From: Fidelibacterota bacterium
GTDB taxonomy: Bacteria > Fidelibacterota > Marinisomatia > Marinisomatales > Marinisomataceae
DNA length: 59,318 nt
Assembly: GCA_018672235.1 (NCBI GenBank)
Contig: JABHGE010000034.1
Coordinates: 1 to 59,318 of the forward strand
Reading direction: 5' to 3'
Both the position numbers and the translations under genes were made by a program. This document shows positions 1 through 59,318 of this stretch, piece by piece. The notes beneath the pieces were generated by a model. That model was not told the DNA's origin. It did no database searches and saw only the letters and a program-made list of their open reading frames with translations. Numbering within the stretch: position 1 is the first letter of the stretch; every line of letters starts with the position of its first letter.

Positions 1-1
1 T

Positions 2-637
2 ACTTTTTTTCTTGTAAGCGGAAGTAACCTAGAAAAAATTAAAGAACAAGTACCACAATATATTCTTGATCTTTCTGAGGGAGTATTTACATGTGGAGGA
101 AATCAATTATGGTTAAATAATGAGCTATCCTATAATCATGAGTTCAAACCATCTGAAGATTTAATTTCTTTTTTAAAAGAAAAAATGAAAAATAGTAAAT
201 ATCCACTAAGAGTTGGAAATCATATCGAAGACAGAGGCTCAATGTTAAACTTTAGCATTATTGGAAGAGACTGTTCTTTGGATGAGAGATTAGACTATTT
301 TGAATACGATGTAAAGGCTCAAGAAAGAGCAAGTATCGCCAATGAAATTATAGCTAAATGGGATAATCTTGATGCTGTTATAGGCGGGCAAATATCTATT
401 GATATTACACCTAAAGGAATGAATAAGTCTCAAGTTTTAAGAGAGGTTAAGAAATTTTATTCTGATGAAGAATATATTTTTATAGGAGATAGAACGATGG
501 AGGGTGGTAACGATTATCCATTAGCAAAAATAATGCATGAAACGCCTCATTGTTCTGTTTATCAAGCGGGAGAACCTTCAGCTGAAGATGGTTATAAAGA
601 CACGCAAAAAATATTAGAAAAATTAAGTGATCAATAA
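2..637 (+). CDS. HAD-IIB phosphomannomutase-like hydrolase (5' end outside window)
   Basis: The frame of the 185..637 ORF stays open back to nt 2 (TFFLVSGSNLEKIKEQV...), so the gene starts upstream of the window. The FIGDRT..GGNDYPL motif and overall pattern resemble eukaryotic-type PMM (HAD-IIB). Confidence 0.65.
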   Translation, partial: TFFLVSGSNLEKIKEQVPQYILDLSEGVFTCGGNQLWLNNELSYNHEFKPSEDLISFLKEKMKNSKYPLRVGNHIEDRGSMLNFSIIGRDCSLDERLDYFEYDVKAQERASIANEIIAKWDNLDAVIGGQISIDITPKGMNKSQVLREVKKFYSDEEYIFIGDRTMEGGNDYPLAKIMHETPHCSVYQAGEPSAEDGYKDTQKILEKLSDQ

Positions 638-1586
638 AAATATTCAAGAATATAGAGATCTCTTTTCAGAGGAGTTAAATAAGCTTCAAGAAATGAAAGG
701 TCCATCATATCTTTACGATCCTATTAAATATATTATCAAATCTGAGGGTAAAAGATTAAGACCGCTTATTGTCCAGTATTTAGGAGATGTATTTAATACC
801 GATTCAAAAGATACCATGAATGGTGCTATGGGAGTAGAATTATTGCATAATTTCACACTAGTACATGATGATATTATGGATGGAGATGATTTAAGGCATA
901 ACGTTCCTACTATCCACAAAAAATGGGATAATGCACATGCGGTACTATCTGGAGATGGCTTAGGGGCGCTTGGACCAATATTTATTGGAAAGATAAAAAA
1001 GAACACTTTAGATATCTTAATACGATACAATGAAGTGATATTAGAAATCTGTGAAGGTCAAGCATATGATATGGAATTCGAATCAAGAGATGCATCTGTT
1101 AATGATTATATTTTAATGAGTGAAAAAAAAACAGGATCCTTATTTGAACTTTGCTTTGAAATACCTGCCTTAATCAGTGATGATTACATACAATTCAAAT
1201 CTGAATTAAAAACATTCGGAAGAAATCTTGGTGTTATTTTTCAAATACAAGATGATATTCTTGAAATGTCAACTTCCTCAGAAAATATGGGCAAAGGAAT
1301 AGATTCTGATATTCAAAGAGGTAAAAAGACAATTTTATCTAGCATAGCATTAGATTCAGATAAAAGTGAATGGAATAATGTTCAAGAAAAAATTGAAAAC
1401 ACTTCTTTGGAAGAAAAAAAAATAATACTTAGAAATTATTATAGAGATGCAGATATAATTAAGAAGGCAGATAAATTATTATTAAATTTTGAAAATAAAT
1501 GTAAGAATATAATTAAATCTTTACCTAACACGATTCACAATGATATGACAATATTGTTAAATATGATTTTAAAACGAAAGAAATAA
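627..1586 (+). CDS. polyprenyl (farnesyl/geranylgeranyl) diphosphate synthase
   Basis: Has the first Asp-rich motif LVHDDIMDGDDLRHN and the second FQIQDDILE, with the KRLRP motif near the N-terminus. GTG start overlaps the upstream gene. Confidence 0.85.
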   Translation: MINKNIQEYRDLFSEELNKLQEMKGPSYLYDPIKYIIKSEGKRLRPLIVQYLGDVFNTDSKDTMNGAMGVELLHNFTLVHDDIMDGDDLRHNVPTIHKKWDNAHAVLSGDGLGALGPIFIGKIKKNTLDILIRYNEVILEICEGQAYDMEFESRDASVNDYILMSEKKTGSLFELCFEIPALISDDYIQFKSELKTFGRNLGVIFQIQDDILEMSTSSENMGKGIDSDIQRGKKTILSSIALDSDKSEWNNVQEKIENTSLEEKKIILRNYYRDADIIKKADKLLLNFENKCKNIIKSLPNTIHNDMTILLNMILKRKK

Positions 1587-1587
1587 T

Positions 1588-2547
1588 ATGTATAAAAAAA
1601 TTAAAAATTTTCCAGTTCAAATATTTGACGCAATCAATAATACTAAAGATTTATCTATCAACTTAGATAAGATTAATAGAATAATAATTGCAGGTATGGG
1701 CGGTTCTGCTCAAGCAGGACTGATAATGAAAGATACCTTTCCTCATTTAGAAATTATTGTAGAAAGAAATTATTTTCCTTCTGCTATAATCGATAAAAAT
1801 ACTCTATTAATTATGTCATCTTATTCTGGAGACACGGAAGAAACCCTTTCATATTATAAGCATGCATCAGCTCTTACGAATAATATTTTTGGAATAACTT
1901 CTGGAGGTAAGCTTTTAAAACAATTAAAGCATGATAATCATGATTATCATATTATGCCTGAAGGTTTTCCGCCAAGATCAATATTAGGATATACTTTAAC
2001 TGTATTAATAAAATTACTTGAAGAAGACGGGCTAGTTGAATTAATAAATATTGATTTACTTCAAGAATATTCTGACAATTTTTCTAAAGAAGATAGCGAA
2101 GCATATGTACTAGCTAAAAAAATTCATTCTACTTTTCCTGTTATTGTCAGTGAAGAAGATTTATTTTCTATTGGATATCGTTTGAAATGCCAATTTAATG
2201 AAAATGGTAAGATGCTATCTTATAATGTTGCACTACCGGATATGAATCATAATGAAATTGTTGGCTGGGAGAGTAAGTTAATTGATAAGAACTTATTTTC
2301 TTTGATATGGATTGACATTACTTGGCCTGCAAATATTAAACGTATGGATGTTACAAGTAAATTATTGAAAGATAAAATTCTATATAATCATCATATTAAA
2401 ATTCCAACAGATCTTAAGAGCGATATAAGTGGTTTATTTTACCTTATTAACTATATCGATTGGTTAAGTTATTGGTGTGGTCATTTCAATGAAGTAGATA
2501 TTACTGCAATTAAGTCAGTTGATATGCTTAAAAAAGAATTAGCTTAG
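1588..2547 (+). CDS. bifunctional phosphoglucose/phosphomannose isomerase (SIS domain)
   Basis: SIS motifs IIAGMGGSAQAG and SYSGDTEET, plus the NHNEIVGW motif typical of the bacterial/archaeal PGI/PMI family. Confidence 0.75.
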   Translation: MYKKIKNFPVQIFDAINNTKDLSINLDKINRIIIAGMGGSAQAGLIMKDTFPHLEIIVERNYFPSAIIDKNTLLIMSSYSGDTEETLSYYKHASALTNNIFGITSGGKLLKQLKHDNHDYHIMPEGFPPRSILGYTLTVLIKLLEEDGLVELINIDLLQEYSDNFSKEDSEAYVLAKKIHSTFPVIVSEEDLFSIGYRLKCQFNENGKMLSYNVALPDMNHNEIVGWESKLIDKNLFSLIWIDITWPANIKRMDVTSKLLKDKILYNHHIKIPTDLKSDISGLFYLINYIDWLSYWCGHFNEVDITAIKSVDMLKKELA

Positions 2548-3764
2548 AATTTTTTAAAAGCTAATACTGAATTATGCCCACCAAATCCGAAAGAATTACT
2601 CATCGTAACAGTAAGATTAGATTCCATGCTCTTATTTGGAACATAATTTAAATCACATTCAGGATCAGGAGTTTCATAATTGATAGTAGGGGGCACGATT
2701 CCATGATTCATGGCATATATACAGGTAATTGCTTCGATTGCCCCTGTAGCACCCAACATATGGCCTGTCATAGACTTTGTAGAACTAATTAATAGATCAT
2801 TTGCAGTATGTCCAAACGCTTGCTTGATAGCTTGAGTTTCTAGCATGTCATTATAATACGTAGAAGTCCCGTGTGCATTGATATAGCTTACTTCATCTTT
2901 ATTGATAGCACCATCTTTCAATGCTAGTTCAATAGCACTTGTAGCACCCGTACTTTTATTATGAGGCTGAGTGATATGATAGGCGTCATTTGTAATTCCA
3001 TATCCTATAATTTCTGCTAAAATATTAGCATCTCTTTTTTGTGCACTATCTAATGATTCTAAAACTAGCATAGCTGATCCTTCAGATATAATAAATCCAT
3101 CTCTATTTTTATCAAAAGGCTTAGATGCACCTTCAGGATCTCCATTATTTTTTGATAAAGCTTTCATATTTGAAAATCCAGATAAGGTTAAAGGAGTTAT
3201 TCCTCCTTCAGACCCTCCACATACCATTGCATGTATTTGATTAGATTGAATTAGTCTGTAAGCCATACCTATAGCATCACTAGCAGAAGAGCATGCAGTA
3301 GAAAGAGACAAATTTAGTCCATGGAATCCATGCTTGATAGCAATTTGACCACCTGCAATATTTGGAATCATTTTTGGTATAAAATGAGGAGATACACCTC
3401 TTTGACCTTTTTTTAATAGTTTGGTGTGTTCTTGTTCTAATGTGTTCATCCCACCTACGCCAGTACCTAGGATTACACCTACATTTGAAGAATCAAGCCC
3501 AGAACTTTTAATAGCTTGATCTGCGGCTATCATAGCAAACATAGTATAGCGATCAAGCTTTCTAGATTCTTTATGCTCAAAAAAAGATAGAGGATCAAAA
3601 TCAGTGATTTCTCCAGCAATTTTAACATTGAATTCTTCGGTATCAAAATTTTCAATCAGCTTGATACCAGATTTACCATTGATAAGATTATTCCAAAGAT
3701 TTTTGGATGATAATCCCAGAGGAGAGATACTACCTTCTCCAGTAATAACAACTCTATTTGACAA
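2544..3764 (-). CDS. fabF: 3-oxoacyl-ACP synthase II
   Basis: Full-length KAS II pattern: active-site region TACSSASDA, HGTSTYYND, GHMLGATG, and C-terminal FGFGGHN. Confidence 0.95.
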   Translation of the reverse strand: MSNRVVITGEGSISPLGLSSKNLWNNLINGKSGIKLIENFDTEEFNVKIAGEITDFDPLSFFEHKESRKLDRYTMFAMIAADQAIKSSGLDSSNVGVILGTGVGGMNTLEQEHTKLLKKGQRGVSPHFIPKMIPNIAGGQIAIKHGFHGLNLSLSTACSSASDAIGMAYRLIQSNQIHAMVCGGSEGGITPLTLSGFSNMKALSKNNGDPEGASKPFDKNRDGFIISEGSAMLVLESLDSAQKRDANILAEIIGYGITNDAYHITQPHNKSTGATSAIELALKDGAINKDEVSYINAHGTSTYYNDMLETQAIKQAFGHTANDLLISSTKSMTGHMLGATGAIEAITCIYAMNHGIVPPTINYETPDPECDLNYVPNKSMESNLTVTMSNSFGFGGHNSVLAFKKF

Positions 3765-3766
3765 GA

Positions 3767-4000
3767 TTATTTAGCGTGTTTGTTAACATATTCGAATGCA
3801 GCACCAACAGTGGTAATTTTTTCTGCATCTTCATCTGGAATTTCTAAATCAAACTCTTCTTCAAATTCCATAATCAATTCTACAGTGTCTAATGAATCTG
3901 CACCTAAATCATCAAGAAAACTTGCTTCAGCAACTACTCTTGATTCATCGACACCTAATTTATCTATAATAATATTTTTTACTTTATCGTTTGATGACAT
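3767..4000 (-). CDS. acpP: acyl carrier protein
   Basis: 77 aa with the [11 protein letters not shown] phosphopantetheine attachment motif. Lies between fabG and fabF. Confidence 0.95.
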
Positions 4001-4015
4001 AATTCTTTCTCCTAT

Positions 4016-4747
4016 CTAATTTAGTGATATTCCACCATCTATGTAAAATGTTTGTCCAGTAATATAGCTGGCTTCATCCGAAGATAAAAACAAAATCATT
4101 TTTCCAATATCTTCTGGTTTTCCAAATTTTTTTAATGGAATTCTATCCAAATAATTATTTTTTACTGTATCTGTTAAATGTGAAATCATATCTGTTTCAA
4201 TTACTCCCGGAGCAATACAATTTACAGTAATATTTCTTCGACCTACCTCTTTAGCAAGCGATTTTGTAAATGCTAATAATCCTCCTTTAGATGCAGAGTA
4301 ATTGCTTTGTCCTTTGTTTCCATCAGTGCCTGAAATAGAAGAAATATTGATAATTCTACCACTTTTGCTTTTAATCATATCTTTTAATAGAATTCTCGTT
4401 AAATAGAAAGGTCCGTTTAGATTAACATCTAAAACTCTACGCCATTCCCCTGTCTTCATTCTCAGTAAAATATTATCCATATGGATACCGGCATTATTTA
4501 CCAAGATATCAATCGAATCAACATGCTCTTTTGAAAATGCATATAATTTTTCTATAGACTTTTCATCTGAAATATCACAACAAAAAGGAATAATATTATC
4601 AATATTTTGTATTGATTTAAGCGATTCTTCTGAGGTGGCTACTCCAATAACTTTTATTCCATTGGCGGCAAGCATCATAGAAATTGTTTTACCAATACCT
4701 CTTGATGCTCCTGTAACTAGTGCTGTTTTACTTGAATAATTAAACAT
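4016..4747 (-). CDS. fabG: 3-oxoacyl-ACP reductase (SDR)
   Basis: TGASRGIG cofactor motif, NNAG, and catalytic YSASK. fab operon context. Confidence 0.9.
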   Translation of the reverse strand: MFNYSSKTALVTGASRGIGKTISMMLAANGIKVIGVATSEESLKSIQNIDNIIPFCCDISDEKSIEKLYAFSKEHVDSIDILVNNAGIHMDNILLRMKTGEWRRVLDVNLNGPFYLTRILLKDMIKSKSGRIINISSISGTDGNKGQSNYSASKGGLLAFTKSLAKEVGRRNITVNCIAPGVIETDMISHLTDTVKNNYLDRIPLKKFGKPEDIGKMILFLSSDEASYITGQTFYIDGGISLN

Positions 4748-5648
4748 GTAAATATTTCTCTATATCATTATAGCTATTAAAACTAGAAATATGAAACAAT
4801 TCATCTATTTTTTTGACAATTCCTGATAATACTTTCTTAGGACCTATCTCTATAAAGTTATTATTTATTTTACCTAATTTCTTAACACTGTCAAACCATA
4901 AAACAGGGCTATCAATTTGCTCAATTAAGGCCTTTTTAATTTCATGTGGATTAGATCTTAATGTTGCATCATAATTTGATACAATAGGAATACTTGGTTC
5001 ATTAAATGTTGCATTTGAAATGACTTCTTTTAATTCAGGTTTTGCATTAGACATTAATTTTGAATGAAATGCACCGCTGACAGGGAGGGTTATAATACGT
5101 TTTGCTCCGTTAGCCTTCAATTCTTCGGCTACAAGCTCAATAGATTCTGCTGAACCTGATATAACAATTTGTTGATCTGAGTTAATATTAGCTACTTGAG
5201 TGTCTGTACCTTTACAAATATCTGAAATTTTTTCTTTACTTATTCCTATGACAGCGCTCATCTTACCTTCAGTATTTTTTTCGCACCTATGCATTGCTTT
5301 TGCGCGAACATTTACAATTTGAAGACCTGTTTCGAATGTGTAGGTATTATTGGCGTATAAAGCAGAAAATTCACCAAGGCTATGTCCCGCAACTACTACA
5401 GGCATATGATCGATATCTTTTATAATATCAAAAATAATACAAGAATAAATATAAATTGCTACTTGAGCATGGTTTGTTTGTCTGAGAATGGATTCATCAT
5501 CGCTAAACATGATATCAGAGATATTATATCCAAGAATTTGATTAGATAAATCAATTTTACCTTTAGCTAATGTGGAGTATTTATAAAGTTGTAATCCCAT
5601 TCCAGGACGGTGAGAACCTTGTCCTGAAAAAATAAAGCAATCATTCAT
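4740..5648 (-). CDS. fabD: malonyl-CoA:ACP transacylase
   Basis: FSGQGSH and GHSLGE active-site motifs. fab operon context. Confidence 0.9.
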   Translation of the reverse strand: MNDCFIFSGQGSHRPGMGLQLYKYSTLAKGKIDLSNQILGYNISDIMFSDDESILRQTNHAQVAIYIYSCIIFDIIKDIDHMPVVVAGHSLGEFSALYANNTYTFETGLQIVNVRAKAMHRCEKNTEGKMSAVIGISKEKISDICKGTDTQVANINSDQQIVISGSAESIELVAEELKANGAKRIITLPVSGAFHSKLMSNAKPELKEVISNATFNEPSIPIVSNYDATLRSNPHEIKKALIEQIDSPVLWFDSVKKLGKINNNFIEIGPKKVLSGIVKKIDELFHISSFNSYNDIEKYLHV

Positions 5649-5824
5649 TAGTTCTGATCGACTGGTTTTCCTTTATGGTACAGGATTCCATCATGATAGT
5701 ATGCATGATGCGGTAGATGTTGTTCTCCGGTGTTTTTACAGGTAACTGTATGCACTAGGGAAGAAGTATAGTGAGTTCTTCTCTTTTTTGATCTTGTTTT
5801 GGACTGTCTTTTTTTAGGTAACAT
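5648..5824 (-). CDS. rpmF: 50S ribosomal protein L32
   Basis: Hand translation of the minus strand gives MLPKKRQSKTRSKKRRTHYTSSLVHTVTCKNTGEQHLPHHAYYHDGILYHKGKPVDQN (58 aa). This is below the ORF-track length cutoff. It shows the basic L32 N-terminus (PKxRxSKxRxxxRRxH) and sits in the classical position upstream of fab genes. Its stop overlaps the fabD start by 1 nt. Confidence 0.85.
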   Translation of the reverse strand: MLPKKRQSKTRSKKRRTHYTSSLVHTVTCKNTGEQHLPHHAYYHDGILYHKGKPVDQN

Positions 5825-5881
5825 TTTCTTTCCTTAACTAGCGTCAATATAAACAAATAAATCTTTGAAATAAAATAATTT

Positions 5882-6259
5882 TTATAATTCTATTTTAGCT
5901 ATCCAGCAATCATATCCTAGTTCATTTTTAATATCATTTGCAGTCATAGAAGCATCTTCTTTAGATAAAAAATTTCCATATCTAATGCGATATTTTAATT
6001 TTTCACTTGAGTCATTTTTTATTATAAAAGCTTCAAAATCATTATTATTTAATATTTTTAACACTTCTTGTGCATCTGAAAAAGTAGTCTTAGCTGCTAT
6101 TTGTATAGTATAATATATATTATTTGTTTCTTGAGCTAACACTTCCGTTTGATCAGCAGATATATTTTTTTCTAAAACAGTATTTAGCCATTCATCGTTT
6201 AGTTCTTGAGCATAAATTGTAGAAAAAGAAAATAAGAATACTAAAAAGTATCTAACCAT
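5882..6259 (-). CDS. secreted SPOR-domain (peptidoglycan-binding) protein
   Basis: N-terminal signal peptide (FLVFLFSFSTIYAQE). The C-terminal YTIQIAA...YRIRYGNFLSKEDA pattern is typical of SPOR domains. Confidence 0.6.
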   Translation of the reverse strand: MVRYFLVFLFSFSTIYAQELNDEWLNTVLEKNISADQTEVLAQETNNIYYTIQIAAKTTFSDAQEVLKILNNNDFEAFIIKNDSSEKLKYRIRYGNFLSKEDASMTANDIKNELGYDCWIAKIEL

Positions 6260-6653
6260 TGAAGAAAAATCTTATTTCTTTGTCTGCATTTTCATTGCTA
6301 TCGGATCCATGTGTAGCATTCATAGATATGTCAGTGCCATATTTTTGTCTAATTGTTCCAAGGTCAGCTTTCTTAGAATCTGTTGCACCCATTAGATTTC
6401 TCCACTCAAAAACAGCATCTTCTTTTTCTAGTTTCATTACATGGCATTGATATGATGTCATAAATTCAACTAATTCATCAAAGAAAGGCTTGTCTTGATG
6501 AATATCATAGAAAGCACATGCTTGTTCATTGGAAAGATTTAAAGTTTTTTCTTCGATAATAGAAAATCCATTATCTAGAATATCTTTTCTAATATTGTCA
6601 AGATGACCTTTTTTCATTGCATCTGGTTTAATAATTGCGAGTGTATTTTTCAT
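6252..6653 (-). CDS. ndk: nucleoside diphosphate kinase
   Basis: TLAIIKPDA N-terminus and NATHGSDS catalytic His motif. Confidence 0.95.
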   Translation of the reverse strand: MKNTLAIIKPDAMKKGHLDNIRKDILDNGFSIIEEKTLNLSNEQACAFYDIHQDKPFFDELVEFMTSYQCHVMKLEKEDAVFEWRNLMGATDSKKADLGTIRQKYGTDISMNATHGSDSNENADKEIRFFFNG

Positions 6654-6656
6654 ATT

Positions 6657-7532
6657 TTATCCTATTAGTGATTTCATTGTAATGCCAATTTCAGATACTG
6701 TATTTGCTACTGAAATTCCGCATTCTTTTAATATTTTAATTTTAGCTTCAGCTGTTTCAGATCCTTCTGATATTATGGCTCCAGCATGACCCATTCTTTT
6801 TCCTTTTGGAGCAGTTTGACCTGCTATAAAAGATACTACAGGTTTATTCAAATTTTCTTTTACCCATCTGGCAGCATCATTTTCCATATTTCCACCTATT
6901 TCACCGATCATAACAATACCTTTTGTGTCATCATCATCTTTAAAATGTTTTAGTATATCTATCATGCTTGAACCGATAACTGGATCCCCTCCAATACCTA
7001 CTGCAGTTGTAATGCCTAGCCCAACGTTAACTACTTGATCAATAGCTTCATATGTCAACGTCCCAGATCTTGATAATATACCTACAGAACCTTTTTTGCA
7101 TATAAATCCTGGCGTAATTCCAATTTTTGATTCCTCCGCCGTAATTAATCCAGGACAGTTTGGCCCGATTAAAGTGCTAGAAGATTTATCTAGCATATTT
7201 TTAACTGTAACCATATCTCTGGTAGGAATTCCTTCAGATATACAAACTATTAATTCAATACTTTCTTCGATAGCCTCTATAATAGCCTGTGCTGCAAATC
7301 TTGGGGGTACAAAAATAACGGTAGCATCAATTTTAAATTCTTTTTTTGCATCATGAATAGAATTAAATACAGGTAATTTATTTTCTGTTGCTGTTTGACC
7401 ACCTTTCCCTGGGGTAACTCCACAAACAACTTTTGATCCATATTCAATCATTTGTTCTGCATGAAACGACCCTTCTGATCCAGTAATTCCTTGAATTAGT
7501 ATATTTGTATTCTTATTTAATAGAATTGACAT
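6657..7532 (-). CDS. sucD: succinate--CoA ligase subunit alpha
   Basis: QGITG, SRSGTLTYE and MGHAGAII phosphohistidine motifs. Adjacent to sucC. Confidence 0.95.
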   Translation of the reverse strand: MSILLNKNTNILIQGITGSEGSFHAEQMIEYGSKVVCGVTPGKGGQTATENKLPVFNSIHDAKKEFKIDATVIFVPPRFAAQAIIEAIEESIELIVCISEGIPTRDMVTVKNMLDKSSSTLIGPNCPGLITAEESKIGITPGFICKKGSVGILSRSGTLTYEAIDQVVNVGLGITTAVGIGGDPVIGSSMIDILKHFKDDDDTKGIVMIGEIGGNMENDAARWVKENLNKPVVSFIAGQTAPKGKRMGHAGAIISEGSETAEAKIKILKECGISVANTVSEIGITMKSLIG

Positions 7533-7533
7533 A

Positions 7534-8700
7534 TTATTTTATCATCTCCACAGCTTTTGTTGCAGCTTCATTAATTGTTTCTGCACTTATTAATTCAATA
7601 TCAGATTCATCAAGTATTTTTTTTGCTAATTTAGCATTAGTTCCTTGTAGTCTTACAACAACTATAACATCTAATTCTAATTCTTTTACAGCCTGGATAA
7701 CACCGTTAGCTACTCTATCGCATCGCACAATTCCACCAAATATATTGATTAAAATAGACTTTACATTTTTATCAGATAAGATAATTTTAAAACCATTTTT
7801 AATAGTTTCTACGTTGGCAGCTCCTCCTACATCTAAGAAATTTGCGGGTTCACCTCCGCAATGTTTGACTATATCCATTGTAGCCATCGCTAATCCTGCG
7901 CCATTAACCATGCATCCTACATTCCCATCTAGTTTAATATAGTTTAATCCATATTCAGCAGCTTGTAGTTCTAGCGGGTCTTCTTCTGATTTGTCATGAT
8001 AAGCAGCAATTTCAGGATGTCTAAATAAAGAGTTAGAATCAATATCTACTTTTGCATCAAGAGCTATAATTTCCTCATTAGTTGTTGATACTAAAGGATT
8101 AATCTCTAGAAGCGAACAGTCTGATTCGATATAGCATCTATATAAATCTTTAAACATCTGTTCTACATTTTCAAATTTTTCAAGGGATAAAGATGAGATT
8201 ATTTCTTTTACTGCATCCTCTAAAGCATTAGGCGAATCATCAATCCATGATTTAATAATTTTTTCAGGACTATTTTCTGCTACTTCCTCAATATCAACAC
8301 CGCCCTCTTTGGAAACTATAAATACATCAGAATTTTTAGATCTGTCAAAAGTAATAGCAAAATAGTATTCTTCTTCAATATCTAGAGCTTCAGTAATAAG
8401 AATTTTATTAACCATTTTACCTTCTGGCCCTGTTTGATGGGTGATTAAGTTCATTCCTAAAATTGTATTAGCAGCATCTTGAGCATCTTCAAAAGTAGGA
8501 CAGTACTTAACTCCGCCACCTTTTCCTCGACCTCCAGCATGAATTTGAGCTTTGACAACTACAGCTTCGCTGTTAAAGTCGGCTTGTACTTTTTTAATAG
8601 TACTATCAATATCTTTGCTATTATCAATAGCATAACCTTCCTGGATAGGAACGTTAAACTTTTTAAGAATTTCTTTGGCTTGATATTCGTGAATCTTCAT
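7534..8700 (-). CDS. sucC: succinate--CoA ligase (ADP-forming) subunit beta
   Basis: Canonical N-terminus MKIHEYQAKEILKKF. I moved the start to the internal ATG at 8700. The track's 14-aa extension would overlap the upstream gene, whereas 8700 abuts its stop at 8702. Confidence 0.93.
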   Translation of the reverse strand: MKIHEYQAKEILKKFNVPIQEGYAIDNSKDIDSTIKKVQADFNSEAVVVKAQIHAGGRGKGGGVKYCPTFEDAQDAANTILGMNLITHQTGPEGKMVNKILITEALDIEEEYYFAITFDRSKNSDVFIVSKEGGVDIEEVAENSPEKIIKSWIDDSPNALEDAVKEIISSLSLEKFENVEQMFKDLYRCYIESDCSLLEINPLVSTTNEEIIALDAKVDIDSNSLFRHPEIAAYHDKSEEDPLELQAAEYGLNYIKLDGNVGCMVNGAGLAMATMDIVKHCGGEPANFLDVGGAANVETIKNGFKIILSDKNVKSILINIFGGIVRCDRVANGVIQAVKELELDVIVVVRLQGTNAKLAKKILDESDIELISAETINEAATKAVEMIK

Positions 8701-8701
8701 A

Positions 8702-10318
8702 TTAATCCATGTAAGGATAGCGATAATCCTTAGGTGGTTCAAATGTTTCTTTAATTGTTCTTGGTGAAGTCCATCTTAAAAGATTTAACATAGAGCCACC
8801 TTTATCATTAGTGCCGGAAGCGCGACTTCCACCAAAAGGTTGTTGTCCTACAACAGCACCAGTTGGTTTGTCATTAATATAGAAATTTCCTGCTGAAAAT
8901 CTTAATGTAGAGCGTACTTCTTCTACAATATCTCTATCTTCAGAGAAAACACAGCCAGTTAATGCATAAGGAGATGTTGAATCGATTAACGTTAAAGTTT
9001 CTGACCACTGATCTGTATCATAAACATAAATTGTCAACACAGGACCAAAAATTTCCTCTTCCAATGTTTTAAAATGAGGATCATTAGTCACTATTACAGT
9101 GGGTTGAACAAAATAACCTTTTGACTTATCATATGTTCCACCACATAGAACTTCACAATCACTTGATTCATTTGCATAGTCTATATATGAAGATATTTTA
9201 TCAAATGCTGTTTCATCGATGACTGCATTAACAAAGTTCTTAAAATCTTCTGGCGGTCCTACTTCTATGGTAGCAATTTGTGTTACAAGTTTTTCTTTAA
9301 TGATATCCCATTTAGTAGAAGGGAGGTAAGCTCTAGACATAGCAGAACATTTCTGTCCTTGATATTCGAATGCTCCTCTTACCATTGCAGTCACAAGACC
9401 ATCAATATTAGCAGATTCATGAGCAATACAGAAGTCTTTTCCTCCGGTTTCACCAACAACCTTAGGATAGCTTTTGTATGTATCTAAGTTATTGGATACA
9501 CTTTTCCATAAATGTTTAAATGTTTTAGTAGATCCGGTAAAGTGTACTCCAGCTAAATCTCTATGAGCAAGTACTTGCTCACCAATTTTAGGACCATCGC
9601 CTGGAATAAAATTAATTACTCCATCAGGAAGACCTGCTTCTTTATAAAGCTCCATAATCACATGAGACGAATAAACTGCGCTTGGTGCTGGTTTCCATAA
9701 TACTGTATTACCTACAATAGCAGGAGCGATAGCTAAGTTTCCTCCAATGCTAAAGAAGTTAAATGGAGCAATAGCGAAAACAAATCCTTCTAGAGGTCTG
9801 AATTCCAAAGCATTATGCATTCCTTCTGGAGAAATAGGAGTAAATGTATTTTCCATCTTATAGGCAAATTCAATACTAAAATTTAAAAAATCTATAAGTT
9901 CACAGGATGCATCAACCTCGGCTTGGAAAACACTTTTTCCAATATCAAGCATTGCTGCAGCATTAATTTTATATCTATATGGACCATCAATTAAGTCAGC
10001 AACTTTTTTAAAAATTGAAGCTCTATACTCAAGAGAAGTATTTGACCAAGATTTCCAGGCCTCAAGAGAAGAATCTATTGCCATTTCAATTTCTTTTTCT
10101 CCGGCTTGATGGTATGTGCCTAGAAGATGTTGATGATCATGAGGTTTTGTACATGTCTGCGTATTACCTGTATAATATTCTTTTCCATGAATAATGACTG
10201 GAACTTCTTTTTGTCTATTGGACTGTCTTTCAATCTCTTTTATTAATTCTTCTCTATGTTTTGAACCTGGTTCAAAATCTAGTATTGGTGCATTTACTGC
10301 TTTAAAATTTTTGTCCAT
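8702..10318 (-). CDS. pruA: L-glutamate gamma-semialdehyde (1-pyrroline-5-carboxylate) dehydrogenase, ALDH4 type
   Basis: Aldehyde dehydrogenase fold with ETGGKD and FEYQGQKCSA catalytic Cys region. The ~540 aa length and the C-terminus (KETFEPPKDYRYPYM) are typical of the ALDH4/P5CDH family. Confidence 0.85.
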   Translation of the reverse strand: MDKNFKAVNAPILDFEPGSKHREELIKEIERQSNRQKEVPVIIHGKEYYTGNTQTCTKPHDHQHLLGTYHQAGEKEIEMAIDSSLEAWKSWSNTSLEYRASIFKKVADLIDGPYRYKINAAAMLDIGKSVFQAEVDASCELIDFLNFSIEFAYKMENTFTPISPEGMHNALEFRPLEGFVFAIAPFNFFSIGGNLAIAPAIVGNTVLWKPAPSAVYSSHVIMELYKEAGLPDGVINFIPGDGPKIGEQVLAHRDLAGVHFTGSTKTFKHLWKSVSNNLDTYKSYPKVVGETGGKDFCIAHESANIDGLVTAMVRGAFEYQGQKCSAMSRAYLPSTKWDIIKEKLVTQIATIEVGPPEDFKNFVNAVIDETAFDKISSYIDYANESSDCEVLCGGTYDKSKGYFVQPTVIVTNDPHFKTLEEEIFGPVLTIYVYDTDQWSETLTLIDSTSPYALTGCVFSEDRDIVEEVRSTLRFSAGNFYINDKPTGAVVGQQPFGGSRASGTNDKGGSMLNLLRWTSPRTIKETFEPPKDYRYPYMD

Positions 10319-10335
10319 AATTTCCTCTTTCGTTT

Positions 10336-11340
10336 TTAGTGCCTAATATTAGATAAAATATCCTTCATTTCAGAATAATTCTTTACTAAAACTAATTTTT
10401 TTCTCAATCCAGAAGCATGCTTAAAGCCTTTGAAGTACCAACCGAAGTGTTTTCTCATATTATTTGTACCTACAACTTCTCCATGTGTTTCAACAAGTAG
10501 ATCTAAATGTCTATTACAAACATCTAATCTTTCATCCATACTTATCTCATTAAAATCTTCATTTTTCATATATTTTTTAATTTGAGTAAAAAACCAAGGA
10601 TTCCCAAGTGCAGCTCTACCAATCATAATTCCATCACAATTTGTCAATGAAAACATTCTTTCAATATCTCCTATAGTTTGTATATCGCCATTTCCTATTA
10701 CTGGAATTTTTACATTTTCTTTTAATTCTTTAATAAGAGACCAATCAGCCTTTCCTTTATAGAGCTGAACAGTTGTTCTTGGGTGTAGTGTGATAGCTTT
10801 GATACCAATTTTTTCTAATTTTATACCCGCCTCTGTACTCACAATGTTTTCAGAATTCCAACCTGCTCTCATTTTGACAGTTACTGGAACTTCTTTGACA
10901 GATTCAACAACTGCAGCAGTGATATCTTCCATTAAGCATAAATCTTTCAACGCTGCGGATCCAGCGCCCTTTTTAGTTACTTTTGGAACAGGGCATCCAT
11001 AGTTAATATCAATCAAATCAGGCTTAAATTGCTCATAAACTAATCGAGCAGCTTTTTCCATAACCTCAGGAGTATCTCCAAATATTTGAATACCAATTGG
11101 CCTCTCAAATTCTGAAAATTCAATCATTTTTAGAGTTTTTTCATTTTTTCTTATAATTCCATGTGCTGAAACAAATTCTGAGTAAACAATACCTGCACCA
11201 AATTCTTTCGCAATGACTCTGTATGCATAGTCAGTGACTCCTGCCATGGGAGCTAGAAAGAAAGGGAAGTCTAGCTTTAAAGATCCAATCTCTATTTTTT
11301 TATTTAAATCAAACATATTCTTTTTGTTTGTTAGGTTCAA
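10336..11340 (-). CDS. dusB: tRNA-dihydrouridine synthase
   Basis: LAPMAGVTD motif, the NYGCP stretch, and the overall Dus family pattern. The start could be the internal Met 8 codons downstream. Confidence 0.85.
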   Translation of the reverse strand: MNLTNKKNMFDLNKKIEIGSLKLDFPFFLAPMAGVTDYAYRVIAKEFGAGIVYSEFVSAHGIIRKNEKTLKMIEFSEFERPIGIQIFGDTPEVMEKAARLVYEQFKPDLIDINYGCPVPKVTKKGAGSAALKDLCLMEDITAAVVESVKEVPVTVKMRAGWNSENIVSTEAGIKLEKIGIKAITLHPRTTVQLYKGKADWSLIKELKENVKIPVIGNGDIQTIGDIERMFSLTNCDGIMIGRAALGNPWFFTQIKKYMKNEDFNEISMDERLDVCNRHLDLLVETHGEVVGTNNMRKHFGWYFKGFKHASGLRKKLVLVKNYSEMKDILSNIRH

Positions 11341-11396
11341 TTATTGGTTTAAATTTGCCCGAGTTTAATTAAACTTCAAAGATAAAAGGTTAAAAA

Positions 11397-11633
11397 ATGT
11401 CAAGAGTTTGTGAAGTAACAGGTAAAAAAGTAATGCATGGAAACAATGTAAGTCATGCAAACAATAAAACTAGAAGAAGGTTTGATGTAAATCTACAGAA
11501 AAAAACTTTCTGGGTAGCTAGTTTAAAAAAATCTATTACTCTTAAAGTATCAGCAAAAGGCATTAAAATTATTGATAAAAAAGGTATTGATTCTGTGATT
11601 AGAGAATTAACTGCTAAAGGAAGAAGATTTTAA
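11397..11633 (+). CDS. rpmB: 50S ribosomal protein L28
   Basis: [11 protein letters not shown]...[15 protein letters not shown] is the conserved L28 N-terminus. Confidence 0.92.
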
Positions 11634-13084
11634 GAATTTCTAAGTTTTTTACTCAATTCTTGATTAATTATTTTATGATTTATTTTACCTTTTGATTCCT
11701 TCATCACTTTACCTATAAAGTAACTCAACAGTTTTTCTTCGCCGTTTTGAAATCTTATAACCTCTTCTGGATTTTCTTTGAACACTTTATCAATGATATC
11801 TTCTACATTATTATTTTTATTATCGAGATAATCTCCATCATTCATTATAGTTTTGAGTGAATCATTAGAGGTGAATAATTTTCTTAAGACTTCTTTTGCA
11901 GAGTTTGTAGTTATTTTTTCTGAATCACTGAAAGAGATAATTTTTGCTAAATCTTTAGCTAGCACCTTGCTGTGATCAAAGGGAATATTCACCTCATTAA
12001 ATAGTCGAAACAATTCACCCGTAATCCATTTATAGGCATTTTTAGCGCCAACATCATAGTTAAGTATTTCCTCAAAATAAGAAGCAATATGCCTTGTACT
12101 AGCAAGAGTGATAGCTTCTTCTGGCTTAAAATTATATTTATCTATCCATTTATTTTCAAACTCAAACGGTAAAGTAGGTAAAATTTCTCTTATAGATTCT
12201 ATCTTTGAATTTTCAATTATAACTGGGGGTAGGTCTGGATCTGGAAAGTATCTATAGTCATTAGCATTTTCTTTTACTCGCATAATTTCTGCAGTATTTT
12301 TTTCATTATTCCAAGTTAAACTTGCTTGCTTTACTTGCTGTCCATCTTCTAATAGTTGATGCTGTCTTTTAATCTCAGATTCAATTGCTTTTTGTACATT
12401 TCTAAAAGAATTAATATTTTTAATTTCTGTTTTAGTACCAAATTTTTTAACACCTTTTTTCTTAATAGATATATTAGCATCACATCTTAATTTTCCTTGT
12501 TCCATCTCAGCATTAGAAATCATTATATAGTTAACAATCTGTTTTATTCGTTGAATAAATATTTTTGCTTGTATGGGATGTGTTAATACAGGTTCAGTAA
12601 CAATTTCTATTAGCGGAGCACCACTTCTATTAAAATCTACTTGACTGCTATTGCTTGATAGATGATGAGTTGATTTACCTGCATCTTCTTCTAGATGAGC
12701 TCTTGTTAATTCAATATTATATTGTTTGTCGTTCCACCAAATAGGCACAACTCCGCCTGTTACAATAGGTCTATCAAATTGAGATATTTGATATCCTTTT
12801 GGAAGATCCGGATAAAAATAATGTTTTCTGGCAAAAGAAAAAGAGGAATGTATATTAGCATTTACCGCACTACCAAATTGAATAGCAAAATCTATAGCTT
12901 TTTCATTTATTGAAGGAAGTGCTCCCGGCAATCCAAGAGAAGTGGGGCATGTAAGCGTATTTGGATCTTTATCATAAGTATATTCACAGGTACTAAACAT
13001 TTTTGATTTTGTTTCTAACTGTACATGTACCTCTATCCCAATAACAAAATCCCAATCTTTATTAATTGTTTCTATTGTATTCAA
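11630..13084 (-). CDS. gatB: Asp/Glu-tRNA amidotransferase subunit B
   Basis: [16 protein letters not shown] and [11 protein letters not shown] motifs, with a C-terminal GatB/YqeY tail. Confidence 0.95.
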
Positions 13085-15339
13085 TTTAAGTGATCTGCGA
13101 TTAGATTTAGAGCAGATCCGGCCTTAAACCATGAGATTTGATTTTCTGAAAAAGTATGAATTGTCTTAATAATGTAAGTAGAGCCATCTGGCTTATTCAA
13201 ACTTAGATCAATATTATTTTTCGGACCAAATTCGTTTAGATTTATAGTTGATATAGTATCAAAAGCTTCAATTTTTTCATAGTCTGACTTATCTTGGAAT
13301 ATCAAAGGTAATATACCTTGTTTTTTTAAATTGGTTTGAGCAATTCTCGCAAAGCTTTTTGCTAAAACGATCTTACAACCCATAAATCTTGGTTCCATAG
13401 CTGCATGTTCTCTACTAGATCCTTCTCCATAATTTTCATCAGCAACTGCTAGCCAATCAATAGAATTTGAGCTATAATATTTTGCAACTTCATAAATATC
13501 ACCCTTTTCTTTGGTGTCAGTATTTATTGCTTCTCCAGTAGATTGTGTATATGCATTTAATGCACCAGAATACATGTTTTGAGATATATTTTCAAGATGT
13601 CCTCTATATTTTAACCAAGGTCCAGCCGGAGATACGTGGTCGGTAGTACACTTTCCTTCAGCTTTTAATAAGATACGTAAATTTTTAGCATCTTTCTTAT
13701 TCCATTCTTTGAATGGCTCTAATTTTTGTAGTCGCTTGCTATTTTTGTCTATAATAATTTCCGCAGATGGGTTTAATGCTCCAGTTAAGAAGTCGCTACT
13801 ATCTACATCTTCAAAGCCGTCAACAGGTAATTCTGATCCAATAGGGGGGTTAAACATAAATTTATTTCCATCATCCGTTAAGATAAAATCTTTTGAAGGA
13901 TTAAAGCTAAGTTTACCTGCTATAGCTAATGCGGTTACAATTTCTGGACTAGCTACAAAAGATTCAGTAGCTGCATTTCCATCATTTCTTTTTGCAAAAT
14001 TTCTATTAAATGATGTAATGATAGTATTTTTTTCTCCATCTTCAACACCAGATCTCTTCCATTGCCCAATACATGGTCCGCAGGCATTAGCTAGTACTTT
14101 ACCGCCAAGTTTTTGAAAAATTTCCGTATATCCATCACGTTCCATAGTGGCTTTTATTTGATTGGAGCCTGGAGTAATATAAAATTCTGATTTAGCTTTT
14201 AAACCTTGGTCTAATGCTTGTTTTGCAACATGAGCAGCTTTTTCAATATCTTCATAAGAAGAATTTGTACAACTACCAATTAGTCCAACTTTTAAATCAT
14301 CATCATAGTTATTGTTTTTAATAGCTAGTGGCATGTCTGATACTTTTCTAGAAAGATCAGGACTGTATGGACCAACAATATGAGGTTCAAGTTCAGATAA
14401 ATTTATTTCAATTACTTCATCGTAATATTTTTCTGGATTATTTGCTACTTCATCATCTGCTTTTAAGTCATCTTTTAATTCTTCTGCTAGTGATGCAATG
14501 TCAGATCTTGAGGTTGCAACTAAATATTCAAACATTTTTCTGTCATAAGGAAATAAAGAGGTTGTTGCTCCTACTTCAGCTCCCATATTAGTTATGGTCG
14601 CTTTCCCTGTACAACTTATTGTCTTGGTCCCTTCTCCAAAATATTCAATAATTTTTCCAGTACCACCTTTAACTGTTAAAATTCCAGCTAGCTTAAGTAT
14701 GATATCTTTTGGAGAAGCCCAATTTTTTAATTCTCCAACTAATTTAACTCCAATAATACCAGGCCAATTGACTTCCCATGGAGAATCTGTCATTACATCT
14801 ACAGCGTCAGCTCCACCTACGCCAATTGCAATCATTCCTAAGCCTCCTGCATTCGGAGTATGTGAATCAGTTCCAATCATTAGAGATCCAGGGAATGCAT
14901 AATTTTCTAATATAGTTTGATGAATAATTCCTGCACCAGGTTTCCAGAAACCAATCCCATACTTTTCACAAACAGATATTAAAAAATTATAAACTTCTTT
15001 ATTTGTAATAAGAGCATTATCTAGGTCATCTTTTGCACCACTAATAGCGGTAATTAAGTGATCACAATGAACAGTGCTAGGGACAGCAGTTGTTTGCATG
15101 CCTGCATTAATAAATTGAAGCAGTGCCATTTGTGCTGTTGCGTCTTGCATAGCTACTCGATCAGGCTTTATACAACAAAATGTTTTTGTTCTTTCTGGGA
15201 TAGATTCTAATGGCTTGGTTAAATGTGAGAAAAGTATTTTTTCTGTATAGGTTAATGGTCGATTAAAAAAATCTCTAGCAACAGGAAGAGACTCCTTATA
15301 TTTTGAATAGGTCTTTTTAACTATTTTAGTTTGGTCCAT
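13081..15339 (-). CDS. acn: aconitate hydratase (~750-aa, mitochondrial-like type)
   Basis: Fe-S ligand regions TDSHTPN, IGSCTNSSYED and NACGPCIGQW. The 752 aa length fits the short aconitase class. Confidence 0.9.
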   Translation of the reverse strand: MDQTKIVKKTYSKYKESLPVARDFFNRPLTYTEKILFSHLTKPLESIPERTKTFCCIKPDRVAMQDATAQMALLQFINAGMQTTAVPSTVHCDHLITAISGAKDDLDNALITNKEVYNFLISVCEKYGIGFWKPGAGIIHQTILENYAFPGSLMIGTDSHTPNAGGLGMIAIGVGGADAVDVMTDSPWEVNWPGIIGVKLVGELKNWASPKDIILKLAGILTVKGGTGKIIEYFGEGTKTISCTGKATITNMGAEVGATTSLFPYDRKMFEYLVATSRSDIASLAEELKDDLKADDEVANNPEKYYDEVIEINLSELEPHIVGPYSPDLSRKVSDMPLAIKNNNYDDDLKVGLIGSCTNSSYEDIEKAAHVAKQALDQGLKAKSEFYITPGSNQIKATMERDGYTEIFQKLGGKVLANACGPCIGQWKRSGVEDGEKNTIITSFNRNFAKRNDGNAATESFVASPEIVTALAIAGKLSFNPSKDFILTDDGNKFMFNPPIGSELPVDGFEDVDSSDFLTGALNPSAEIIIDKNSKRLQKLEPFKEWNKKDAKNLRILLKAEGKCTTDHVSPAGPWLKYRGHLENISQNMYSGALNAYTQSTGEAINTDTKEKGDIYEVAKYYSSNSIDWLAVADENYGEGSSREHAAMEPRFMGCKIVLAKSFARIAQTNLKKQGILPLIFQDKSDYEKIEAFDTISTINLNEFGPKNNIDLSLNKPDGSTYIIKTIHTFSENQISWFKAGSALNLIADHLN

Positions 15340-15394
15340 TATTTTATCCTCCCTAAATTATTTAAATTTAATTACAAAAAAAATAACTAAAACA

Positions 15395-15961
15395 ATGAGC
15401 CTAATATTAGCATCAAGTTCTCCAAGACGAAAGAAAATTTTAAGAGAATTAGGTTATCGCTTTCAATCCATATCACCAGATATAGATGAGTCTAATGTGA
15501 ATAATTTGAAACCAATTGATTACGTTTTGAATATATCGGAAAGGAAGGCATCTCATGTATGGAACAATCATAAAGAAAGTTGTGTATTAGCGGGCGATAC
15601 TATTGTTGATTTCAATAATCAGATTATAGGAAAGCCATCTTCGAATAGTGAGGCTTTTACGATTATTGACAAGCTATCTAATCAAACTCATTCTGTTATT
15701 AGCGGATTAAGTCTTTTTTTTGAAGGAAAGGTTATGAATATTTTTGATAAAACTGACGTTACATTTAAAAAATTATCAAAATCTACTATAGAAAACTATA
15801 TTAAGTCTTTTGATGTTTTAGATAAAGCTGGTGCTTATAATATTGAAGATGCTGAAAATATTTTAATTAAACATATTGACGGATGTTACAATAATATTGT
15901 AGGTTTTCCCTTGAAGAAATTTGAAATGAGTAAAATAAAAAAAATATTAGACAGCCTATGA
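15395..15961 (+). CDS. maf: Maf-like nucleoside triphosphate pyrophosphatase
   Basis: LILASSSPRRKKIL N-terminus and KAGAY motif typical of the Maf/YhdE family. Confidence 0.85.
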   Translation: MSLILASSSPRRKKILRELGYRFQSISPDIDESNVNNLKPIDYVLNISERKASHVWNNHKESCVLAGDTIVDFNNQIIGKPSSNSEAFTIIDKLSNQTHSVISGLSLFFEGKVMNIFDKTDVTFKKLSKSTIENYIKSFDVLDKAGAYNIEDAENILIKHIDGCYNNIVGFPLKKFEMSKIKKILDSL

Positions 15962-16779
15962 TTTTCTATTCAAGATATAAAAAATTTAGATTAGAAAATA
16001 AGATTTCCCTCGAAGATATCCAGCGTAGAACTAAAATAGATATTGTCAGCCTTAAGGCTATTGAAGCAGGTAAATTTTCTGAAATTTCTAACATTTATGT
16101 AAGGCTGTTTTTTAAAGCTTATCTTAAAGAAATTGGCGTAGATATTGATGAAGGGGTTCAAGAGTTAAATAATTTTCTTAATCAAAAAAAATCTGACCAC
16201 AAGCCAAGGACTAGAAAAAAAACGGTAAAAGATAGTAATAAAAGTTTAACATTTGTTGATATCATAAAGACAGACAATATATTGAGTCCAAATATTTTGA
16301 TTGGATCAGCGATATTTTTTATCTTAGTTGTATTAAGTTTTGCGCTGAATAATTCATCGGACGTTCCTAATGTCGATAAAGAGAATGAGCTTAGAATATC
16401 TAAATCTAGCTTAGAGCAAATATATGCCATAAGAAGTGAAGAGATTTTAAGCGAAGAAACTTTTTCTTTTCCAATAACCATTCGATTTCAATCAAATAAT
16501 GAAAATTATATTGAATACTCAGATAGTACGTCTGCAAAAGAGTACTTTATATTTGATGATACAAGCATGAATCAGTCTAATTCTTTTTCCGAAATATGGA
16601 ATGGAGAAGAAAAAACCTTCTTAATAGCAAATACAGTTAATTTTGAATTAGTATTTTTTTCCGAAGATACTTTTACTGATTTATCTAAAAGTATAGTTAA
16701 TGATTTTCCCATAAAAATAGATCTTATAGCAGACCCTTTATCAGTCTCTGTCACAAAGTACATACCAAAGAATAGATAG
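15958..16779 (+). CDS. RodZ-like HTH-domain membrane protein
   Basis: N-terminal XRE-type HTH (ISLEDIQRRTKIDIVSLKAIEAG), a basic linker, and a single TM (LIGSAIFFILVVLSFAL). This matches RodZ architecture. The C-terminal part is not recognisable. Confidence 0.5.
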   Translation: MIFYSRYKKFRLENKISLEDIQRRTKIDIVSLKAIEAGKFSEISNIYVRLFFKAYLKEIGVDIDEGVQELNNFLNQKKSDHKPRTRKKTVKDSNKSLTFVDIIKTDNILSPNILIGSAIFFILVVLSFALNNSSDVPNVDKENELRISKSSLEQIYAIRSEEILSEETFSFPITIRFQSNNENYIEYSDSTSAKEYFIFDDTSMNQSNSFSEIWNGEEKTFLIANTVNFELVFFSEDTFTDLSKSIVNDFPIKIDLIADPLSVSVTKYIPKNR

Positions 16780-16847
16780 TTTTAACTTATAGATCTATCA
16801 TCTAATCTTTTTTAGTCATTTTTTTATCTAAATTTATAACAAATTTA

Positions 16848-16894
16848 TTGACATAGATGATGCATGTATAGTAAGATAAGTGGTGAATTGTGGG
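16848..16894 (+). promoter_or_regulatory. putative dcw (mraZ) promoter with MraZ-box-like direct repeats
   Basis: TTGACA (16848-16853), an 18-nt spacer, then TAAGAT (16872-16877). This is followed by GTGGT (16880-16884) and GTGGG (16890-16894) with 10-bp phasing, 27 nt upstream of the mraZ ATG. Confidence 0.4.
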
Positions 16895-16920
16895 TCAAAT
16901 TCCCTTAATTCCCGTTTATT

Positions 16921-17379
16921 ATGCGTAGCCAATATACATTTACAGGACAATATGATTTTGTTATTGATTCAAAAAATCGAATCAATATTCCATCAATATT
17001 TCGCAAACAGCTCGATGAGTCGGATAAAAATAGATTTGTTATAACAAGAGGAATTGATTCTTGTATATGGATATATCCTTTAGGTGAATGGGAAAAAATT
17101 GAAAAAGAATTAAGTCAATTATCCTCTCTGTCTAAGGTAAACCGCACTTTTTTAAGAAATCATTTAAGGCATGCTAAAATAGTATGCTCAGATGATCAGG
17201 GTAGACTGATACTAACAAAAAATTTAATTGAGTATGCAAATATTTTAAAGAATATTACCATTATAGGCGTTTTAAATAAAATTGAGATATGGGATAATGC
17301 TACATTAGCAGTATCAGATTCCGAACAAAGTATTGATGAAGAATTCTATGAAGACCTTTCTAGGAGGGTCAATATCTGA
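16921..17379 (+). CDS. mraZ: transcriptional regulator MraZ
   Basis: Duplicated SpoVT/AbrB-like halves (DSKNRINIPSIFR and DDQGRLILTKNL). First gene of the dcw cluster. Confidence 0.9.
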   Translation: MRSQYTFTGQYDFVIDSKNRINIPSIFRKQLDESDKNRFVITRGIDSCIWIYPLGEWEKIEKELSQLSSLSKVNRTFLRNHLRHAKIVCSDDQGRLILTKNLIEYANILKNITIIGVLNKIEIWDNATLAVSDSEQSIDEEFYEDLSRRVNI

Positions 17380-18269
17380 TGACCTCAATTCTGTCGGAGA
17401 ACTATAGCCATTACCCAGTTATGCTGATAGAATCAATTGATAATTTAAATATTAAAAAAAATGGATTTTATGTTGATGGTACCGTAGGTCTTGGAGGTCA
17501 TTCAATTGAAATTCTTCAAGAAATAAAAAAAGGATTTCTTATAGGTTTTGATAGAGATTCAAATTCAATCAAGATTGCAAATAAGAGATTAGCCTCATTC
17601 GATAATTTTGAATTAATACACTCTAGTTATACTAATTTAGAAAAAACTTGCGATAGGCTTAATATTGATGGAGTAGATGGAATTCTTTTAGATCTAGGTC
17701 TTTCTTCTTTTCAGTTAGAAGATAATCAAAGAGGATTTTCTCATCGATATAATTCATCTTTAGATATGAGATTTGATGATAAGGATGATAGCTTGACAGC
17801 TCAAGAAATTATCGAAAATTCATCGGTAAGAGATCTCACTAATATCTTTAATGAATTTGGAGAAGAAAGGAATTCATTTAGAATTGCCAGAGCAATCAAA
17901 GAGTCGAATGAAGAAATAAACGCTGATACACTTGTGAATATTATCAGTAGAAAAACAGCTTATAAATATCGCATCAAAACATATTCACGAATTTTTCAAG
18001 CACTTAGAATAAAAACAAACAATGAGTTAGATCATTTAGAGTCATTTTTAAATGATTTTATGCATTTTCTTAATCCTGGAGGTAGGATTGTAATTATCAG
18101 CTATCATTCAATGGAAGATCGAATGGTCAAACATAAATTCAAAGATTTGAAATTAAATAAAGAACTACAAGTTCTATCAAAGAAACCTTTTACACCTACG
18201 GATGAAGAAATATTCGACAATAAGAGATCTCGAAGTGCAAAAATGAGAGTAGGAGAAAAAATTGGCTAG
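17379..18269 (+). CDS. rsmH: 16S rRNA (cytosine1402-N4)-methyltransferase
   Basis: HYPVML, DGTVGLGGHS, LLDLGLSS and SYHSMEDR motifs. Confidence 0.95.
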   Translation: MTSILSENYSHYPVMLIESIDNLNIKKNGFYVDGTVGLGGHSIEILQEIKKGFLIGFDRDSNSIKIANKRLASFDNFELIHSSYTNLEKTCDRLNIDGVDGILLDLGLSSFQLEDNQRGFSHRYNSSLDMRFDDKDDSLTAQEIIENSSVRDLTNIFNEFGEERNSFRIARAIKESNEEINADTLVNIISRKTAYKYRIKTYSRIFQALRIKTNNELDHLESFLNDFMHFLNPGGRIVIISYHSMEDRMVKHKFKDLKLNKELQVLSKKPFTPTDEEIFDNKRSRSAKMRVGEKIG

Positions 18270-18570
18270 AAAGAAAAGACTAACAAAAGCACAAATCCAA
18301 AAAAGAGAAAATATAAAATGGACTCTAATGTTTGTGTTAACGGTAGGAACAATTTCTTTATATTTAGCCGCTTTTATAGAGATAGATAAAACTCAAGCTA
18401 GTATTGATTTTAATCGACAAACATTAGCTCAGTTAGACGAAGATCTTATATTAAAAATTAATTCTGTTGAGAAGATGAAAAGAGCAGATGTTATTTCGAA
18501 AAAAGCAAAGAAAATTGGATTAATAGCAAGTAAGCCAGAGACACTCATCGTGAAAATAAGCAATGACTAA
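18262..18570 (+). CDS. ftsL: cell division protein FtsL-like
   Basis: 102 aa, basic N-terminus, one TM, then a coiled-coil. The call rests on position between rsmH and ftsI. Sequence similarity is not assessable by eye. Confidence 0.6.
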   Translation: MARKKRLTKAQIQKRENIKWTLMFVLTVGTISLYLAAFIEIDKTQASIDFNRQTLAQLDEDLILKINSVEKMKRADVISKKAKKIGLIASKPETLIVKISND

Positions 18571-20491
18571 AAATTATCTAAAATTTAAAAATAGAATACG
18601 ATTTGTAAGTACTATTCTTATGTTCGTTTGGGCTGTTTTTGTGTACAGATTATTTACAATTCAAATCATAGATAGAGTTGATAATCCACAGGGGATGAAA
18701 GTGGAGATGATTAAGGGTAAAAGAGGTAATATTTTTGATGTGAAAGGAAATAATATTACTCAGAATTTAACTTTTTATAATATCGGAGTACATCCAAGAA
18801 AAATAAGTAATAAAGATATTTTCTTAAGAGATCTATCTGATTGTACGGGTACTGATGTAGGTATTTATTTTTCTAAATTCAATGACGAAAAATCCTATAT
18901 ACAGTTAGAAAAAAAGACAATAGAGAATTGTCAAAAATTGAATTCAAAATATGGTGATGCACTTGTCATAAATCAAGATTATAAAAGATATTATCCTGAA
19001 GAAAACTTATTTGGTCAAATTGTTGGATTTACCAATGTAGATGATGTAGGAATTTCTGGTCTAGAATTTCAATATAATAAGCACTTAGAGCCTGAAGAAG
19101 GATCAAGAGTTTTTAAAAGAAATGGATTTGGTAAACGTATTGCTGATCCTACGTTAGCATATGAAGCGCCTGAAGATGGATCAGATATTTATTTAACTAT
19201 TAATAAAGAATATCAAGCAATTTTAAGAGAAGAATTGATTGATCAAGTAGAAAAAACTGAAGCATCCTCCGCTATGGGAATAATATTAAATCCTCAGACA
19301 GGAGAAATAGTATCTATGGTTAGTGTTCCTGATTTTAACCCTAATAATCCAGAAGACTTTGAATTGGAATATCAAAAAAATAGACTAATTCTAGATACGG
19401 TAGAGCCTGGATCAACTTTTAAGATTGTTACTATTGCAGCAGCTCTTAAGAGTGATATAGATCCAATGGATGAGTACAATGTCGAAGGCCCATATAATTT
19501 TCACGACATAAAAATGATTGAAGATTCTGAACCGCATTCTGTACTTACTGTTAAGGAAATTTTAGCTTATTCAAGCAATATAGGCACAATAAAGATTGCT
19601 GAGTCTTTGGGTCAAAATAAAATTTATAATCAAGCCAAAGAATTTGGTTTTGGATCTAAGACTGGTTTAAATCCGATGAGCGAAGCAAGTGGTATAGTTT
19701 ATGAAACTAAAAAATGGAGCAAATCTTCAATGCATAGTATTCCTTTGGGATATGAAGTTTCTGCTACTCCAATACAGATTGCTATGGCATATGCTGCAAT
19801 CGCAAATGGAGGTTTTTTATTGAAACCATACATGATTAACGAAGTTAAAAAAAGTGATAATACAATTTTAAAAAATGAAAAGAGATCTAAAAAAAGAATC
19901 CTTTCTCAGTCAGATGCAGAAATATTAAAAGACATGTTATTGCATACAGTTGAAAATGGAAGTGGAAAAAAAGCTCGACTATCTGGTTGGGATGTATCTG
20001 GAAAAACAGGGACATCTAAAAAAATTGTGGATGGTCAATATTCAGAATCAGAATTCTTATCTAGTTTTGTAGGATTTTTTCCAAAAGAAAATCCTCAATT
20101 ATTAGCATTAATCATGATTGATGGAGCATCAGTTTCTAGAAATTATCATTGGGGTTCTATGTCAGCAGCGCCTGTATTTAAGTCGGTAATGAAAAGAATT
20201 ATCAATATTGATTCAGAAATAACCAATAATAAATCTAAAAAGGCCACCAAGTCTAAAAAATCTGACCCAATTTTGATTCAAAAAAATGTTAAAAAATCTA
20301 AAGATATTCAAATGGTAGAAATGCCAAATTTATATGGTAAAAGCGTTATGGAAGCATACTCAATTTTAAATAAAACAGGTATCAAGGCTCAATTAACGGG
20401 TAATGGAGTAATAATTTTTCAATCTATATCAGTCGGAAAAGAAATACCTAAAAACTCTATATGTATACTAAAAGCAGATATAGAATCATGA
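18563..20491 (+). CDS. ftsI: peptidoglycan D,D-transpeptidase (class B PBP) with C-terminal PASTA domain
   Basis: N-terminal TM; transpeptidase motifs STFK, SSN and KTGT. The last ~59 aa (MVEMPNLYGKSV...) look like a PASTA domain. Confidence 0.9.
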   Translation: MTKNYLKFKNRIRFVSTILMFVWAVFVYRLFTIQIIDRVDNPQGMKVEMIKGKRGNIFDVKGNNITQNLTFYNIGVHPRKISNKDIFLRDLSDCTGTDVGIYFSKFNDEKSYIQLEKKTIENCQKLNSKYGDALVINQDYKRYYPEENLFGQIVGFTNVDDVGISGLEFQYNKHLEPEEGSRVFKRNGFGKRIADPTLAYEAPEDGSDIYLTINKEYQAILREELIDQVEKTEASSAMGIILNPQTGEIVSMVSVPDFNPNNPEDFELEYQKNRLILDTVEPGSTFKIVTIAAALKSDIDPMDEYNVEGPYNFHDIKMIEDSEPHSVLTVKEILAYSSNIGTIKIAESLGQNKIYNQAKEFGFGSKTGLNPMSEASGIVYETKKWSKSSMHSIPLGYEVSATPIQIAMAYAAIANGGFLLKPYMINEVKKSDNTILKNEKRSKKRILSQSDAEILKDMLLHTVENGSGKKARLSGWDVSGKTGTSKKIVDGQYSESEFLSSFVGFFPKENPQLLALIMIDGASVSRNYHWGSMSAAPVFKSVMKRIINIDSEITNNKSKKATKSKKSDPILIQKNVKKSKDIQMVEMPNLYGKSVMEAYSILNKTGIKAQLTGNGVIIFQSISVGKEIPKNSICILKADIES

Positions 20492-21831
20492 ATTTGAGTA
20501 ATAAAAATATCGGTATTTTAGGATTGGGTGTTAGCGGTTATTCCGCTGCAAAGCTAGCTAGTTCTCTTGGTGCTAATGTTTTTGTATCAGATAGTAAGTC
20601 AGATGTGAATGATTCATATATAAAAGAATTGACAGATATGGGAGTTGATATTGAATTAGGTCTTCACTCTAGAAAAATTCTTAACTCTGAATTGATTATA
20701 AAGTCTCCTGGAATTCCAAGTGATATAGAAATAATTCAAAGCATATTAGATAATAAAACAGAGATTATAAGCGAAATTGAGTTTGCCTATAGGTTGTCAG
20801 ATCTAAAAATTATTGCTATAACAGGTACAAATGGAAAAACTACCACAGTGACATGTCTATATGAGGTTTTAAAGAAAAAATTCAACGTTGTAAAAAGTGG
20901 AAATATTGGTACTCCATTCTCAGAAATTGTCTATAAAGAAAATAAATATAAAACATCAAATACTGATTTCTGCATATTAGAGTTATCAAGTTTTCAGATT
21001 GATGATATTGATACATTTAAACCTGAAATAGCAATGATTTTAAATATTTCGAGAGATCATTTGGATAGATATACAGATTTTATTGATTACTCTAAATCAA
21101 AGATGAATCTTTTTAAAAATATGAAGGATAATGATTTAATAATTTATAATCATGACGATCCTGTGCTATGTGAAGAAGTAGAGAAAAGAGATAGGGTATT
21201 TACAGCTTACTCCTTAGATAAGAATTTTAGCATATTTTACTTAGAAGATAGAATCATAGAATCTGTTCATAGCGAAAAAAATCTACATATAGATGATTGT
21301 AAATTATCAGGAATTCATAATATATCTAATTTTATAGGTATTGCTACTATTGCTTCACATCTAGGATTAGATGATAGAGATATCTTTGAATCATTAAAAA
21401 TATTTAAAGGTTTAGAACATAGATTTGAAACATTTAAAGAAGTTGATGGTGTGAAGTTTATCAACGATTCTAAAGCAACAAATATTGCTTCAGTCAAAGT
21501 TGCTATTGATTCTATAGATAAAAATATTATATTAATAATGGGAGGACTTCCCAAGGAATCAGATTTTTCAGCAATTATAGAGTGCTCTCAATCTATAAAA
21601 TCTATAATTGCTTACGGAAAAGCATCTAATGATATCTATAATTCATTATCTGAATCATGTAAAGTAGTAAAGATTGAAAAATTTGAAGAAGCAATTAATT
21701 CTGCAATTAACTTAGCAGTAAAAGGAGATTCTGTATTGATGTCTCCTGGATGTTCTAGTTATGATCAATTTAAAAATTTTGAAGAAAGAGGCAATTTTTT
21801 TAAAAGTATAGTAGAAAGGCATTATTCATGA
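20488..21831 (+). CDS. murD: UDP-N-acetylmuramoylalanine--D-glutamate ligase
   Basis: GLGVSGYS N-terminal Rossmann motif, ITGTNGKTTT P-loop and GLEHRFE. Start moved to the ATG at 20488, which gives an ATGA overlap with the ftsI stop. Confidence 0.9.
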   Translation: MNLSNKNIGILGLGVSGYSAAKLASSLGANVFVSDSKSDVNDSYIKELTDMGVDIELGLHSRKILNSELIIKSPGIPSDIEIIQSILDNKTEIISEIEFAYRLSDLKIIAITGTNGKTTTVTCLYEVLKKKFNVVKSGNIGTPFSEIVYKENKYKTSNTDFCILELSSFQIDDIDTFKPEIAMILNISRDHLDRYTDFIDYSKSKMNLFKNMKDNDLIIYNHDDPVLCEEVEKRDRVFTAYSLDKNFSIFYLEDRIIESVHSEKNLHIDDCKLSGIHNISNFIGIATIASHLGLDDRDIFESLKIFKGLEHRFETFKEVDGVKFINDSKATNIASVKVAIDSIDKNIILIMGGLPKESDFSAIIECSQSIKSIIAYGKASNDIYNSLSESCKVVKIEKFEEAINSAINLAVKGDSVLMSPGCSSYDQFKNFEERGNFFKSIVERHYS

Positions 21832-22961
21832 ATATTAAAGAAAGAAAACAAGATAGATGGTTGTTAGGCACGGTGATAGTGTTAGTTATTTTTGGTTTAT
21901 CAATTTTATTTAGTGCTAGTTGGATAAAATCCCTCGAAGTAACTGATGGAGTTTCACGTATGTATTTTTTGAAGAATCAATTATTTAAATTCATTCCAGG
22001 TTTATTTGTATTTTTTGTTGCATCTCATTTGAACTATAGAAAACTACAATATTTATCCCCTGTTTTAATGATAGGATCATTTTTGCTGTTAATATATACT
22101 CAAGTCCAAGGATGTAATGGAGACTCTTGTAGATGGCTATCTATTGGCCCAATTTCTTTTCAGACATCTGATTTAGCAAGATTTTCAGTAATTTTATTTT
22201 TAGCTGACTACATAGATAGAAATTATAAATATATGAATCAATTTGTTAAGGGAATCTTAATACCGTTATGTTGGATTTTACCTATTTGCTTAATGATTAT
22301 TATTCAGCCTGATAACTCTACCACCTTAATTTTGCTGTCTATTGTATTTATCCTGCTCTTTATTGGTGGCGTATCATTGCCACAAATAGGTACTGTAGGT
22401 GTATTATCTGTAGGAGCAATTGGAATTTTTATACTAAATAGTAAAAATTATGCATTAGGTAGAATACTATCATTTCTTGATCCTAGTTCTTCAGCTAGCG
22501 TAGGATATCAATCTAGTCAAGCATTGATTGGGTTGAGACAGGGAGGTATTTCAGGAATGGGTATTGGCGAAAGCATACAAAAACATTCTTATTTACCAGA
22601 GACTCATACTGACTTTATTTTTGCTATTATTGGGGAAGAGTTAGGTTTTATAGCAGGTTTTATAGTAATGATGGCTTATGGAATAATTTTATTTAGAGCT
22701 ATTCAAATTTCTAAAAAATCAAATGATATTTTTGGTATTATTCTCTCTATTGGTTTCGGATTAAGTATCACATTTTATGCATTAATAAATATTGGAGTAG
22801 TCATCGGGATTATACCGGTTACAGGTGTTCCACTCCCGTTTGTTAGCTATGGAGGCTCTTCATTGATTATCAATCTATTAATGGTAGCAATTCTATTAAA
22901 CATCAGTAAAGCACAAAGAAAATTTAAAGTTAAAAAATGGAGACTCCGAGTCGATGGATAA
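21828..22961 (+). CDS. ftsW: SEDS-family peptidoglycan glycosyltransferase FtsW
   Basis: Polytopic membrane protein with PETHTDFIF and PFVSYGGSS motifs. dcw position. Confidence 0.9.
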   Translation: MNIKERKQDRWLLGTVIVLVIFGLSILFSASWIKSLEVTDGVSRMYFLKNQLFKFIPGLFVFFVASHLNYRKLQYLSPVLMIGSFLLLIYTQVQGCNGDSCRWLSIGPISFQTSDLARFSVILFLADYIDRNYKYMNQFVKGILIPLCWILPICLMIIIQPDNSTTLILLSIVFILLFIGGVSLPQIGTVGVLSVGAIGIFILNSKNYALGRILSFLDPSSSASVGYQSSQALIGLRQGGISGMGIGESIQKHSYLPETHTDFIFAIIGEELGFIAGFIVMMAYGIILFRAIQISKKSNDIFGIILSIGFGLSITFYALINIGVVIGIIPVTGVPLPFVSYGGSSLIINLLMVAILLNISKAQRKFKVKKWRLRVDG

Positions 22962-24039
22962 ATATAGAATTATCTTTTGCGGAGGAGGAACTGGAGGGCA
23001 TTATTATCCATTAATGGCTATCAAGAATAAACTTGAAAAAAAAGTAGAGAATAAAAATTTATACTATATTGGATCAAAATATGGAATTGAGTCTAAGAAA
23101 ATTTATTCAGAAAATATCCAGAGTCTTCTCATCCCAATCAAAGGTTTTAATAGATCTTTTTCATTGTATGCAATATCAAGAAATTTCTTATTATTATTTC
23201 AATTATTTTTTGGTTTAATTAGAGTGAGTTTTTTCTTTGTAAAAAATAAACCAAATTTAGTAATTGCAACAGGTGGATATGCCTCATTTATACCTCTTCA
23301 GATAGCTAAAATATTCAGAGTGCCCTATTTTTTGCATGAACAAAATTCATTTCCAGGATTGGTCACTAGAATATTTGGATCCAGTGCAAAAAAAGTATTC
23401 CTTGGTTTTGAGAATGCAAAAAACTATTTAAAAACTAGCGACACTTTATTTACAGGGAATCCCATTTATAGTCATAATCGTAAAGATATGTCTCTATCCT
23501 TAGATAGTGATAAAAAAACTTTATTGGTGCTCGGCGGAAGTCAAGGTTCAGTATTTTTAAATAAAATTATTTCAGAATCTATTGATAATAAAATGTTAGA
23601 TAGAATTAACATTCTTTGGATTGTAGGTATTAATAATTATGAAAAATATAAGCATTATAATACTAAATCAATTAAAGTCCTTTCTTTCGTTGATAATATG
23701 CCATATTTATACAGTTTATGCGATTTAATAGTTTCAAGATCTGGTGCTATGACAGTATCTGAAATATTAGAGTTTAAAAAACCTTCAATCCTTATACCTT
23801 TCAAGTTCTCAGCAGAGAATCATCAAGTTTTTAATGCTAAATATTTAGAAGAAAATTTTGCAGCACTATTAATTCAAGAAAAAGATATATCTATGTCGTT
23901 ATTATCAAATAAGATCAATCAAATTTGTGAAAATGATAGAATATATAAGTCAATGAAAGAAAGTATTGAGAAAATAGATAATCCAGATTCAATCAATATC
24001 ATAGATACTACAATCATGGAGCATATGCATGTTATCTAG
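22954..24039 (+). CDS. murG: UDP-GlcNAc:lipid I GlcNAc transferase
   Basis: GGGTGGH N-terminal motif, GGSQGS, and RSGAMTVSE. Confidence 0.9.
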   Translation: MDKYRIIFCGGGTGGHYYPLMAIKNKLEKKVENKNLYYIGSKYGIESKKIYSENIQSLLIPIKGFNRSFSLYAISRNFLLLFQLFFGLIRVSFFFVKNKPNLVIATGGYASFIPLQIAKIFRVPYFLHEQNSFPGLVTRIFGSSAKKVFLGFENAKNYLKTSDTLFTGNPIYSHNRKDMSLSLDSDKKTLLVLGGSQGSVFLNKIISESIDNKMLDRINILWIVGINNYEKYKHYNTKSIKVLSFVDNMPYLYSLCDLIVSRSGAMTVSEILEFKKPSILIPFKFSAENHQVFNAKYLEENFAALLIQEKDISMSLLSNKINQICENDRIYKSMKESIEKIDNPDSINIIDTTIMEHMHVI

Positions 24040-25396
24040 CATAAAAAGAATTCATTTTATTGGTATAGGCGGCATAGGAATGAGTGGAATCGCTGAGCTA
24101 TTGCATAATCAAGATTTTATAATTACAGGTTCAGATTTGTCTGAATCACAAAATATTGATAGGCTTAGAAAATTAGATATTTTTATATCAATTGGACATG
24201 ATAAGAAAAATATAGCAACAACCGAAATTGTAGTCTATTCTGATGCCATTCCTCATAATAATGTTGAATTAATTGAGGCAAAAGATAAAAATATTAAATG
24301 TTATTCTAGAGCAAAAATGATATCACAGCTTGCGAAATTAAAAAGCTCTACAGTAGGAATTTCTGGTACACATGGAAAGACCACCACTACATCTATGATT
24401 GGTTCAATATTAAAGGATTCTAATTTAGATCCCACGATTATTGTAGGCGGCGTAGTTAAATCAATCAATACCAATTCTGTATTAGGTTCTGGAGATACAT
24501 TTGTAGTAGAAGCAGATGAGTTTAATAGAACTTTTTTAGAGCTTTCTCCTACTATAGCAGTAATTAATAATATCGATCTTGAGCATATTGATTGTTATGA
24601 TAGCTTAGAGGATTTAAAAGATGCCTTTACTCATTTTGCTAATTCAGTACCTTTTTATGGGATGGTTAGTGTTTGTAAAGATTCTCAAAATGCTGCATCT
24701 ATCATACCGTTAATTGATAAGCCAATTGTTACTTATGGAATAGAATCTGATAACGTTGATTTTAAAGCTATAAATATCATACATGACAATGGCACTGTTG
24801 CATTTGACCTCATCTATGAAAACAAGAGCTATGCATTTTCAATGATTATTCCAGGCTCCTATAATATTTTAAATGCTTTAGCAGCTATATCTGTATGTAA
24901 AACTATGGGTTTATCGATACAAAGAATCAGTGAAAGTTTAAAAAGTTTTTCAGGCGTGAAAAGAAGATTTGATATTAAGGTTCATAGTGAAAAATTAACT
25001 ATTATTGATGATTATGCTCATCATCCAGTAGAAGTATTTAGTGTTATCAAAGCAGTAAAGAGTAATTGGAGTAGAAGATTGGTAGTAATTTTTCAGCCAC
25101 ATCTCTATTCTAGGACTAAAGAATTTTATAAAGATTTTGCAGAATCCCTTTTAGGCGCTGATGTGGTCTTTATTACTGAAATTTTTGCTTCAAGAGAAAA
25201 ATTAGATATCTCTATTACCTCAAGGAATATTAGCAATCATCTTAAAAAGCTTGAACATAAAAATGTATTTGATACTACTACTGATTCTGTAATTGAAGAT
25301 ATCAAAAATTATTACAATGAAGGTGACATTATTTTGACTGTTGGAGCTGGTAATATTTGGAGATACGCAGATAAATTAACTGAGAATATCCAATGA
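24029..25396 (+). CDS. murC: UDP-N-acetylmuramate--L-alanine ligase
   Basis: HFIGIGGIGMSGIAELL, GTHGKTTTTSM and DDYAHHP motifs. Confidence 0.92.
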   Translation: MLSSIKRIHFIGIGGIGMSGIAELLHNQDFIITGSDLSESQNIDRLRKLDIFISIGHDKKNIATTEIVVYSDAIPHNNVELIEAKDKNIKCYSRAKMISQLAKLKSSTVGISGTHGKTTTTSMIGSILKDSNLDPTIIVGGVVKSINTNSVLGSGDTFVVEADEFNRTFLELSPTIAVINNIDLEHIDCYDSLEDLKDAFTHFANSVPFYGMVSVCKDSQNAASIIPLIDKPIVTYGIESDNVDFKAINIIHDNGTVAFDLIYENKSYAFSMIIPGSYNILNALAAISVCKTMGLSIQRISESLKSFSGVKRRFDIKVHSEKLTIIDDYAHHPVEVFSVIKAVKSNWSRRLVVIFQPHLYSRTKEFYKDFAESLLGADVVFITEIFASREKLDISITSRNISNHLKKLEHKNVFDTTTDSVIEDIKNYYNEGDIILTVGAGNIWRYADKLTENIQ

Positions 25397-26322
25397 TTGA
25401 TATGCTAAAGAAAGAGATTGTAGATACAACCAATGCAACTATCTCTGTGGATGAGCCAATGAAGAAGCATACTACGTATGGGATTGGAGGTCCAGCAGAA
25501 TTATTTGTTTTGCCTTCAGATAAGAATGACCTCATCAGTATTGTTCAGTTAAGCAAAAAGTACAAACAGACTGTGACTATTATAGGCTCAGGATCAAATT
25601 TATTAATAAGCGATAATGGTATTAAAGGCGTTGTGATATCTATTAAACATTGCTTAAGAACAATCAATGTCGATATAGATAAGATTTATGTAGAGTGTGG
25701 GACTATGTTAGGTAAGATAGTAAAAGAGTCCATGAAACATGACTTAAAAGGATTGGAGAACCTTATTGGGGTTCCAGGAACTCTTGGTGGCGCATTAATG
25801 ATGAACGCAGGTGCTTGGGGTGGAGAGGTTTCTGAAAATTTAGAAAGCGTAGAATTATTAAATGATAAAAATGAAATTGAAATACTATCTAAATCAGATA
25901 TTGATTTTTCTTATAGGTCATCTTCTTTTGGTAATGATATAATTTTGTTGTCAGCAATATTCAAGCTCAAAAAATCAGATAAAAAAATAATTCAAGATAA
26001 TTTTGATTTAGCAAAATCGGGAAGAAAGAATACACAACCACTAAATTATCGATCTGCTGGTAGTGTATTTAAAAATCCTTCTAGCAAGCATTCCGCTGGT
26101 ATGTTGATAGATCAATCAGGTTTGAAAGGATTTTCAGTAGGAGATGCTAAGATTTCTAATAAGCATGCCAACTTTTTTTTGAATACAGGAGATGCAAAAG
26201 CTGACGATATGATATCTCTAATCAAGCAGGCAAAGGATGCTGTAAAAGATCAATTTAATATTCAGTTAGATTTAGAAGTGAGATTACTAGGATTTAATTC
26301 TGAGGAGATTAGTGAATTATGA
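25393..26322 (+). CDS. murB: UDP-N-acetylenolpyruvoylglucosamine reductase
   Basis: FAD-binding GSGSNLL, AGSVFKNP and NHANFF motifs. Confidence 0.9.
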   Translation: MIDMLKKEIVDTTNATISVDEPMKKHTTYGIGGPAELFVLPSDKNDLISIVQLSKKYKQTVTIIGSGSNLLISDNGIKGVVISIKHCLRTINVDIDKIYVECGTMLGKIVKESMKHDLKGLENLIGVPGTLGGALMMNAGAWGGEVSENLESVELLNDKNEIEILSKSDIDFSYRSSSFGNDIILLSAIFKLKKSDKKIIQDNFDLAKSGRKNTQPLNYRSAGSVFKNPSSKHSAGMLIDQSGLKGFSVGDAKISNKHANFFLNTGDAKADDMISLIKQAKDAVKDQFNIQLDLEVRLLGFNSEEISEL

Positions 26323-27071
26323 ATAAAAATTTTATAAAGATTTTTGATTCTATTAGTCAGCCATTCTTCTGTCTATTACTTGTAGTAGCTTCTCTTTTTA
26401 TTTCTATTAAATGGGCACAATTCAATGAAATATTTATTGTAAAAAATGTAAAAATTGAAGGTATAAATTATTTTGACGATACTATGTTAGTAGAATACAA
26501 GGCAAATATAGAGAATCAAAATATTTTCTTTTCAGATTTAAGAAATTATAAAAATAGTATAGAGTCATTAGATCATATAAAAGGCTGTAAAATATCACGA
26601 GTATTTCCTAAAACTGTAAAAATAGAAGTCTATGAAAGAGAGCCATTGGCTATGATTAGCTCTAACGATTTAATTATTCTTGATTCCGAGGGAATATGTC
26701 TTCCTGTTGAATATTGTGAGATTTCACTACCTATATTATCAAATTTCAAAAATAATCAAGAGCTATATGAGAAAGGTAAGAAAACCAAATCATCTAATGT
26801 TTTGAAATCCATTGATGTTATTAAATACTCAAAAGATACCTTCGATTCTTTGTATGATAATATGTCTGAATTTATTTTTAACGAAGATAGTGAATATGAG
26901 ATTATTCTAAAAAACGGCAGAACAAAAATTTTATTGGGCTCTAGTAATATTTTTACAAAGATAGATTACTTAAGTGCATTTTCAGATGTATTGCCAGAAG
27001 AAAAAACATTAGAGAGTTATAGGTATATAGATTTAAGGTATAAGAGCCAGATAGTGGTGAACGAAATATAA
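26319..27071 (+). CDS. ftsQ: cell division protein FtsQ (POTRA domain)
   Basis: N-terminal TM, a POTRA-like I..V.I.G segment, and the KIEVYEREPLA motif. Lies between murB and ftsA. Confidence 0.75.
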   Translation: MNKNFIKIFDSISQPFFCLLLVVASLFISIKWAQFNEIFIVKNVKIEGINYFDDTMLVEYKANIENQNIFFSDLRNYKNSIESLDHIKGCKISRVFPKTVKIEVYEREPLAMISSNDLIILDSEGICLPVEYCEISLPILSNFKNNQELYEKGKKTKSSNVLKSIDVIKYSKDTFDSLYDNMSEFIFNEDSEYEIILKNGRTKILLGSSNIFTKIDYLSAFSDVLPEEKTLESYRYIDLRYKSQIVVNEI

Positions 27072-28312
27072 TGAAAAATAGAATACAAGTAGCTTTTGAC
27101 TTAGGATCTTTTAGTATTAAAGGAGCTGTTGGAAGAATAATAAATGATGATCAAATAGAAATTTTATCTATTCGATCTATACAAACAGATAGTATCAGAA
27201 ATGGAGATATTGTAGACAAAGAGGCGCTACTTCATGGTTTGGAATATTTAATCGAAAAAATGGAAAAAGATGCTAAAATTAATATCGATGACGACGCATG
27301 GGTTTCAGTATCTGGAAAAAATATTAAATCAATTAATTCATCAACACGGATTAGATCAAAAGATAATTCTGAATTTGAGGTGAATGATAGTACAAAACAA
27401 AAATTACTAACTCAATGTTCTGATATTCAAGTTTCTTCTGATAGATATGTATTACATAATCTAGAAAGAGGATTTTTTATAGATGGTTCATCGCTCATAC
27501 GTAATCCTCTTGGGATGATAGGTAAGTCTATTGATGCGAAATCACATGTAATTCATATTAAAAATTTCAATTTATCACAAATCGATCATTGTTTTAGCGA
27601 TGATTTGAGTATTGAAGTGAATCCTGTATTTGACGGCTTGGCAGCGGCGTCTGCAAATCTTAATAAGGATGATCAAGATTTAGGTGTCATGTTTATAGAT
27701 GTAGGTGCAGATAAGACCAATATGTTATTATATAAAGATAATTATTTAATTCATTCTAAAGTGATTCCATTGGGTTCAAAATCTGTTACAAAAGACATAG
27801 CTGCTTATCTTCAAACATCTATAAAGCAGGCAGAAAAAATTAAACATGAACATGTTTCTGCATTGTCAGATTTTGCAGATGCTGAATCTAATTTTGAACT
27901 ATCTATACAGAACGATGACCTAACAAAGAGTATAAATAAACAAGAGATATCTAAAATTGCTGAATTAAGATATGAAGATATTATCGACCAAATAAAATCT
28001 GAGATGAAATTATTGCGTATTGATGTTGCAGATATAAGATCAGGTATCAAGATTACAGGCGGCGGATCTAACGTAAAAAATTTAGATTTATTATTTAAAA
28101 AACATTTTGAAGATACAAAATGCGAGTATCTACCAATAAGTAATATTGTGTTTAAAGAAAACCTAGAAGACAGAAGAGAGCTTTCCACTTTGATTGGCCT
28201 ACTATCTTGGCCAATATTTAACGTTGAAGATAGTAGTCCAACTGTTGGAATTAAAAATTTTGAATCAATTACAAAGAGCATTTCCAGTGTATGGAAAGGG
28301 TTTTTTGAGTAA
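27071..28312 (+). CDS. ftsA: cell division protein FtsA
   Basis: Actin-like ATPase pattern (VAFDLGSFSIKG, FIDVGADKTN, ITGGGS). Immediately upstream of ftsZ. Confidence 0.85.
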   Translation: MKNRIQVAFDLGSFSIKGAVGRIINDDQIEILSIRSIQTDSIRNGDIVDKEALLHGLEYLIEKMEKDAKINIDDDAWVSVSGKNIKSINSSTRIRSKDNSEFEVNDSTKQKLLTQCSDIQVSSDRYVLHNLERGFFIDGSSLIRNPLGMIGKSIDAKSHVIHIKNFNLSQIDHCFSDDLSIEVNPVFDGLAAASANLNKDDQDLGVMFIDVGADKTNMLLYKDNYLIHSKVIPLGSKSVTKDIAAYLQTSIKQAEKIKHEHVSALSDFADAESNFELSIQNDDLTKSINKQEISKIAELRYEDIIDQIKSEMKLLRIDVADIRSGIKITGGGSNVKNLDLLFKKHFEDTKCEYLPISNIVFKENLEDRRELSTLIGLLSWPIFNVEDSSPTVGIKNFESITKSISSVWKGFFE

Positions 28313-28335
28313 AAAAATATAAAAAGGAGATTAGT

Positions 28336-29535
28336 ATGTTATTTGAATTTGATGAGTTAGCAAGCCAAAGGGCGAGGATTAAGGTACTTGGAATTGGAGG
28401 TGCTGGAGGAAATGCAATAAATAGAATGATTACTTCAGGTATGGACGGAGTAGAATTTATTGCCATTAATACAGATGCTCAAGATTTGGGAAGCAATCCA
28501 GCGGAAACAAAACTTCAGATTGGAAAAGATCTTACGAAAGGATTGGGTGCAGGAGCAAAACCTGATATTGGAAGAAAAGCTATTATGCATGATAAAGATG
28601 CTGTTGCTTCATTGGTTGCGGGAGCAGATTTAGTATTTGTTACTGCAGGAATGGGTGGTGGAACTGGTACAGGAGCAGCTCCAGTTGTAGCAAAAGTATG
28701 CAAAGATTTAGGTATCCTAACCGTATGTATTGTTACTCTACCGTTTACGTTTGAAGGTTCAAAAAAAATGGAATCAGCACTCAAAGGCGTTGCTTCAATG
28801 AGAAATTTCTGCGATACATTAATTATCGTTCCGAATCAGAAATTATTATCTGTTGTTGATAACGCTACAACATTTGAGGACGGATTTAAAGAGTCGGATG
28901 CGATATTGTTGCAAGCAGCTAAAAGTATATCAGATCTAATTAATAAACAGGGAAATGTAAATATTGATTTCGCTGATGTAGAATCGGTAATGAGTGGTAT
29001 GGGTGATGCTGTAATAGGCGCAGGAACTGCAAGAGGAGAAGAAAGAGCGGTATTAGCTGCTCAACAAGCTATTTGTAGTCCTTTGTTAGACTCTCAGTCA
29101 ATCAGTGGAGCTAAGGCAGTATTAGTAAATATAACCGGAAATAAAAAAATGACTTTGCTCGAAGTTGATGCCGCGATGAAACTTATCCATGAAGAAGCAG
29201 GTCAAGGCGTAAAAGTTATCTTTGGAGTTCGCGTTGATGAAAATATGGAAGATGAGCTTCAAGTTACTGTTATTGCAACAGGGTTCAATCGTAAACCAAT
29301 TGAAGAAAAAGAAATGTTAAAAGAAAGAATGTCTCATAGCTCTGATAGAAAAAGTGAAGAGCTTATGGATACTCCAAATACAACATTATATCAAAAAAAC
29401 AATCCAGAAGGATTTGAATTTGATGACTCTGTAAGAGATGAAGATGATGGAAGTGATGGACCTACTTTAGTATTTGATGATTTTGATCAAAGCCAAGACT
29501 TAGAGGTCCCTGCTTATATAAGAAAACAAAGATAA
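28336..29535 (+). CDS. ftsZ: cell division protein FtsZ
   Basis: Tubulin signature GGGTGTGAAPV, NTDAQDL, and the conserved C-terminal peptide DLEVPAYIRKQ. Confidence 0.97.
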   Translation: MLFEFDELASQRARIKVLGIGGAGGNAINRMITSGMDGVEFIAINTDAQDLGSNPAETKLQIGKDLTKGLGAGAKPDIGRKAIMHDKDAVASLVAGADLVFVTAGMGGGTGTGAAPVVAKVCKDLGILTVCIVTLPFTFEGSKKMESALKGVASMRNFCDTLIIVPNQKLLSVVDNATTFEDGFKESDAILLQAAKSISDLINKQGNVNIDFADVESVMSGMGDAVIGAGTARGEERAVLAAQQAICSPLLDSQSISGAKAVLVNITGNKKMTLLEVDAAMKLIHEEAGQGVKVIFGVRVDENMEDELQVTVIATGFNRKPIEEKEMLKERMSHSSDRKSEELMDTPNTTLYQKNNPEGFEFDDSVRDEDDGSDGPTLVFDDFDQSQDLEVPAYIRKQR

Positions 29536-29561
29536 TTTGGTTGGCTACCAATAAACGAGAT

Positions 29562-29591
29562 GGCTCCCAACTAATCCTTAGTTTGGGAGCC
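29562..29591 (+). terminator. stem-loop after ftsZ (putative terminator of the dcw operon)
   Basis: GGCTCCCAACTAA-TCC-TTAGTTTGGGAGCC: a 13-14 bp stem with one bulge, GC-rich against the AT-rich background. No clean T-tract follows. Confidence 0.5.
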
Positions 29592-29628
29592 TCTTAAACT
29601 CTTTGCTATATTTGTTTTCATCTATAAA

Positions 29629-29955
29629 TTGTATGCTATGAATAAATTTTGGGAAGATTTTAAAAATAACGTTTCTGAGTGGAGTGTAGTTGCTTCAGAA
29701 AAAGCAGAAGAATTTACTCACAACAGTAAATTGCGTATAGATATCCTGCAATTAGAAAGAAAACTTTCTAGCCTATATGTCAAGCTAGGTTTATATGTGT
29801 TCGTGAAAACTCAAGATAAGAATGTACTTAATTTTGTTGGAGATAAACGTTATATCGGATTAATTGAAAATATTGTAGAAATAAAAAAGAAGATTTCAGA
29901 CAAAAAAGAATCTATATATCATGATAATGAAGAAAAAAATAAAGAGAGCGAATAG
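29629..29955 (+). CDS. hypothetical coiled-coil protein
   Basis: 108-aa ORF directly after the ftsZ terminator and 4 nt before the M23 peptidase gene. It is charged and helical-looking. No recognisable motif. The start could be the Met 3 codons downstream. Confidence 0.45.
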   Translation: MYAMNKFWEDFKNNVSEWSVVASEKAEEFTHNSKLRIDILQLERKLSSLYVKLGLYVFVKTQDKNVLNFVGDKRYIGLIENIVEIKKKISDKKESIYHDNEEKNKESE

Positions 29956-29958
29956 AGA

Positions 29959-30855
29959 ATGATAAAGAAAAAATTCTTTTCATTTCAATACTTATCATCT
30001 GAAAGATTGCATCAAATCAATTTTTCAGTGCTTAATATATTCGCAAGTTTTACATGTGTTCTCATAGTCTTTATTAGTATTAATTATTATCTATCAATAG
30101 AATTTTCTAATCAATATTATCAGGATAAACTGCAAGAAACAGATGAAAAATATGCAAATGTATCCGAAGAACTTATCATAAAGATAGCAGAGCTTGAAAA
30201 AGAATTACTCTTAATTGAAGAAAGAGATAAAGAACTTAGAACCTATGCTGCAATTCCACCTCTCAGCGAAGATGTTAAGACTCAAGGTACTGGAGGTTCA
30301 GTAGAAGAGGTTTATACAGAAGATAAAGATGCTACTAGTATTTTGTTTCAGCTTAAAGATAAGATTGATTCCTTATCATATACTGTAAATCTTGAAAAGG
30401 ATAGTTATAATACTATTTTTAATAAAATTAAATCAAACGAAAAGATGTACTCACATGTTCCATCTATTAGTCCTGTAAATGCATATTTAGGATCTGGATA
30501 TGGCTATAGAACAGACCCGATAGACGGAAAAAGAAGGATGCATCGCGGATTAGACTTTGCTGTTAATCTGAATACAAACGTAGTCGCAACAGGAGATGGT
30601 GTCGTTACAAAAGCTCAGTATGATTCTGGCTGGGGTAGGTATGTTAAAGTTGATCATGGTTATGGCTATGAAACAATTTATGCGCATTTATATAAAATAA
30701 AAGTAAAAAAGGGTCAAAAAATTAAAAGAGGGGACTTAATTGGAAAGTCCGGTAACAGTGGAAGAGCAGCTGGTTTTCATTTACATTATGAAGTTCATAA
30801 AAATAAAAAAGTAGAAGATCCTGCAAAATATTTTTTCACAGGATATATAAAATAA
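29959..30855 (+). CDS. M23-family metallopeptidase with N-terminal TM and coiled-coil (EnvC/NlpD-like architecture)
   Basis: M23 (LytM-type) metal-ligand motifs HRGLDFA and HLHYEV, preceded by a TM helix and a coiled-coil. Confidence 0.85.
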   Translation: MIKKKFFSFQYLSSERLHQINFSVLNIFASFTCVLIVFISINYYLSIEFSNQYYQDKLQETDEKYANVSEELIIKIAELEKELLLIEERDKELRTYAAIPPLSEDVKTQGTGGSVEEVYTEDKDATSILFQLKDKIDSLSYTVNLEKDSYNTIFNKIKSNEKMYSHVPSISPVNAYLGSGYGYRTDPIDGKRRMHRGLDFAVNLNTNVVATGDGVVTKAQYDSGWGRYVKVDHGYGYETIYAHLYKIKVKKGQKIKRGDLIGKSGNSGRAAGFHLHYEVHKNKKVEDPAKYFFTGYIK

Positions 30856-32181
30856 ATGCAAACCCCTCCTATTAAAAAATTTGTCCTTGAGACTTATGGG
30901 TGCCAAATGAATACAGCTGATTCTGAGCTCGTTGAAGGCATATTATTAAAATTAGGCTTAGAGAAAACACAAGATCTTCATGAGGCAGATGCAATCTTTC
31001 TTAATACGTGTGCTATAAGAGAAAATGCAGAAGTTAAGGTTCATTCACGCTTAGGTAATCTCCGAAAAATAAAACAAGTAAAGCCAGAATTAATCATTGG
31101 AGTTCTTGGTTGTATGGCACAGAATCTTAAAGATGATTTATTAAAAAATAAACCATATGTAGATATTATTTTAGGCCCTGATTCTTATAGAAATATTCCA
31201 AAATTAATGAATAGACATCTCATAGAAAAAAAGAGTATTGTTGATACAAAATTATCAAAATATGAAGTATATGAAGATATGTTTCCAAGCAGAGGAGATA
31301 CTTTTAATGCATGGGTTTCTATCATGAGAGGTTGTGATAAATTTTGTTCTTTTTGTATAGTTCCTTTTACTAGAGGAAGAGAAAGAAGTAGAAGTGTTGA
31401 CAGTGTTGTTACGGAAGTAAAAAAAGCAGTAGACGAAGGTTATGTAGAAATCACTTTATTGGGACAAAATGTAAACTCTTATAAACATGAAAAGAAATCA
31501 TTTGCTGAGCTACTATTGGCAGTATCTGACATTCCTGGCGTTAAAAGAATTAGATACACATCCCCTCATCCACAAGATATCAATGTAGAATTATTAGAAG
31601 TAATGGCTTCTAGAGCTAATATTTGTAACTATGTACACTTTCCAATGCAATCAGGATCAAATGAAGTATTAAAGCGTATGAATAGAACCTATACAAGAGA
31701 ACACTTTTATTATATGGCTAAAAAAATTAGAGAGATTATGCCTAATTGCGGTTTATCTACAGATATTATTGTAGGATTTCCGGGCGAAACTGATGAACAA
31801 TTTAGAGAGACCTTAGACTTGATGGAGAAAATCAAATTTAATTCTGCTTACACTTTTAAATATTCTTCAAGACCATATACTAAGGCAGCTCAATTTTCAG
31901 ATCAACTTCCAAAACAGCTAAAGAAAGATAGATTGGATGAGATGCTTAAGCTACAAAGAAAACATACGCTTGAACTAAATATGAAAAAAGTTGGAAATTT
32001 TGAACAAGTTTTAATAGAAAAAGAAAGTAAAAAATCTGCAAATCATTGGGCCGGAAGAACCGATTCGAATGAATGGGTGATTGTGGAAAAAAATCATAGT
32101 AAAATTAAGGATATTATTCCAGTAGAGATTATAGAAGCTAGTGGTGTAATTTTACGTGGAAAAGAAATAACAGGAGCATAA
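30856..32181 (+). CDS. miaB: tRNA (i6A37) methylthiotransferase
   Basis: N-terminal ETYGCQMN, radical-SAM CDKFCSFCIVP, and a C-terminal TRAM domain. Confidence 0.93.
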   Translation: MQTPPIKKFVLETYGCQMNTADSELVEGILLKLGLEKTQDLHEADAIFLNTCAIRENAEVKVHSRLGNLRKIKQVKPELIIGVLGCMAQNLKDDLLKNKPYVDIILGPDSYRNIPKLMNRHLIEKKSIVDTKLSKYEVYEDMFPSRGDTFNAWVSIMRGCDKFCSFCIVPFTRGRERSRSVDSVVTEVKKAVDEGYVEITLLGQNVNSYKHEKKSFAELLLAVSDIPGVKRIRYTSPHPQDINVELLEVMASRANICNYVHFPMQSGSNEVLKRMNRTYTREHFYYMAKKIREIMPNCGLSTDIIVGFPGETDEQFRETLDLMEKIKFNSAYTFKYSSRPYTKAAQFSDQLPKQLKKDRLDEMLKLQRKHTLELNMKKVGNFEQVLIEKESKKSANHWAGRTDSNEWVIVEKNHSKIKDIIPVEIIEASGVILRGKEITGA

Positions 32182-32495
32182 TGTTTAGAATACTAAGAGT
32201 ATTATTTTTCTTAAGTTTTTTAGCTGGAACTTTTTTGCTATTCGATAGAAATAGCGAACCGATTGTAATATATTTTTTTAAAGATAATGGATACTCAATT
32301 CCAGGCTATTTAGCCTTCATCTTATTTACAATGATAGGTGTGATTGTAGGATATATTATATCACTCAAATCTGTCTTCTCTTATCGATCAGAAATATCAA
32401 AACTCGTCAAAACAAATAAAGATGTTTCAGAAGAGCTTGATAGTTTAAGAAATGTAGCTGTTGGCGAAGAGTTTAGTTTCACTGAAAAGGAGTAA
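32181..32495 (+). CDS. LapA-like (DUF1049) small inner-membrane protein
   Basis: 104 aa with two TM helices and an acidic coiled tail. Sits immediately upstream of a LapB homologue, as in E. coli lapA-lapB. Confidence 0.6.
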   Translation: MFRILRVLFFLSFLAGTFLLFDRNSEPIVIYFFKDNGYSIPGYLAFILFTMIGVIVGYIISLKSVFSYRSEISKLVKTNKDVSEELDSLRNVAVGEEFSFTEKE

Positions 32496-32497
32496 TT

Positions 32498-33547
32498 ATC
32501 CTTAATATTATCTACTTCCTTCTGATATTTATTGCAATCGCTGCTTTCTACTTCATCAACAGAAGACCATCACAACAACCAAGTGATATTGAAGTATATA
32601 ATCAGGCATTAAAAGCGATTATTGATAATAATCATAAGAAAGCATTTACAATCTTAAAAAATATCATCGCTAAAGATTCAAACAATACGGAGGCATACCT
32701 ACTATTAGGAAATCTTCTAAGAGATAAAGATATCAATCAGGCTACTAAGATTCATCAGACTATTATTATTAGACCAAAGTTATCAAAAGATTTAAAAATC
32801 CAGATTCATCAAGCGTTAGGTTTAGATTACTTGGAGCTTCGAAATACAGTCAGAGCAGAAGACGAATTCAAAAAAATATTAGATATAGATTCTAAAAATA
32901 AATGGTCTTTAGGCATGTTAAAGAATATCGCTACCGAAAATAAATCATGGGATGATGCGCTTGAATATGAAAAAAAGTTGATAAAATATTATCCTGAGAT
33001 TAAAAAAAGGGACGAATCTAAGCTCAATTATTTTATTGCTATGGACTATAAAGATAAAAAGAATAAAAAGAATTATCTGTATTACTTAAAAAAGAGTATT
33101 AAATCAGATTATATATATAGTGAATCTTATTTAGAGCTTTCTTCGCATTATATTGACAATGCAGATTTAGCTATGGAGTACCTTATTATGTTCTCGAAAT
33201 CAAATCCAAGTGCTAGCGTTACCGCATTTAAGAAAATTGAAAACCTCCTATTTGATGAAAAAAGATTTGATGATGTAGAGAGTTTGTATAAAAAAGTTTT
33301 AGATGACGAGTTTAATAGCTATGCTTTTAATCGATTAGTTGATATTCATCTTGAAAAAAGTGAAAAGGACGAAGCAATAGAGTTAGTAGAAAAGTTTATG
33401 CCAAAATTTGATTATCACTCAAAAAGCTCTAATAAATCATATGTTATAAGGCTTAATAGAATGAAAATAGATTCAGATAATTTTGATACAAGAAAAGCTT
33501 TATCGAGTTTTTGCAATGATATAATTCAAAATGAGAATATTAATTAG
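32498..33547 (+). CDS. lapB: LapB/YciM-like TPR protein with N-terminal TM anchor (start codon non-canonical or uncertain)
   Basis: The frame is open from 32486. The translated upstream part (ILNIIYFLLIFIAIAAFYFINRR...TEAYLLLGNLLRDKDINQATKIHQTIII...ALGLDYL...RAEDEFKKIL) aligns with E. coli LapB (…EAHLTLGNLFRSRGEVDRAIRIHQTL…QLGRDYM…RAEDMFNQL). The track ORF (TTG at 32831) therefore loses about 111 genuine codons. AAGGAG lies at 32487-32492. The C-terminal rubredoxin-like CxxC domain of E. coli LapB is absent. Confidence 0.75.
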   Translation: MLNIIYFLLIFIAIAAFYFINRRPSQQPSDIEVYNQALKAIIDNNHKKAFTILKNIIAKDSNNTEAYLLLGNLLRDKDINQATKIHQTIIIRPKLSKDLKIQIHQALGLDYLELRNTVRAEDEFKKILDIDSKNKWSLGMLKNIATENKSWDDALEYEKKLIKYYPEIKKRDESKLNYFIAMDYKDKKNKKNYLYYLKKSIKSDYIYSESYLELSSHYIDNADLAMEYLIMFSKSNPSASVTAFKKIENLLFDEKRFDDVESLYKKVLDDEFNSYAFNRLVDIHLEKSEKDEAIELVEKFMPKFDYHSKSSNKSYVIRLNRMKIDSDNFDTRKALSSFCNDIIQNENIN

Positions 33548-34175
33548 AACGATTGCTATATTAGTTTGTGCTCTAAATATGTTATTTAGCCAAACTACAG
33601 ATTCAGCAATACTTTATCAGGAAGCCCTCAGTGCTATAGATGCAGATAAAGCGTCTAAAATTTATGATAAGCTCATTAAGTCCAATGATAAATCTGACTA
33701 CTATTGGTTGTCGGTATTAAAAAAAGCTGAAATTAACTATGCTAGAGGTTCATATATTTCTGCATCTAGTTTATTCAAAGAGTTTAATGTAGAAGCTCCA
33801 AAACATTTAATAAATGATATCTCTAAAGATTTATTATTTAGATCGTTAGCTGCTGCAGGGCAAACAGATTCTTTAAAGGTTTATCAAAAAAAATTAAATA
33901 GTTCAGGATTCTCAAAAAAAACAAAAAAACCTTCTAAGAAAAATAATATATGGTTTGTTCAATTTGGTGCTTACAGTAAAAAAGAGAGTGCAAATATCTT
34001 AAAACAATCTTTGCTAGAAGATGGTTTGTTAAATATTCAGATTAGCCAAGTGATGAATAGAGGTAAAATGATCTATTATGTAAGGGGTAGTCATTTCAAG
34101 TCATATGCTTCAGTAGAAAAACAAGTAAAGAAACTGAAGAATAAGAATATCGATTTTATTATATCTGGATATTGA
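33531..34175 (+). CDS. secreted TPR-like/SPOR-domain protein
   Basis: Signal peptide and a helical repeat-like N-terminal half. The C-terminal IWFVQFGAYSKKESANILKQSL...YYVRGSHF pattern is typical of SPOR. Confidence 0.6.
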   Translation: MRILIRTIAILVCALNMLFSQTTDSAILYQEALSAIDADKASKIYDKLIKSNDKSDYYWLSVLKKAEINYARGSYISASSLFKEFNVEAPKHLINDISKDLLFRSLAAAGQTDSLKVYQKKLNSSGFSKKTKKPSKKNNIWFVQFGAYSKKESANILKQSLLEDGLLNIQISQVMNRGKMIYYVRGSHFKSYASVEKQVKKLKNKNIDFIISGY

Positions 34176-34179
34176 AGAT

Positions 34180-36021
34180 TTATTTCTTCGCTACTTTGTA
34201 TAATCCATAAATAATAGTTGCTATCAGAGCAAATCCTATCAAGTCATTGTAAGGAGAAGGAAGTGCGTATTCAGGCCAGAAATTTTTATCATAAAATAAA
34301 GGTATGGCAATAAATATAGCCATCAATGCTTCTCCTGTAATTAAACCTGAAGCTAGTAATAAGCCATTATTTTTACCTGAGTCAGAAGCGGTTTTTCCAG
34401 CAAAATGATTAAGCATTCCACCGATAAAAATAGGAAGAGTTAATTCAATAGGTAAATAAATTCCAATCGCAACTGCTAGTATAGGAACTCTGAACTCTGC
34501 TCCTCTGCGTAATTGATATTGATCAAGCATAATAATTAATATTCCTAATATTCCTCCAGCATAAATCATTCCCCATTCCAGATTGCCAGAGAATACGCCA
34601 TTTGCTACACTAGTCATAAGTACTGCTTGAGGGGCGGGTAAGTCTGAGCTTCCAATGCCATACGCTTCATGTAGTAGCGTTAAAACAATTCCAAGCGTTA
34701 GCGCAGAGCTAATAACACCAACTAACTGCATAAGTTGCTGTTTCCATGGTGTAGCACCAACAATATTACCCGTTTTAAGGTCTTGTAAGTTATCTCCACC
34801 AATTGCTGCAGCACAGCATACTACTGCACCAATAAGAATAGCAGCAGCTCCTCCCTTGGATGAGTCTACATCAAAGAAAGTAATAATTAATAATGAACTG
34901 AATAAGATTGTAGCAATAGTTACACCTGATATAGGATTATTCGAAGATCCTACTACTCCTGCCATATAAGCAGCAACAGCAGAGAATAGAAATCCAAAGA
35001 TACACATAATAATAGATAGTGTAATCGCAGAAGTCCAAGATGGAATAATATCAAAATATGTATACGATATAGGTATAAGCATTAATAGGATAGCTATAAA
35101 GACATAGTTAATAGGAAGATCTCTTTCTTCTAGCGGAACATCCTTAGCATTGTCGCCTAAAGTTTTTAGACTCAACTGAATACTTTCAACAAGAGGTTTT
35201 GCTAATTGAATAACAGACCAGATTCCACCAACTACCATTGCTCCAACACCTAAATAACGTATTTTTGCATTCCAAATAATGTTTGCACCTTCAAATAAAG
35301 AATCACCTTCATATCCATACAGATAAGAATAAATAGGAATTGCTACTACCCATGAGATTAATCCACCAGAAAAAGCAAGGATACCGATATTACGACCTAC
35401 GATATATCCCACACTAATAAGTGAAGGAGATAAGCTAGATCCCAATCCAAAAACAGCACCTCTAATAGCTACGGCTCCACCGATAGCACTAGACCAAATA
35501 CCAAATGCTAATTCTCCAAGCTTAACCACTCCTCCTACAACAGCAGATAGTCCAATTATTTTTAAGCTTTCACTCGATTTTTTGGCATCAGATTCATGTC
35601 CCGTTTTTAATACAGCGGCAGTTGCAACACCTTCAGGAAACTTTAAATTTGCTTTTAGAATTAATGCACGTCTTAATGGTACAGTAAATAATGCTCCCAA
35701 TATTCCACCCACCATAGCAATCTTCGTTACTTCCCAATAATCAATCGTATCCCAATAGCCTATCAATAATAAGGCAGGAATAGTGAAAATAACTCCAGCT
35801 GCTAATGATTCTCCAGCCGATGCTGCTGTTTGCACAATATTGTTCTCTAAAATATTTGATTCACGAAATAGTTTTAAGATTCCCATTGACATAATTGCGG
35901 CAGGAATAGAAGCAGAGATTGTCATACCTGCATATAAACCTAGATAGGCCATAGCAGAAGAAAGAACTATAGATAGAAGAATACTTAAAAAAAATGCTTT
36001 TACTGTTATCTCTTGTTTCAT
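34180..36021 (-). CDS. OPT-family oligopeptide transporter
   Basis: 613-aa polytopic membrane protein. The conserved bacterial OPT stretch FPEGVATAAVL and the overall pattern fit the family. Confidence 0.85.
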   Translation of the reverse strand: MKQEITVKAFFLSILLSIVLSSAMAYLGLYAGMTISASIPAAIMSMGILKLFRESNILENNIVQTAASAGESLAAGVIFTIPALLLIGYWDTIDYWEVTKIAMVGGILGALFTVPLRRALILKANLKFPEGVATAAVLKTGHESDAKKSSESLKIIGLSAVVGGVVKLGELAFGIWSSAIGGAVAIRGAVFGLGSSLSPSLISVGYIVGRNIGILAFSGGLISWVVAIPIYSYLYGYEGDSLFEGANIIWNAKIRYLGVGAMVVGGIWSVIQLAKPLVESIQLSLKTLGDNAKDVPLEERDLPINYVFIAILLMLIPISYTYFDIIPSWTSAITLSIIMCIFGFLFSAVAAYMAGVVGSSNNPISGVTIATILFSSLLIITFFDVDSSKGGAAAILIGAVVCCAAAIGGDNLQDLKTGNIVGATPWKQQLMQLVGVISSALTLGIVLTLLHEAYGIGSSDLPAPQAVLMTSVANGVFSGNLEWGMIYAGGILGILIIMLDQYQLRRGAEFRVPILAVAIGIYLPIELTLPIFIGGMLNHFAGKTASDSGKNNGLLLASGLITGEALMAIFIAIPLFYDKNFWPEYALPSPYNDLIGFALIATIIYGLYKVAKK

Positions 36022-36037
36022 AATTTCAACTTACAAA

Positions 36038-36113
36038 TTATTTAACAGGGGTGCAATTGCTGAGAACAAACCCTATGACTTGATCTAGATAATGCTAGCG
36101 TAAGGAAAAATAA
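36038..36113 (+). promoter_or_regulatory. TPP (THI-box) riboswitch
   Basis: GGGGTGC-AATTG-CTGAGA-ACAA-ACCC-TATGACTTGATCTAGATAATGCTAGCGTAAGGAA matches the THI-box core of E. coli thiM (GGGGUGC..CUGAGA..ACCC..CCUGAUCUGGAUAAUGCCAGCGUAGGGAA). P5 carries a compensatory change (CUAG/CUAG versus CUGG/CCAG) and P3 is minimal. A possible P1 is TTATTT (36038-43) with AAATAA (36108-13). The AAGGA Shine-Dalgarno-like element lies inside the aptamer 3' side. Confidence 0.85.
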
Positions 36114-36119
36114 AAAAAA

Positions 36120-36425
36120 ATGAAAAATAAATATATATCGTACTTAACGCTGATTGCAATGTTCTTTATGAGCATTCAAGTTTTTCATAAGCACGATTTA
36201 AATTTATTGCCTGAAGATGTATTTAGTCAAAATAGTGAATCGCTGATAAATGAAGAAGTGCATAAATGTGATTCGTGTCAATTAGGATATGCTAAATTTT
36301 TTATTACAGACAACACTTTCTTATTTAATGAAGTTTTTTCTAGTAATAATAACGCAGTTCAATCTGAATTATATTTCTATAAAGAAATTTATAGTATATC
36401 AAATAAGTCTCCACCTCTAGTTTAA
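36120..36425 (+). CDS. hypothetical small membrane-anchored Cys/His-motif protein
   Basis: 101 aa with an N-terminal TM (YLTLIAMFFMSIQVF) followed by HKHD, an HKCDSC motif, and C-terminal SPPLV. First ORF after the TPP riboswitch and upstream of the TonB-dependent receptor. Confidence 0.5.
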   Translation: MKNKYISYLTLIAMFFMSIQVFHKHDLNLLPEDVFSQNSESLINEEVHKCDSCQLGYAKFFITDNTFLFNEVFSSNNNAVQSELYFYKEIYSISNKSPPLV

Positions 36426-36499
36426 TAATTATACAATTATAATATTAATCGATACCTGTAAAGGTATCCAATTTATTAAACTCATTTAAGGAGAAAAAA

Positions 36500-38905
36500 A
36501 TGAAACAATTTATTTTAACACTATTTTTTATGAGCATTGTTTTTGCTCAATCAACAATCACAGGACTTGTCATTGATCAAGATACAGGTCTTCCGTTAAA
36601 GGATGCAAATGTATCTGTCGTTGATGACAGTGGAACAAGTATTGCTGGAACTAGTACAGATGATGACGGAAAATTTGAACTTAGTCTTTCTGAAGCCAGA
36701 AAAGTTCAAGTCTCTGTTATTGGATATGAGAATGCAACTGCTGATGTAGTATTTAATCAGTCTATGATTTTCAATCTTGTAAGCGAAGCCATATCTTTTG
36801 AAGGTGTAAGAGTCTTCTCGTCACTTCGCAAAGTTAATGAAGGTGACCTAGCTACTTCAGCAATCATTTTTAATGATGAGCTACAAGTTAAGCAAGGACA
36901 GCACTTCAGTGACTTAATACAAAAAGTTCCAAATCTAAATTATGCAGGTGGAACCTCCAGACCGAAATATTTTCAAATTAGAGGAGAGGGTTCTGTAAGT
37001 CGATATGCTGATCAAGGACCTCCAAGTACTTATGTTGGATTAGTTTTAGATGGAATGGATCTATCTGAACTTGGTATGATTACACCTCTTTTTGATATGC
37101 AGCAGGTAGAAGTACTAATGGGTGTTCAAACTAGTTTATTTGGTGCATCAGCATCTTCTGGTTTGATTAATTTTAAAACTAACGATCCAACGGATAAACA
37201 AGAAGGATATGTTATGACCCAATTTGGTTCATACAATACTCTTACAAATGGAATTGTCTATAATACTCCATTATTAAATGGTTGGAAGTTAAGATTAGTA
37301 GGTCACTCGAATGTTTCAGATGGATATAAAGATAATGTTGCTTCAGGCATAGATTATGCATCAGCAAATAGAGATGAGACATCATTTAGAGCTAAATTAT
37401 TAAAGACTGGCGATAATAATATCACGCAAAAGTATACAATGATTTACTCTGATTTTGATAATGGATATGATAACTGGGCTCCAGATAATAATACTGATAA
37501 TATTACCTATTCAGATAATCCAGGTAAAGACAGTCAAAAATCACAGATTTTTATAGCTGACTATAGTTATGATCTTGACGAAGGTTTTGCTGAGCTGAAT
37601 GTCGGTGTATCAAACAATGAAACATTACATAGTTATGATTCAGATTGGGGAAATTATCAATTTTGGTTTCAAGATCCTTACAACTTTGATCCAGCAGTAG
37701 AAGGATATCAATATGACTTTTTTGATTCATTCGATAGAGACATTGATACAAGAACTGTTGATTTTAGGTTAAGATCAAATACTGCCAATGATAATAAAGT
37801 AGACTATGTAATGGGATTATATCAGTCTAATTATGAAGAAAAAACTAATGCAGATGGATACATTTTTGGAGGCTCTTCCACAGGTTTAGCTTCTGCTTAT
37901 GATATTATCACAAAGTCTGCATATGGTGAATTAGCATTTAATTTTAAAAATGATTCATCAGTTTCTTTAGCCTTTAGATCCGAAGCTAGAGATCTTACAT
38001 ATAATGATTTTAATGATAAAAGTGCAAGCTTTGATATGATGGGTGATTTTGAAAACTCATATAAAATTGCTTATGAATTTCATCCAACTCCAACCCTACA
38101 TTGGTTTGCTTATTATGCTGAAGGATATCATCCTGCAGGTATAAATCAAAATCCATATTTAGACGCGGATGAAAAAACATATGATGCAGAAACTTATTTT
38201 GATATAACTACTGGAATAAGATGGTATACTGATAATATAAAATTATCAAGCTCTCTATTTTACTTAGAGCATGATGATCATATTTATGAAACAAGCGAGC
38301 AATTAGATCCAATGAATCCTAATGCATTTGCTTTTTTTAAGACAAATGCTGAATCAGGCTATGAATATGGTTCTGAATCAACTGGTGAATTTAGAATAAC
38401 TGATAAATTTACTATCAACGCTACTTTAGGATTATTGAGCTCTGAAATTGAGTTGGGTGGTCATGATGAACATGGCGATGAACATGGCGATGATGACCAT
38501 GATGATGATCACGGCGATGATGATCATGATGAACATGGCGATGAACATGAAGGCCATGAGCATGGTAAAAAAGCACATTCACCAAACTGGAATTACAGCT
38601 TATCATTTAACTATGATTTCACTGTAAACAATTCTTTAATGATTGAAATTTCAGGAAAAGATGGATTTGTATTTGATTCTGCGCATGATGAGTATGAATC
38701 AGAACCATATCATCTATTGAATGCATATTATAATCATTCAATCAATCAATTTGATCTAGGATTCTATGCAAAAAATATCCTTGATGAAAGTTACGCAGAT
38801 AGAGGATTTATTCTTGGTCTAGAACCTCCAATATATGAAGAGAAGCTATACAAATCTTTTGGACCTCCAAGAGAAATTGGAATGTCATTAACATATAGTT
38901 TCTAA
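36500..38905 (+). CDS. TonB-dependent outer-membrane receptor with N-terminal CarboxypepD_reg-like domain and a His/Asp-rich loop
   Basis: Signal peptide (FFMSIVFAQ), then a carboxypeptidase-regulatory-like beta-sandwich (ITGLVIDQDTGLPLKDANVSV). Plug region (YFQIRGEG), a long beta-barrel, and a terminal aromatic residue (LTYSF). Confidence 0.9.
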   Translation: MKQFILTLFFMSIVFAQSTITGLVIDQDTGLPLKDANVSVVDDSGTSIAGTSTDDDGKFELSLSEARKVQVSVIGYENATADVVFNQSMIFNLVSEAISFEGVRVFSSLRKVNEGDLATSAIIFNDELQVKQGQHFSDLIQKVPNLNYAGGTSRPKYFQIRGEGSVSRYADQGPPSTYVGLVLDGMDLSELGMITPLFDMQQVEVLMGVQTSLFGASASSGLINFKTNDPTDKQEGYVMTQFGSYNTLTNGIVYNTPLLNGWKLRLVGHSNVSDGYKDNVASGIDYASANRDETSFRAKLLKTGDNNITQKYTMIYSDFDNGYDNWAPDNNTDNITYSDNPGKDSQKSQIFIADYSYDLDEGFAELNVGVSNNETLHSYDSDWGNYQFWFQDPYNFDPAVEGYQYDFFDSFDRDIDTRTVDFRLRSNTANDNKVDYVMGLYQSNYEEKTNADGYIFGGSSTGLASAYDIITKSAYGELAFNFKNDSSVSLAFRSEARDLTYNDFNDKSASFDMMGDFENSYKIAYEFHPTPTLHWFAYYAEGYHPAGINQNPYLDADEKTYDAETYFDITTGIRWYTDNIKLSSSLFYLEHDDHIYETSEQLDPMNPNAFAFFKTNAESGYEYGSESTGEFRITDKFTINATLGLLSSEIELGGHDEHGDEHGDDDHDDDHGDDDHDEHGDEHEGHEHGKKAHSPNWNYSLSFNYDFTVNNSLMIEISGKDGFVFDSAHDEYESEPYHLLNAYYNHSINQFDLGFYAKNILDESYADRGFILGLEPPIYEEKLYKSFGPPREIGMSLTYSF
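38462..38563 (+). repeat. in-frame low-complexity H/D/E/G tract with a 25-bp perfect direct repeat
   Basis: Encodes HDEHGDEHGDDDHDDDHGDDDHDEHGDEHEGHEH. CATGATGAACATGGCGATGAACATG occurs at 38462-38486 and again at 38525-38549, an offset of 63 bp (21 codons). Confidence 0.85.
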
Positions 38906-38916
38906 TGTCTTATTTT

Positions 38917-38954
38917 CATAATTTAGCGGGTAATATAATACCCGCTAAATTATG
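38917..38954 (+). terminator. perfect 16-bp hairpin after the receptor gene that includes the polA ATG
   Basis: CATAATTTAGCGGGTA (38917-38932), loop ATATAA, TACCCGCTAAATTATG (38939-38954). The last three nt are the polA start codon. No T-tract follows. Confidence 0.5.
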
Positions 38955-41666
38955 AGTTCTAAACAACAAAAAAGATTATTCATTATTGATGGCTATGCCA
39001 CTTTATACAGAGCACACTATGCTCTTATCAGAAATCCACTAACAAATACTGCTGGTACACCGACTAGTGCTGTATTTGGATTTGCGAATCAAGTATTTCA
39101 ATTAATTGAAGATGAAAAGCCAGATTATCTTGTCGCAGCTTTTGATTCAAAAGGTAAAAACTTTAGACATGAACTCTACACAGACTATAAGGCAAATCGA
39201 TCTGCAATGCCCGATGAGATACAAACACAACTTCCATATTTATGGGAACTTCTGGAGGCAATGAATATCCCAATGTTAAGAGTGGGAGGTGTAGAAGCAG
39301 ATGATATTATTGGAACGGTTGCTAAGATGTGCGATAAAGAAAATCTCCAGTGCAATATTGTAAGTGGAGATAAAGACTTTATGCAATTAATTAACGACAA
39401 GACGTTCTTATATGCTCCTCAAGCAAGAAAGCGTGCCAAAGAAGTATTTAATAAGAAGAAAGTATTAGAAAAATGGGGAGTTGGTCCAGAGCATATTATT
39501 GATTTATTAGGTTTGATGGGAGATAGTTCAGATAATGTTCCAGGCGTTCAAGGAGTTGGCCCCAAAACAGCAAAAAAGTTGATACAAGACTTTGGATCTA
39601 TTGAAAGCATATATGAAGAAATTGATAATATCAGTAATGAAAAAATGAGAGAAAAGTTATTAAATAGTAAAGAAAATGCTTTATTAAGTAAGCAATTAGT
39701 AACGATTCTAACAGATGTAAATATCGAAGCTACTATTAGTGATTTTGAGAAAAAAGAAATGGATTTGGCTAAACTTGAAGATATTTTTAAAGAATTAGAA
39801 TTTTCCGGTTTACTCAAAAAGATTGGTTCGAATGAATCTGTTGATATTCAAACAGTAAAACGAGAAAAAAAGTATGAAAACCTGACAGATATAGACCAAT
39901 TAACATCATTTGTTAACTCAATTAAAGAAAATGAATGGCTATCTGTTGATTTAGAAACTACATCTGTAAATCCAATGATTGCTGAAATTGTAGGTTTTAG
40001 TTTTTCTGTCAAAAAAGATACGGGAGTATATGTTCCAATACGCTTTAAAGATAAGATTGATAATTTGTTTGGAGAAGACGATCTTCAAACTGCGATTGAT
40101 ATCTTAAAACCGATATTAGAAAATTCAGATATTCCAAAAACCGGGCAAAACATTAAATATGATGCATTAATAATGAAACGATATGGAATTGATTTGGATG
40201 GAATTGCTTTTGATACGATGATTGCTGCACATTTGATTAGTCCAAATTCTAGATCTTACAAGTTAGATAATTTATCTTTATCACATCTGAATTATAAGAT
40301 GGTTCCTATACAGAATTTAATTGGATCTGGTAAAAATCAAATAACGATGGATGAAGTTACCTTGGAAGATGTATCGTTTTATGCTGCAGAAGATGCTGAT
40401 GTTGTTATAGAGCTAACTGAAATTTTTCTGAAAGAGTTAAAAAAACAAAAATTATATAATTATTTCAAAGCTATCGAAATTGATTTGTTACCTGTTTTAA
40501 TTGATATGCAATTTAATGGAATATTTGTTGATAAAGATTATCTTGCAATACGTTCTGATCAAATTGGCATAAAAATTGATGCTCTTCATAATCAGATTAC
40601 AGAATTAGCAGATAAAGATTTTAACGTGAATTCTTCGCAACAGCTTGCGGAGATTTTATTTGATAAATTAGGCCTACCGATGATTAAGAAACGATCGACA
40701 GCAGAAGCCGTCTTATCAGAATTGAAGAATAAACACGATCTTCCAAAATTAGTTCTACAGTATAGAAAGTTATTTAAATTAAAAAATACTTATCTTGATC
40801 CAATACCAACTAATATTAATCCAGTTTCTAATCGAGTTCACTCTTCATTTAATCAAACTATGACAGCTACAGGAAGGCTTTCTTCAAGTAGTCCAAATTT
40901 TCAGAATATTCCTATAAGAACAGAAGATGGAAAAGACGTGAGAAAAGCTATCAGAGCACAGTCATCAGATTACCAAATTTTTTCTGCAGACTATTCACAA
41001 GTTGAATTACGAGTTATGGCACATTTGAGTCAAGATAAAGCTCTCATTGAAGCGCTAAATAATGGAGAAGATATTCATACATTTACAGCAAAAAATATAT
41101 TTGGTATTGATAAAGATGAAGATGTATTAGCTGAAATGCGACGTACAGCTAAAATAGTAAACTTTGGAATCATGTATGGTGCAGGCCCATTTCGCTTAAG
41201 TAAAGAATTGGATGTTCCATTTGGTGAGGCTAAAAAAATAAAAGACGCTTATTTTAGTAAGTATAAAGGTATTGAAGAGTATATCGCTAAATCCAAAGTA
41301 CTTATTAAGTCTGAAAAATCTGTACAGACTCTGTTGGGAAGAAAAAGAGCTGTATGGGATTCTGATAGCCAGAATAAGATTAGGAGAGATGCCGCAGAAA
41401 GAATGGCTATTAATATGCCTATTCAAGGGACAGCAGCTGAAATGATTAAGCTTGCAATGATTAAGATATACAAAGATTTGAAGGATAATAATCTAAAATC
41501 AAAATTAATTTTACAAGTTCACGATGAATTGCTTTTAGAGGTTCATAAAGATGAATTAGATTATATATCAGAAATGGTAGTAAAAAATATGAAAAATGCA
41601 ATGGAGCTAGATGTTCCAATAGAGATTGACTGCGGTTTCGGCCCATCTTGGTTTGAGGCGCATTAA
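38952..41666 (+). CDS. polA: DNA polymerase I
   Basis: 904 aa. Has a 5'-3' exonuclease N-terminus (LIDGYATLYRAHYA, GDSSDNVPGVQGVGPKTA), a 3'-5' exonuclease region (DLETTS), and polymerase motifs (DYSQVELRV, KIVNFGIMYG, QVHDELL). Confidence 0.97.
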   Translation: MSSKQQKRLFIIDGYATLYRAHYALIRNPLTNTAGTPTSAVFGFANQVFQLIEDEKPDYLVAAFDSKGKNFRHELYTDYKANRSAMPDEIQTQLPYLWELLEAMNIPMLRVGGVEADDIIGTVAKMCDKENLQCNIVSGDKDFMQLINDKTFLYAPQARKRAKEVFNKKKVLEKWGVGPEHIIDLLGLMGDSSDNVPGVQGVGPKTAKKLIQDFGSIESIYEEIDNISNEKMREKLLNSKENALLSKQLVTILTDVNIEATISDFEKKEMDLAKLEDIFKELEFSGLLKKIGSNESVDIQTVKREKKYENLTDIDQLTSFVNSIKENEWLSVDLETTSVNPMIAEIVGFSFSVKKDTGVYVPIRFKDKIDNLFGEDDLQTAIDILKPILENSDIPKTGQNIKYDALIMKRYGIDLDGIAFDTMIAAHLISPNSRSYKLDNLSLSHLNYKMVPIQNLIGSGKNQITMDEVTLEDVSFYAAEDADVVIELTEIFLKELKKQKLYNYFKAIEIDLLPVLIDMQFNGIFVDKDYLAIRSDQIGIKIDALHNQITELADKDFNVNSSQQLAEILFDKLGLPMIKKRSTAEAVLSELKNKHDLPKLVLQYRKLFKLKNTYLDPIPTNINPVSNRVHSSFNQTMTATGRLSSSSPNFQNIPIRTEDGKDVRKAIRAQSSDYQIFSADYSQVELRVMAHLSQDKALIEALNNGEDIHTFTAKNIFGIDKDEDVLAEMRRTAKIVNFGIMYGAGPFRLSKELDVPFGEAKKIKDAYFSKYKGIEEYIAKSKVLIKSEKSVQTLLGRKRAVWDSDSQNKIRRDAAERMAINMPIQGTAAEMIKLAMIKIYKDLKDNNLKSKLILQVHDELLLEVHKDELDYISEMVVKNMKNAMELDVPIEIDCGFGPSWFEAH

Positions 41667-42772
41667 TGCACTATATTGGACCAAAAGTACATATTGATTT
41701 AACGCAATTAGTGAAAAATTATCATCTTTTAAGTAATGAAGTCGGTAATATTCCTATTATGGCTACAGTAAAAGCTAATGCATATGGTCATGGTTCTGTA
41801 GAAGTATCAAAAGCTTTAGAAAAAGAAGGGGTTAGGTATTTAGCGGTCTTTACAATTGAAGAAGGTGTAGAGTTGAGAGAGGCTGGAGTCCAATCAGACA
41901 TTTTAATTTATTCAAAGCTAAATCCTCATGGTATAGATAGCGCTATAAAACATAAACTTACTTTAAACATCTCGTCTTTTGATGATCTAGAAATTTTAAA
42001 AAGATATAATGTGCAAGGACATATGCTTAAGGTCCATTTAAAGATAGATACTGGAATGACAAGATTGGGTGTAGCTCATAATCAAGCAGAAGATTTTCTC
42101 AGGCAAGCACGAGATATTGATCATATAGAAATTGAGGGACTATATTCTCATTTTGCAACCGCAGATGAAGGAGATTTAACATATGCAAAATCTCAATTAG
42201 ATAAGTTTAATGCAGTATTAACAATTGCAGAAGAATTAGATATTAATCCTGTATTAATTCACTGTAGTAATAGTGGAGCAATTCTAAACCTGCCAGAATC
42301 GCGATTTAATCTAATACGTACAGGCATGCTACTATATGGAGGATTTCCATCAGATGAAGTACCTCAAGACCTATCTATTAAGCCAGTAATGACATTTACT
42401 GCACCCGTCGTAGAAATAAGAGATGTTAAAGCAGGAACTCATATTAGTTATGGTGGAGTATATACTACAAAAGAAGATACAAGAATTGCAGTGGTACAAG
42501 CTGGATTTGCAGATGGAGTACCACGTCCTTGGTATGTAGATGGATTTGTAAAGTTTAAAGATCAAAATTTAAAGATTACTGGAAGAATTTGCATGGATCA
42601 GTTGATGATTGATATTGGGTCAGCTGATATTAAGTATGGAGATGAGGTATTAATTTTTGGCTCCAATCAACATGGGACTATTCCAGTAAATAAAATTGCT
42701 AAAACCATTGATTCTACATCGTATGTCCTAGTAACTGCGATTGGAATTCGTCCAAAAAGAATTTATTCTTAG
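41666..42772 (+). CDS. alr: alanine racemase
   Basis: PLP-lysine motif ATVKANAYGHG and the GRICMDQLMIDI stretch typical of Alr. TAATG overlap with polA. Confidence 0.9.
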   Translation: MHYIGPKVHIDLTQLVKNYHLLSNEVGNIPIMATVKANAYGHGSVEVSKALEKEGVRYLAVFTIEEGVELREAGVQSDILIYSKLNPHGIDSAIKHKLTLNISSFDDLEILKRYNVQGHMLKVHLKIDTGMTRLGVAHNQAEDFLRQARDIDHIEIEGLYSHFATADEGDLTYAKSQLDKFNAVLTIAEELDINPVLIHCSNSGAILNLPESRFNLIRTGMLLYGGFPSDEVPQDLSIKPVMTFTAPVVEIRDVKAGTHISYGGVYTTKEDTRIAVVQAGFADGVPRPWYVDGFVKFKDQNLKITGRICMDQLMIDIGSADIKYGDEVLIFGSNQHGTIPVNKIAKTIDSTSYVLVTAIGIRPKRIYS

Positions 42773-42920
42773 GCCATTATTTTTTATATTATAAAGAGCA
42801 AGCAAAGAGCGGAGTAGATGCAGTTTAAGAGCGGATTAATCGCCTAAAAAAACAGAGACATCGTTCTTATGATAGATGATTTAAAAGATATAAGGCGTGA
42901 TCTAAATAGAATTATAAAAA

Positions 42921-44705
42921 ATGGAAAAAAATAAAACAGTTAAAATTGGTGGAGCTTCCGCATTTTGGGGAGATACCAATAATGCAGCAGCACAACTTGT
43001 ACATAGTAAGCAGATTGATTATCTAGTCTTTGACTATCTAGCAGAAATAACAATGTCTATTTTGGCAGGTGCAAAAATGAAAAATTCTGAATTAGGATAT
43101 GCTACAGACTTTGTAAAACAAGTTGCTCCATTATTACAAGATATAAAAATACAGGGAATTAAAGTCGTTAGCAATGCAGGAGGTATTAATCCTCAAGCAT
43201 GTCGTAAAATGTTGCTGGATGCAGCTAAAAAAGCAAACGTTGAATTAAATGTTGCTGTAGTTGAAGGTGATAATCTTTTATATCAAAAAGATACATTACA
43301 AGCACTACCTGTAAAAGAAATGGAAACAGGAAGCTCAATGCCAGAAAATGTAATGAGTATTAATGCATATCTTGGAGCTTCTGCGATTGAAAGTGCTTTA
43401 AAAGAAGGTGCAGATGTTGTTATTACAGGAAGATGTGTTGATAGTGCAGTTGTATTAGGTCCGTTAATATATGAATTTGGTTGGAAGTCCACAGAGTATG
43501 ATTTACTTGCAGCAGGAAGTTTAGCTGGTCATATCATTGAATGTGGTGCTCAATGTACAGGTGGAAATTTCACTGATTGGCATTTAATAAAAGATTTTGA
43601 TAATATGGGCTTTCCTATTGTAGAAGTACAAGCAAATGGAGATTTCATTGTTACAAAACCAGAAAATACTGGCGGTATTGTATCATTTGGCTCAGTTGCT
43701 GAACAATTTTTATATGAGATTGGTAATCCAAATGCATATATCTTACCGGATGTAGTATGTAATTTTACTAATGTTACTATTAAAGAAATTGGAGTCAATC
43801 GTGTATTATTTTCTGGTGCAAAAGGTATTGCTCCAACAAGTACCTATAAAGTTTCTGCTACTTATTTAAGCGGTTATCGCATTACAGTACCAATCGTTAT
43901 TGGTGGTATTAATGCTGTTAAAAAAGCACAAATCACCGCTGATGCTATTATTAAGAAAACTGAACGCATTTTTAAAGAAAATGGTTGGACTGATTATACA
44001 GATAAAAATATATCTATTATTGGAACAGAGGCAATGTATGGTCATAATGCACTTCCAGTTAAACCGAGAGAAGTATTATTAAGAATTGTGGCAACACATA
44101 ATCAAAAAGAGGCATTAATTCTTTTATCTAAGGAAATTGCACAAGCATCTACCGGTATGACTCCTGGCTTTACTAACATGCTCGGTGGTAGACCTTCTGT
44201 ATCTCGATCAATAAGACTATTCTCTTTTCTGGTACCAAAAAATAGTGTAGAAACTGTAGTTGACGTATGTGATAAGAGGTTCAAAATAGACAATGGAAAT
44301 GAGTTTAGTAATATGGAAGATTTACAGGATGTTGAAATTCCTATACAGGATCTACAGCCAACAGATTCAGAAGTATCCTTAATTAAGCTAGCTTACGGTC
44401 GTAGTGGAGATAAAGGAGATCATTGTAATATTGGTATTATTGCTAGGCAGTCAGAATATCTTCCATATATTAAGAATTTTTTAACAACTGATCGGGTAGC
44501 AAAGCATTTTGCACATGTATTGCAAGGCGATGTTCATTGTTGGGATGTTCCTGGAATACATGCATTAAATTTTCTGCTTAAAAATTCTTTAGGTGGAGGA
44601 GGAATGGCAAGTTTAAATATAGATCCACAAGGTAAGGCATATGCACAACAACTACTTGATATTAAAGTACCAGTTCCAAGTGCTATAGCTGAGGAGATAA
44701 GATAA
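42921..44705 (+). CDS. AtuA-family (DUF1446) protein
   Basis: 594 aa. The N-terminus VKIGGASAFWGD, GADVVITGRCVDSA and ECGAQCTGGNFTDW are patterns I associate with the acyclic-terpene-utilisation AtuA family. The downstream acyl-CoA carboxylase, hydratase and dehydrogenase genes fit an atu-like context. Confidence 0.75.
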   Translation: MEKNKTVKIGGASAFWGDTNNAAAQLVHSKQIDYLVFDYLAEITMSILAGAKMKNSELGYATDFVKQVAPLLQDIKIQGIKVVSNAGGINPQACRKMLLDAAKKANVELNVAVVEGDNLLYQKDTLQALPVKEMETGSSMPENVMSINAYLGASAIESALKEGADVVITGRCVDSAVVLGPLIYEFGWKSTEYDLLAAGSLAGHIIECGAQCTGGNFTDWHLIKDFDNMGFPIVEVQANGDFIVTKPENTGGIVSFGSVAEQFLYEIGNPNAYILPDVVCNFTNVTIKEIGVNRVLFSGAKGIAPTSTYKVSATYLSGYRITVPIVIGGINAVKKAQITADAIIKKTERIFKENGWTDYTDKNISIIGTEAMYGHNALPVKPREVLLRIVATHNQKEALILLSKEIAQASTGMTPGFTNMLGGRPSVSRSIRLFSFLVPKNSVETVVDVCDKRFKIDNGNEFSNMEDLQDVEIPIQDLQPTDSEVSLIKLAYGRSGDKGDHCNIGIIARQSEYLPYIKNFLTTDRVAKHFAHVLQGDVHCWDVPGIHALNFLLKNSLGGGGMASLNIDPQGKAYAQQLLDIKVPVPSAIAEEIR

Positions 44706-44851
44706 CTATACAATATAACAGAGTGCTTAGAAAAGAATTAGCATTCCAACCGTTACAAAAAAGTGATAAACATAAACCGTTTGATGGTTTTCATTTATCA
44801 AAACTTCTAGAAGTTTTAGAAGGAAAATTATAATTAATTATAAGGACAAGA

Positions 44852-46477
44852 ATGGCAAAAGAATATAAATCTAAAATAAATATTGAATCAGAATCTTATA
44901 TAAAAAATCGTGATGATATGTTAAAGCTAATAACAAAGCTACATAACATTGAGAAAAGAGGTATTAATGCTTCAGAGCGTAAGCGTTCTCGTTTTGAAGA
45001 GCGTGGACAGTTAACACCTAGAGAAAGATTGAATGTATTAATTGATCCAAACTCTGAGTTTATTGAGTTATATAATATGGCAGGATATTTAGTAGAAGAT
45101 AAAAATCCTGATACTAGTGTTCCTGGAGCAAGTGTAATTGCAGGTATTGGATTTATTAACAATATCAGATGTTTGATAATGATTGATGATAGTGGAATTA
45201 ATGCTGGCGCTGTAACAAGCATGACAGTTGATAAAGCTATTGGATGTCTAAAAATTTCTTTAGAAAAAAAATTGCCTTTTGTTCATTTGGTTGAAAGCGC
45301 TGGAATCAATTTAATGAATTATAAAGTTGAAATTTGGGCAAGAGCTGGTAAGATGTTTGCAGGTTTAGCAAAGTTAAGTGCTGCTGGAATTCCAACCATA
45401 ACAGTATTACATGGTCTTTCTACAGCTGGAGGAGCTTATAATGTTGGAATGAGCGATTATGTTATTGGAGTAAAAAAGAACGGAATGGCTGCATTGGCAG
45501 GACCTGCTCTTTTAAAAGCTGCAACAAATGAAGTAGCTTCTAATGAAGAGCTAGGTGGTTCTGAGATGCATGCTACAGTTTCAGGTCTTGTAGAATATCT
45601 TGCTGACGATGATAAAGATGCTATTAGTATTGCTAGAGATGTTGTTAGTAGTCTTGGCTGGAATAGTCAAGTATCTCCCCTAAAGGTAAAAGAGTATCAA
45701 GAGCCAAAATATGATGCTGATGAAATTGCAGGTATTGTGAATCTAGATTATAAGAGACCTTATGATGTTAGAGAAATTTTATATCGAATTGTTGATGATT
45801 CTAAATTTATTGAATTTAAACCAAAGTATGGATTTACAACGCTCTGCTTTCATGCAGAAATTTATGGTAAAAATTGTGGAATTATAGGTAATAATGGACC
45901 AATAGATACGAATGGTGCTACTAAGGTTGCACAATTTATCCAGCTTTGTGACAAATCAAATATTCCACTAATTTTTATAAATAATGTTACAGGTTTTATG
46001 GTAGGTAAGCAGTATGAACAAGCGGGAATGATTAAGCATGGATCTAAAATGATTCAAGCGGTAACTAATGTAACAGTTCCTAAAATAACATTATATGCAG
46101 GTGCAAGTTTTGGTGCTGGTAACTATGGAATGTGTGGCTATGCTTATGAGCCAGATTTTTTACTATCTTGGCCTAATGCAGTTACAGGCGTTATGGGTGG
46201 AAAACAAGCAGCATCAACTATGAGTCAAGTCATTGCTGCCGCATCCAAAAAGCGTGGAGAAGAAATTGATCAAGATAAACTTGATATAAAAGAAAAAGCA
46301 ATTACAGAGCATTTCGATAATCAGTCAAGTGCATTCTATACGTCGGGACGATTGCTTGATATGGGAATAATTGATCCTAGACAGACAAGAAAGATTTTAG
46401 GTTTTCTGCTAGATACATGTAAAGAAGCTCAAAATCGTACATTAAAATCAAACACTTTTGGCATTGCAAGAATGTAG
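44852..46477 (+). CDS. acyl-CoA carboxylase carboxyltransferase (beta) subunit, geranyl-/methylcrotonyl-CoA carboxylase type
   Basis: 541 aa with two crotonase-like CT halves (GQLTPRERL..., DDSGINAGA; ...FINNVTGFMVGK, GAGNYGMCG). Confidence 0.9.
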   Translation: MAKEYKSKINIESESYIKNRDDMLKLITKLHNIEKRGINASERKRSRFEERGQLTPRERLNVLIDPNSEFIELYNMAGYLVEDKNPDTSVPGASVIAGIGFINNIRCLIMIDDSGINAGAVTSMTVDKAIGCLKISLEKKLPFVHLVESAGINLMNYKVEIWARAGKMFAGLAKLSAAGIPTITVLHGLSTAGGAYNVGMSDYVIGVKKNGMAALAGPALLKAATNEVASNEELGGSEMHATVSGLVEYLADDDKDAISIARDVVSSLGWNSQVSPLKVKEYQEPKYDADEIAGIVNLDYKRPYDVREILYRIVDDSKFIEFKPKYGFTTLCFHAEIYGKNCGIIGNNGPIDTNGATKVAQFIQLCDKSNIPLIFINNVTGFMVGKQYEQAGMIKHGSKMIQAVTNVTVPKITLYAGASFGAGNYGMCGYAYEPDFLLSWPNAVTGVMGGKQAASTMSQVIAAASKKRGEEIDQDKLDIKEKAITEHFDNQSSAFYTSGRLLDMGIIDPRQTRKILGFLLDTCKEAQNRTLKSNTFGIARM

Positions 46478-46486
46478 GAGAAAAAT

Positions 46487-47293
46487 ATGACCACAAATCT
46501 ACCAAATACGGAAAGCATTAAACTAGAATTAGACAATAATTGGCTAACAATCTGGCTCAATACACCTGAAAATCGTAATGCACTAACCGATCAAATGATT
46601 AATGATTTTAATAATGTATTTGAAGTATTGAATGACACTAAAGATGTCAGAGGCGTGACTATTAGAGGAAAAAATAATATTTTTTGTGCTGGTGGTGATT
46701 TAAAAGGAATGAATAAGGTGTTTGATAGCAAAAATCCAATTGAAGATGCCATAGAATTGAGTACAAGAGTCGGACATTTTTTTAAAGCAGTCAATTCTTT
46801 ACCACAAGTAACTATTATGATCATTGAGGGTTTTGCAATGGCTGGAGGGTTAGGCCTTGCATGTGCAGGAGATGTTACTATAGTTCAATCTGATACAAAA
46901 TTTGCTCTAACAGAAACTATGGTTGGATTAACTCCAGCTCAAATATCACCATACCTTGTTTCAAAAATGGGATATGCAAATGCTAGAAGATTAATGTTGA
47001 CTGCAGCAAGCTTTAATGGAAGAGAAGCTCTTAGGTTTGGGCTAGCAGATTTTATTTTTGATGATGAAAACCAAGGAAGAGACATAGAAGAGCAACTTAA
47101 ATCTCAAGTATTAAATTGTGCACCAGGAGCTATTGCTCAAACAAAAGAACTAATCAATTCTTTTGCGATTAAAGTGGATAAAAATTTTATTGATTTAGCA
47201 AGCAAGAACTTCGCTGATCAAATCTTAAATGGAGAAGGCAAAGAAGGCATATCTTCATTTATTGAAAAACGTAAACCAAAATGGAAAAAATAA
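46487..47293 (+). CDS. enoyl-CoA hydratase/isomerase family protein (AtuE/LiuC-like)
   Basis: Crotonase fold motifs FCAGGDLK and GFAMAGGLGLACAGD, with a C-terminal FIEKRKPKW. Confidence 0.85.
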   Translation: MTTNLPNTESIKLELDNNWLTIWLNTPENRNALTDQMINDFNNVFEVLNDTKDVRGVTIRGKNNIFCAGGDLKGMNKVFDSKNPIEDAIELSTRVGHFFKAVNSLPQVTIMIIEGFAMAGGLGLACAGDVTIVQSDTKFALTETMVGLTPAQISPYLVSKMGYANARRLMLTAASFNGREALRFGLADFIFDDENQGRDIEEQLKSQVLNCAPGAIAQTKELINSFAIKVDKNFIDLASKNFADQILNGEGKEGISSFIEKRKPKWKK

Positions 47294-47312
47294 TTTTATT
47301 TAGGAGAAAAAG

Positions 47313-48464
47313 ATGAAATTTACAGACGAACATCACGCATTATATAAAACTGTTAAAGAATTCGGTGAAAATGAAATAAAACCATTTTCTGAAGAATGGG
47401 AAAAAGCAGGAATTTATCCAGCCCATGAAATTTTTAAAAAAATGGGTGATTTAGATTTATTGGGAATAACAAAAGATCCCAAATATGGAGGAACAGGACT
47501 TGATTATTCTTTTTCTGTTGTCTTTGCTGAAGCGCTTGGACATGCTTGTAATGCTTCGGCAATAATGAGTATAGGAGTGCAAACTGATATGGCAACTCCT
47601 GCTTTGGATAAATATGGATCTGATCTGATTAAGAAAGAATTTTTAGCACCATCTATATCTGGTGATTATGTTGCTGCTCTTGCAGTAAGTGAGCCAAATA
47701 GTGGTTCAGATGTTGCATCAATTAAAACTTCAGCAAAGAAAGATGGTGATGACTATATCATTAATGGTCAAAAAATGTGGATTACTAATGCTACTCAAGC
47801 AGACTATTTTTGTGTATTAGCCAATACAAGCAATGATTCAGTACATCACAATAAATCATTAATCGTAGTTCCATCAAGTACTCCAGGGCTGTCTGTCGGT
47901 GATAAAATAGATAAAATTGGAATGAGAGCTTCAGATACAGCGCCAGTTTATTTTGATAATGTAAGAGTACCTCAAGCTTATAGAATCGGAGAGGAAGGTA
48001 CAGGATTTACTATGCAAATGAAGCAATTTCAAGAGGAGAGATTATTCCTTACAGCGTCAACTCTTATAGCAATGGAAAATTGTATAAAAGATACTATTGA
48101 ATATTGTACAGAAAGAAAGGCTTTTGGAAAGTCAATTCTAGATAATCAAGTTATTCATTTTAGACTTGCTGAGCTTCAAACTGAGCTTGAAGCATTAAGA
48201 GCTTTAACTTATAAAGCATGCGATAGATTTGTTGATGGTAAGGATGTAACAATGTTAGCATCGATGGCAAAGTTAAAAAGTGGAAGATTGATACGTGAAG
48301 TTACAGATTCATGTTTGCAATATTGGGGCGGAATGGGCTTTACTACTGAAAATCCTGTCTCTCAACAGTATAGAGATGGTAGACTTCAATCAATTGGTGG
48401 CGGAACAGATGAAATAATGCTACAGATTATTTGTAAGCATATGGATACGTTACCGAAAAAATAA
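47313..48464 (+). CDS. acyl-CoA dehydrogenase (AtuD/LiuA-like)
   Basis: ACAD motifs ALAVSEPNSGSD, WITNA, QYWGGMGF, and the catalytic-base region IGGGTDEIM. Confidence 0.9.
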   Translation: MKFTDEHHALYKTVKEFGENEIKPFSEEWEKAGIYPAHEIFKKMGDLDLLGITKDPKYGGTGLDYSFSVVFAEALGHACNASAIMSIGVQTDMATPALDKYGSDLIKKEFLAPSISGDYVAALAVSEPNSGSDVASIKTSAKKDGDDYIINGQKMWITNATQADYFCVLANTSNDSVHHNKSLIVVPSSTPGLSVGDKIDKIGMRASDTAPVYFDNVRVPQAYRIGEEGTGFTMQMKQFQEERLFLTASTLIAMENCIKDTIEYCTERKAFGKSILDNQVIHFRLAELQTELEALRALTYKACDRFVDGKDVTMLASMAKLKSGRLIREVTDSCLQYWGGMGFTTENPVSQQYRDGRLQSIGGGTDEIMLQIICKHMDTLPKK

Positions 48465-48694
48465 TTTTAGGACAAAGTTATAAATATAGGTTTTGATGCA
48501 ATTAGACTAAAAAGCCCTTTTCATACTGAAGATTATATTCAATGGCAGAGGAGCAAACTAAAACCTAACCAAGGGTAAATGAAAGGAATTAAGAGGTATT
48601 GTTTTAACTTTAATCTGCTCCTCATCTTAGTATATGTTTTATATAAAATAATGTTCCCCTTTTTTCTTTTTTTTACTTATTATACAAACATGAT

Positions 48695-48768
<74 letters not shown>

Positions 48769-48799
48769 CTAACCTCCGCTCAACAAAGGACAATTAAAA

Positions 48800-50068
48800 A
48801 TGAACTTATCAAATGAAAAAAAACATAGTAAACTAGCCAAGATTTTATTGAATCCTATTTTTCTTTTTCTGATCGTAGCCTCTTCAATGTGGTCAGTATG
48901 GGACATAAGTAAATCGGAATCTTCTGAGGAATTATTAATGAAAAAAGCAAATGAACTAGCACAAAAATTTATTATTACAGACGGTCATATTGATGTCCCT
49001 TGGCGTTTGCATAAGGGAGGATATGAAGATTTATCTGTAAGAACTACAGGAGGAGACTTTGATTATATTCGCGCAACAGAAGGCGGATTAGATGTTCCTT
49101 TTATGTCAATATACGTTCCTGCTACTTATCAAGTGACTGGTGGAGCGAAAGCAATGGCAGAAGAACTGATTCAGTCAGTTGAAAAAATCACTACAGATCA
49201 TCCTGATAAATTTGAAGTAGCTTATAATGTTGCAGATGCAGAAAGAATAGTAAGTGAAGGAAAGATAGCACTTCCTATGGGGATGGAAAATGGAGCTCCA
49301 TTAGAGGGTGATTTATCAAATGTTAAATATTTTCATGAACGTGGAATTAGCTATATTACATTAACACATTCAGAAGATAATGACATATGTGACTCATCAT
49401 ATAATCTTGGCGAAAGAACGCATAAAGGGTTAAGTGAATTTGGAGCAGAAGTTGTTAAAGAGATGAATAAGATCGGTATAATGATTGATATTTCTCATGT
49501 ATCAGATGATGCATTTTATCAAATAATGGATGTTACTGAGGTTCCAGCAATAGCTTCTCATTCATCTGCTAGACATTTTACTCCAGGTTTTGAGCGTAAT
49601 ATGAGCGATGACATGATCAAACGCCTTGCTGAAAATGGCGGAGTGATACAAATCAATTTTGGTTCATCATTTGTTACTAAATCATCACAAGATAAGCGTA
49701 CTGCAAATGGAGAAAAAGTAAGTCAGTATATAGAAGAAAATAATTTAGAATCTGATGATCCTAAAGTTCAAGAGTTTGCTAAGCAAGTTGCTGAAGATAA
49801 CCCTGTTTTTTGTGATGTAACAGATGTAGCAGACCACATTGATCATGTAGTAAAATTAGCTGGTATTGAGCATGTTGGTTTTGGATCAGATTATGATGGA
49901 GTTGGTGATACGCTTCCATATGGACTTAAAGACCCTTCTGATTTTCCTAACTTAATATATCATTTATTAAAAAGAGGTTATTCTGAAGAGGATATCGAAA
50001 AAATATGTTATAAAAATGTATGGCGTGTTTGGAAAGCAACTGAAGAATTTGCTAATTCTCAAAGTTAG
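48800..50068 (+). CDS. membrane-anchored dipeptidase, peptidase family M19
   Basis: N-terminal TM, DGHIDVPW metal-binding start, and the ISHVSD and HVGFGSDYDG motifs of renal-dipeptidase-type enzymes. Confidence 0.85.
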   Translation: MNLSNEKKHSKLAKILLNPIFLFLIVASSMWSVWDISKSESSEELLMKKANELAQKFIITDGHIDVPWRLHKGGYEDLSVRTTGGDFDYIRATEGGLDVPFMSIYVPATYQVTGGAKAMAEELIQSVEKITTDHPDKFEVAYNVADAERIVSEGKIALPMGMENGAPLEGDLSNVKYFHERGISYITLTHSEDNDICDSSYNLGERTHKGLSEFGAEVVKEMNKIGIMIDISHVSDDAFYQIMDVTEVPAIASHSSARHFTPGFERNMSDDMIKRLAENGGVIQINFGSSFVTKSSQDKRTANGEKVSQYIEENNLESDDPKVQEFAKQVAEDNPVFCDVTDVADHIDHVVKLAGIEHVGFGSDYDGVGDTLPYGLKDPSDFPNLIYHLLKRGYSEEDIEKICYKNVWRVWKATEEFANSQS

Positions 50069-50076
50069 TATAGTTC

Positions 50077-50820
50077 CTACTCAGAAATTTGTCGTAATCG
50101 TTCAAAAACAATTGCACTAACAGCTGAGGATACATTAAGAGAATTCATATTATTTGACATTGGAATTGTAGCAGTAAAATCAGAATTTTTTAATACCTGC
50201 TTACTCACTCCATTACCTTCGCCACCAAAGATTAATATGGAACGGCCTTTTAAATCTATTGAATACCAATCTTTTGCATCAATATTATTTTCAAAACTTG
50301 TAATCCAAAAATCATTTTTCTTAAAATGCTCAATAGTTTGATTAATATTCACTGCAGAATACAGAGGTATCTTGGCAAAACCTCCTTGACTTACTTGAGC
50401 TACCGCACTAGTCATAGACACACTATTTCTGTCAGTAATAATAACTCCATCAACACTTCCTCCAGCACAAATACGTAGTATCTGACCTAAATTGTGAGGA
50501 TCTTGAACTTGATCAAGAATAACGTAACATGAATTTTTTTGTTCTGTTAATGGTAGAGATGAGAAGCTTGATGCTTTTGCTTTTATCAATATTCCTTGAG
50601 ATCTATTACTATCAATCTTTTCTCTGAAACTATGACCATCAAGTATAGTAACTTTATCTTGAGGTATTTTTTCACATAATGTTTTGATACCTTGATGATT
50701 GTATGCAGGAGAGTTTTTTTCAATATAAATTCGATTAACCTCTATTAGACTTGACTCAATAGCATCATGACATCCATTGATGCCATACACTGAAATTCGA
50801 TGTTTTGTAAATTTGTCCAT
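50077..50820 (-). CDS. rlmB: SpoU/TrmH-family RNA 2'-O-methyltransferase (RlmB-like)
   Basis: N-terminal substrate-binding domain plus SPOUT motifs (LDQVQDPHNLGQILR, FGGEGNGV, SLNVSSA). Confidence 0.75.
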   Translation of the reverse strand: MDKFTKHRISVYGINGCHDAIESSLIEVNRIYIEKNSPAYNHQGIKTLCEKIPQDKVTILDGHSFREKIDSNRSQGILIKAKASSFSSLPLTEQKNSCYVILDQVQDPHNLGQILRICAGGSVDGVIITDRNSVSMTSAVAQVSQGGFAKIPLYSAVNINQTIEHFKKNDFWITSFENNIDAKDWYSIDLKGRSILIFGGEGNGVSKQVLKNSDFTATIPMSNNMNSLNVSSAVSAIVFERLRQISE

Positions 50821-50850
50821 AAATTATGCTTAAATTTAGTAAAAAAATTG

Positions 50851-51249
50851 ATGATAAAAATTAAAGAATCAGAATTAAACTTTTCATTTATAAGATCTCG
50901 AGGTCCTGGAGGTCAGAATGTAAATAAAGTTTCTACTGCTGTTCAGTTGAGATATAATATTATTAATGCTGATATTCCAGAAGATATTAAGAACAGATTT
51001 TGTGATAAGTATTATAATAAAATATCAAAAAATGGTGATGTGATTATTGTTGCCCAATCACATAGAACACAAAATAAAAATAAAATAGATGCTATCAAGA
51101 GGTTAGAAAGTTTATTTTCAGACATAAAGATTCCCGTTAAACGAATTGCTACGAAACCTTCTTGGAGTTCTCAGGTTAAAAGAGTGAAAAGTAAAAAAAA
51201 GAGATCAGTATTGAAGAAAAATAGAAAAAAGGTAATCCTAGATGAATAA
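50851..51249 (+). CDS. arfB: alternative ribosome-rescue factor ArfB (peptidyl-tRNA hydrolase, GGQ domain)
   Basis: GPGGQNVNKVSTAVQLRY GGQ motif with a very basic C-terminal tail. Start moved to the ATG at 50851, because the track's 17-aa extension overlaps the divergent rlmB start. Confidence 0.85.
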   Translation: MIKIKESELNFSFIRSRGPGGQNVNKVSTAVQLRYNIINADIPEDIKNRFCDKYYNKISKNGDVIIVAQSHRTQNKNKIDAIKRLESLFSDIKIPVKRIATKPSWSSQVKRVKSKKKRSVLKKNRKKVILDE

Positions 51250-51787
51250 GTATATTATTATTCTATTCATATCATCTTTTTTGATAGCTCAAGAAGAAAT
51301 TGAAAAAAAAGATCTTTCTATTCCACCTCTACTACAAGAAGAAATGACTGATCTTGAACTAATGTTAGTTGCTGATATAAATACCAATGAAACTTTAAGT
51401 GAATTTTTAAAACTAAATATAATTTCTAATTCTTTAAAATTGAATGCACCTCAATATGATCGTTTTGTTAAAAAAAATAATGTTGGAATGCTACTCCCAG
51501 TTAATACTTCGTCGTCACTTTATCTAGATGCAGGTATTCAAGGTTGGATTGAAGCGAATAAATATGTTCAAGAAAATAATGATAGTTATTCTGTCGGATT
51601 TTTTGGAAGTACTGGAGAAAAATTTAGTTATTATAATTCAAGAAAAGGATATGTAGATACAGATAATTATTTTAAAGATTCTTGGGATAAGCGATCCACC
51701 GATGATTACATTCGCTACATGCACATATCTCCTTATATGCCTGACTCTGAAAAAAATACAATATATGATCCCAATCGAACTCAATAA
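51242..51787 (+). CDS. hypothetical secreted protein
   Basis: 181 aa with a signal peptide (IIILFISSFLIAQEE). No recognisable domain. Overlaps the arfB stop by 8 nt and the murE start by 23 nt. Confidence 0.5.
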   Translation: MNKYIIILFISSFLIAQEEIEKKDLSIPPLLQEEMTDLELMLVADINTNETLSEFLKLNIISNSLKLNAPQYDRFVKKNNVGMLLPVNTSSSLYLDAGIQGWIEANKYVQENNDSYSVGFFGSTGEKFSYYNSRKGYVDTDNYFKDSWDKRSTDDYIRYMHISPYMPDSEKNTIYDPNRTQ

Positions 51788-53216
51788 AGTCCTAGACGGT
51801 ATCGTAGAACTCGATAATTCGCTGCTTGGGAAACAAGTATTGGGAATTAGTATGAACTCGAAAGATATTAGTCCAGGATTCGTATTCGTTGCTATTAATG
51901 GAACTAAGTTTAATGGAAATGATTTTATAGATGAGGCACTGCTCAAAGGCGCAATATGTGTTATTAGTGATTCAAAAAATAGAGAACAGTCTAGTAAAGT
52001 TATTCAGGTGAAAAATGCTAGAGAAGCACTTGGAAAAATTGCAGCTAACTTTTATGATCACCCTGAACATAAAATTAAACTTATTGGCGTGACAGGAACT
52101 AACGGCAAGACTTCTACAACATTAATATTAAAAAGTATTCTTGAGTCTTACGGTAAAAAAGTGCTTCAAGTTGGAACTTTAGGGATTATTCCAAATATAG
52201 TTAACAATGATTTTGGGTTAACTACTCCCAATTCTATAGATATTTTTAAGATACTCAATGCTGCAGTACAGAAAGAGTACGATTTTGCTATATTGGAAGT
52301 TTCATCGCATGCTTTGTCACAGAATAGAGTTGATAATCTTAGATTTGATTTTGCAGGCTTTACTAATCTTACTTTAGATCATTTAGACTATCATGGCACT
52401 ATACAAAAGTATTTTAATGATAAGAAAAAATTATTTGGATTGATAAAAGACAATGGATCGAGTTTGATACTTAGTGATAGCACATATGGCAAAGATATTT
52501 GTAATGAATATGACAACACCAATACTATATCCCTTGCAAATAAAGATGCAGACTTTTATTGTGTAGATTTTAATTTAAATCATAATGGCACTACCGCTAT
52601 TTTTAATTTTAAAGGTACATCTATAGAGGTTACTTCAAAACTAGTAGGAAAGTATAATCTCGAGAATGTTATTTTAGCCGCTACAGTTGCTTTTGAAGCA
52701 GGAGTTGATATAGAATCCATTAAAGAAGGAATTGCTTCATGTAAATTTATTCCTGGGAGGTATGAATTTATATCAAATAAGGGTCCAGCTATTATTATCA
52801 GTGACTATGGGCATACTCCAGATGCATATACTAATGTTTTACAATCTATCAAAGATGTATATCATGATAAAAATATTAAAGTTTTATTTGGAGCTGGCGG
52901 TAATAGAGATAAGTCAAAAAGAGCAGAAATGGCAAATGCGATAGAAAATTTTGCAGTTCAATGTTATTTGGCTCCTGACAATCCAAGATTTGAAAATATT
53001 GATGATATTAATCATGAAGTTGTAAAAGGTTTTTCAAAAAATATTTATCAACTATTCAATGATAGAGAAAAAGGATTAATAGCAGCACTAGCAGATTTAA
53101 CTTCAAATGATATCTTAATTATTTTTGGAAAAGGTAATGAAGAATACCAAGAGATTAGTGGCAAAAAATTACATTATTCAGATAGAAAAATTATAGAAGA
53201 ATTTTATGAGAATTGA
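51765..53216 (+). CDS. murE: UDP-MurNAc-L-Ala-D-Glu:meso-DAP (or L-Lys) ligase
   Basis: VTGTNGKTST P-loop, and a DNPR motif (APDNPRFE) typical of DAP-adding MurE. Start set to the ATG at 51765 (MIPIELNKVL...). Confidence 0.9.
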   Translation: MIPIELNKVLDGIVELDNSLLGKQVLGISMNSKDISPGFVFVAINGTKFNGNDFIDEALLKGAICVISDSKNREQSSKVIQVKNAREALGKIAANFYDHPEHKIKLIGVTGTNGKTSTTLILKSILESYGKKVLQVGTLGIIPNIVNNDFGLTTPNSIDIFKILNAAVQKEYDFAILEVSSHALSQNRVDNLRFDFAGFTNLTLDHLDYHGTIQKYFNDKKKLFGLIKDNGSSLILSDSTYGKDICNEYDNTNTISLANKDADFYCVDFNLNHNGTTAIFNFKGTSIEVTSKLVGKYNLENVILAATVAFEAGVDIESIKEGIASCKFIPGRYEFISNKGPAIIISDYGHTPDAYTNVLQSIKDVYHDKNIKVLFGAGGNRDKSKRAEMANAIENFAVQCYLAPDNPRFENIDDINHEVVKGFSKNIYQLFNDREKGLIAALADLTSNDILIIFGKGNEEYQEISGKKLHYSDRKIIEEFYEN

Positions 53217-54492
53217 TATACAGCAATCTGAATTGTTTACCGCATACTTCTCAAATGAAATTGATTGTAAAATTGATTATTTAATATCAGGTATTAGTAC
53301 AGATAGTAGAGATATTAGAGATGGTGATTTATTCTTAGCTCTTAAAGGAGAGCATTTTGATGGATCTAATTTTATCAATCAAGCTATTAAAAATGGAGCG
53401 GTTTGTTGTCTTGCAGAGTCTGGCACTAAATCGGACAATATATTTATTGTTAATGATGTCACATCACTAATTGGAAAAATTTGTGCTAGATGGATGAATG
53501 ATTTTGAAGGTTATACTATTGCGGTAACAGGAACGAATGGTAAAACCACATCAAAAGATATGATATATCATATCTTAAGTAAATCAGGCCATCGCGTATG
53601 TAAAACTCAAGGTAATTTTAATACATCTATTGGAGTTCCTTTGAGCATATTTTCTTTTTCAGATAATGTAGATTATTATGTACTAGAACTTGGAGCAAAT
53701 CAAGTTGGAGATATCAAAAATTTGTCATCAATAATTAAGCCAAACTGCGCTATTGTCACCAATATATCTGATGCTCATTTAGAAGGATTTGGTTCTCTAG
53801 ATAATATTATTAAAGAAAAAACATCTATCTTTGATCATTCAGATATAGGATTTTATAGATCACAGATTAATATTGATTATTCAAACCCTAAAATCAAATT
53901 ATTATCAGATAGTTTAGAAAATTTTCATTATCCAGAAAAGCTCAATCTAATGTTTGATAAAAACAGAACTTTACTTGAAAATGCTTTCACGGTATATCAC
54001 ACTTGTAATGCTATCATAGATATATCTATTGATGATTTCTTTGCATTAATTGAGGACTTTTCTTTGCCAAAAGGTAGAGGACAAGTATATCTTCTAGATA
54101 ATAACATAAAAATGATTGATGATACATATAATGCAAATCCTGAATCTGTTAAAGCAGCAATTGACAATCTTGTAAAGTATGACAATAAAGGAAGAAAAAT
54201 ATTTGTTTTTGGAGATATGAAAGAGCTTGGTATTGATGAGGCAAGGTTTCACAAAGAGATTGGTGAGTATTGTTCAGAAAAAATTGATATTATAATGTGT
54301 TATGGTGATTTAGCAAAAAATACTATTAATCATAGTAACAAAATTCCAATACAACTACATTTTGATACGAAAGAAAGCTTATCCAAGAAGCTTTGCAGCG
54401 AGATTCAAAAAAATGATGTAATTTTATTAAAAGGTTCTCGCAGCATGAAATTAGATTTGATAATAAAAGATATTATAAATTATGTTAAATGA
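53206..54492 (+). CDS. murF: UDP-MurNAc-tripeptide--D-Ala-D-Ala ligase
   Basis: STDSR, VTGTNGKTTSKDM and DDTYNANPESV motifs. Confidence 0.9.
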   Translation: MRIDIQQSELFTAYFSNEIDCKIDYLISGISTDSRDIRDGDLFLALKGEHFDGSNFINQAIKNGAVCCLAESGTKSDNIFIVNDVTSLIGKICARWMNDFEGYTIAVTGTNGKTTSKDMIYHILSKSGHRVCKTQGNFNTSIGVPLSIFSFSDNVDYYVLELGANQVGDIKNLSSIIKPNCAIVTNISDAHLEGFGSLDNIIKEKTSIFDHSDIGFYRSQINIDYSNPKIKLLSDSLENFHYPEKLNLMFDKNRTLLENAFTVYHTCNAIIDISIDDFFALIEDFSLPKGRGQVYLLDNNIKMIDDTYNANPESVKAAIDNLVKYDNKGRKIFVFGDMKELGIDEARFHKEIGEYCSEKIDIIMCYGDLAKNTINHSNKIPIQLHFDTKESLSKKLCSEIQKNDVILLKGSRSMKLDLIIKDIINYVK

Positions 54493-55591
54493 AATATTAG
54501 AGCCATTTAAAGATTACTTTAGTTTTTTAAATCTATTTGAGTATATCACATTTAGAGCAGGTGCAAGTGCAATACTTTCTCTATTAATCAGTTTTATTTT
54601 TGGCCCAGTTGTTGTTAGAAAGTTAACAGAATTACAAATTGGAGAATCCATTGGAGACCATGGTCCAAAAAGTCATAACAAGAAACAGGGTACACCGACT
54701 ATGGGTGGAGTGCTCATTATTCTTGCAACAATTATACCTACTTTATTGTTTGCAGATATGAGTAATCTATTTATAAGGATTATTTGTTTTTCAATGGTGT
54801 GGATGGGTTGTATTGGTTTCTATGATGATTATTTAAAATCTATTAAGAAAAGAAAGGGTGGACTAAAAGGAAGATATAAATTAATTGCACAGTCAATGTT
54901 AGGTATAGTAATCTCTTTTCTTATTATCCAATCAAATATATATGGAGAATATACTCTATCCACTTTTGTACCATTCTTAAAAAACGCATCAATCAATTTT
55001 TATTATCCTTTAATTTATACATCCTTTGTAATTCTTGTTGTTTCAGCAACATCAAATGCTGTCAATCTTACTGATGGTCTTGATGGGCTAGCTGCAGGAT
55101 TGCTTGCAATTTCTATTATTGTATTTGGAGTTATTTCATATATATCTGGTAGAGTTGATTTCTCTGATTATCTAAATATTGCCTACATCCCACTTGCAAG
55201 TGAGTTAACAATATTTGCTGCTGCATTTTTTGGTGGATGCTTAGGGTTTTTATGGTTTAATGCAAAGCCAGCATTAATTTTTATGGGAGATGTAGGATCT
55301 CTTTCAAGTGGAGCAGCGCTAGGAACATTAGCAATTCTATTGAAAAAAGAAGTACTCCTAATCATTGTTGGTGGAGTGTTCGTTATTGAGACATTATCAG
55401 TAATTTTACAAGTACTGTATCATCGATGGACAAAGAAGAAGTATGGCACTCCAAGAAAGTTATTTTTAATGGCACCAATCCACCATCATTTTGAACTTAA
55501 AGGATGGCCTGAATCAAGAGTGGTAGTACGATTTTGGCTTATTGGAATCTTATTTGCACTACTATCTCTTACAACATTTAAAATTAGATAG
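54482..55591 (+). CDS. mraY: phospho-N-acetylmuramoyl-pentapeptide transferase
   Basis: KQGTPTMGG, NAVNLTDGLDGLA, GDVGSL and APIHHHFE motifs. Confidence 0.95.
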   Translation: MLNEILEPFKDYFSFLNLFEYITFRAGASAILSLLISFIFGPVVVRKLTELQIGESIGDHGPKSHNKKQGTPTMGGVLIILATIIPTLLFADMSNLFIRIICFSMVWMGCIGFYDDYLKSIKKRKGGLKGRYKLIAQSMLGIVISFLIIQSNIYGEYTLSTFVPFLKNASINFYYPLIYTSFVILVVSATSNAVNLTDGLDGLAAGLLAISIIVFGVISYISGRVDFSDYLNIAYIPLASELTIFAAAFFGGCLGFLWFNAKPALIFMGDVGSLSSGAALGTLAILLKKEVLLIIVGGVFVIETLSVILQVLYHRWTKKKYGTPRKLFLMAPIHHHFELKGWPESRVVVRFWLIGILFALLSLTTFKIR

Positions 55592-55593
55592 AA

Positions 55594-57387
55594 ATGAGAA
55601 GAAAAACTGTCACTGTAAATGTTGGTATTGTTAATATCGGAAGTAATCATTCTATCAAAACTCAATCTATGACAACAGCATCAACGCTTGATACTAACGC
55701 TAGCGTAGAAGAGGCTATTAGAATTATTGATGCGGGAGGGGAGCTTGTACGATTTACAGCTCCAAATACTAAAGAAGCTGAAAATTTAGAAAATATTAAA
55801 TCTGCCATAAGAAAAAAAGGATATGACACACCTTTTATTGCTGATATACATTTTGTTCCTAAAGCTGCACTGACTGCTGCAAAAATTGTTGAAAAAGTTC
55901 GAATCAATCCAGGAAATTATGTCGATACAAAAAGATTTAAGATTATTGAGTATGATGATGCAACTTATAATAAAGAAGTAAAAAGAATAGAAGAAAAATT
56001 TGTACCCCTTATTGATGTTTGTAAAGAAAATAATACAGCAATGAGAATCGGTACTAATCATGGCTCTCTTTCTGATAGAATTATGAATCGATTTGGAGAT
56101 ACTCCATTAGGTATGGTAGAATCCGCATTAGAATTCTTAAGAATTTGTAATAAGAATGACTTTGATCAAGTGGTGCTATCTATGAAGTCGAGTAATCCAC
56201 TTATAATGATTCATGCTTATCGATTATTAGTACATAAAATGGAATTAGAAGATATGAATTTCCCCCTTCATCTTGGTGTGACAGAGGCTGGAGACGGTAT
56301 TGATGGTAGAATTAAATCTGCATTAGGTATCGGTACATTGTTGTCTGAAGGTATAGGAGATACCATTAGGGTGTCGCTCACTGAAGATCCTGAATTTGAA
56401 ATTCCTGTTGCAGATAAGATCTTGAAAAAGATTGATAGCTTAGATTCCAAATATCCAATCGACTATGATGACCCTAGATCAGTTTCATATCTGAAAAGAT
56501 CTACCAATGGCTGCGCTAATATAGGAGCAAATAATGTTCCAGTAGTAATCTCAACTTCTGGTGAAGCCTTTGAAGACTGTTTACCTGATTATGTGTATAT
56601 AGAACAGATTGCTAATATCCAAAGTGGTCAAAAATATATTCTTCCATATGATTTATGGGTTGATACTAAGCAGAGCAACCTGTTTCCTTTTTTTGATTCA
56701 TTACAGTCTTATAGAAAAGCAAATACTCTATCAGATGAATTAAATTTTATACAATTAGATATGAGAAGGTTAACTAATACTATAGTCAGCTCAATGCCAT
56801 CAAATGTTATTTTTGTATTAAATATCGACGGATATAATAGTTACGACATCAAAAAGAGTTTTAATTTTTTTGAAAAACATAATATTCTAAATCCAGTCAT
56901 ACTTAAGGGTGCATATGATTCCAAAGATTTTGAAGAAATTGTAGTAGAAAGTTCTATTGATTTCGGATCACTATTACTTGAAGGTTATGGTAATGGTTTA
57001 TGGATAGAGTCTGAAAGCTATTCAGATAAGATTAATGAATTAAGTTTTTCAATACTTCAAAATACTAGGACAAGAATTTTTAAGACTGACTATATATCAT
57101 GCCCTTCATGTGGAAGAACGAAGTTTAATTTACAGGAAACTACAGCTCTCGTTAAAAAGCATACTAGCCATCTTAAGGGTCTCAAAATATCAGTAATGGG
57201 ATGTATTGTAAACGGACCTGGAGAAATGGCCGACGCAGACTATGGCTATGTAGGTTCAGGTATTGGGTTAATTTCTCTCTATAAAGGTCAGAATGTAGTT
57301 AAGAAAAATATTATCAGTGAAAATGCAGTAGATGAGTTAATCACTTTAATCAAAGATAATAACGATTGGATTGAACCAAAAATTTAA
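55594..57387 (+). CDS. ispG: 4-hydroxy-3-methylbut-2-enyl diphosphate synthase, long form with insert domain
   Basis: N-terminal TIM-barrel motifs (RINPGN, GTNHGSL, HLGVTEAG). A ~250-aa insert follows. C-terminal Fe-S ligands are CPSCGRT and GCIVNGPGE. Confidence 0.93.
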   Translation: MRRKTVTVNVGIVNIGSNHSIKTQSMTTASTLDTNASVEEAIRIIDAGGELVRFTAPNTKEAENLENIKSAIRKKGYDTPFIADIHFVPKAALTAAKIVEKVRINPGNYVDTKRFKIIEYDDATYNKEVKRIEEKFVPLIDVCKENNTAMRIGTNHGSLSDRIMNRFGDTPLGMVESALEFLRICNKNDFDQVVLSMKSSNPLIMIHAYRLLVHKMELEDMNFPLHLGVTEAGDGIDGRIKSALGIGTLLSEGIGDTIRVSLTEDPEFEIPVADKILKKIDSLDSKYPIDYDDPRSVSYLKRSTNGCANIGANNVPVVISTSGEAFEDCLPDYVYIEQIANIQSGQKYILPYDLWVDTKQSNLFPFFDSLQSYRKANTLSDELNFIQLDMRRLTNTIVSSMPSNVIFVLNIDGYNSYDIKKSFNFFEKHNILNPVILKGAYDSKDFEEIVVESSIDFGSLLLEGYGNGLWIESESYSDKINELSFSILQNTRTRIFKTDYISCPSCGRTKFNLQETTALVKKHTSHLKGLKISVMGCIVNGPGEMADADYGYVGSGIGLISLYKGQNVVKKNIISENAVDELITLIKDNNDWIEPKI

Positions 57388-57455
57388 ATTCGTGATTCCT
57401 TGACGAAGTTAAGTTTTATTAGTAATGTAGCCTCAGATACAAAAAACTATATAAA

Positions 57456-58499
57456 ATGGAAGATATATACAAAATGATTTTAACTATGAATTTGATGCCA
57501 CTCATCGTTGTGGTAATAGGAACATTCTTAGGTATTTTATTTAAAAAATACTTATTTAGTAAGCTAAAGAATTTGTCAGACAGTAGTTCATGGAAAGGTG
57601 ATGATGTAGTGATTAATGCAATTGATTCTGTGATTGTTTTTTGGTTTTTTCTTGGCTCTCTTTCAGTCGCTTTTAATGATATAAATTTTGGAGATCCATA
57701 TAATGGATATATGTCAAAAATAATAGTTTCTTTCTTAGTAATGTCAATGACTGTTACTGCCTCTAGGGTGTCATTAGGACTGCTTGATGTATGGTCTAAA
57801 AATAACACTTCTCTTCCATCTACGGGTATTTTTAAGGGCTTAATTAATGCTACTATTTTTTCACTAGGATTTTTATTTGTTTTACAATCATTTGGAATAT
57901 CAATTACTCCACTCATCACTGCTTTAGGCGTTGGTGGTTTAGCTGTTTCTCTGGCTTTAAAAGACACTCTTTCAGACTTATTTGGTGGAATTAATATCAT
58001 TTTAAGTAAGACAATGCAAGAAGGAGATTATGTAGAGCTCAGTAATGGATATCAAGGATATGTTAAGAATATTGGATGGAGATATACTACCATACAAGAA
58101 AGAGCAAATAATGTGATATCAATCCCAAATTCTGTTCTTTCTGGATCTGTATCAAAGAATTATACTTCTATGGATGCAGCTTTCAGAGTGCCAATACAGG
58201 TAGGAGTTTCTTATGATAGCGACTTAGATCATGTAGAAAAAGTATCTCTAGAAGTAGCAGGAAAGATTTATGAAGAACTAGACTGTGTCAGCAAAGATTA
58301 TAAGCCAACAATTCGATTTAGAGAGTTTGCGGCCTCAAGTATTAACTTCTTTATTTATTTTCAAGGAAAGAAATTTGGAGATCATAATGTTATTTTGAAT
58401 GCATTTATTAAAAAACTTCATAAGCGCTTTCAAGAAGAGAGTATCGAAATTCCATACCCTATTCGTACAGTAATACACAAAAATGAAGCTAAGAATTAA
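57456..58499 (+). CDS. mechanosensitive ion channel (MscS family)
   Basis: Several N-terminal TM helices followed by the conserved MscS pore/beta-domain region (GVGGLAVSLALKDTLSDLFGG...GDYVEL...G.V..I..R.T). Confidence 0.85.
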   Translation: MEDIYKMILTMNLMPLIVVVIGTFLGILFKKYLFSKLKNLSDSSSWKGDDVVINAIDSVIVFWFFLGSLSVAFNDINFGDPYNGYMSKIIVSFLVMSMTVTASRVSLGLLDVWSKNNTSLPSTGIFKGLINATIFSLGFLFVLQSFGISITPLITALGVGGLAVSLALKDTLSDLFGGINIILSKTMQEGDYVELSNGYQGYVKNIGWRYTTIQERANNVISIPNSVLSGSVSKNYTSMDAAFRVPIQVGVSYDSDLDHVEKVSLEVAGKIYEELDCVSKDYKPTIRFREFAASSINFFIYFQGKKFGDHNVILNAFIKKLHKRFQEESIEIPYPIRTVIHKNEAKN

Positions 58500-58920
58500 A
58501 CCCTTTAACGATAAAGCAAAAGCTTTATATGAAGATCATTCACATTTCCATTCAGGGGATGCTGGATTAGATTTATTTGTAGTAGATGATCAAGTGATTC
58601 CTGGTAACTCTACGCAACCTATTCATTTACAGGTTGCCTGCGAAAATTTGGATAATAAGGCATATTATTTATTTCCTAGATCCAGTATATCAAAGACTCC
58701 TATTCGATTAGCTAATTCTATTGGATTAATCGATGGAGGCTATAGGGGAGAGCTTGTAGGAATGGTTGATAATATATATAGCGAAGATTATCATGTGAAA
58801 AGCGGAGAAAGATATTTTCAGTTAGTAGCTGTTGATAGTTCACCAATTGAATTTGAACTAGTAGAAGAGTTATCAGATTCCAGTAGAGGTGAAGGTGGTT
58901 TTGGTAGTACTGGAAAATAA
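58483..58920 (+). CDS. dut: dUTP diphosphatase
   Basis: dUTPase motifs AGLDL, PRSS, GLIDGGYRGE and C-terminal RGEGGFGSTG. Confidence 0.9.
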   Translation: MKLRIKPFNDKAKALYEDHSHFHSGDAGLDLFVVDDQVIPGNSTQPIHLQVACENLDNKAYYLFPRSSISKTPIRLANSIGLIDGGYRGELVGMVDNIYSEDYHVKSGERYFQLVAVDSSPIEFELVEELSDSSRGEGGFGSTGK

Positions 58921-59031
58921 TTCCAGAGGATATCATTTTGATAAATAAAATTAGTTTGATATTCCTGAGGATTTATACTAAGATTCAACCGCAAAATTTT
59001 TAATAAAAATAAGTTAAATAACGGAGGAAAA

Positions 59032-59318
59032 ATGGCTCTAAAAATTAAACCACTTGAAGATAGAGTTATTGTAGAAGCAATGGCTGCTGATGAAAAAACA
59101 GCTAGCGGAATTATTCTACCAGATACAGCACAAGAAAAACCTCAACAAGGAACTGTTCTTGTTGTTGGTAAAGGTAAATCTTGTGATTGCAGTTGTTGTA
59201 AAGACTGTGATTGCTGTAAGGGCGACAAATGTTGTTCAGATTCTATGTCTGTGAAAGCAGGAGATAAAGTTTTATACGGAAAATATTCAGGCACTGAAAT
59301 CAATCATGAAGGGAAAGA
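59032..59318 (+). CDS. groES: co-chaperonin GroES with Cys-rich insertion (3' end outside window)
   Basis: Not in the ORF track because no stop lies in the window. GGAGG sits 5 nt upstream of the ATG. Hand translation: MALKIKPLEDRVIVEAMAADEKTASGIILPDTAQEKPQQGTVLVVGKGKSCDCSCCKDCDCCKGDKCCSDSMSVKAGDKVLYGKYSGTEINHEGK... The flanks are canonical Cpn10 (I.PL.DRV.V, mobile loop, G.V.AVG.G, VK.GD.VL..KY.GTE). Confidence 0.85.
   Translation, partial: MALKIKPLEDRVIVEAMAADEKTASGIILPDTAQEKPQQGTVLVVGKGKSCDCSCCKDCDCCKGDKCCSDSMSVKAGDKVLYGKYSGTEINHEGK

Follow-up and report, generated by a model that had tools for sequence, protein, structure and literature searches.

A TPP riboswitch in front of a small His/Cys protein and a thiamine-family TonB-dependent receptor with candidate metal-binding loops in a marine Marinimicrobia clade

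Introduction

What is controlled by a TPP riboswitch when the gene unit behind it has features of a metal transporter? This question is raised by a locus on contig JABHGE010000034.1, a stretch of 59,318 nt that was analysed as a whole and is here called the window. An earlier note, made from the sequence, described a TPP riboswitch upstream of a small Cys/His protein and a TonB-dependent receptor, and offered two alternatives. The unit either served the uptake of thiamine or a precursor, together with an unusual accessory protein, or was a case where thiamine status regulates the uptake of something else. The first alternative is the better supported of the two, with the addition of a probable metal function acquired in one clade.

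Organization of the locus

The riboswitch lies on the plus strand at 36037-36125 and occupies the 98 nt divergent gap (36022-36119) between the gene of an OPT family transporter and a 101 aa ORF, an overlap that had been described correctly. The OPT gene (34180-36021, minus strand) encodes a protein of 613 aa with matches to Pfam OPT (1.2e-103) and TIGR00733 (4e-167). The two-gene unit said to follow the riboswitch is present and consists of the 101 aa ORF (36120-36425) and the gene of an 801 aa TonB-dependent receptor (36500-38905), both on the plus strand.

A tblastn search found OPT next to the receptor gene in 16 ortholog loci and in 23 loci of distant Marinimicrobia, and this proximity of OPT to the riboswitch-receptor unit is conserved across Marinimicrobia. 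The earlier note also held that the riboswitch takes up promoter space of the OPT gene. The intergenic overlap is real, but a dependence of OPT on the riboswitch DNA is not borne out. Species that lack the riboswitch have the OPT gene at an unchanged position and with the same start, which makes its promoter independent of that DNA.

No thiamine gene accompanies the unit anywhere in the 59 kb window, in agreement with the earlier reading. This is normal for Marinimicrobia, since the receptor gene there stands alone beside OPT. The window and the ortholog loci likewise have no znuABC or zur, and no other metal gene lies near the receptor.

The TPP aptamer

The proposed well-formed THI-box was confirmed by a significant RF00059 match over the full model (1-105). 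The score of 58.9 bits (E=5e-9) is no more than 4.6 bits above the gathering threshold of 54.3. A second covariance model, built from distant relatives only, gives the same site 75.4 bits.

In brief, P1 pairs UUAUUU (36038-36043) with AAAUAA (36108-36113) and is made of A and U only, and P2 pairs AGGG-G-U (36047-36052) with A36068 and CCCU (36071-36074). P3 is a 2-bp mini form, GCAAUUGC (36053-36060), with just a G-C and a C-G pair around an AAUU loop. Complete THI-boxes on unrelated metagenome contigs, some of them from the human gut, share its 5' half, and the mini P3 would thus be a recurrent natural form. UGAGA is found at 36061-36065, P4 pairs CUUG (36079-36082) with UAAG (36101-36104), and P5 pairs CUAG (36085-36088) with CUAG (36095-36098). 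The pyrimidine-sensor (CUGAGA, P2/P3) and pyrophosphate-sensor (P4/P5, ...GAUC..G.UAAU.C..GCG) blocks are all present at 36047-36104, as the earlier note had it. They are invariant in 13 distinct natural variants from the clade, where only non-core positions vary.

A compensatory change had been noticed in P5. It is there, but it is not the sole one: compared with the usual sequence, C-G has become U-A in P4 and G-C has become A-U in P5. Across 40 aptamers CG (26) alternates with UA (14) at the second pair of P4, and GC (23) with AU (16) at the third of P5. In helices P2-P5, 94.3% of the cells are paired and 11 pairs are changed on both sides, with a covariation score that none of 500 shuffles reached; this alignment was fitted to the covariance model and leans toward it. 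An independent MAFFT alignment gave 90.8% paired and nine covarying pairs. Folded by itself, the aptamer is energetically no more stable than shuffled sequence (z = -0.17), and the case for a riboswitch therefore rests on the covariance model and the comparative evidence.

Between the window and locus L001 the aptamer differs by 2 substitutions in 96 nt, against a synonymous pS of 0.32-0.38 in the flanking genes. Compared with locus L006 the divergence is about 10%, against a pS of 0.45-0.53. It is clear that the aptamer, wherever it is retained, is under purifying selection and not decaying. We infer that it binds TPP.

Expression platform

The expression platform (36102-36122, plus strand) was read from the sequence, and the same layout is seen in 29 of the 29 aptamers listed. 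The SD-like AAGGA (36102-36106) is partly the 3' strand of P4, the A-rich leader carries the 3' strand of P1, and the small ORF begins, with its start codon at 36120, inside the 3' end of the aptamer. The start codon is located 10-19 nt past the GCG of the aptamer in all 29, which means that UAGGGA/UAAGGA acts as both P4 strand and SD. No U-tract terminator was found directly 3' of the aptamer. We suggest that the riboswitch acts on translation.

The aptamer is located 375 nt upstream of the receptor gene, with the small ORF in between. The gap between the two genes contains a hairpin, GAUACC-UGUAAA-GGUAUC (36451-36468, plus strand), followed by CAAUUUAUU. It gives a terminator-like match and a fold z of -2.99, and in 12 of the 16 ortholog loci compensatory changes preserve its inverted repeat; by sequence it looks like a terminator or attenuator. 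In one sublineage (L004/L009/L014/L019) the hairpin is replaced by a TAttTTTG motif that resembles the -7 promoter element of Bacteroidetes. A promoter scan showed no enrichment (17 matches vs 20 expected).

The receptor gene has a strong Shine-Dalgarno sequence of its own, AAGGAG (36488-36493), 6 nt 5' of the ATG, which is conserved in all ortholog loci whether the riboswitch is present or absent. Because this SD lies behind a terminator-like hairpin, any effect of TPP on the receptor can be no more than indirect, perhaps by polarity from the small ORF, and may be slight. The earlier proposal that the riboswitch controls both genes would thus hold for the small ORF, which the aptamer fronts, but not as direct control of the receptor.

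The receptor belongs to a riboswitch-linked family

The receptor has CarboxypepD_reg and Plug (2.6e-10) domains in Pfam. Its AF2 model (pLDDT 73.5) matches TonB-dependent transporters (TBDTs) in Foldseek with E=3e-34 and TM 0.65-0.81, and together these results give the plug and 22-strand barrel of a TonB-dependent receptor.

Members of this receptor family have a TPP aptamer directly upstream in 59 of the 59 distant species with upstream DNA, from at least five phyla, and ten of these aptamers were confirmed by Rfam. A thiamin pyrophosphokinase (TPK) gene is found immediately 3' of the family receptor in 17 loci. In Chromatiales (L069/L074) a PnuC-family gene and an APH kinase adjoin it, and in L058/L059 an SSS symporter directly follows a related receptor. 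The gene order OPT (minus strand), riboswitch and receptor, polA is identical in the window and in distant Marinimicrobia. These sequence and gene order comparisons show the window receptor to be a positional ortholog of the riboswitch-linked family.

Given the constant aptamer linkage of the family and its TPK, PnuC-type or SSS neighbours, the receptor is of a known kind, omr1/OMthi-like. The likeness is drawn from riboswitch linkage, synteny and the gene neighbours of relatives. The idea of an odd metal-type receptor with a chance riboswitch does not survive this evidence.

The receptor has diverged strongly in the window clade. Identity to other Marinimicrobia receptors is 32% vs 62% for OPT, and those other receptors share 44% with receptors of other phyla. 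Judged from the alignments, the receptor of this clade is fast-evolving, on a long branch, with acceleration on the stem. Still, of 109 columns with a conservation of 95% or more in the outgroup, the clade retains 85 (78%). There are 24 fixed changes at otherwise conserved sites, and several of them affect charged residues (R415I, D449T, E570T, R591H and R689G), which could mean an altered binding site. The dS of the receptor allele is 0.06 vs 0.42-0.52 in the flanking genes, and the allele appears to have moved recently between lineages.

The small His/Cys protein

The protein encoded by the small ORF has an N-terminal hydrophobic helix, followed by H23, C50-x-x-C53 and a C-terminal NKSPP. 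The His, CxxC and NKSPP are invariant in the alignment, and the dN/dS of the ORF is 0.32-0.49. No match was found in Pfam or NCBIfam. The family comprises 143 clusters, all without a name or Pfam domain, and just 16 representatives among 1.84 billion proteins; on these searches it is an orphan family confined to one Marinimicrobia clade. In several sister lineages the protein is very His-rich, with runs such as HVHMHEHDHADHADH. The small ORF is found solely together with this receptor, and comparison of the loci indicates that it was inserted between aptamer and receptor in this clade.

His/Asp loops of the receptor

The 34-residue loop of His, Asp, Glu and Gly reported for the receptor is present as H655-H688 (nt 38462-38563), and no other His-dense segment occurs in the ORFs of the window. 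It is built on tandem repeats of 9/12/24 nt (TRF arrays 38463-38550). In the AF2 model it is disordered (pLDDT < 50) between strands 637-651 and 697-705, and by strand parity it would be extracellular. Loop length is 21-56 aa among proteins 94-100% identical to that of the window and 13-69 aa clade-wide. The loop is absent from classical relatives at 33-35% identity.

HD repeats fill two separate loops of the receptor, and in some lineages they have fully replaced the conserved loop QDPYNFDPAVEGYQ. Only H, D, E and G make up the repeats, whatever the lineage and in each of the two independent loops. From these alignments the clade receptor has gained hypervariable His/Asp repeat loops. Metal receptors, rather than vitamin receptors, typically carry such loops, and we suggest a metal role for both the loops and the small protein.

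The analogy with ZnuD drawn in the earlier note is one of loop composition alone and does not extend to sequence or fold. A PDB sequence search matched FyuA only, and ZnuD is absent from the Foldseek top 50. These comprise receptors for siderophores, PQQ, heme, copper and B12, with FyuA, PqqU and FhuA as the best matches.

Retention and loss of the riboswitch

The riboswitch is absent in 12 of 17 sister species, where an approximately 30 nt gap takes its place. The aligned loci indicate that it was cleanly deleted in at least two to three independent events. Conservation upstream of orthologous receptors, on which the case for riboswitch control partly depended, therefore does not hold in this clade, and the claim is weakened to that extent. 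The riboswitch persists even in the lineages with the most metal-like proteins, L006/L007 and L087, the last with a very His-rich small protein and a receptor with HD loops. In L010-type orthologs, as in the 59 distant relatives, the aptamer sits directly on the receptor start codon; from the sequence comparison, this layout is the ancestral one.

Proposed function and alternatives

We consider it fairly probable that the locus encodes an outer membrane module of the thiamine family, with a translational TPP riboswitch on the small ORF, indirect control of the receptor and an acquired metal-binding function. This proposal builds on the aptamer and its family-wide linkage to the receptor, the orthology, the platform layout, the loops, the motifs of the small protein and the riboswitch losses. 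At high cellular TPP the aptamer would fold. As the 3' strands of P4 and P1 contain the SD-like AAGGA and the A-rich leader, ribosomes would then be blocked from initiating on the 101 aa ORF. The receptor, 380 nt downstream, would be lowered by TPP indirectly, through lost ribosome protection, polarity or mRNA decay. It presumably descends from omr1/OMthi-type importers of thiamine and vitamers and probably still imports them, and we infer that its ligand is thiamine or a vitamer. In this clade the receptor would have gained long, fast-varying surface loops of His and Asp and a partner protein that offers His and Cys as ligands, taken here to bind a divalent metal as added cargo or as a capture aid. 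This second, metal-related job would account for a first loosening of TPP control, when the small ORF was inserted, and for its later deletion in most sisters. The new part, that is the fast receptor, the loops, the small protein and the riboswitch losses, is confined to one streamlined marine Marinimicrobia (SAR406) clade.

A former thiamine receptor that now serves zinc (or cobalt, nickel or copper) is an alternative that we find rather unlikely but weigh seriously. Here the loops would fish for metal, the small protein would pass it on in the periplasm, and the riboswitch would be a leftover on the small ORF. Such a change would fit HD repeats gained in two different loops and expanded to 69 aa, the invariant His and CxxC of a small protein that is often very His-rich, an accelerated stem branch with 24 fixed replacements and five charged residues lost, repeated clean loss of the riboswitch and receptor translation uncoupled from the aptamer. 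ZnuD offers a precedent for His/Asp loops in a zinc receptor (PMC4557270). However, the aptamer is under purifying selection where present and persists beside the most metal-like proteins, 78% of the most conserved family positions are kept, no metal gene is nearby, and neither sequence nor fold places the receptor nearer to ZnuD than to other TBDTs. A weak further point is that no second classical copy from the clade genomes was found among the best 80 loci, so the thiamine job would be vacant.

An intermediate state, represented by the organism of the window, is also doubtful in our view. Its thiamine receptor would have been rebuilt into a metal-capturing importer, by way of the His/Asp loops and the small protein as a new periplasmic partner, while cellular TPP still gates metal uptake, and the sisters would already be without the riboswitch. 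If true, this would be the first TPP riboswitch governing the acquisition of a trace metal, and would document how a change of cargo can drive the loss of a riboswitch.

It is improbable that the loops are surface variation on a purely thiamine receptor, with slippage-prone His/Asp inserts that vary an exposed loop, for example against phages or grazers, no metal role, and a small protein with an unrelated envelope function. Loop lengths of 21-56 aa among nearly identical proteins, encoded by 9/12/24-nt tandem repeats, speak for this reading. A recent transfer such as that apparent for the receptor allele is often seen in surface proteins when selection is diversifying or sweeping, and phages commonly use TBDTs as receptors (the Foldseek matches include FhuA-T5 structures). 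Yet slippage alone is insufficient for a strict H/D/E/G composition in every lineage and in two loops, the co-evolving small protein shows a matching enrichment in ligand residues, and the repeated loss of the riboswitch is left without a reason.

Least credible is a split into two separate units, a riboswitch that serves only a thiamine-related small protein and a receptor expressed from its own promoter near the end of the small ORF irrespective of thiamine status: the terminator-like hairpin, the independent SD and the -7-like motif where the hairpin is missing would suit it, but the ancestral layout puts the same aptamer on the receptor start codon, the small ORF occurs solely with this receptor and the promoter scan is unenriched.

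Implications

The use of omr1-type receptors as a marker is strengthened, because the receptor family is tied to the riboswitch across several phyla and to thiamine salvage genes. In an abundant streamlined SAR406 clade, though, the receptor is remodelled, with metal-type loops, a new partner and usually no riboswitch, and marker surveys could misread it. The clade is a natural series for the uncoupling and loss of a riboswitch, from an aptamer on the receptor to one on an inserted ORF to none. It could also show whether one receptor serves both a vitamin and a trace metal.

Comparison with known systems

Rodionov et al. (2002) reportedly predicted omr1, a thiamin-regulated outer membrane receptor, by comparative genomics. 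As there, a TPP aptamer precedes a TonB-dependent receptor in the window. OMthi (BT2390) is regulated by a TPP riboswitch, contributes to thiamine uptake in B. thetaiotaomicron and shares its operon with pnuT-tnr3 (PMC5613172), just as relatives of the window receptor share operons with TPK or a PnuC-family transporter. In marine surveys omr1 is used as a marker of B1 uptake, with a specificity that is called unclear there (PMC12442306). The window differs from omr1/OMthi in the extra small His/Cys ORF between aptamer and receptor, in the His/Asp repeat loops and very fast divergence of the receptor, in the loss of the riboswitch from most sister species and in having no adjacent thiamine salvage gene.

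ZnuD of Neisseria and Acinetobacter (PMC4557270, PMC2895646) also has a flexible, His/Asp-rich surface loop on a TonB-dependent transporter. ZnuD is regulated by Zur and works with ZnuABC, whereas here control is by a TPP riboswitch or absent and no znu gene is nearby. The two receptors have no specific similarity in sequence or fold, and the loops of the window clade are tandem repeat arrays of very variable length.

SAR11 is said to have a sodium:solute symporter for HMP, ThiV, behind a TPP riboswitch (Carini et al. 2014). Uptake of HMP by Pelagibacter has been described (PMC11452348). ThiV is an inner membrane symporter, whereas the window encodes an outer membrane receptor with thiamine, HMP or another vitamer as candidate substrate. 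In both cases a TPP aptamer fronts a transporter, not a biosynthesis gene, in an oligotrophic marine bacterium, and in L058/L059 an SSS symporter lies directly 3' of the related receptor.

Gene layout and the riboswitch

An independent ORF map agrees with the two-gene unit, the 98-nt divergent gap and the 101-aa and 801-aa products described in the earlier note. In brief, an OPT gene (TIGR00733, by family match) is located at 34180-36021 on the negative strand. Across the 98-nt intergenic region the positive strand encodes the small ORF at 36120-36425 (101 aa) and the TonB-dependent receptor at 36500-38905 (801 aa, with CarboxypepD_reg and Plug domains found by domain search). No window gene outside 34180-38905 bears on the unit. 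The remainder is housekeeping. It includes a complete dcw (division/cell-wall) cluster at 16921-29535, beginning with mraZ/mraW (Pfam check of those two only), and a tRNA at 48695-48768 (60.9 bits). The same tRNA is found after polA, at a closer distance, in several ortholog loci. A sigma-70 promoter assignment was dropped, as the scan gave fewer hits than in shuffled sequence.

An Rfam search of the whole window gave two matches above the curated thresholds, the tRNA and a TPP riboswitch. The latter is a full-length RF00059 match at 36037-36125 on the positive strand, scoring 58.9 bits (E=5e-9) against a gathering score of 54.3, a narrow margin of 4.6 bits. The proposed THI-box is thus recovered by cmsearch, and all the core blocks claimed for it can be read in the sequence, all on the positive strand. 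P1 (UUAUUU/AAAUAA, 36038-36043 with 36108-36113) is at most an A/U helix. It encloses P2 (36047-36052 with 36068/36071-36074), a very short P3 (GCAAUUGC, 36053-36060), UGAGA (36061-36065), P4 (CUUG/UAAG, 36079-36082 with 36101-36104) and P5 (CUAG/CUAG, 36085-36088 with 36095-36098). Relative to the usual CCUG/UAGG in P4 and CUGG/CCAG in P5, the window aptamer carries two compensatory double changes; the P5 change noticed before is real, but P4 has a second.

The covariance model R1 was built from 25 aptamers of distant loci. An earlier MAFFT alignment (A2), in which the mini-P3 sequences were misplaced, was dropped. In the MAFFT alignment of 25 distant aptamers P2-P5 are 90.8% paired, and nine pairs are changed on both sides. 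In thirteen distinct natural variants of the aptamer the differences are confined to J3-2, J2-4, the P5 loop and P1, and all thirteen carry the P4 U-A and P5 A-U pairs. Folded alone, the aptamer is no better than shuffled sequence (z = -0.17). The 2-bp P3 appears to be a recurrent natural form, since its 5' half, GGGGUGCAAUUGCUGAGA, is also found in complete THI-boxes of unrelated organisms. This half was seen in the metagenome loci L086, L088, L089 and L091 and about 35 more (human gut and others), as well as in L103, L110, L117, L145 and L154; some of the THI-boxes with GGGGUGCAAUUGCUGAGA carry a P3a insertion. At the level of sequence, the window element passes the TPP-riboswitch tests of model score, core blocks and compensated helices.

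A thiamine-linked receptor family

The homologs of the window receptor are all Candidatus Marinimicrobia (SAR406, Neomarinimicrobiota, Fidelibacterota). The best 80 loci from a scan of one genome per species comprise orthologs (L001-L019, 62-98% identity), with the gene order TPR-SPOR-OPT(-)-small ORF-receptor-polA, and relatives at 30-35% identity (L020-L080) from Marinimicrobia, Latescibacterota, Gemmatimonadota, Lentisphaeria, Planctomycetota and Chromatiales. An R1 search of the window and these 80 loci placed an aptamer immediately 5' of the receptor in 59 of 59 distant loci with upstream DNA; L054 and L079, which both begin at a contig end, fall outside this number. Ten of the R1 aptamers are confirmed by Rfam at the gathering score, and those of L006 and L021 score slightly below it.

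The start codon lies 10-19 nt past the aptamer GCG in 29 of the 29 aptamers listed. The universal UAGGGA (UAAGGA in the window) would therefore have two roles, 3' strand of P4 and Shine-Dalgarno sequence. No U-tract terminator follows the aptamer; the next tract is A-rich rather than U-rich, which rules out an intrinsic terminator 3' of it. The layout is that of a predicted translational switch with no need of a separate expression platform.

A thiamin pyrophosphokinase gene with both Pfam TPK domains is located directly downstream of the receptor in 17 Latescibacterota/Gemmatimonadota loci. In the Chromatiales this position is taken by a PnuC-family transporter and an APH-type kinase, and in L058 and L059 by a sodium:solute symporter whose start overlaps the receptor stop. 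Judged from these neighbour genes, the receptor family is a thiamine family. In Marinimicrobia the receptor is mostly solitary, as in P0085, where it is flanked by genes for a thioredoxin and an epimerase, and the missing thiamine neighbours of the window copy are therefore normal.

OPT neighbours the riboswitch-receptor unit in 23 distant Marinimicrobia species (L021, L027, L034, L036, L043, L045-L048, L052, L055, L056, L058, L059, L062, L064, L066-L068, L071, L075, L077 and L078), mostly divergently. In L058 and L059 it is co-directional and downstream, after the symporter. OPT may be an inner-membrane partner; alternatively, its position could reflect an inherited gene order, in which an adenosine deaminase gene is often included. 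It should also be noted that Latescibacterota/Gemmatimonadetes loci hold a second TPP aptamer (L029 3326-3423, Rfam 67.3 bits; L041 3325-3422), about 190 nt upstream of a LacI-family/periplasmic-binding-domain ORF, an unusual TPP riboswitch target.

Remodelling of the receptor

The window and the distant Marinimicrobia have both flanks of the receptor in common, with OPT divergent upstream in 21 loci and polA downstream in six. We regard the window receptor as an ortholog of the distant Marinimicrobia receptors that has been strongly remodelled. Identity between these and the window clade, the streamlined SAR406 group that also holds L001-L019, is 32% for the receptor, about 62% for OPT and about 55% for polA. 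Receptors of the other Marinimicrobia share more identity with those of other phyla (44%) than with the window clade, which sits on a long stem in a neighbour-joining tree. Outside the clade 109 columns reach at least 95% conservation, and the clade keeps 85 (78%) of them. The remaining 24 are clade-fixed replacements, several of which lose a charge (R415I, D449T, E570T, R591H and R689G).

The receptor genes of the window (36500-38905) and L001 (6001-8418) differ by a dS of 0.064, with 98% amino acid identity, next to a dS of 0.52 for the small ORF and 0.42 for OPT. This suggests a recent recombination or allele transfer limited to the receptor gene. In the subclade of L005, L008, L012, L013, L015-L017 and L087 the receptor lacks the N-terminal CarboxypepD_reg domain and is 718-779 aa long; this subclade has the most His-rich small proteins.

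The 34-residue His/Asp/Glu/Gly loop that the earlier note reported is present at H655-H688, and is the sole His-dense stretch in all reading frames of the window. It is encoded by 9/12/24-nt tandem repeats. This loop, which follows GLLSSEI, spans 13-19 aa in basal lineages, reaches up to 69 aa elsewhere, and varies from 21 to 56 aa even among proteins 94-100% identical to the window receptor. In several lineages 28-52 aa of His/Asp repeats have taken the place of a second loop, which was ancestrally QDPYNFDPAVEGYQ and is conserved in the outgroup. The AF2 model (pLDDT 73.5) leaves residues 654-690, which connect two barrel strands, disordered; a strand count from the C-terminal end would put this segment on the outer face. 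Generic TBDT matches, with no hint of the cargo, were all that Foldseek and PDB sequence searches returned.

The small ORF

Every ortholog has the small ORF apart from the basal L010 type, where the same aptamer sits directly on the receptor start codon. The dN/dS of the small ORF, 0.32-0.49, indicates a real protein. Identity falls to 23%, with H23, C50-x-x-C53 and the C-terminal NKSPP invariant and an N-terminal hydrophobic helix in every member. Small proteins of sister lineages contain runs such as HVHMHEHDHADHADH. The family comprises 143 clusters, all unnamed and all apparently of this clade, and neither Pfam nor NCBIfam gave a family for 16 members even at E up to 5. A tie to a known family was ruled out by a profile search of 1.84 billion representatives, which returned just 16 proteins, all of the small family itself bar one borderline match, a 2,775-aa protein (E=3.9e-4). 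The AF2 model (pLDDT 47) has the N-terminal helix only and is unusable.

The start of the small ORF (MKNKYISYL, 36120-36140) resembles that of the L010-type receptor (MKYTLSIL, L010 5959-5980), and both starts are equally far from the aptamer. We speculate that an insertion detached the old receptor start and so gave rise to the small ORF.

Where the riboswitch was lost or kept

In 12 of the 17 ortholog species with upstream DNA the aptamer is absent, and the gap between OPT and the small ORF is 22-43 nt. The exception among the 12 is L014, with a gap of 183 nt, where the OPT start is possibly miscalled. No aptamer was found anywhere in these 12 loci by Rfam or by R1 at E up to 1. The complete or near-complete genomes of the clade include OZ243041.1 (0.97 Mb), which has no riboswitch, JBJKZL010000001.1, which has one, and CALSRE010000001.1. 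Of the synteny of riboswitch, small ORF and receptor raised in the earlier note, the order of small ORF and receptor is kept in the orthologs (save L010), but the aptamer is missing in these 12, which weakens the claim of the note by its own refuting condition.

Loci without an aptamer still keep the flanking CAACTTACAAAT. This motif, at 36025-36037 beside the start codon of OPT, is conserved in every lineage whether or not the riboswitch is there, and may be an OPT leader or a shared promoter element.

In the metagenome contig L087, whose unit belongs to subclade II, the receptor is short and the small protein very rich in His, and the riboswitch is retained. Taken with the tree, this implies at least two to three independent aptamer deletions. 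The retained aptamers are constrained. Window and L001 differ by 2 substitutions in 96 nt, where their flanking genes show synonymous divergences of 0.32-0.38; for window and L006 the figures are about 10% and 0.45-0.53.

Proposed function and regulation

In our reading, both the His/Asp loops and the partner protein with its His and Cys residues probably bind metal. The most economical account, we think, is that a thiamine-type receptor gained a metal-linked function, for which repression by TPP alone would be a liability. That the cargo has wholly switched to a metal would fit the fast evolution of the receptor, the replacement of a conserved loop and the repeated riboswitch losses. Selection on the surviving aptamers, those of the most metal-like lineages included, and the 78% retention of family-conserved sites speak against it, and we consider a full switch rather improbable. 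Loops serving purely antigenic variation are less likely still.

We suggest that, with TPP bound, P4 and P1 would sequester AAGGA (36102-36106) and the leader to 36113, blocking initiation at 36120. The receptor start lies 380 nt downstream of the small ORF start, behind a terminator-like hairpin (36451-36468), kept with compensatory changes in 12 of 16 orthologs, and has its own AAGGAG. The aptamer would therefore act directly on the small protein. TPP control of the receptor would be exerted solely through transcript-level effects, the weakest step of the model. The riboswitch control proposed for both genes would thus be direct for the first but not for the second. Insertion of the small ORF would already have loosened TPP control, and aptamer deletion would have finished the process.

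The hairpin palindrome as a shared regulator site is unsupported, with no further copy in the window. L004, L009, L014 and L019 lack the inter-gene hairpin and have TAttTTTG about 20 nt before the receptor Shine-Dalgarno sequence, similar to the Bacteroidetes -7 element, which hints at a separate receptor promoter in these four. Fully separate transcription of small ORF and receptor is, like purely antigenic loops, less likely.

Comparison with known systems

A literature search turned up nothing on Marinimicrobia thiamine uptake or auxotrophy, or on this receptor in that phylum. In Bacteroides, genetics supports thiamine uptake by OMthi-pnuT-tnr3 (PMC5613172), and the arrangement of receptor with TPK, PnuC or SSS genes in the relatives mirrors this system. 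The omr1 receptors are B1-uptake markers whose specificity has been called unclear (PMC12442306); the riboswitch and salvage-gene linkage of the receptor family matches them. By architecture, riboswitch linkage and orthology the window receptor would belong to the omr1/OMthi type. The likeness to ZnuD suggested in the earlier note extends to loop composition only; by PDB sequence search and Foldseek the receptor is not a ZnuD relative. The riboswitch-receptor pairing is of an already known kind. What is new in this clade is that an orphan ORF has been inserted, that the metal-type loops are hypervariable, that divergence has accelerated and that the riboswitch has been cleanly lost more than once.

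Follow-up and report, generated by a model that had tools for sequence, protein, structure and literature searches.

Introduction

Few proteins are as conserved or as well studied as the co-chaperonin GroES. Its roof, a hairpin formed by residues 44–58 in the Escherichia coli protein (PMC5653362), is usually seen as a passive cap. The stretch of DNA analysed here (59,318 nucleotides, hereafter referred to as the window) ends inside a groES gene in which this hairpin appeared, on a first reading of the sequence, to have been exchanged for a longer, metallothionein-like segment carrying nine cysteines. The questions raised by this locus are whether the segment is real, whether the protein that bears it is still a co-chaperonin and what a dense cluster of thiols may be doing on the lid of a chaperonin.

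Identity and completeness of the groES gene

The window closes with 287 nt of coding sequence (Table 1), which starts with ATG and runs without a stop codon to the contig end, giving a translation of 95 residues (MALKIKPLEDRVIVEAMAADEKTASGIILPDTAQEKPQQGTVLVVGKGKSCDCSCCKDCDCCKGDKCCSDSMSVKAGDKVLYGKYSGTEINHEGK). The product matches the Pfam Cpn10 family (PF00166) with an E value of 1e-23 and a score of 83.6 bits (cut-off, 21.1), and aligns with solved GroES/Cpn10 chains in the PDB with E values down to 6e-21, which bears out the original prediction that the protein is GroES at both ends. In an AF2 monomer model the core of this GroES is a β-barrel, with pLDDT values of 70–80 in the core strands, whereas the confidence is low at residues 49–70 (the roof) and in the mobile loop, the latter as expected of a flexible loop. 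When the PDB was searched with this model using Foldseek, the best 35 matches were all Cpn10, GroES or gp31 structures, with TM-scores of about 0.6–0.8. MDR alcohol dehydrogenases, which contain a GroES-type β-barrel with a protruding loop that binds a structural zinc through four cysteines, were recovered as weak matches; these enzymes, however, belong to a different protein family and are not heptameric lids.

The mobile loop, delimited according to the published definition (PMC5653362), reads ASGIILPDTAQEK and pairs with AGGIVLTGSAAAK of E. coli GroES in the alignment; it is identical in the cysteine-rich and cysteine-free relatives. The C-terminus of the full-length protein, ...LIMRESDILAII (...ESDILAII), is like that of canonical GroES and carries no tail. 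Every feature of Cpn10/GroES membership that sequence or structure prediction is able to assess is present. Nothing departs from the canonical form in the β-barrel core, in the mobile loop that binds GroEL or at the C-terminus; the protein should therefore still cap GroEL, and we infer that it is a functional co-chaperonin.

The part of the gene lost at the contig end was recovered from two metagenome contigs, one of 245 kb from JGI (L001) and one of 226 kb from ENA (L002), which match the terminal 3,319 nt of the window at 100% identity and carry the open reading frame on to its stop codon. The complete GroES has 109 residues, and groEL, encoding a Cpn60 of 545 residues with the usual GGM tail, begins 13 nt after the groES stop in both contigs. 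An assembly or sequencing artefact, or a pseudogene, might be suspected where a window stops inside a gene, and the original prediction had named this as a way in which it could fail. The suspicion was rejected, and we give it practically no weight, because the long identical contigs come from independent JGI and ENA samples and show an intact frame of 109 residues with groEL downstream, and because 176 contigs encode exactly this protein and 109 more its G64S variant (about 300 contigs, from NCBI, JGI, ENA, Logan and Tara). The roof feature is almost certainly real.

In all of the loci examined the gene order is mraY–ispG–mscS–dut–groES–groEL–(folB)–folK, with dut preceding groES in every related locus. 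The same neighbourhood lies under every roof type described below, and the different forms are therefore orthologues of one gene; a reading in which they are paralogues was rejected on this ground. The window holds one Cpn10, the single groESL locus is occupied by this groES in all of the relatives examined, and no second groES locus from the same assemblies was found among the 80 best genome matches. The block containing the promoter candidate is kept in an upstream alignment across the loci of group A (defined by the GroEL tree below), including the roofless sister lineage, and a search for a CIRCE operator over the whole window found none. The remainder of the window, with a GC content of about 31%, encodes ordinary housekeeping functions of bacteria, namely fatty-acid synthesis, TCA-cycle enzymes and the dcw cluster, together with one tRNA-Met. 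Among the matches listed, the closest proteins are all GroES from Marinimicrobia (SAR406, Neomarinimicrobiota, Fidelibacterota). The gene is best explained as the housekeeping groES, placed in a normal groES–groEL operon, of a low-GC Marinimicrobia (SAR406/Marinisomatota) population that is marine and uncultured.

Table 1. Features at the groES end of the window (positions in nt).
Feature	Position	Strand	Basis
dut (dUTPase), upstream neighbour of groES	58483..58920	+	ORF list; Pfam dUTPase on the identical L001 gene
Candidate sigma-70-like promoter 5' of groES, TTGATA-17-TAAGAT	58956..58984	+	Consensus scan, 9/12 matches
Ribosome-binding site GGAGG, 4 nt 5' of ATG	59023..59027	+	Read from sequence; kept in upstream alignment
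groES (co-chaperonin Cpn10), codons 1–95 of 109, cut by contig end	59032..59318	+	Cpn10 profile, PDB alignments
Mobile loop, residues 19–36 (E. coli 17–34), GroEL-binding, I-I-L tripeptide	59086..59139	+	E. coli GroES alignment
Roof segment G46–S73 (GKGKSCDCSCCKDCDCCKGDKCCSDSMS), in place of 15-residue roof hairpin	59167..59250	+	PDB and MAFFT alignments
Two copies of 24-nt (8-codon) unit, K-x-C-D-C-x-C-C	59174-59193 and 59198-59217	+	Repeat search, family D1
Cysteine cluster C51–C68, nine Cys in 18 residues, no His, no aromatic	59182..59235	+	Sequence

The roof segment and its cysteines

Whether aligned pairwise with PDB chains or, by MAFFT, with E. coli GroES, the protein has all of its extra residues between the G-x-G-K and V-K-x-G-D blocks, so that the insertion lies in the roof hairpin, where it had been predicted. 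Residues G46–S73 correspond to G44–D58 of the E. coli protein, i.e. 28 residues against 15, and the roof is thus longer by 13 residues than both the E. coli roof and the ancestral Marinimicrobia roofs. The 25-residue string originally reported corresponds to K49–S73; its nucleotide coordinates, given as 59179-59244, were slightly off and should read 59176-59250.

The count of nine cysteines within 18 positions was confirmed, at positions 51, 53, 55, 56, 59, 61, 62, 67 and 68, where they form CxCxCC, CxCC and CC motifs in a segment otherwise made up of Asp, Lys, Ser and Gly. In the stretch that follows the GKGK block (S50–S73), nine of the 24 residues are cysteines (about 37%) and there is no His, Phe, Tyr or Trp. 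Cysteine makes up 1.0% of the residues in the open reading frames of the window, every other 18-residue stretch contains at most three, and the binomial probability of at least nine in 18 positions is about 4e-14. The proposed duplication of a unit was likewise recovered: TGTGATTGC is present twice in the DNA, within a direct repeat of 20 nt with a spacing of 24 nt and an identity of 80%. Tandem Repeats Finder called no array in the insert, which holds just this two-copy 24-nt repeat.

The resemblance to metallothioneins noted at the outset holds for the composition, with its cysteine content, its CxC and CC motifs, the lack of histidines and aromatic residues and the Lys, Ser, Asp and Asn residues between the cysteines, but does not extend to homology. 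Searched alone, the insert gave no match in Pfam at E ≤ 10, the metallothionein families included, and no match to PDB chains; the term 'metallothionein-like' therefore refers to composition only. The thioneins with which the roof was compared are the M3Cys9 β-domain of vertebrate metallothionein, which has nine cysteines, the same count as the roof, and the fungal Cu-thioneins. A CxC/CC composition free of histidine and aromatic residues is the classic thionein make-up. In contrast to these free small proteins, the segment is a loop within a folded GroES subunit of 109 residues.

Variation of the roof among Marinimicrobia

Among the related populations the roof takes a series of forms with between zero and nine cysteines (Table 2), and in outgroup Marinimicrobia it is a cysteine-free roof of 11 residues of the form xSDxGxxVxMx. 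On the loci compared, the nine-cysteine form stands at the far end of a graded series that changes quickly within one Marinimicrobia clade. The roof of an otherwise highly conserved protein is thus evolving fast in a lineage that is abundant in the ocean, with up to nine cysteines per subunit. One of the contigs with a six-cysteine roof is named GBIDBA, which we take to be a Guaymas Basin plume assembly.

Table 2. Roof types of GroES in Marinimicrobia and in other lineages.
Roof type	Roof sequence	Occurrence
9-Cys, Marinimicrobia	SCDCSCCKDCDCCK[GS]DKCCSDSMS	About 300 contigs
7-Cys, Marinimicrobia	SCNCSCCKDCDCCKSDTM[SA]	About 57 contigs
6-Cys, Marinimicrobia	SCNCDCCKGDKCCSNSMT	About 90 contigs
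6-7-Cys, Marinimicrobia	KCDCKEG[SC]CKDC[SN]CCS..	
5-Cys, Marinimicrobia	PSECSDCKCNDKCCSTLMT	91 contigs
4-Cys, Marinimicrobia	FSDCCKEEKCC	Rare
3-4-Cys, Marinimicrobia	KCN[CS]KDDCCSESS	
2-Cys, Marinimicrobia	[IM]DCSKD[GS]CT..	124 contigs
0-Cys, 91-residue nearly roofless form, Marinimicrobia	KDSSMT	524 contigs
0-Cys, ancestral-looking, Marinimicrobia	NNEDGTTSKMT	
Halanaerobiales-type	GKDCCKEDDAP, GSECCNDDGDP	groEL downstream
Patescibacteria	DATCSDCKGGSCCMIDSPA	groEL downstream
Orphan	GSCCWDDEPTPRC	
Phage-type	GPCCWDNQSTSNW	Same pattern on IMG/VR

Cysteines are a property of the roof: outside it, 166 of the 167 related GroES scored contain none. In nine aligned representatives of cysteine-rich clusters the terminal CC pair is invariant, with its neighbours varying among Asp, Asn, Ser, Gly, Lys and Glu, which agrees with the expectation that the cysteines would be conserved in related genomes, except that their number varies from zero to nine. 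At the codon level, TGT and TGC have been exchanged synonymously between lineages with the cysteine retained, while the neighbouring residues change among Asp, Asn, Ser, Gly and Lys, and the cysteines persist across species at 89–95% GroEL identity. Within the nine-cysteine cluster the common polymorphism is the non-cysteine change G64S, and changes of cysteines are confined to members found on single contigs. In the codon layout, an indel the size of one unit separates roof type 1 from type 2 and likewise from type 3, and some lineages are losing cysteines by replacement with Ser or Phe. Taken together, these sequence comparisons indicate that the change to the protein is limited to the roof and that the cysteines are what selection has kept there.

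Several searches delimit the occurrence of these forms. Among the matches listed, GTDB representative genomes contain no form with 5–9 cysteines, and the nearest GTDB relatives are roofless species with a DNA identity of about 86% in the flanks. A profile search with nine cysteine-rich variants brought no further cysteine-rich cluster representatives. A bait of three concatenated roofs returned four candidates, all of them the same Marinimicrobia GroES, so that these exact cysteine words occurred nowhere else in a search that would pass over cysteine-rich roofs of different sequence. A 50-residue roof fragment, too short a query when 1.8 billion proteins are searched, gave three uninformative matches, namely two long repeat proteins and one ordinary cysteine-free GroES.

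The GroEL sequences of these loci were placed in a neighbour-joining tree with 200 bootstraps, in which the whole low-GC clade is supported at 100%, group A (comprising the nine-, seven- and six-cysteine types and the roofless form) at 99%, and the pairing of the nine-cysteine type with its roofless sisters at 86.5%. The grouping of group A with the five-cysteine type received 4%, and the ancestral-looking roof pairs with the two-cysteine type as its sister. Since the roofless lineage, with its GroES of 91 residues (L003–L005), is nested within group A, the roofless form is best explained by secondary loss of the cysteine cassette, and the cassette therefore seems to be dispensable for chaperonin function. 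This is moreover the most abundant sister lineage; as it has deleted the whole segment, any function of the cassette would be accessory and perhaps niche-specific. A comparable situation is known from bacteriophage T4, whose gp31 works as a co-chaperonin although it lacks a roof (PMC6318259). The nearly roofless sister lineage is similar to gp31 in this respect, whereas the GroES of the window differs from it: gp31 drops the roof and lengthens its mobile loop, giving a larger cage, while here the roof is larger and the mobile loop is unchanged.

The rapid change in cysteine number also bears on a possible redox role, in which the thiols would either act sacrificially, as a sink for oxidants, or work as a thiol/disulfide switch whose oxidation cross-links the roofs and alters lid dynamics and chaperonin cycling. 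Dense thiols at the point where seven subunits converge, in organisms of the oxic ocean that are present in Tara samples, are consistent with such a device. Redox switches, however, usually employ one or two conserved CxxC pairs rather than 5–9 cysteines in CxC/CC arrays, the count here differs widely between close relatives, and the conserved neighbourhood contains no redox partner genes; we regard this explanation as very unlikely.

Cysteine-bearing roofs outside the clade

To sample other lineages, metagenomic DNA was scanned with a pattern in which CC, in frame, precedes K.GD.V.[YF].K[YFW].G by a few codons; the scan is a sample and not a survey, and 115 of the 121 matches listed were out-of-frame readings of ordinary GroES. 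One further apparent CC roof (L169) was discarded as a frameshifted ordinary GroES. Roofs with 2–4 cysteines and a CC pair recur independently and sporadically in unrelated lineages (Table 2), while roofs with 5–9 cysteines were met solely in the Marinimicrobia clade among the matches listed. Regarding the phylogenetic spread, the large clusters are thus indeed restricted to one clade within this scope, but smaller cysteine roofs occur in other phyla and in phage-type GroES, and the idea is therefore not unique to this protein. The minimal four-cysteine spacings are CC-x4-CC (P0006), CxC-x3-CC (P0011) and CxxC-x5-CC (Patescibacteria, L136). CSDCKGGSCC of Patescibacteria and CSDCKCNDKCC of Marinimicrobia type 6 were classed as four-cysteine motifs, and the Patescibacteria pattern CSDCK...CC closely resembles the five-cysteine type of Marinimicrobia.

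The recurrence in other phyla argues against the view that the cysteines are functionless, tolerated low-complexity drift in a permissive loop, produced by replication slippage or duplication. This view draws on the dispensability of the roof in the sister lineage and in gp31 (PMC6318259), on the fast, unit-sized indels by which roof length and cysteine number shift and on the ongoing loss of cysteines in some lineages. However, cysteine, at 1% of residues and absent from the rest of GroES, is the rarest and most reactive residue and an unlikely material for a neutral repeat, and it has survived both synonymous codon changes and the divergence seen in GroEL. We therefore consider drift to be highly improbable.

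The minimal forms, on the other hand, have exactly four cysteines with a spacing compatible with a hairpin, and in GroES the seven roof hairpins converge on a hole of about 5 Å (PMC5653362). Both observations are consistent with a structural staple, in which the cysteines bind one or a few structural metals in the manner of a Zn(Cys)4 knuckle, or link subunits to one another, and thereby rigidify the roof, plug the orifice and stabilize the heptamer without any role in metal homeostasis. Six, seven or nine cysteines are nevertheless more than a single structural site needs, and since both the nested sister lineage and gp31 (PMC6318259) manage without roof loops, a stabilizing staple does not seem to be required. 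We regard a purely structural role as unlikely; it overlaps in part with the explanation preferred below because a metal would still be bound.

Proposed metal-thiolate crown

The explanation towards which we lean, with some reserve, is that the segment forms a thiolate metal-binding crown on a functional co-chaperonin. The roof hairpin, which in GroES faces away from GroEL and closes the top of the heptameric dome, has here been exchanged for a Cys/Asp/Lys/Ser segment that probably arose through duplication and deletion of CxC/CC units, so that a heptamer, if assumed, would display 63 thiolates (seven subunits with nine cysteines each). In the reducing cytoplasm these thiolates could bind soft ions such as Zn(II), Cd(II) or Cu(I), in clusters of the kind found in metallothioneins, giving rise to a metal-thiolate crown on the outside of the lid or at its orifice. 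On a highly abundant cell protein, such a crown could buffer, store or detoxify metal in an organism with a streamlined genome, and the bound metal might also staple and cap the enlarged roof. Judged separately, binding of metal by the roof through its thiolates is probable, whereas buffering or storage as the physiological role is put forward tentatively and falls short of probable.

In a bolder version, the seven roofs would make up one cooperative multi-metal cluster of 63 thiolates on the sevenfold axis, which would be the main cytosolic buffer or store of Zn, Cu or Cd, the metal or redox state would open or seal the orifice of the dome, and the number of cysteines (0–9) would be an ecotype marker for the trace-metal regime. 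This version is distinctly unlikely; if true, it would represent a new kind of metal site and would couple trace-metal status to protein folding.

At least four cysteines per subunit could also ligate an Fe–S cluster or, alternatively, shuttle sulfane sulfur as persulfides, which would tie the function of the chaperonin to Fe–S or sulfur metabolism, and Marinimicrobia are associated with sulfur cycling. Yet Asp/Lys/Ser-rich CxC/CC arrays without CxxCxxC spacing are typical of thioneins, and no isc, suf or sulfur-transfer genes lie at the locus; a role as Fe–S or persulfide carrier is thus extremely improbable.

In Helicobacter pylori, HspA is the sole GroES, and its His/Cys-rich C-terminal extension sequesters nickel and serves the maturation of the [NiFe]-hydrogenase (PMC4671568). 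This tail is the closest precedent for the crown proposed here, since in both cases a metal-binding peptide (putative in the present protein) is placed on an abundant lid protein with the core left untouched. According to one study, a Cys-Cys motif in Hpn and HspA is reportedly an essential site for anchoring metal. The two proteins differ in that the HspA tail is C-terminal and dominated by histidines, whereas here the replacement is internal to the roof and contains no histidine, and the defining C-terminal extension of HspA is absent from a protein with a canonical C-terminus. The metal preference is therefore likely to differ, with soft thiophilic ions being preferred over nickel.

If the cysteines bind metal, the roof would be a second, independent solution for turning the lid into a metal store, by way of roof thiolates rather than tail histidines. 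The related populations, with 9, 7, 6, 5, 3–4, 2 and 0 cysteines at one locus and with a roofless form included, constitute a natural allelic series, which can be mapped onto data for ocean trace metals and by which metallothionein-type buffering in free-living marine heterotrophs becomes directly testable.

The belief that such a variant had no prior description agrees with the literature consulted: full-text searches on GroES/co-chaperonin, metal, metallothionein and Marinimicrobia/SAR406 turned up no account of a cysteine-rich GroES roof, and a review of atypical type I chaperonins contains none either, so that the cysteine-rich roof is apparently undescribed. The window is an entire deposited NCBI contig of 59,318 nt, whose record gives a truncated product of 95 residues, and the deposited copies are named just 'co-chaperone GroES', which points to a gap in annotation.

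Apparent roof loss within the Cys-rich group

In the sister species of the window lineage, with about 86% identity in the flanking DNA and 95% in GroEL, GroES is only 91 residues long (proteins P0013–P0055; loci L003, L004 and L005) and its roof is cut down to KDSSMT, five residues fewer than the ancestral roof, a reduction in the manner of gp31, the T4 co-chaperonin without roof loops. One such protein, P0016, is present on 524 contigs and is the commonest form. As the roofless form is placed within the Cys-rich group, its ancestors appear to have carried the Cys cassette and to have lost it secondarily by deletion.

Some GroES records are of mixed lineage (P0008, P0010, P0030, P0152, P0154, P0161 and P0162), with the N-terminal half from one lineage and the roof and C-terminal half from another, the changeover lying within the invariant PDTAQEKPQQGTVLVVG block. 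These are mostly single short contigs, and could reflect either recombination among co-occurring populations or chimeric assembly. A 9-Cys-type GroES on a 202 kb NCBI contig (P0137) has two cysteines substituted (C53F and C61G); because it is known from one contig, it could be either a true variant or a consensus error.

Cys-bearing roofs outside Marinimicrobia

Among the matches listed, GroES roofs with cysteines were also found outside Marinimicrobia, in metagenome loci L105, L134, L136 and L166 and in IMG/VR loci L221 and L224. The groES gene is followed by groEL in L105, L134 and L136; no groEL was found within 9 kb in L166.

Features of the compared loci and of the window
Feature	Location	Sequence or gene content
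groES, 91-residue form	L003 3001–3273; L004 3001–3273; L005 1193–1465	
Halanaerobiales-type GroES roofs	metagenome loci	DCCKEDD and ECCNDDG
Patescibacteria GroES roof	metagenome locus	CSDCKGGSCC
Phage-type GroES family, conserved roof		CCWD
Conserved promoter-like block	dut–groES spacer, window 58921–59031	TTGATA-17-TAAGAT
First apparent dcw piece	window 16921–24039 (~17–24 kb)	mraZ, rsmH, ftsI, murD, ftsW, murG
Second apparent dcw piece	window 51702–55591 (~28 kb beyond the first)	two Mur ligases, mraY; then ispG, mscS, dut, groES

Regulation and gene order

No HrcA/CIRCE operator was found upstream of groES or elsewhere in the whole window, and the promoter-like block of the dut–groES spacer is common to the Cys-rich and roofless relatives, which together argue from sequence for control of the window groESL operon that differs from the CIRCE type, such as that in L169, a frameshifted ordinary GroES locus.

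In group A loci (the 9-, 7- and 6-Cys types and the roofless form; compared in L001, a long contig identical to the window end, and L086–L091), folB lies between groEL and folK; it is missing in the 5-Cys-type and group B loci (L083–L085, L092 and L095–L097). The cell-division and wall (dcw) cluster of the window is apparently in two pieces, and the two Mur ligases of the second are, judged by position, probably murE and murF.
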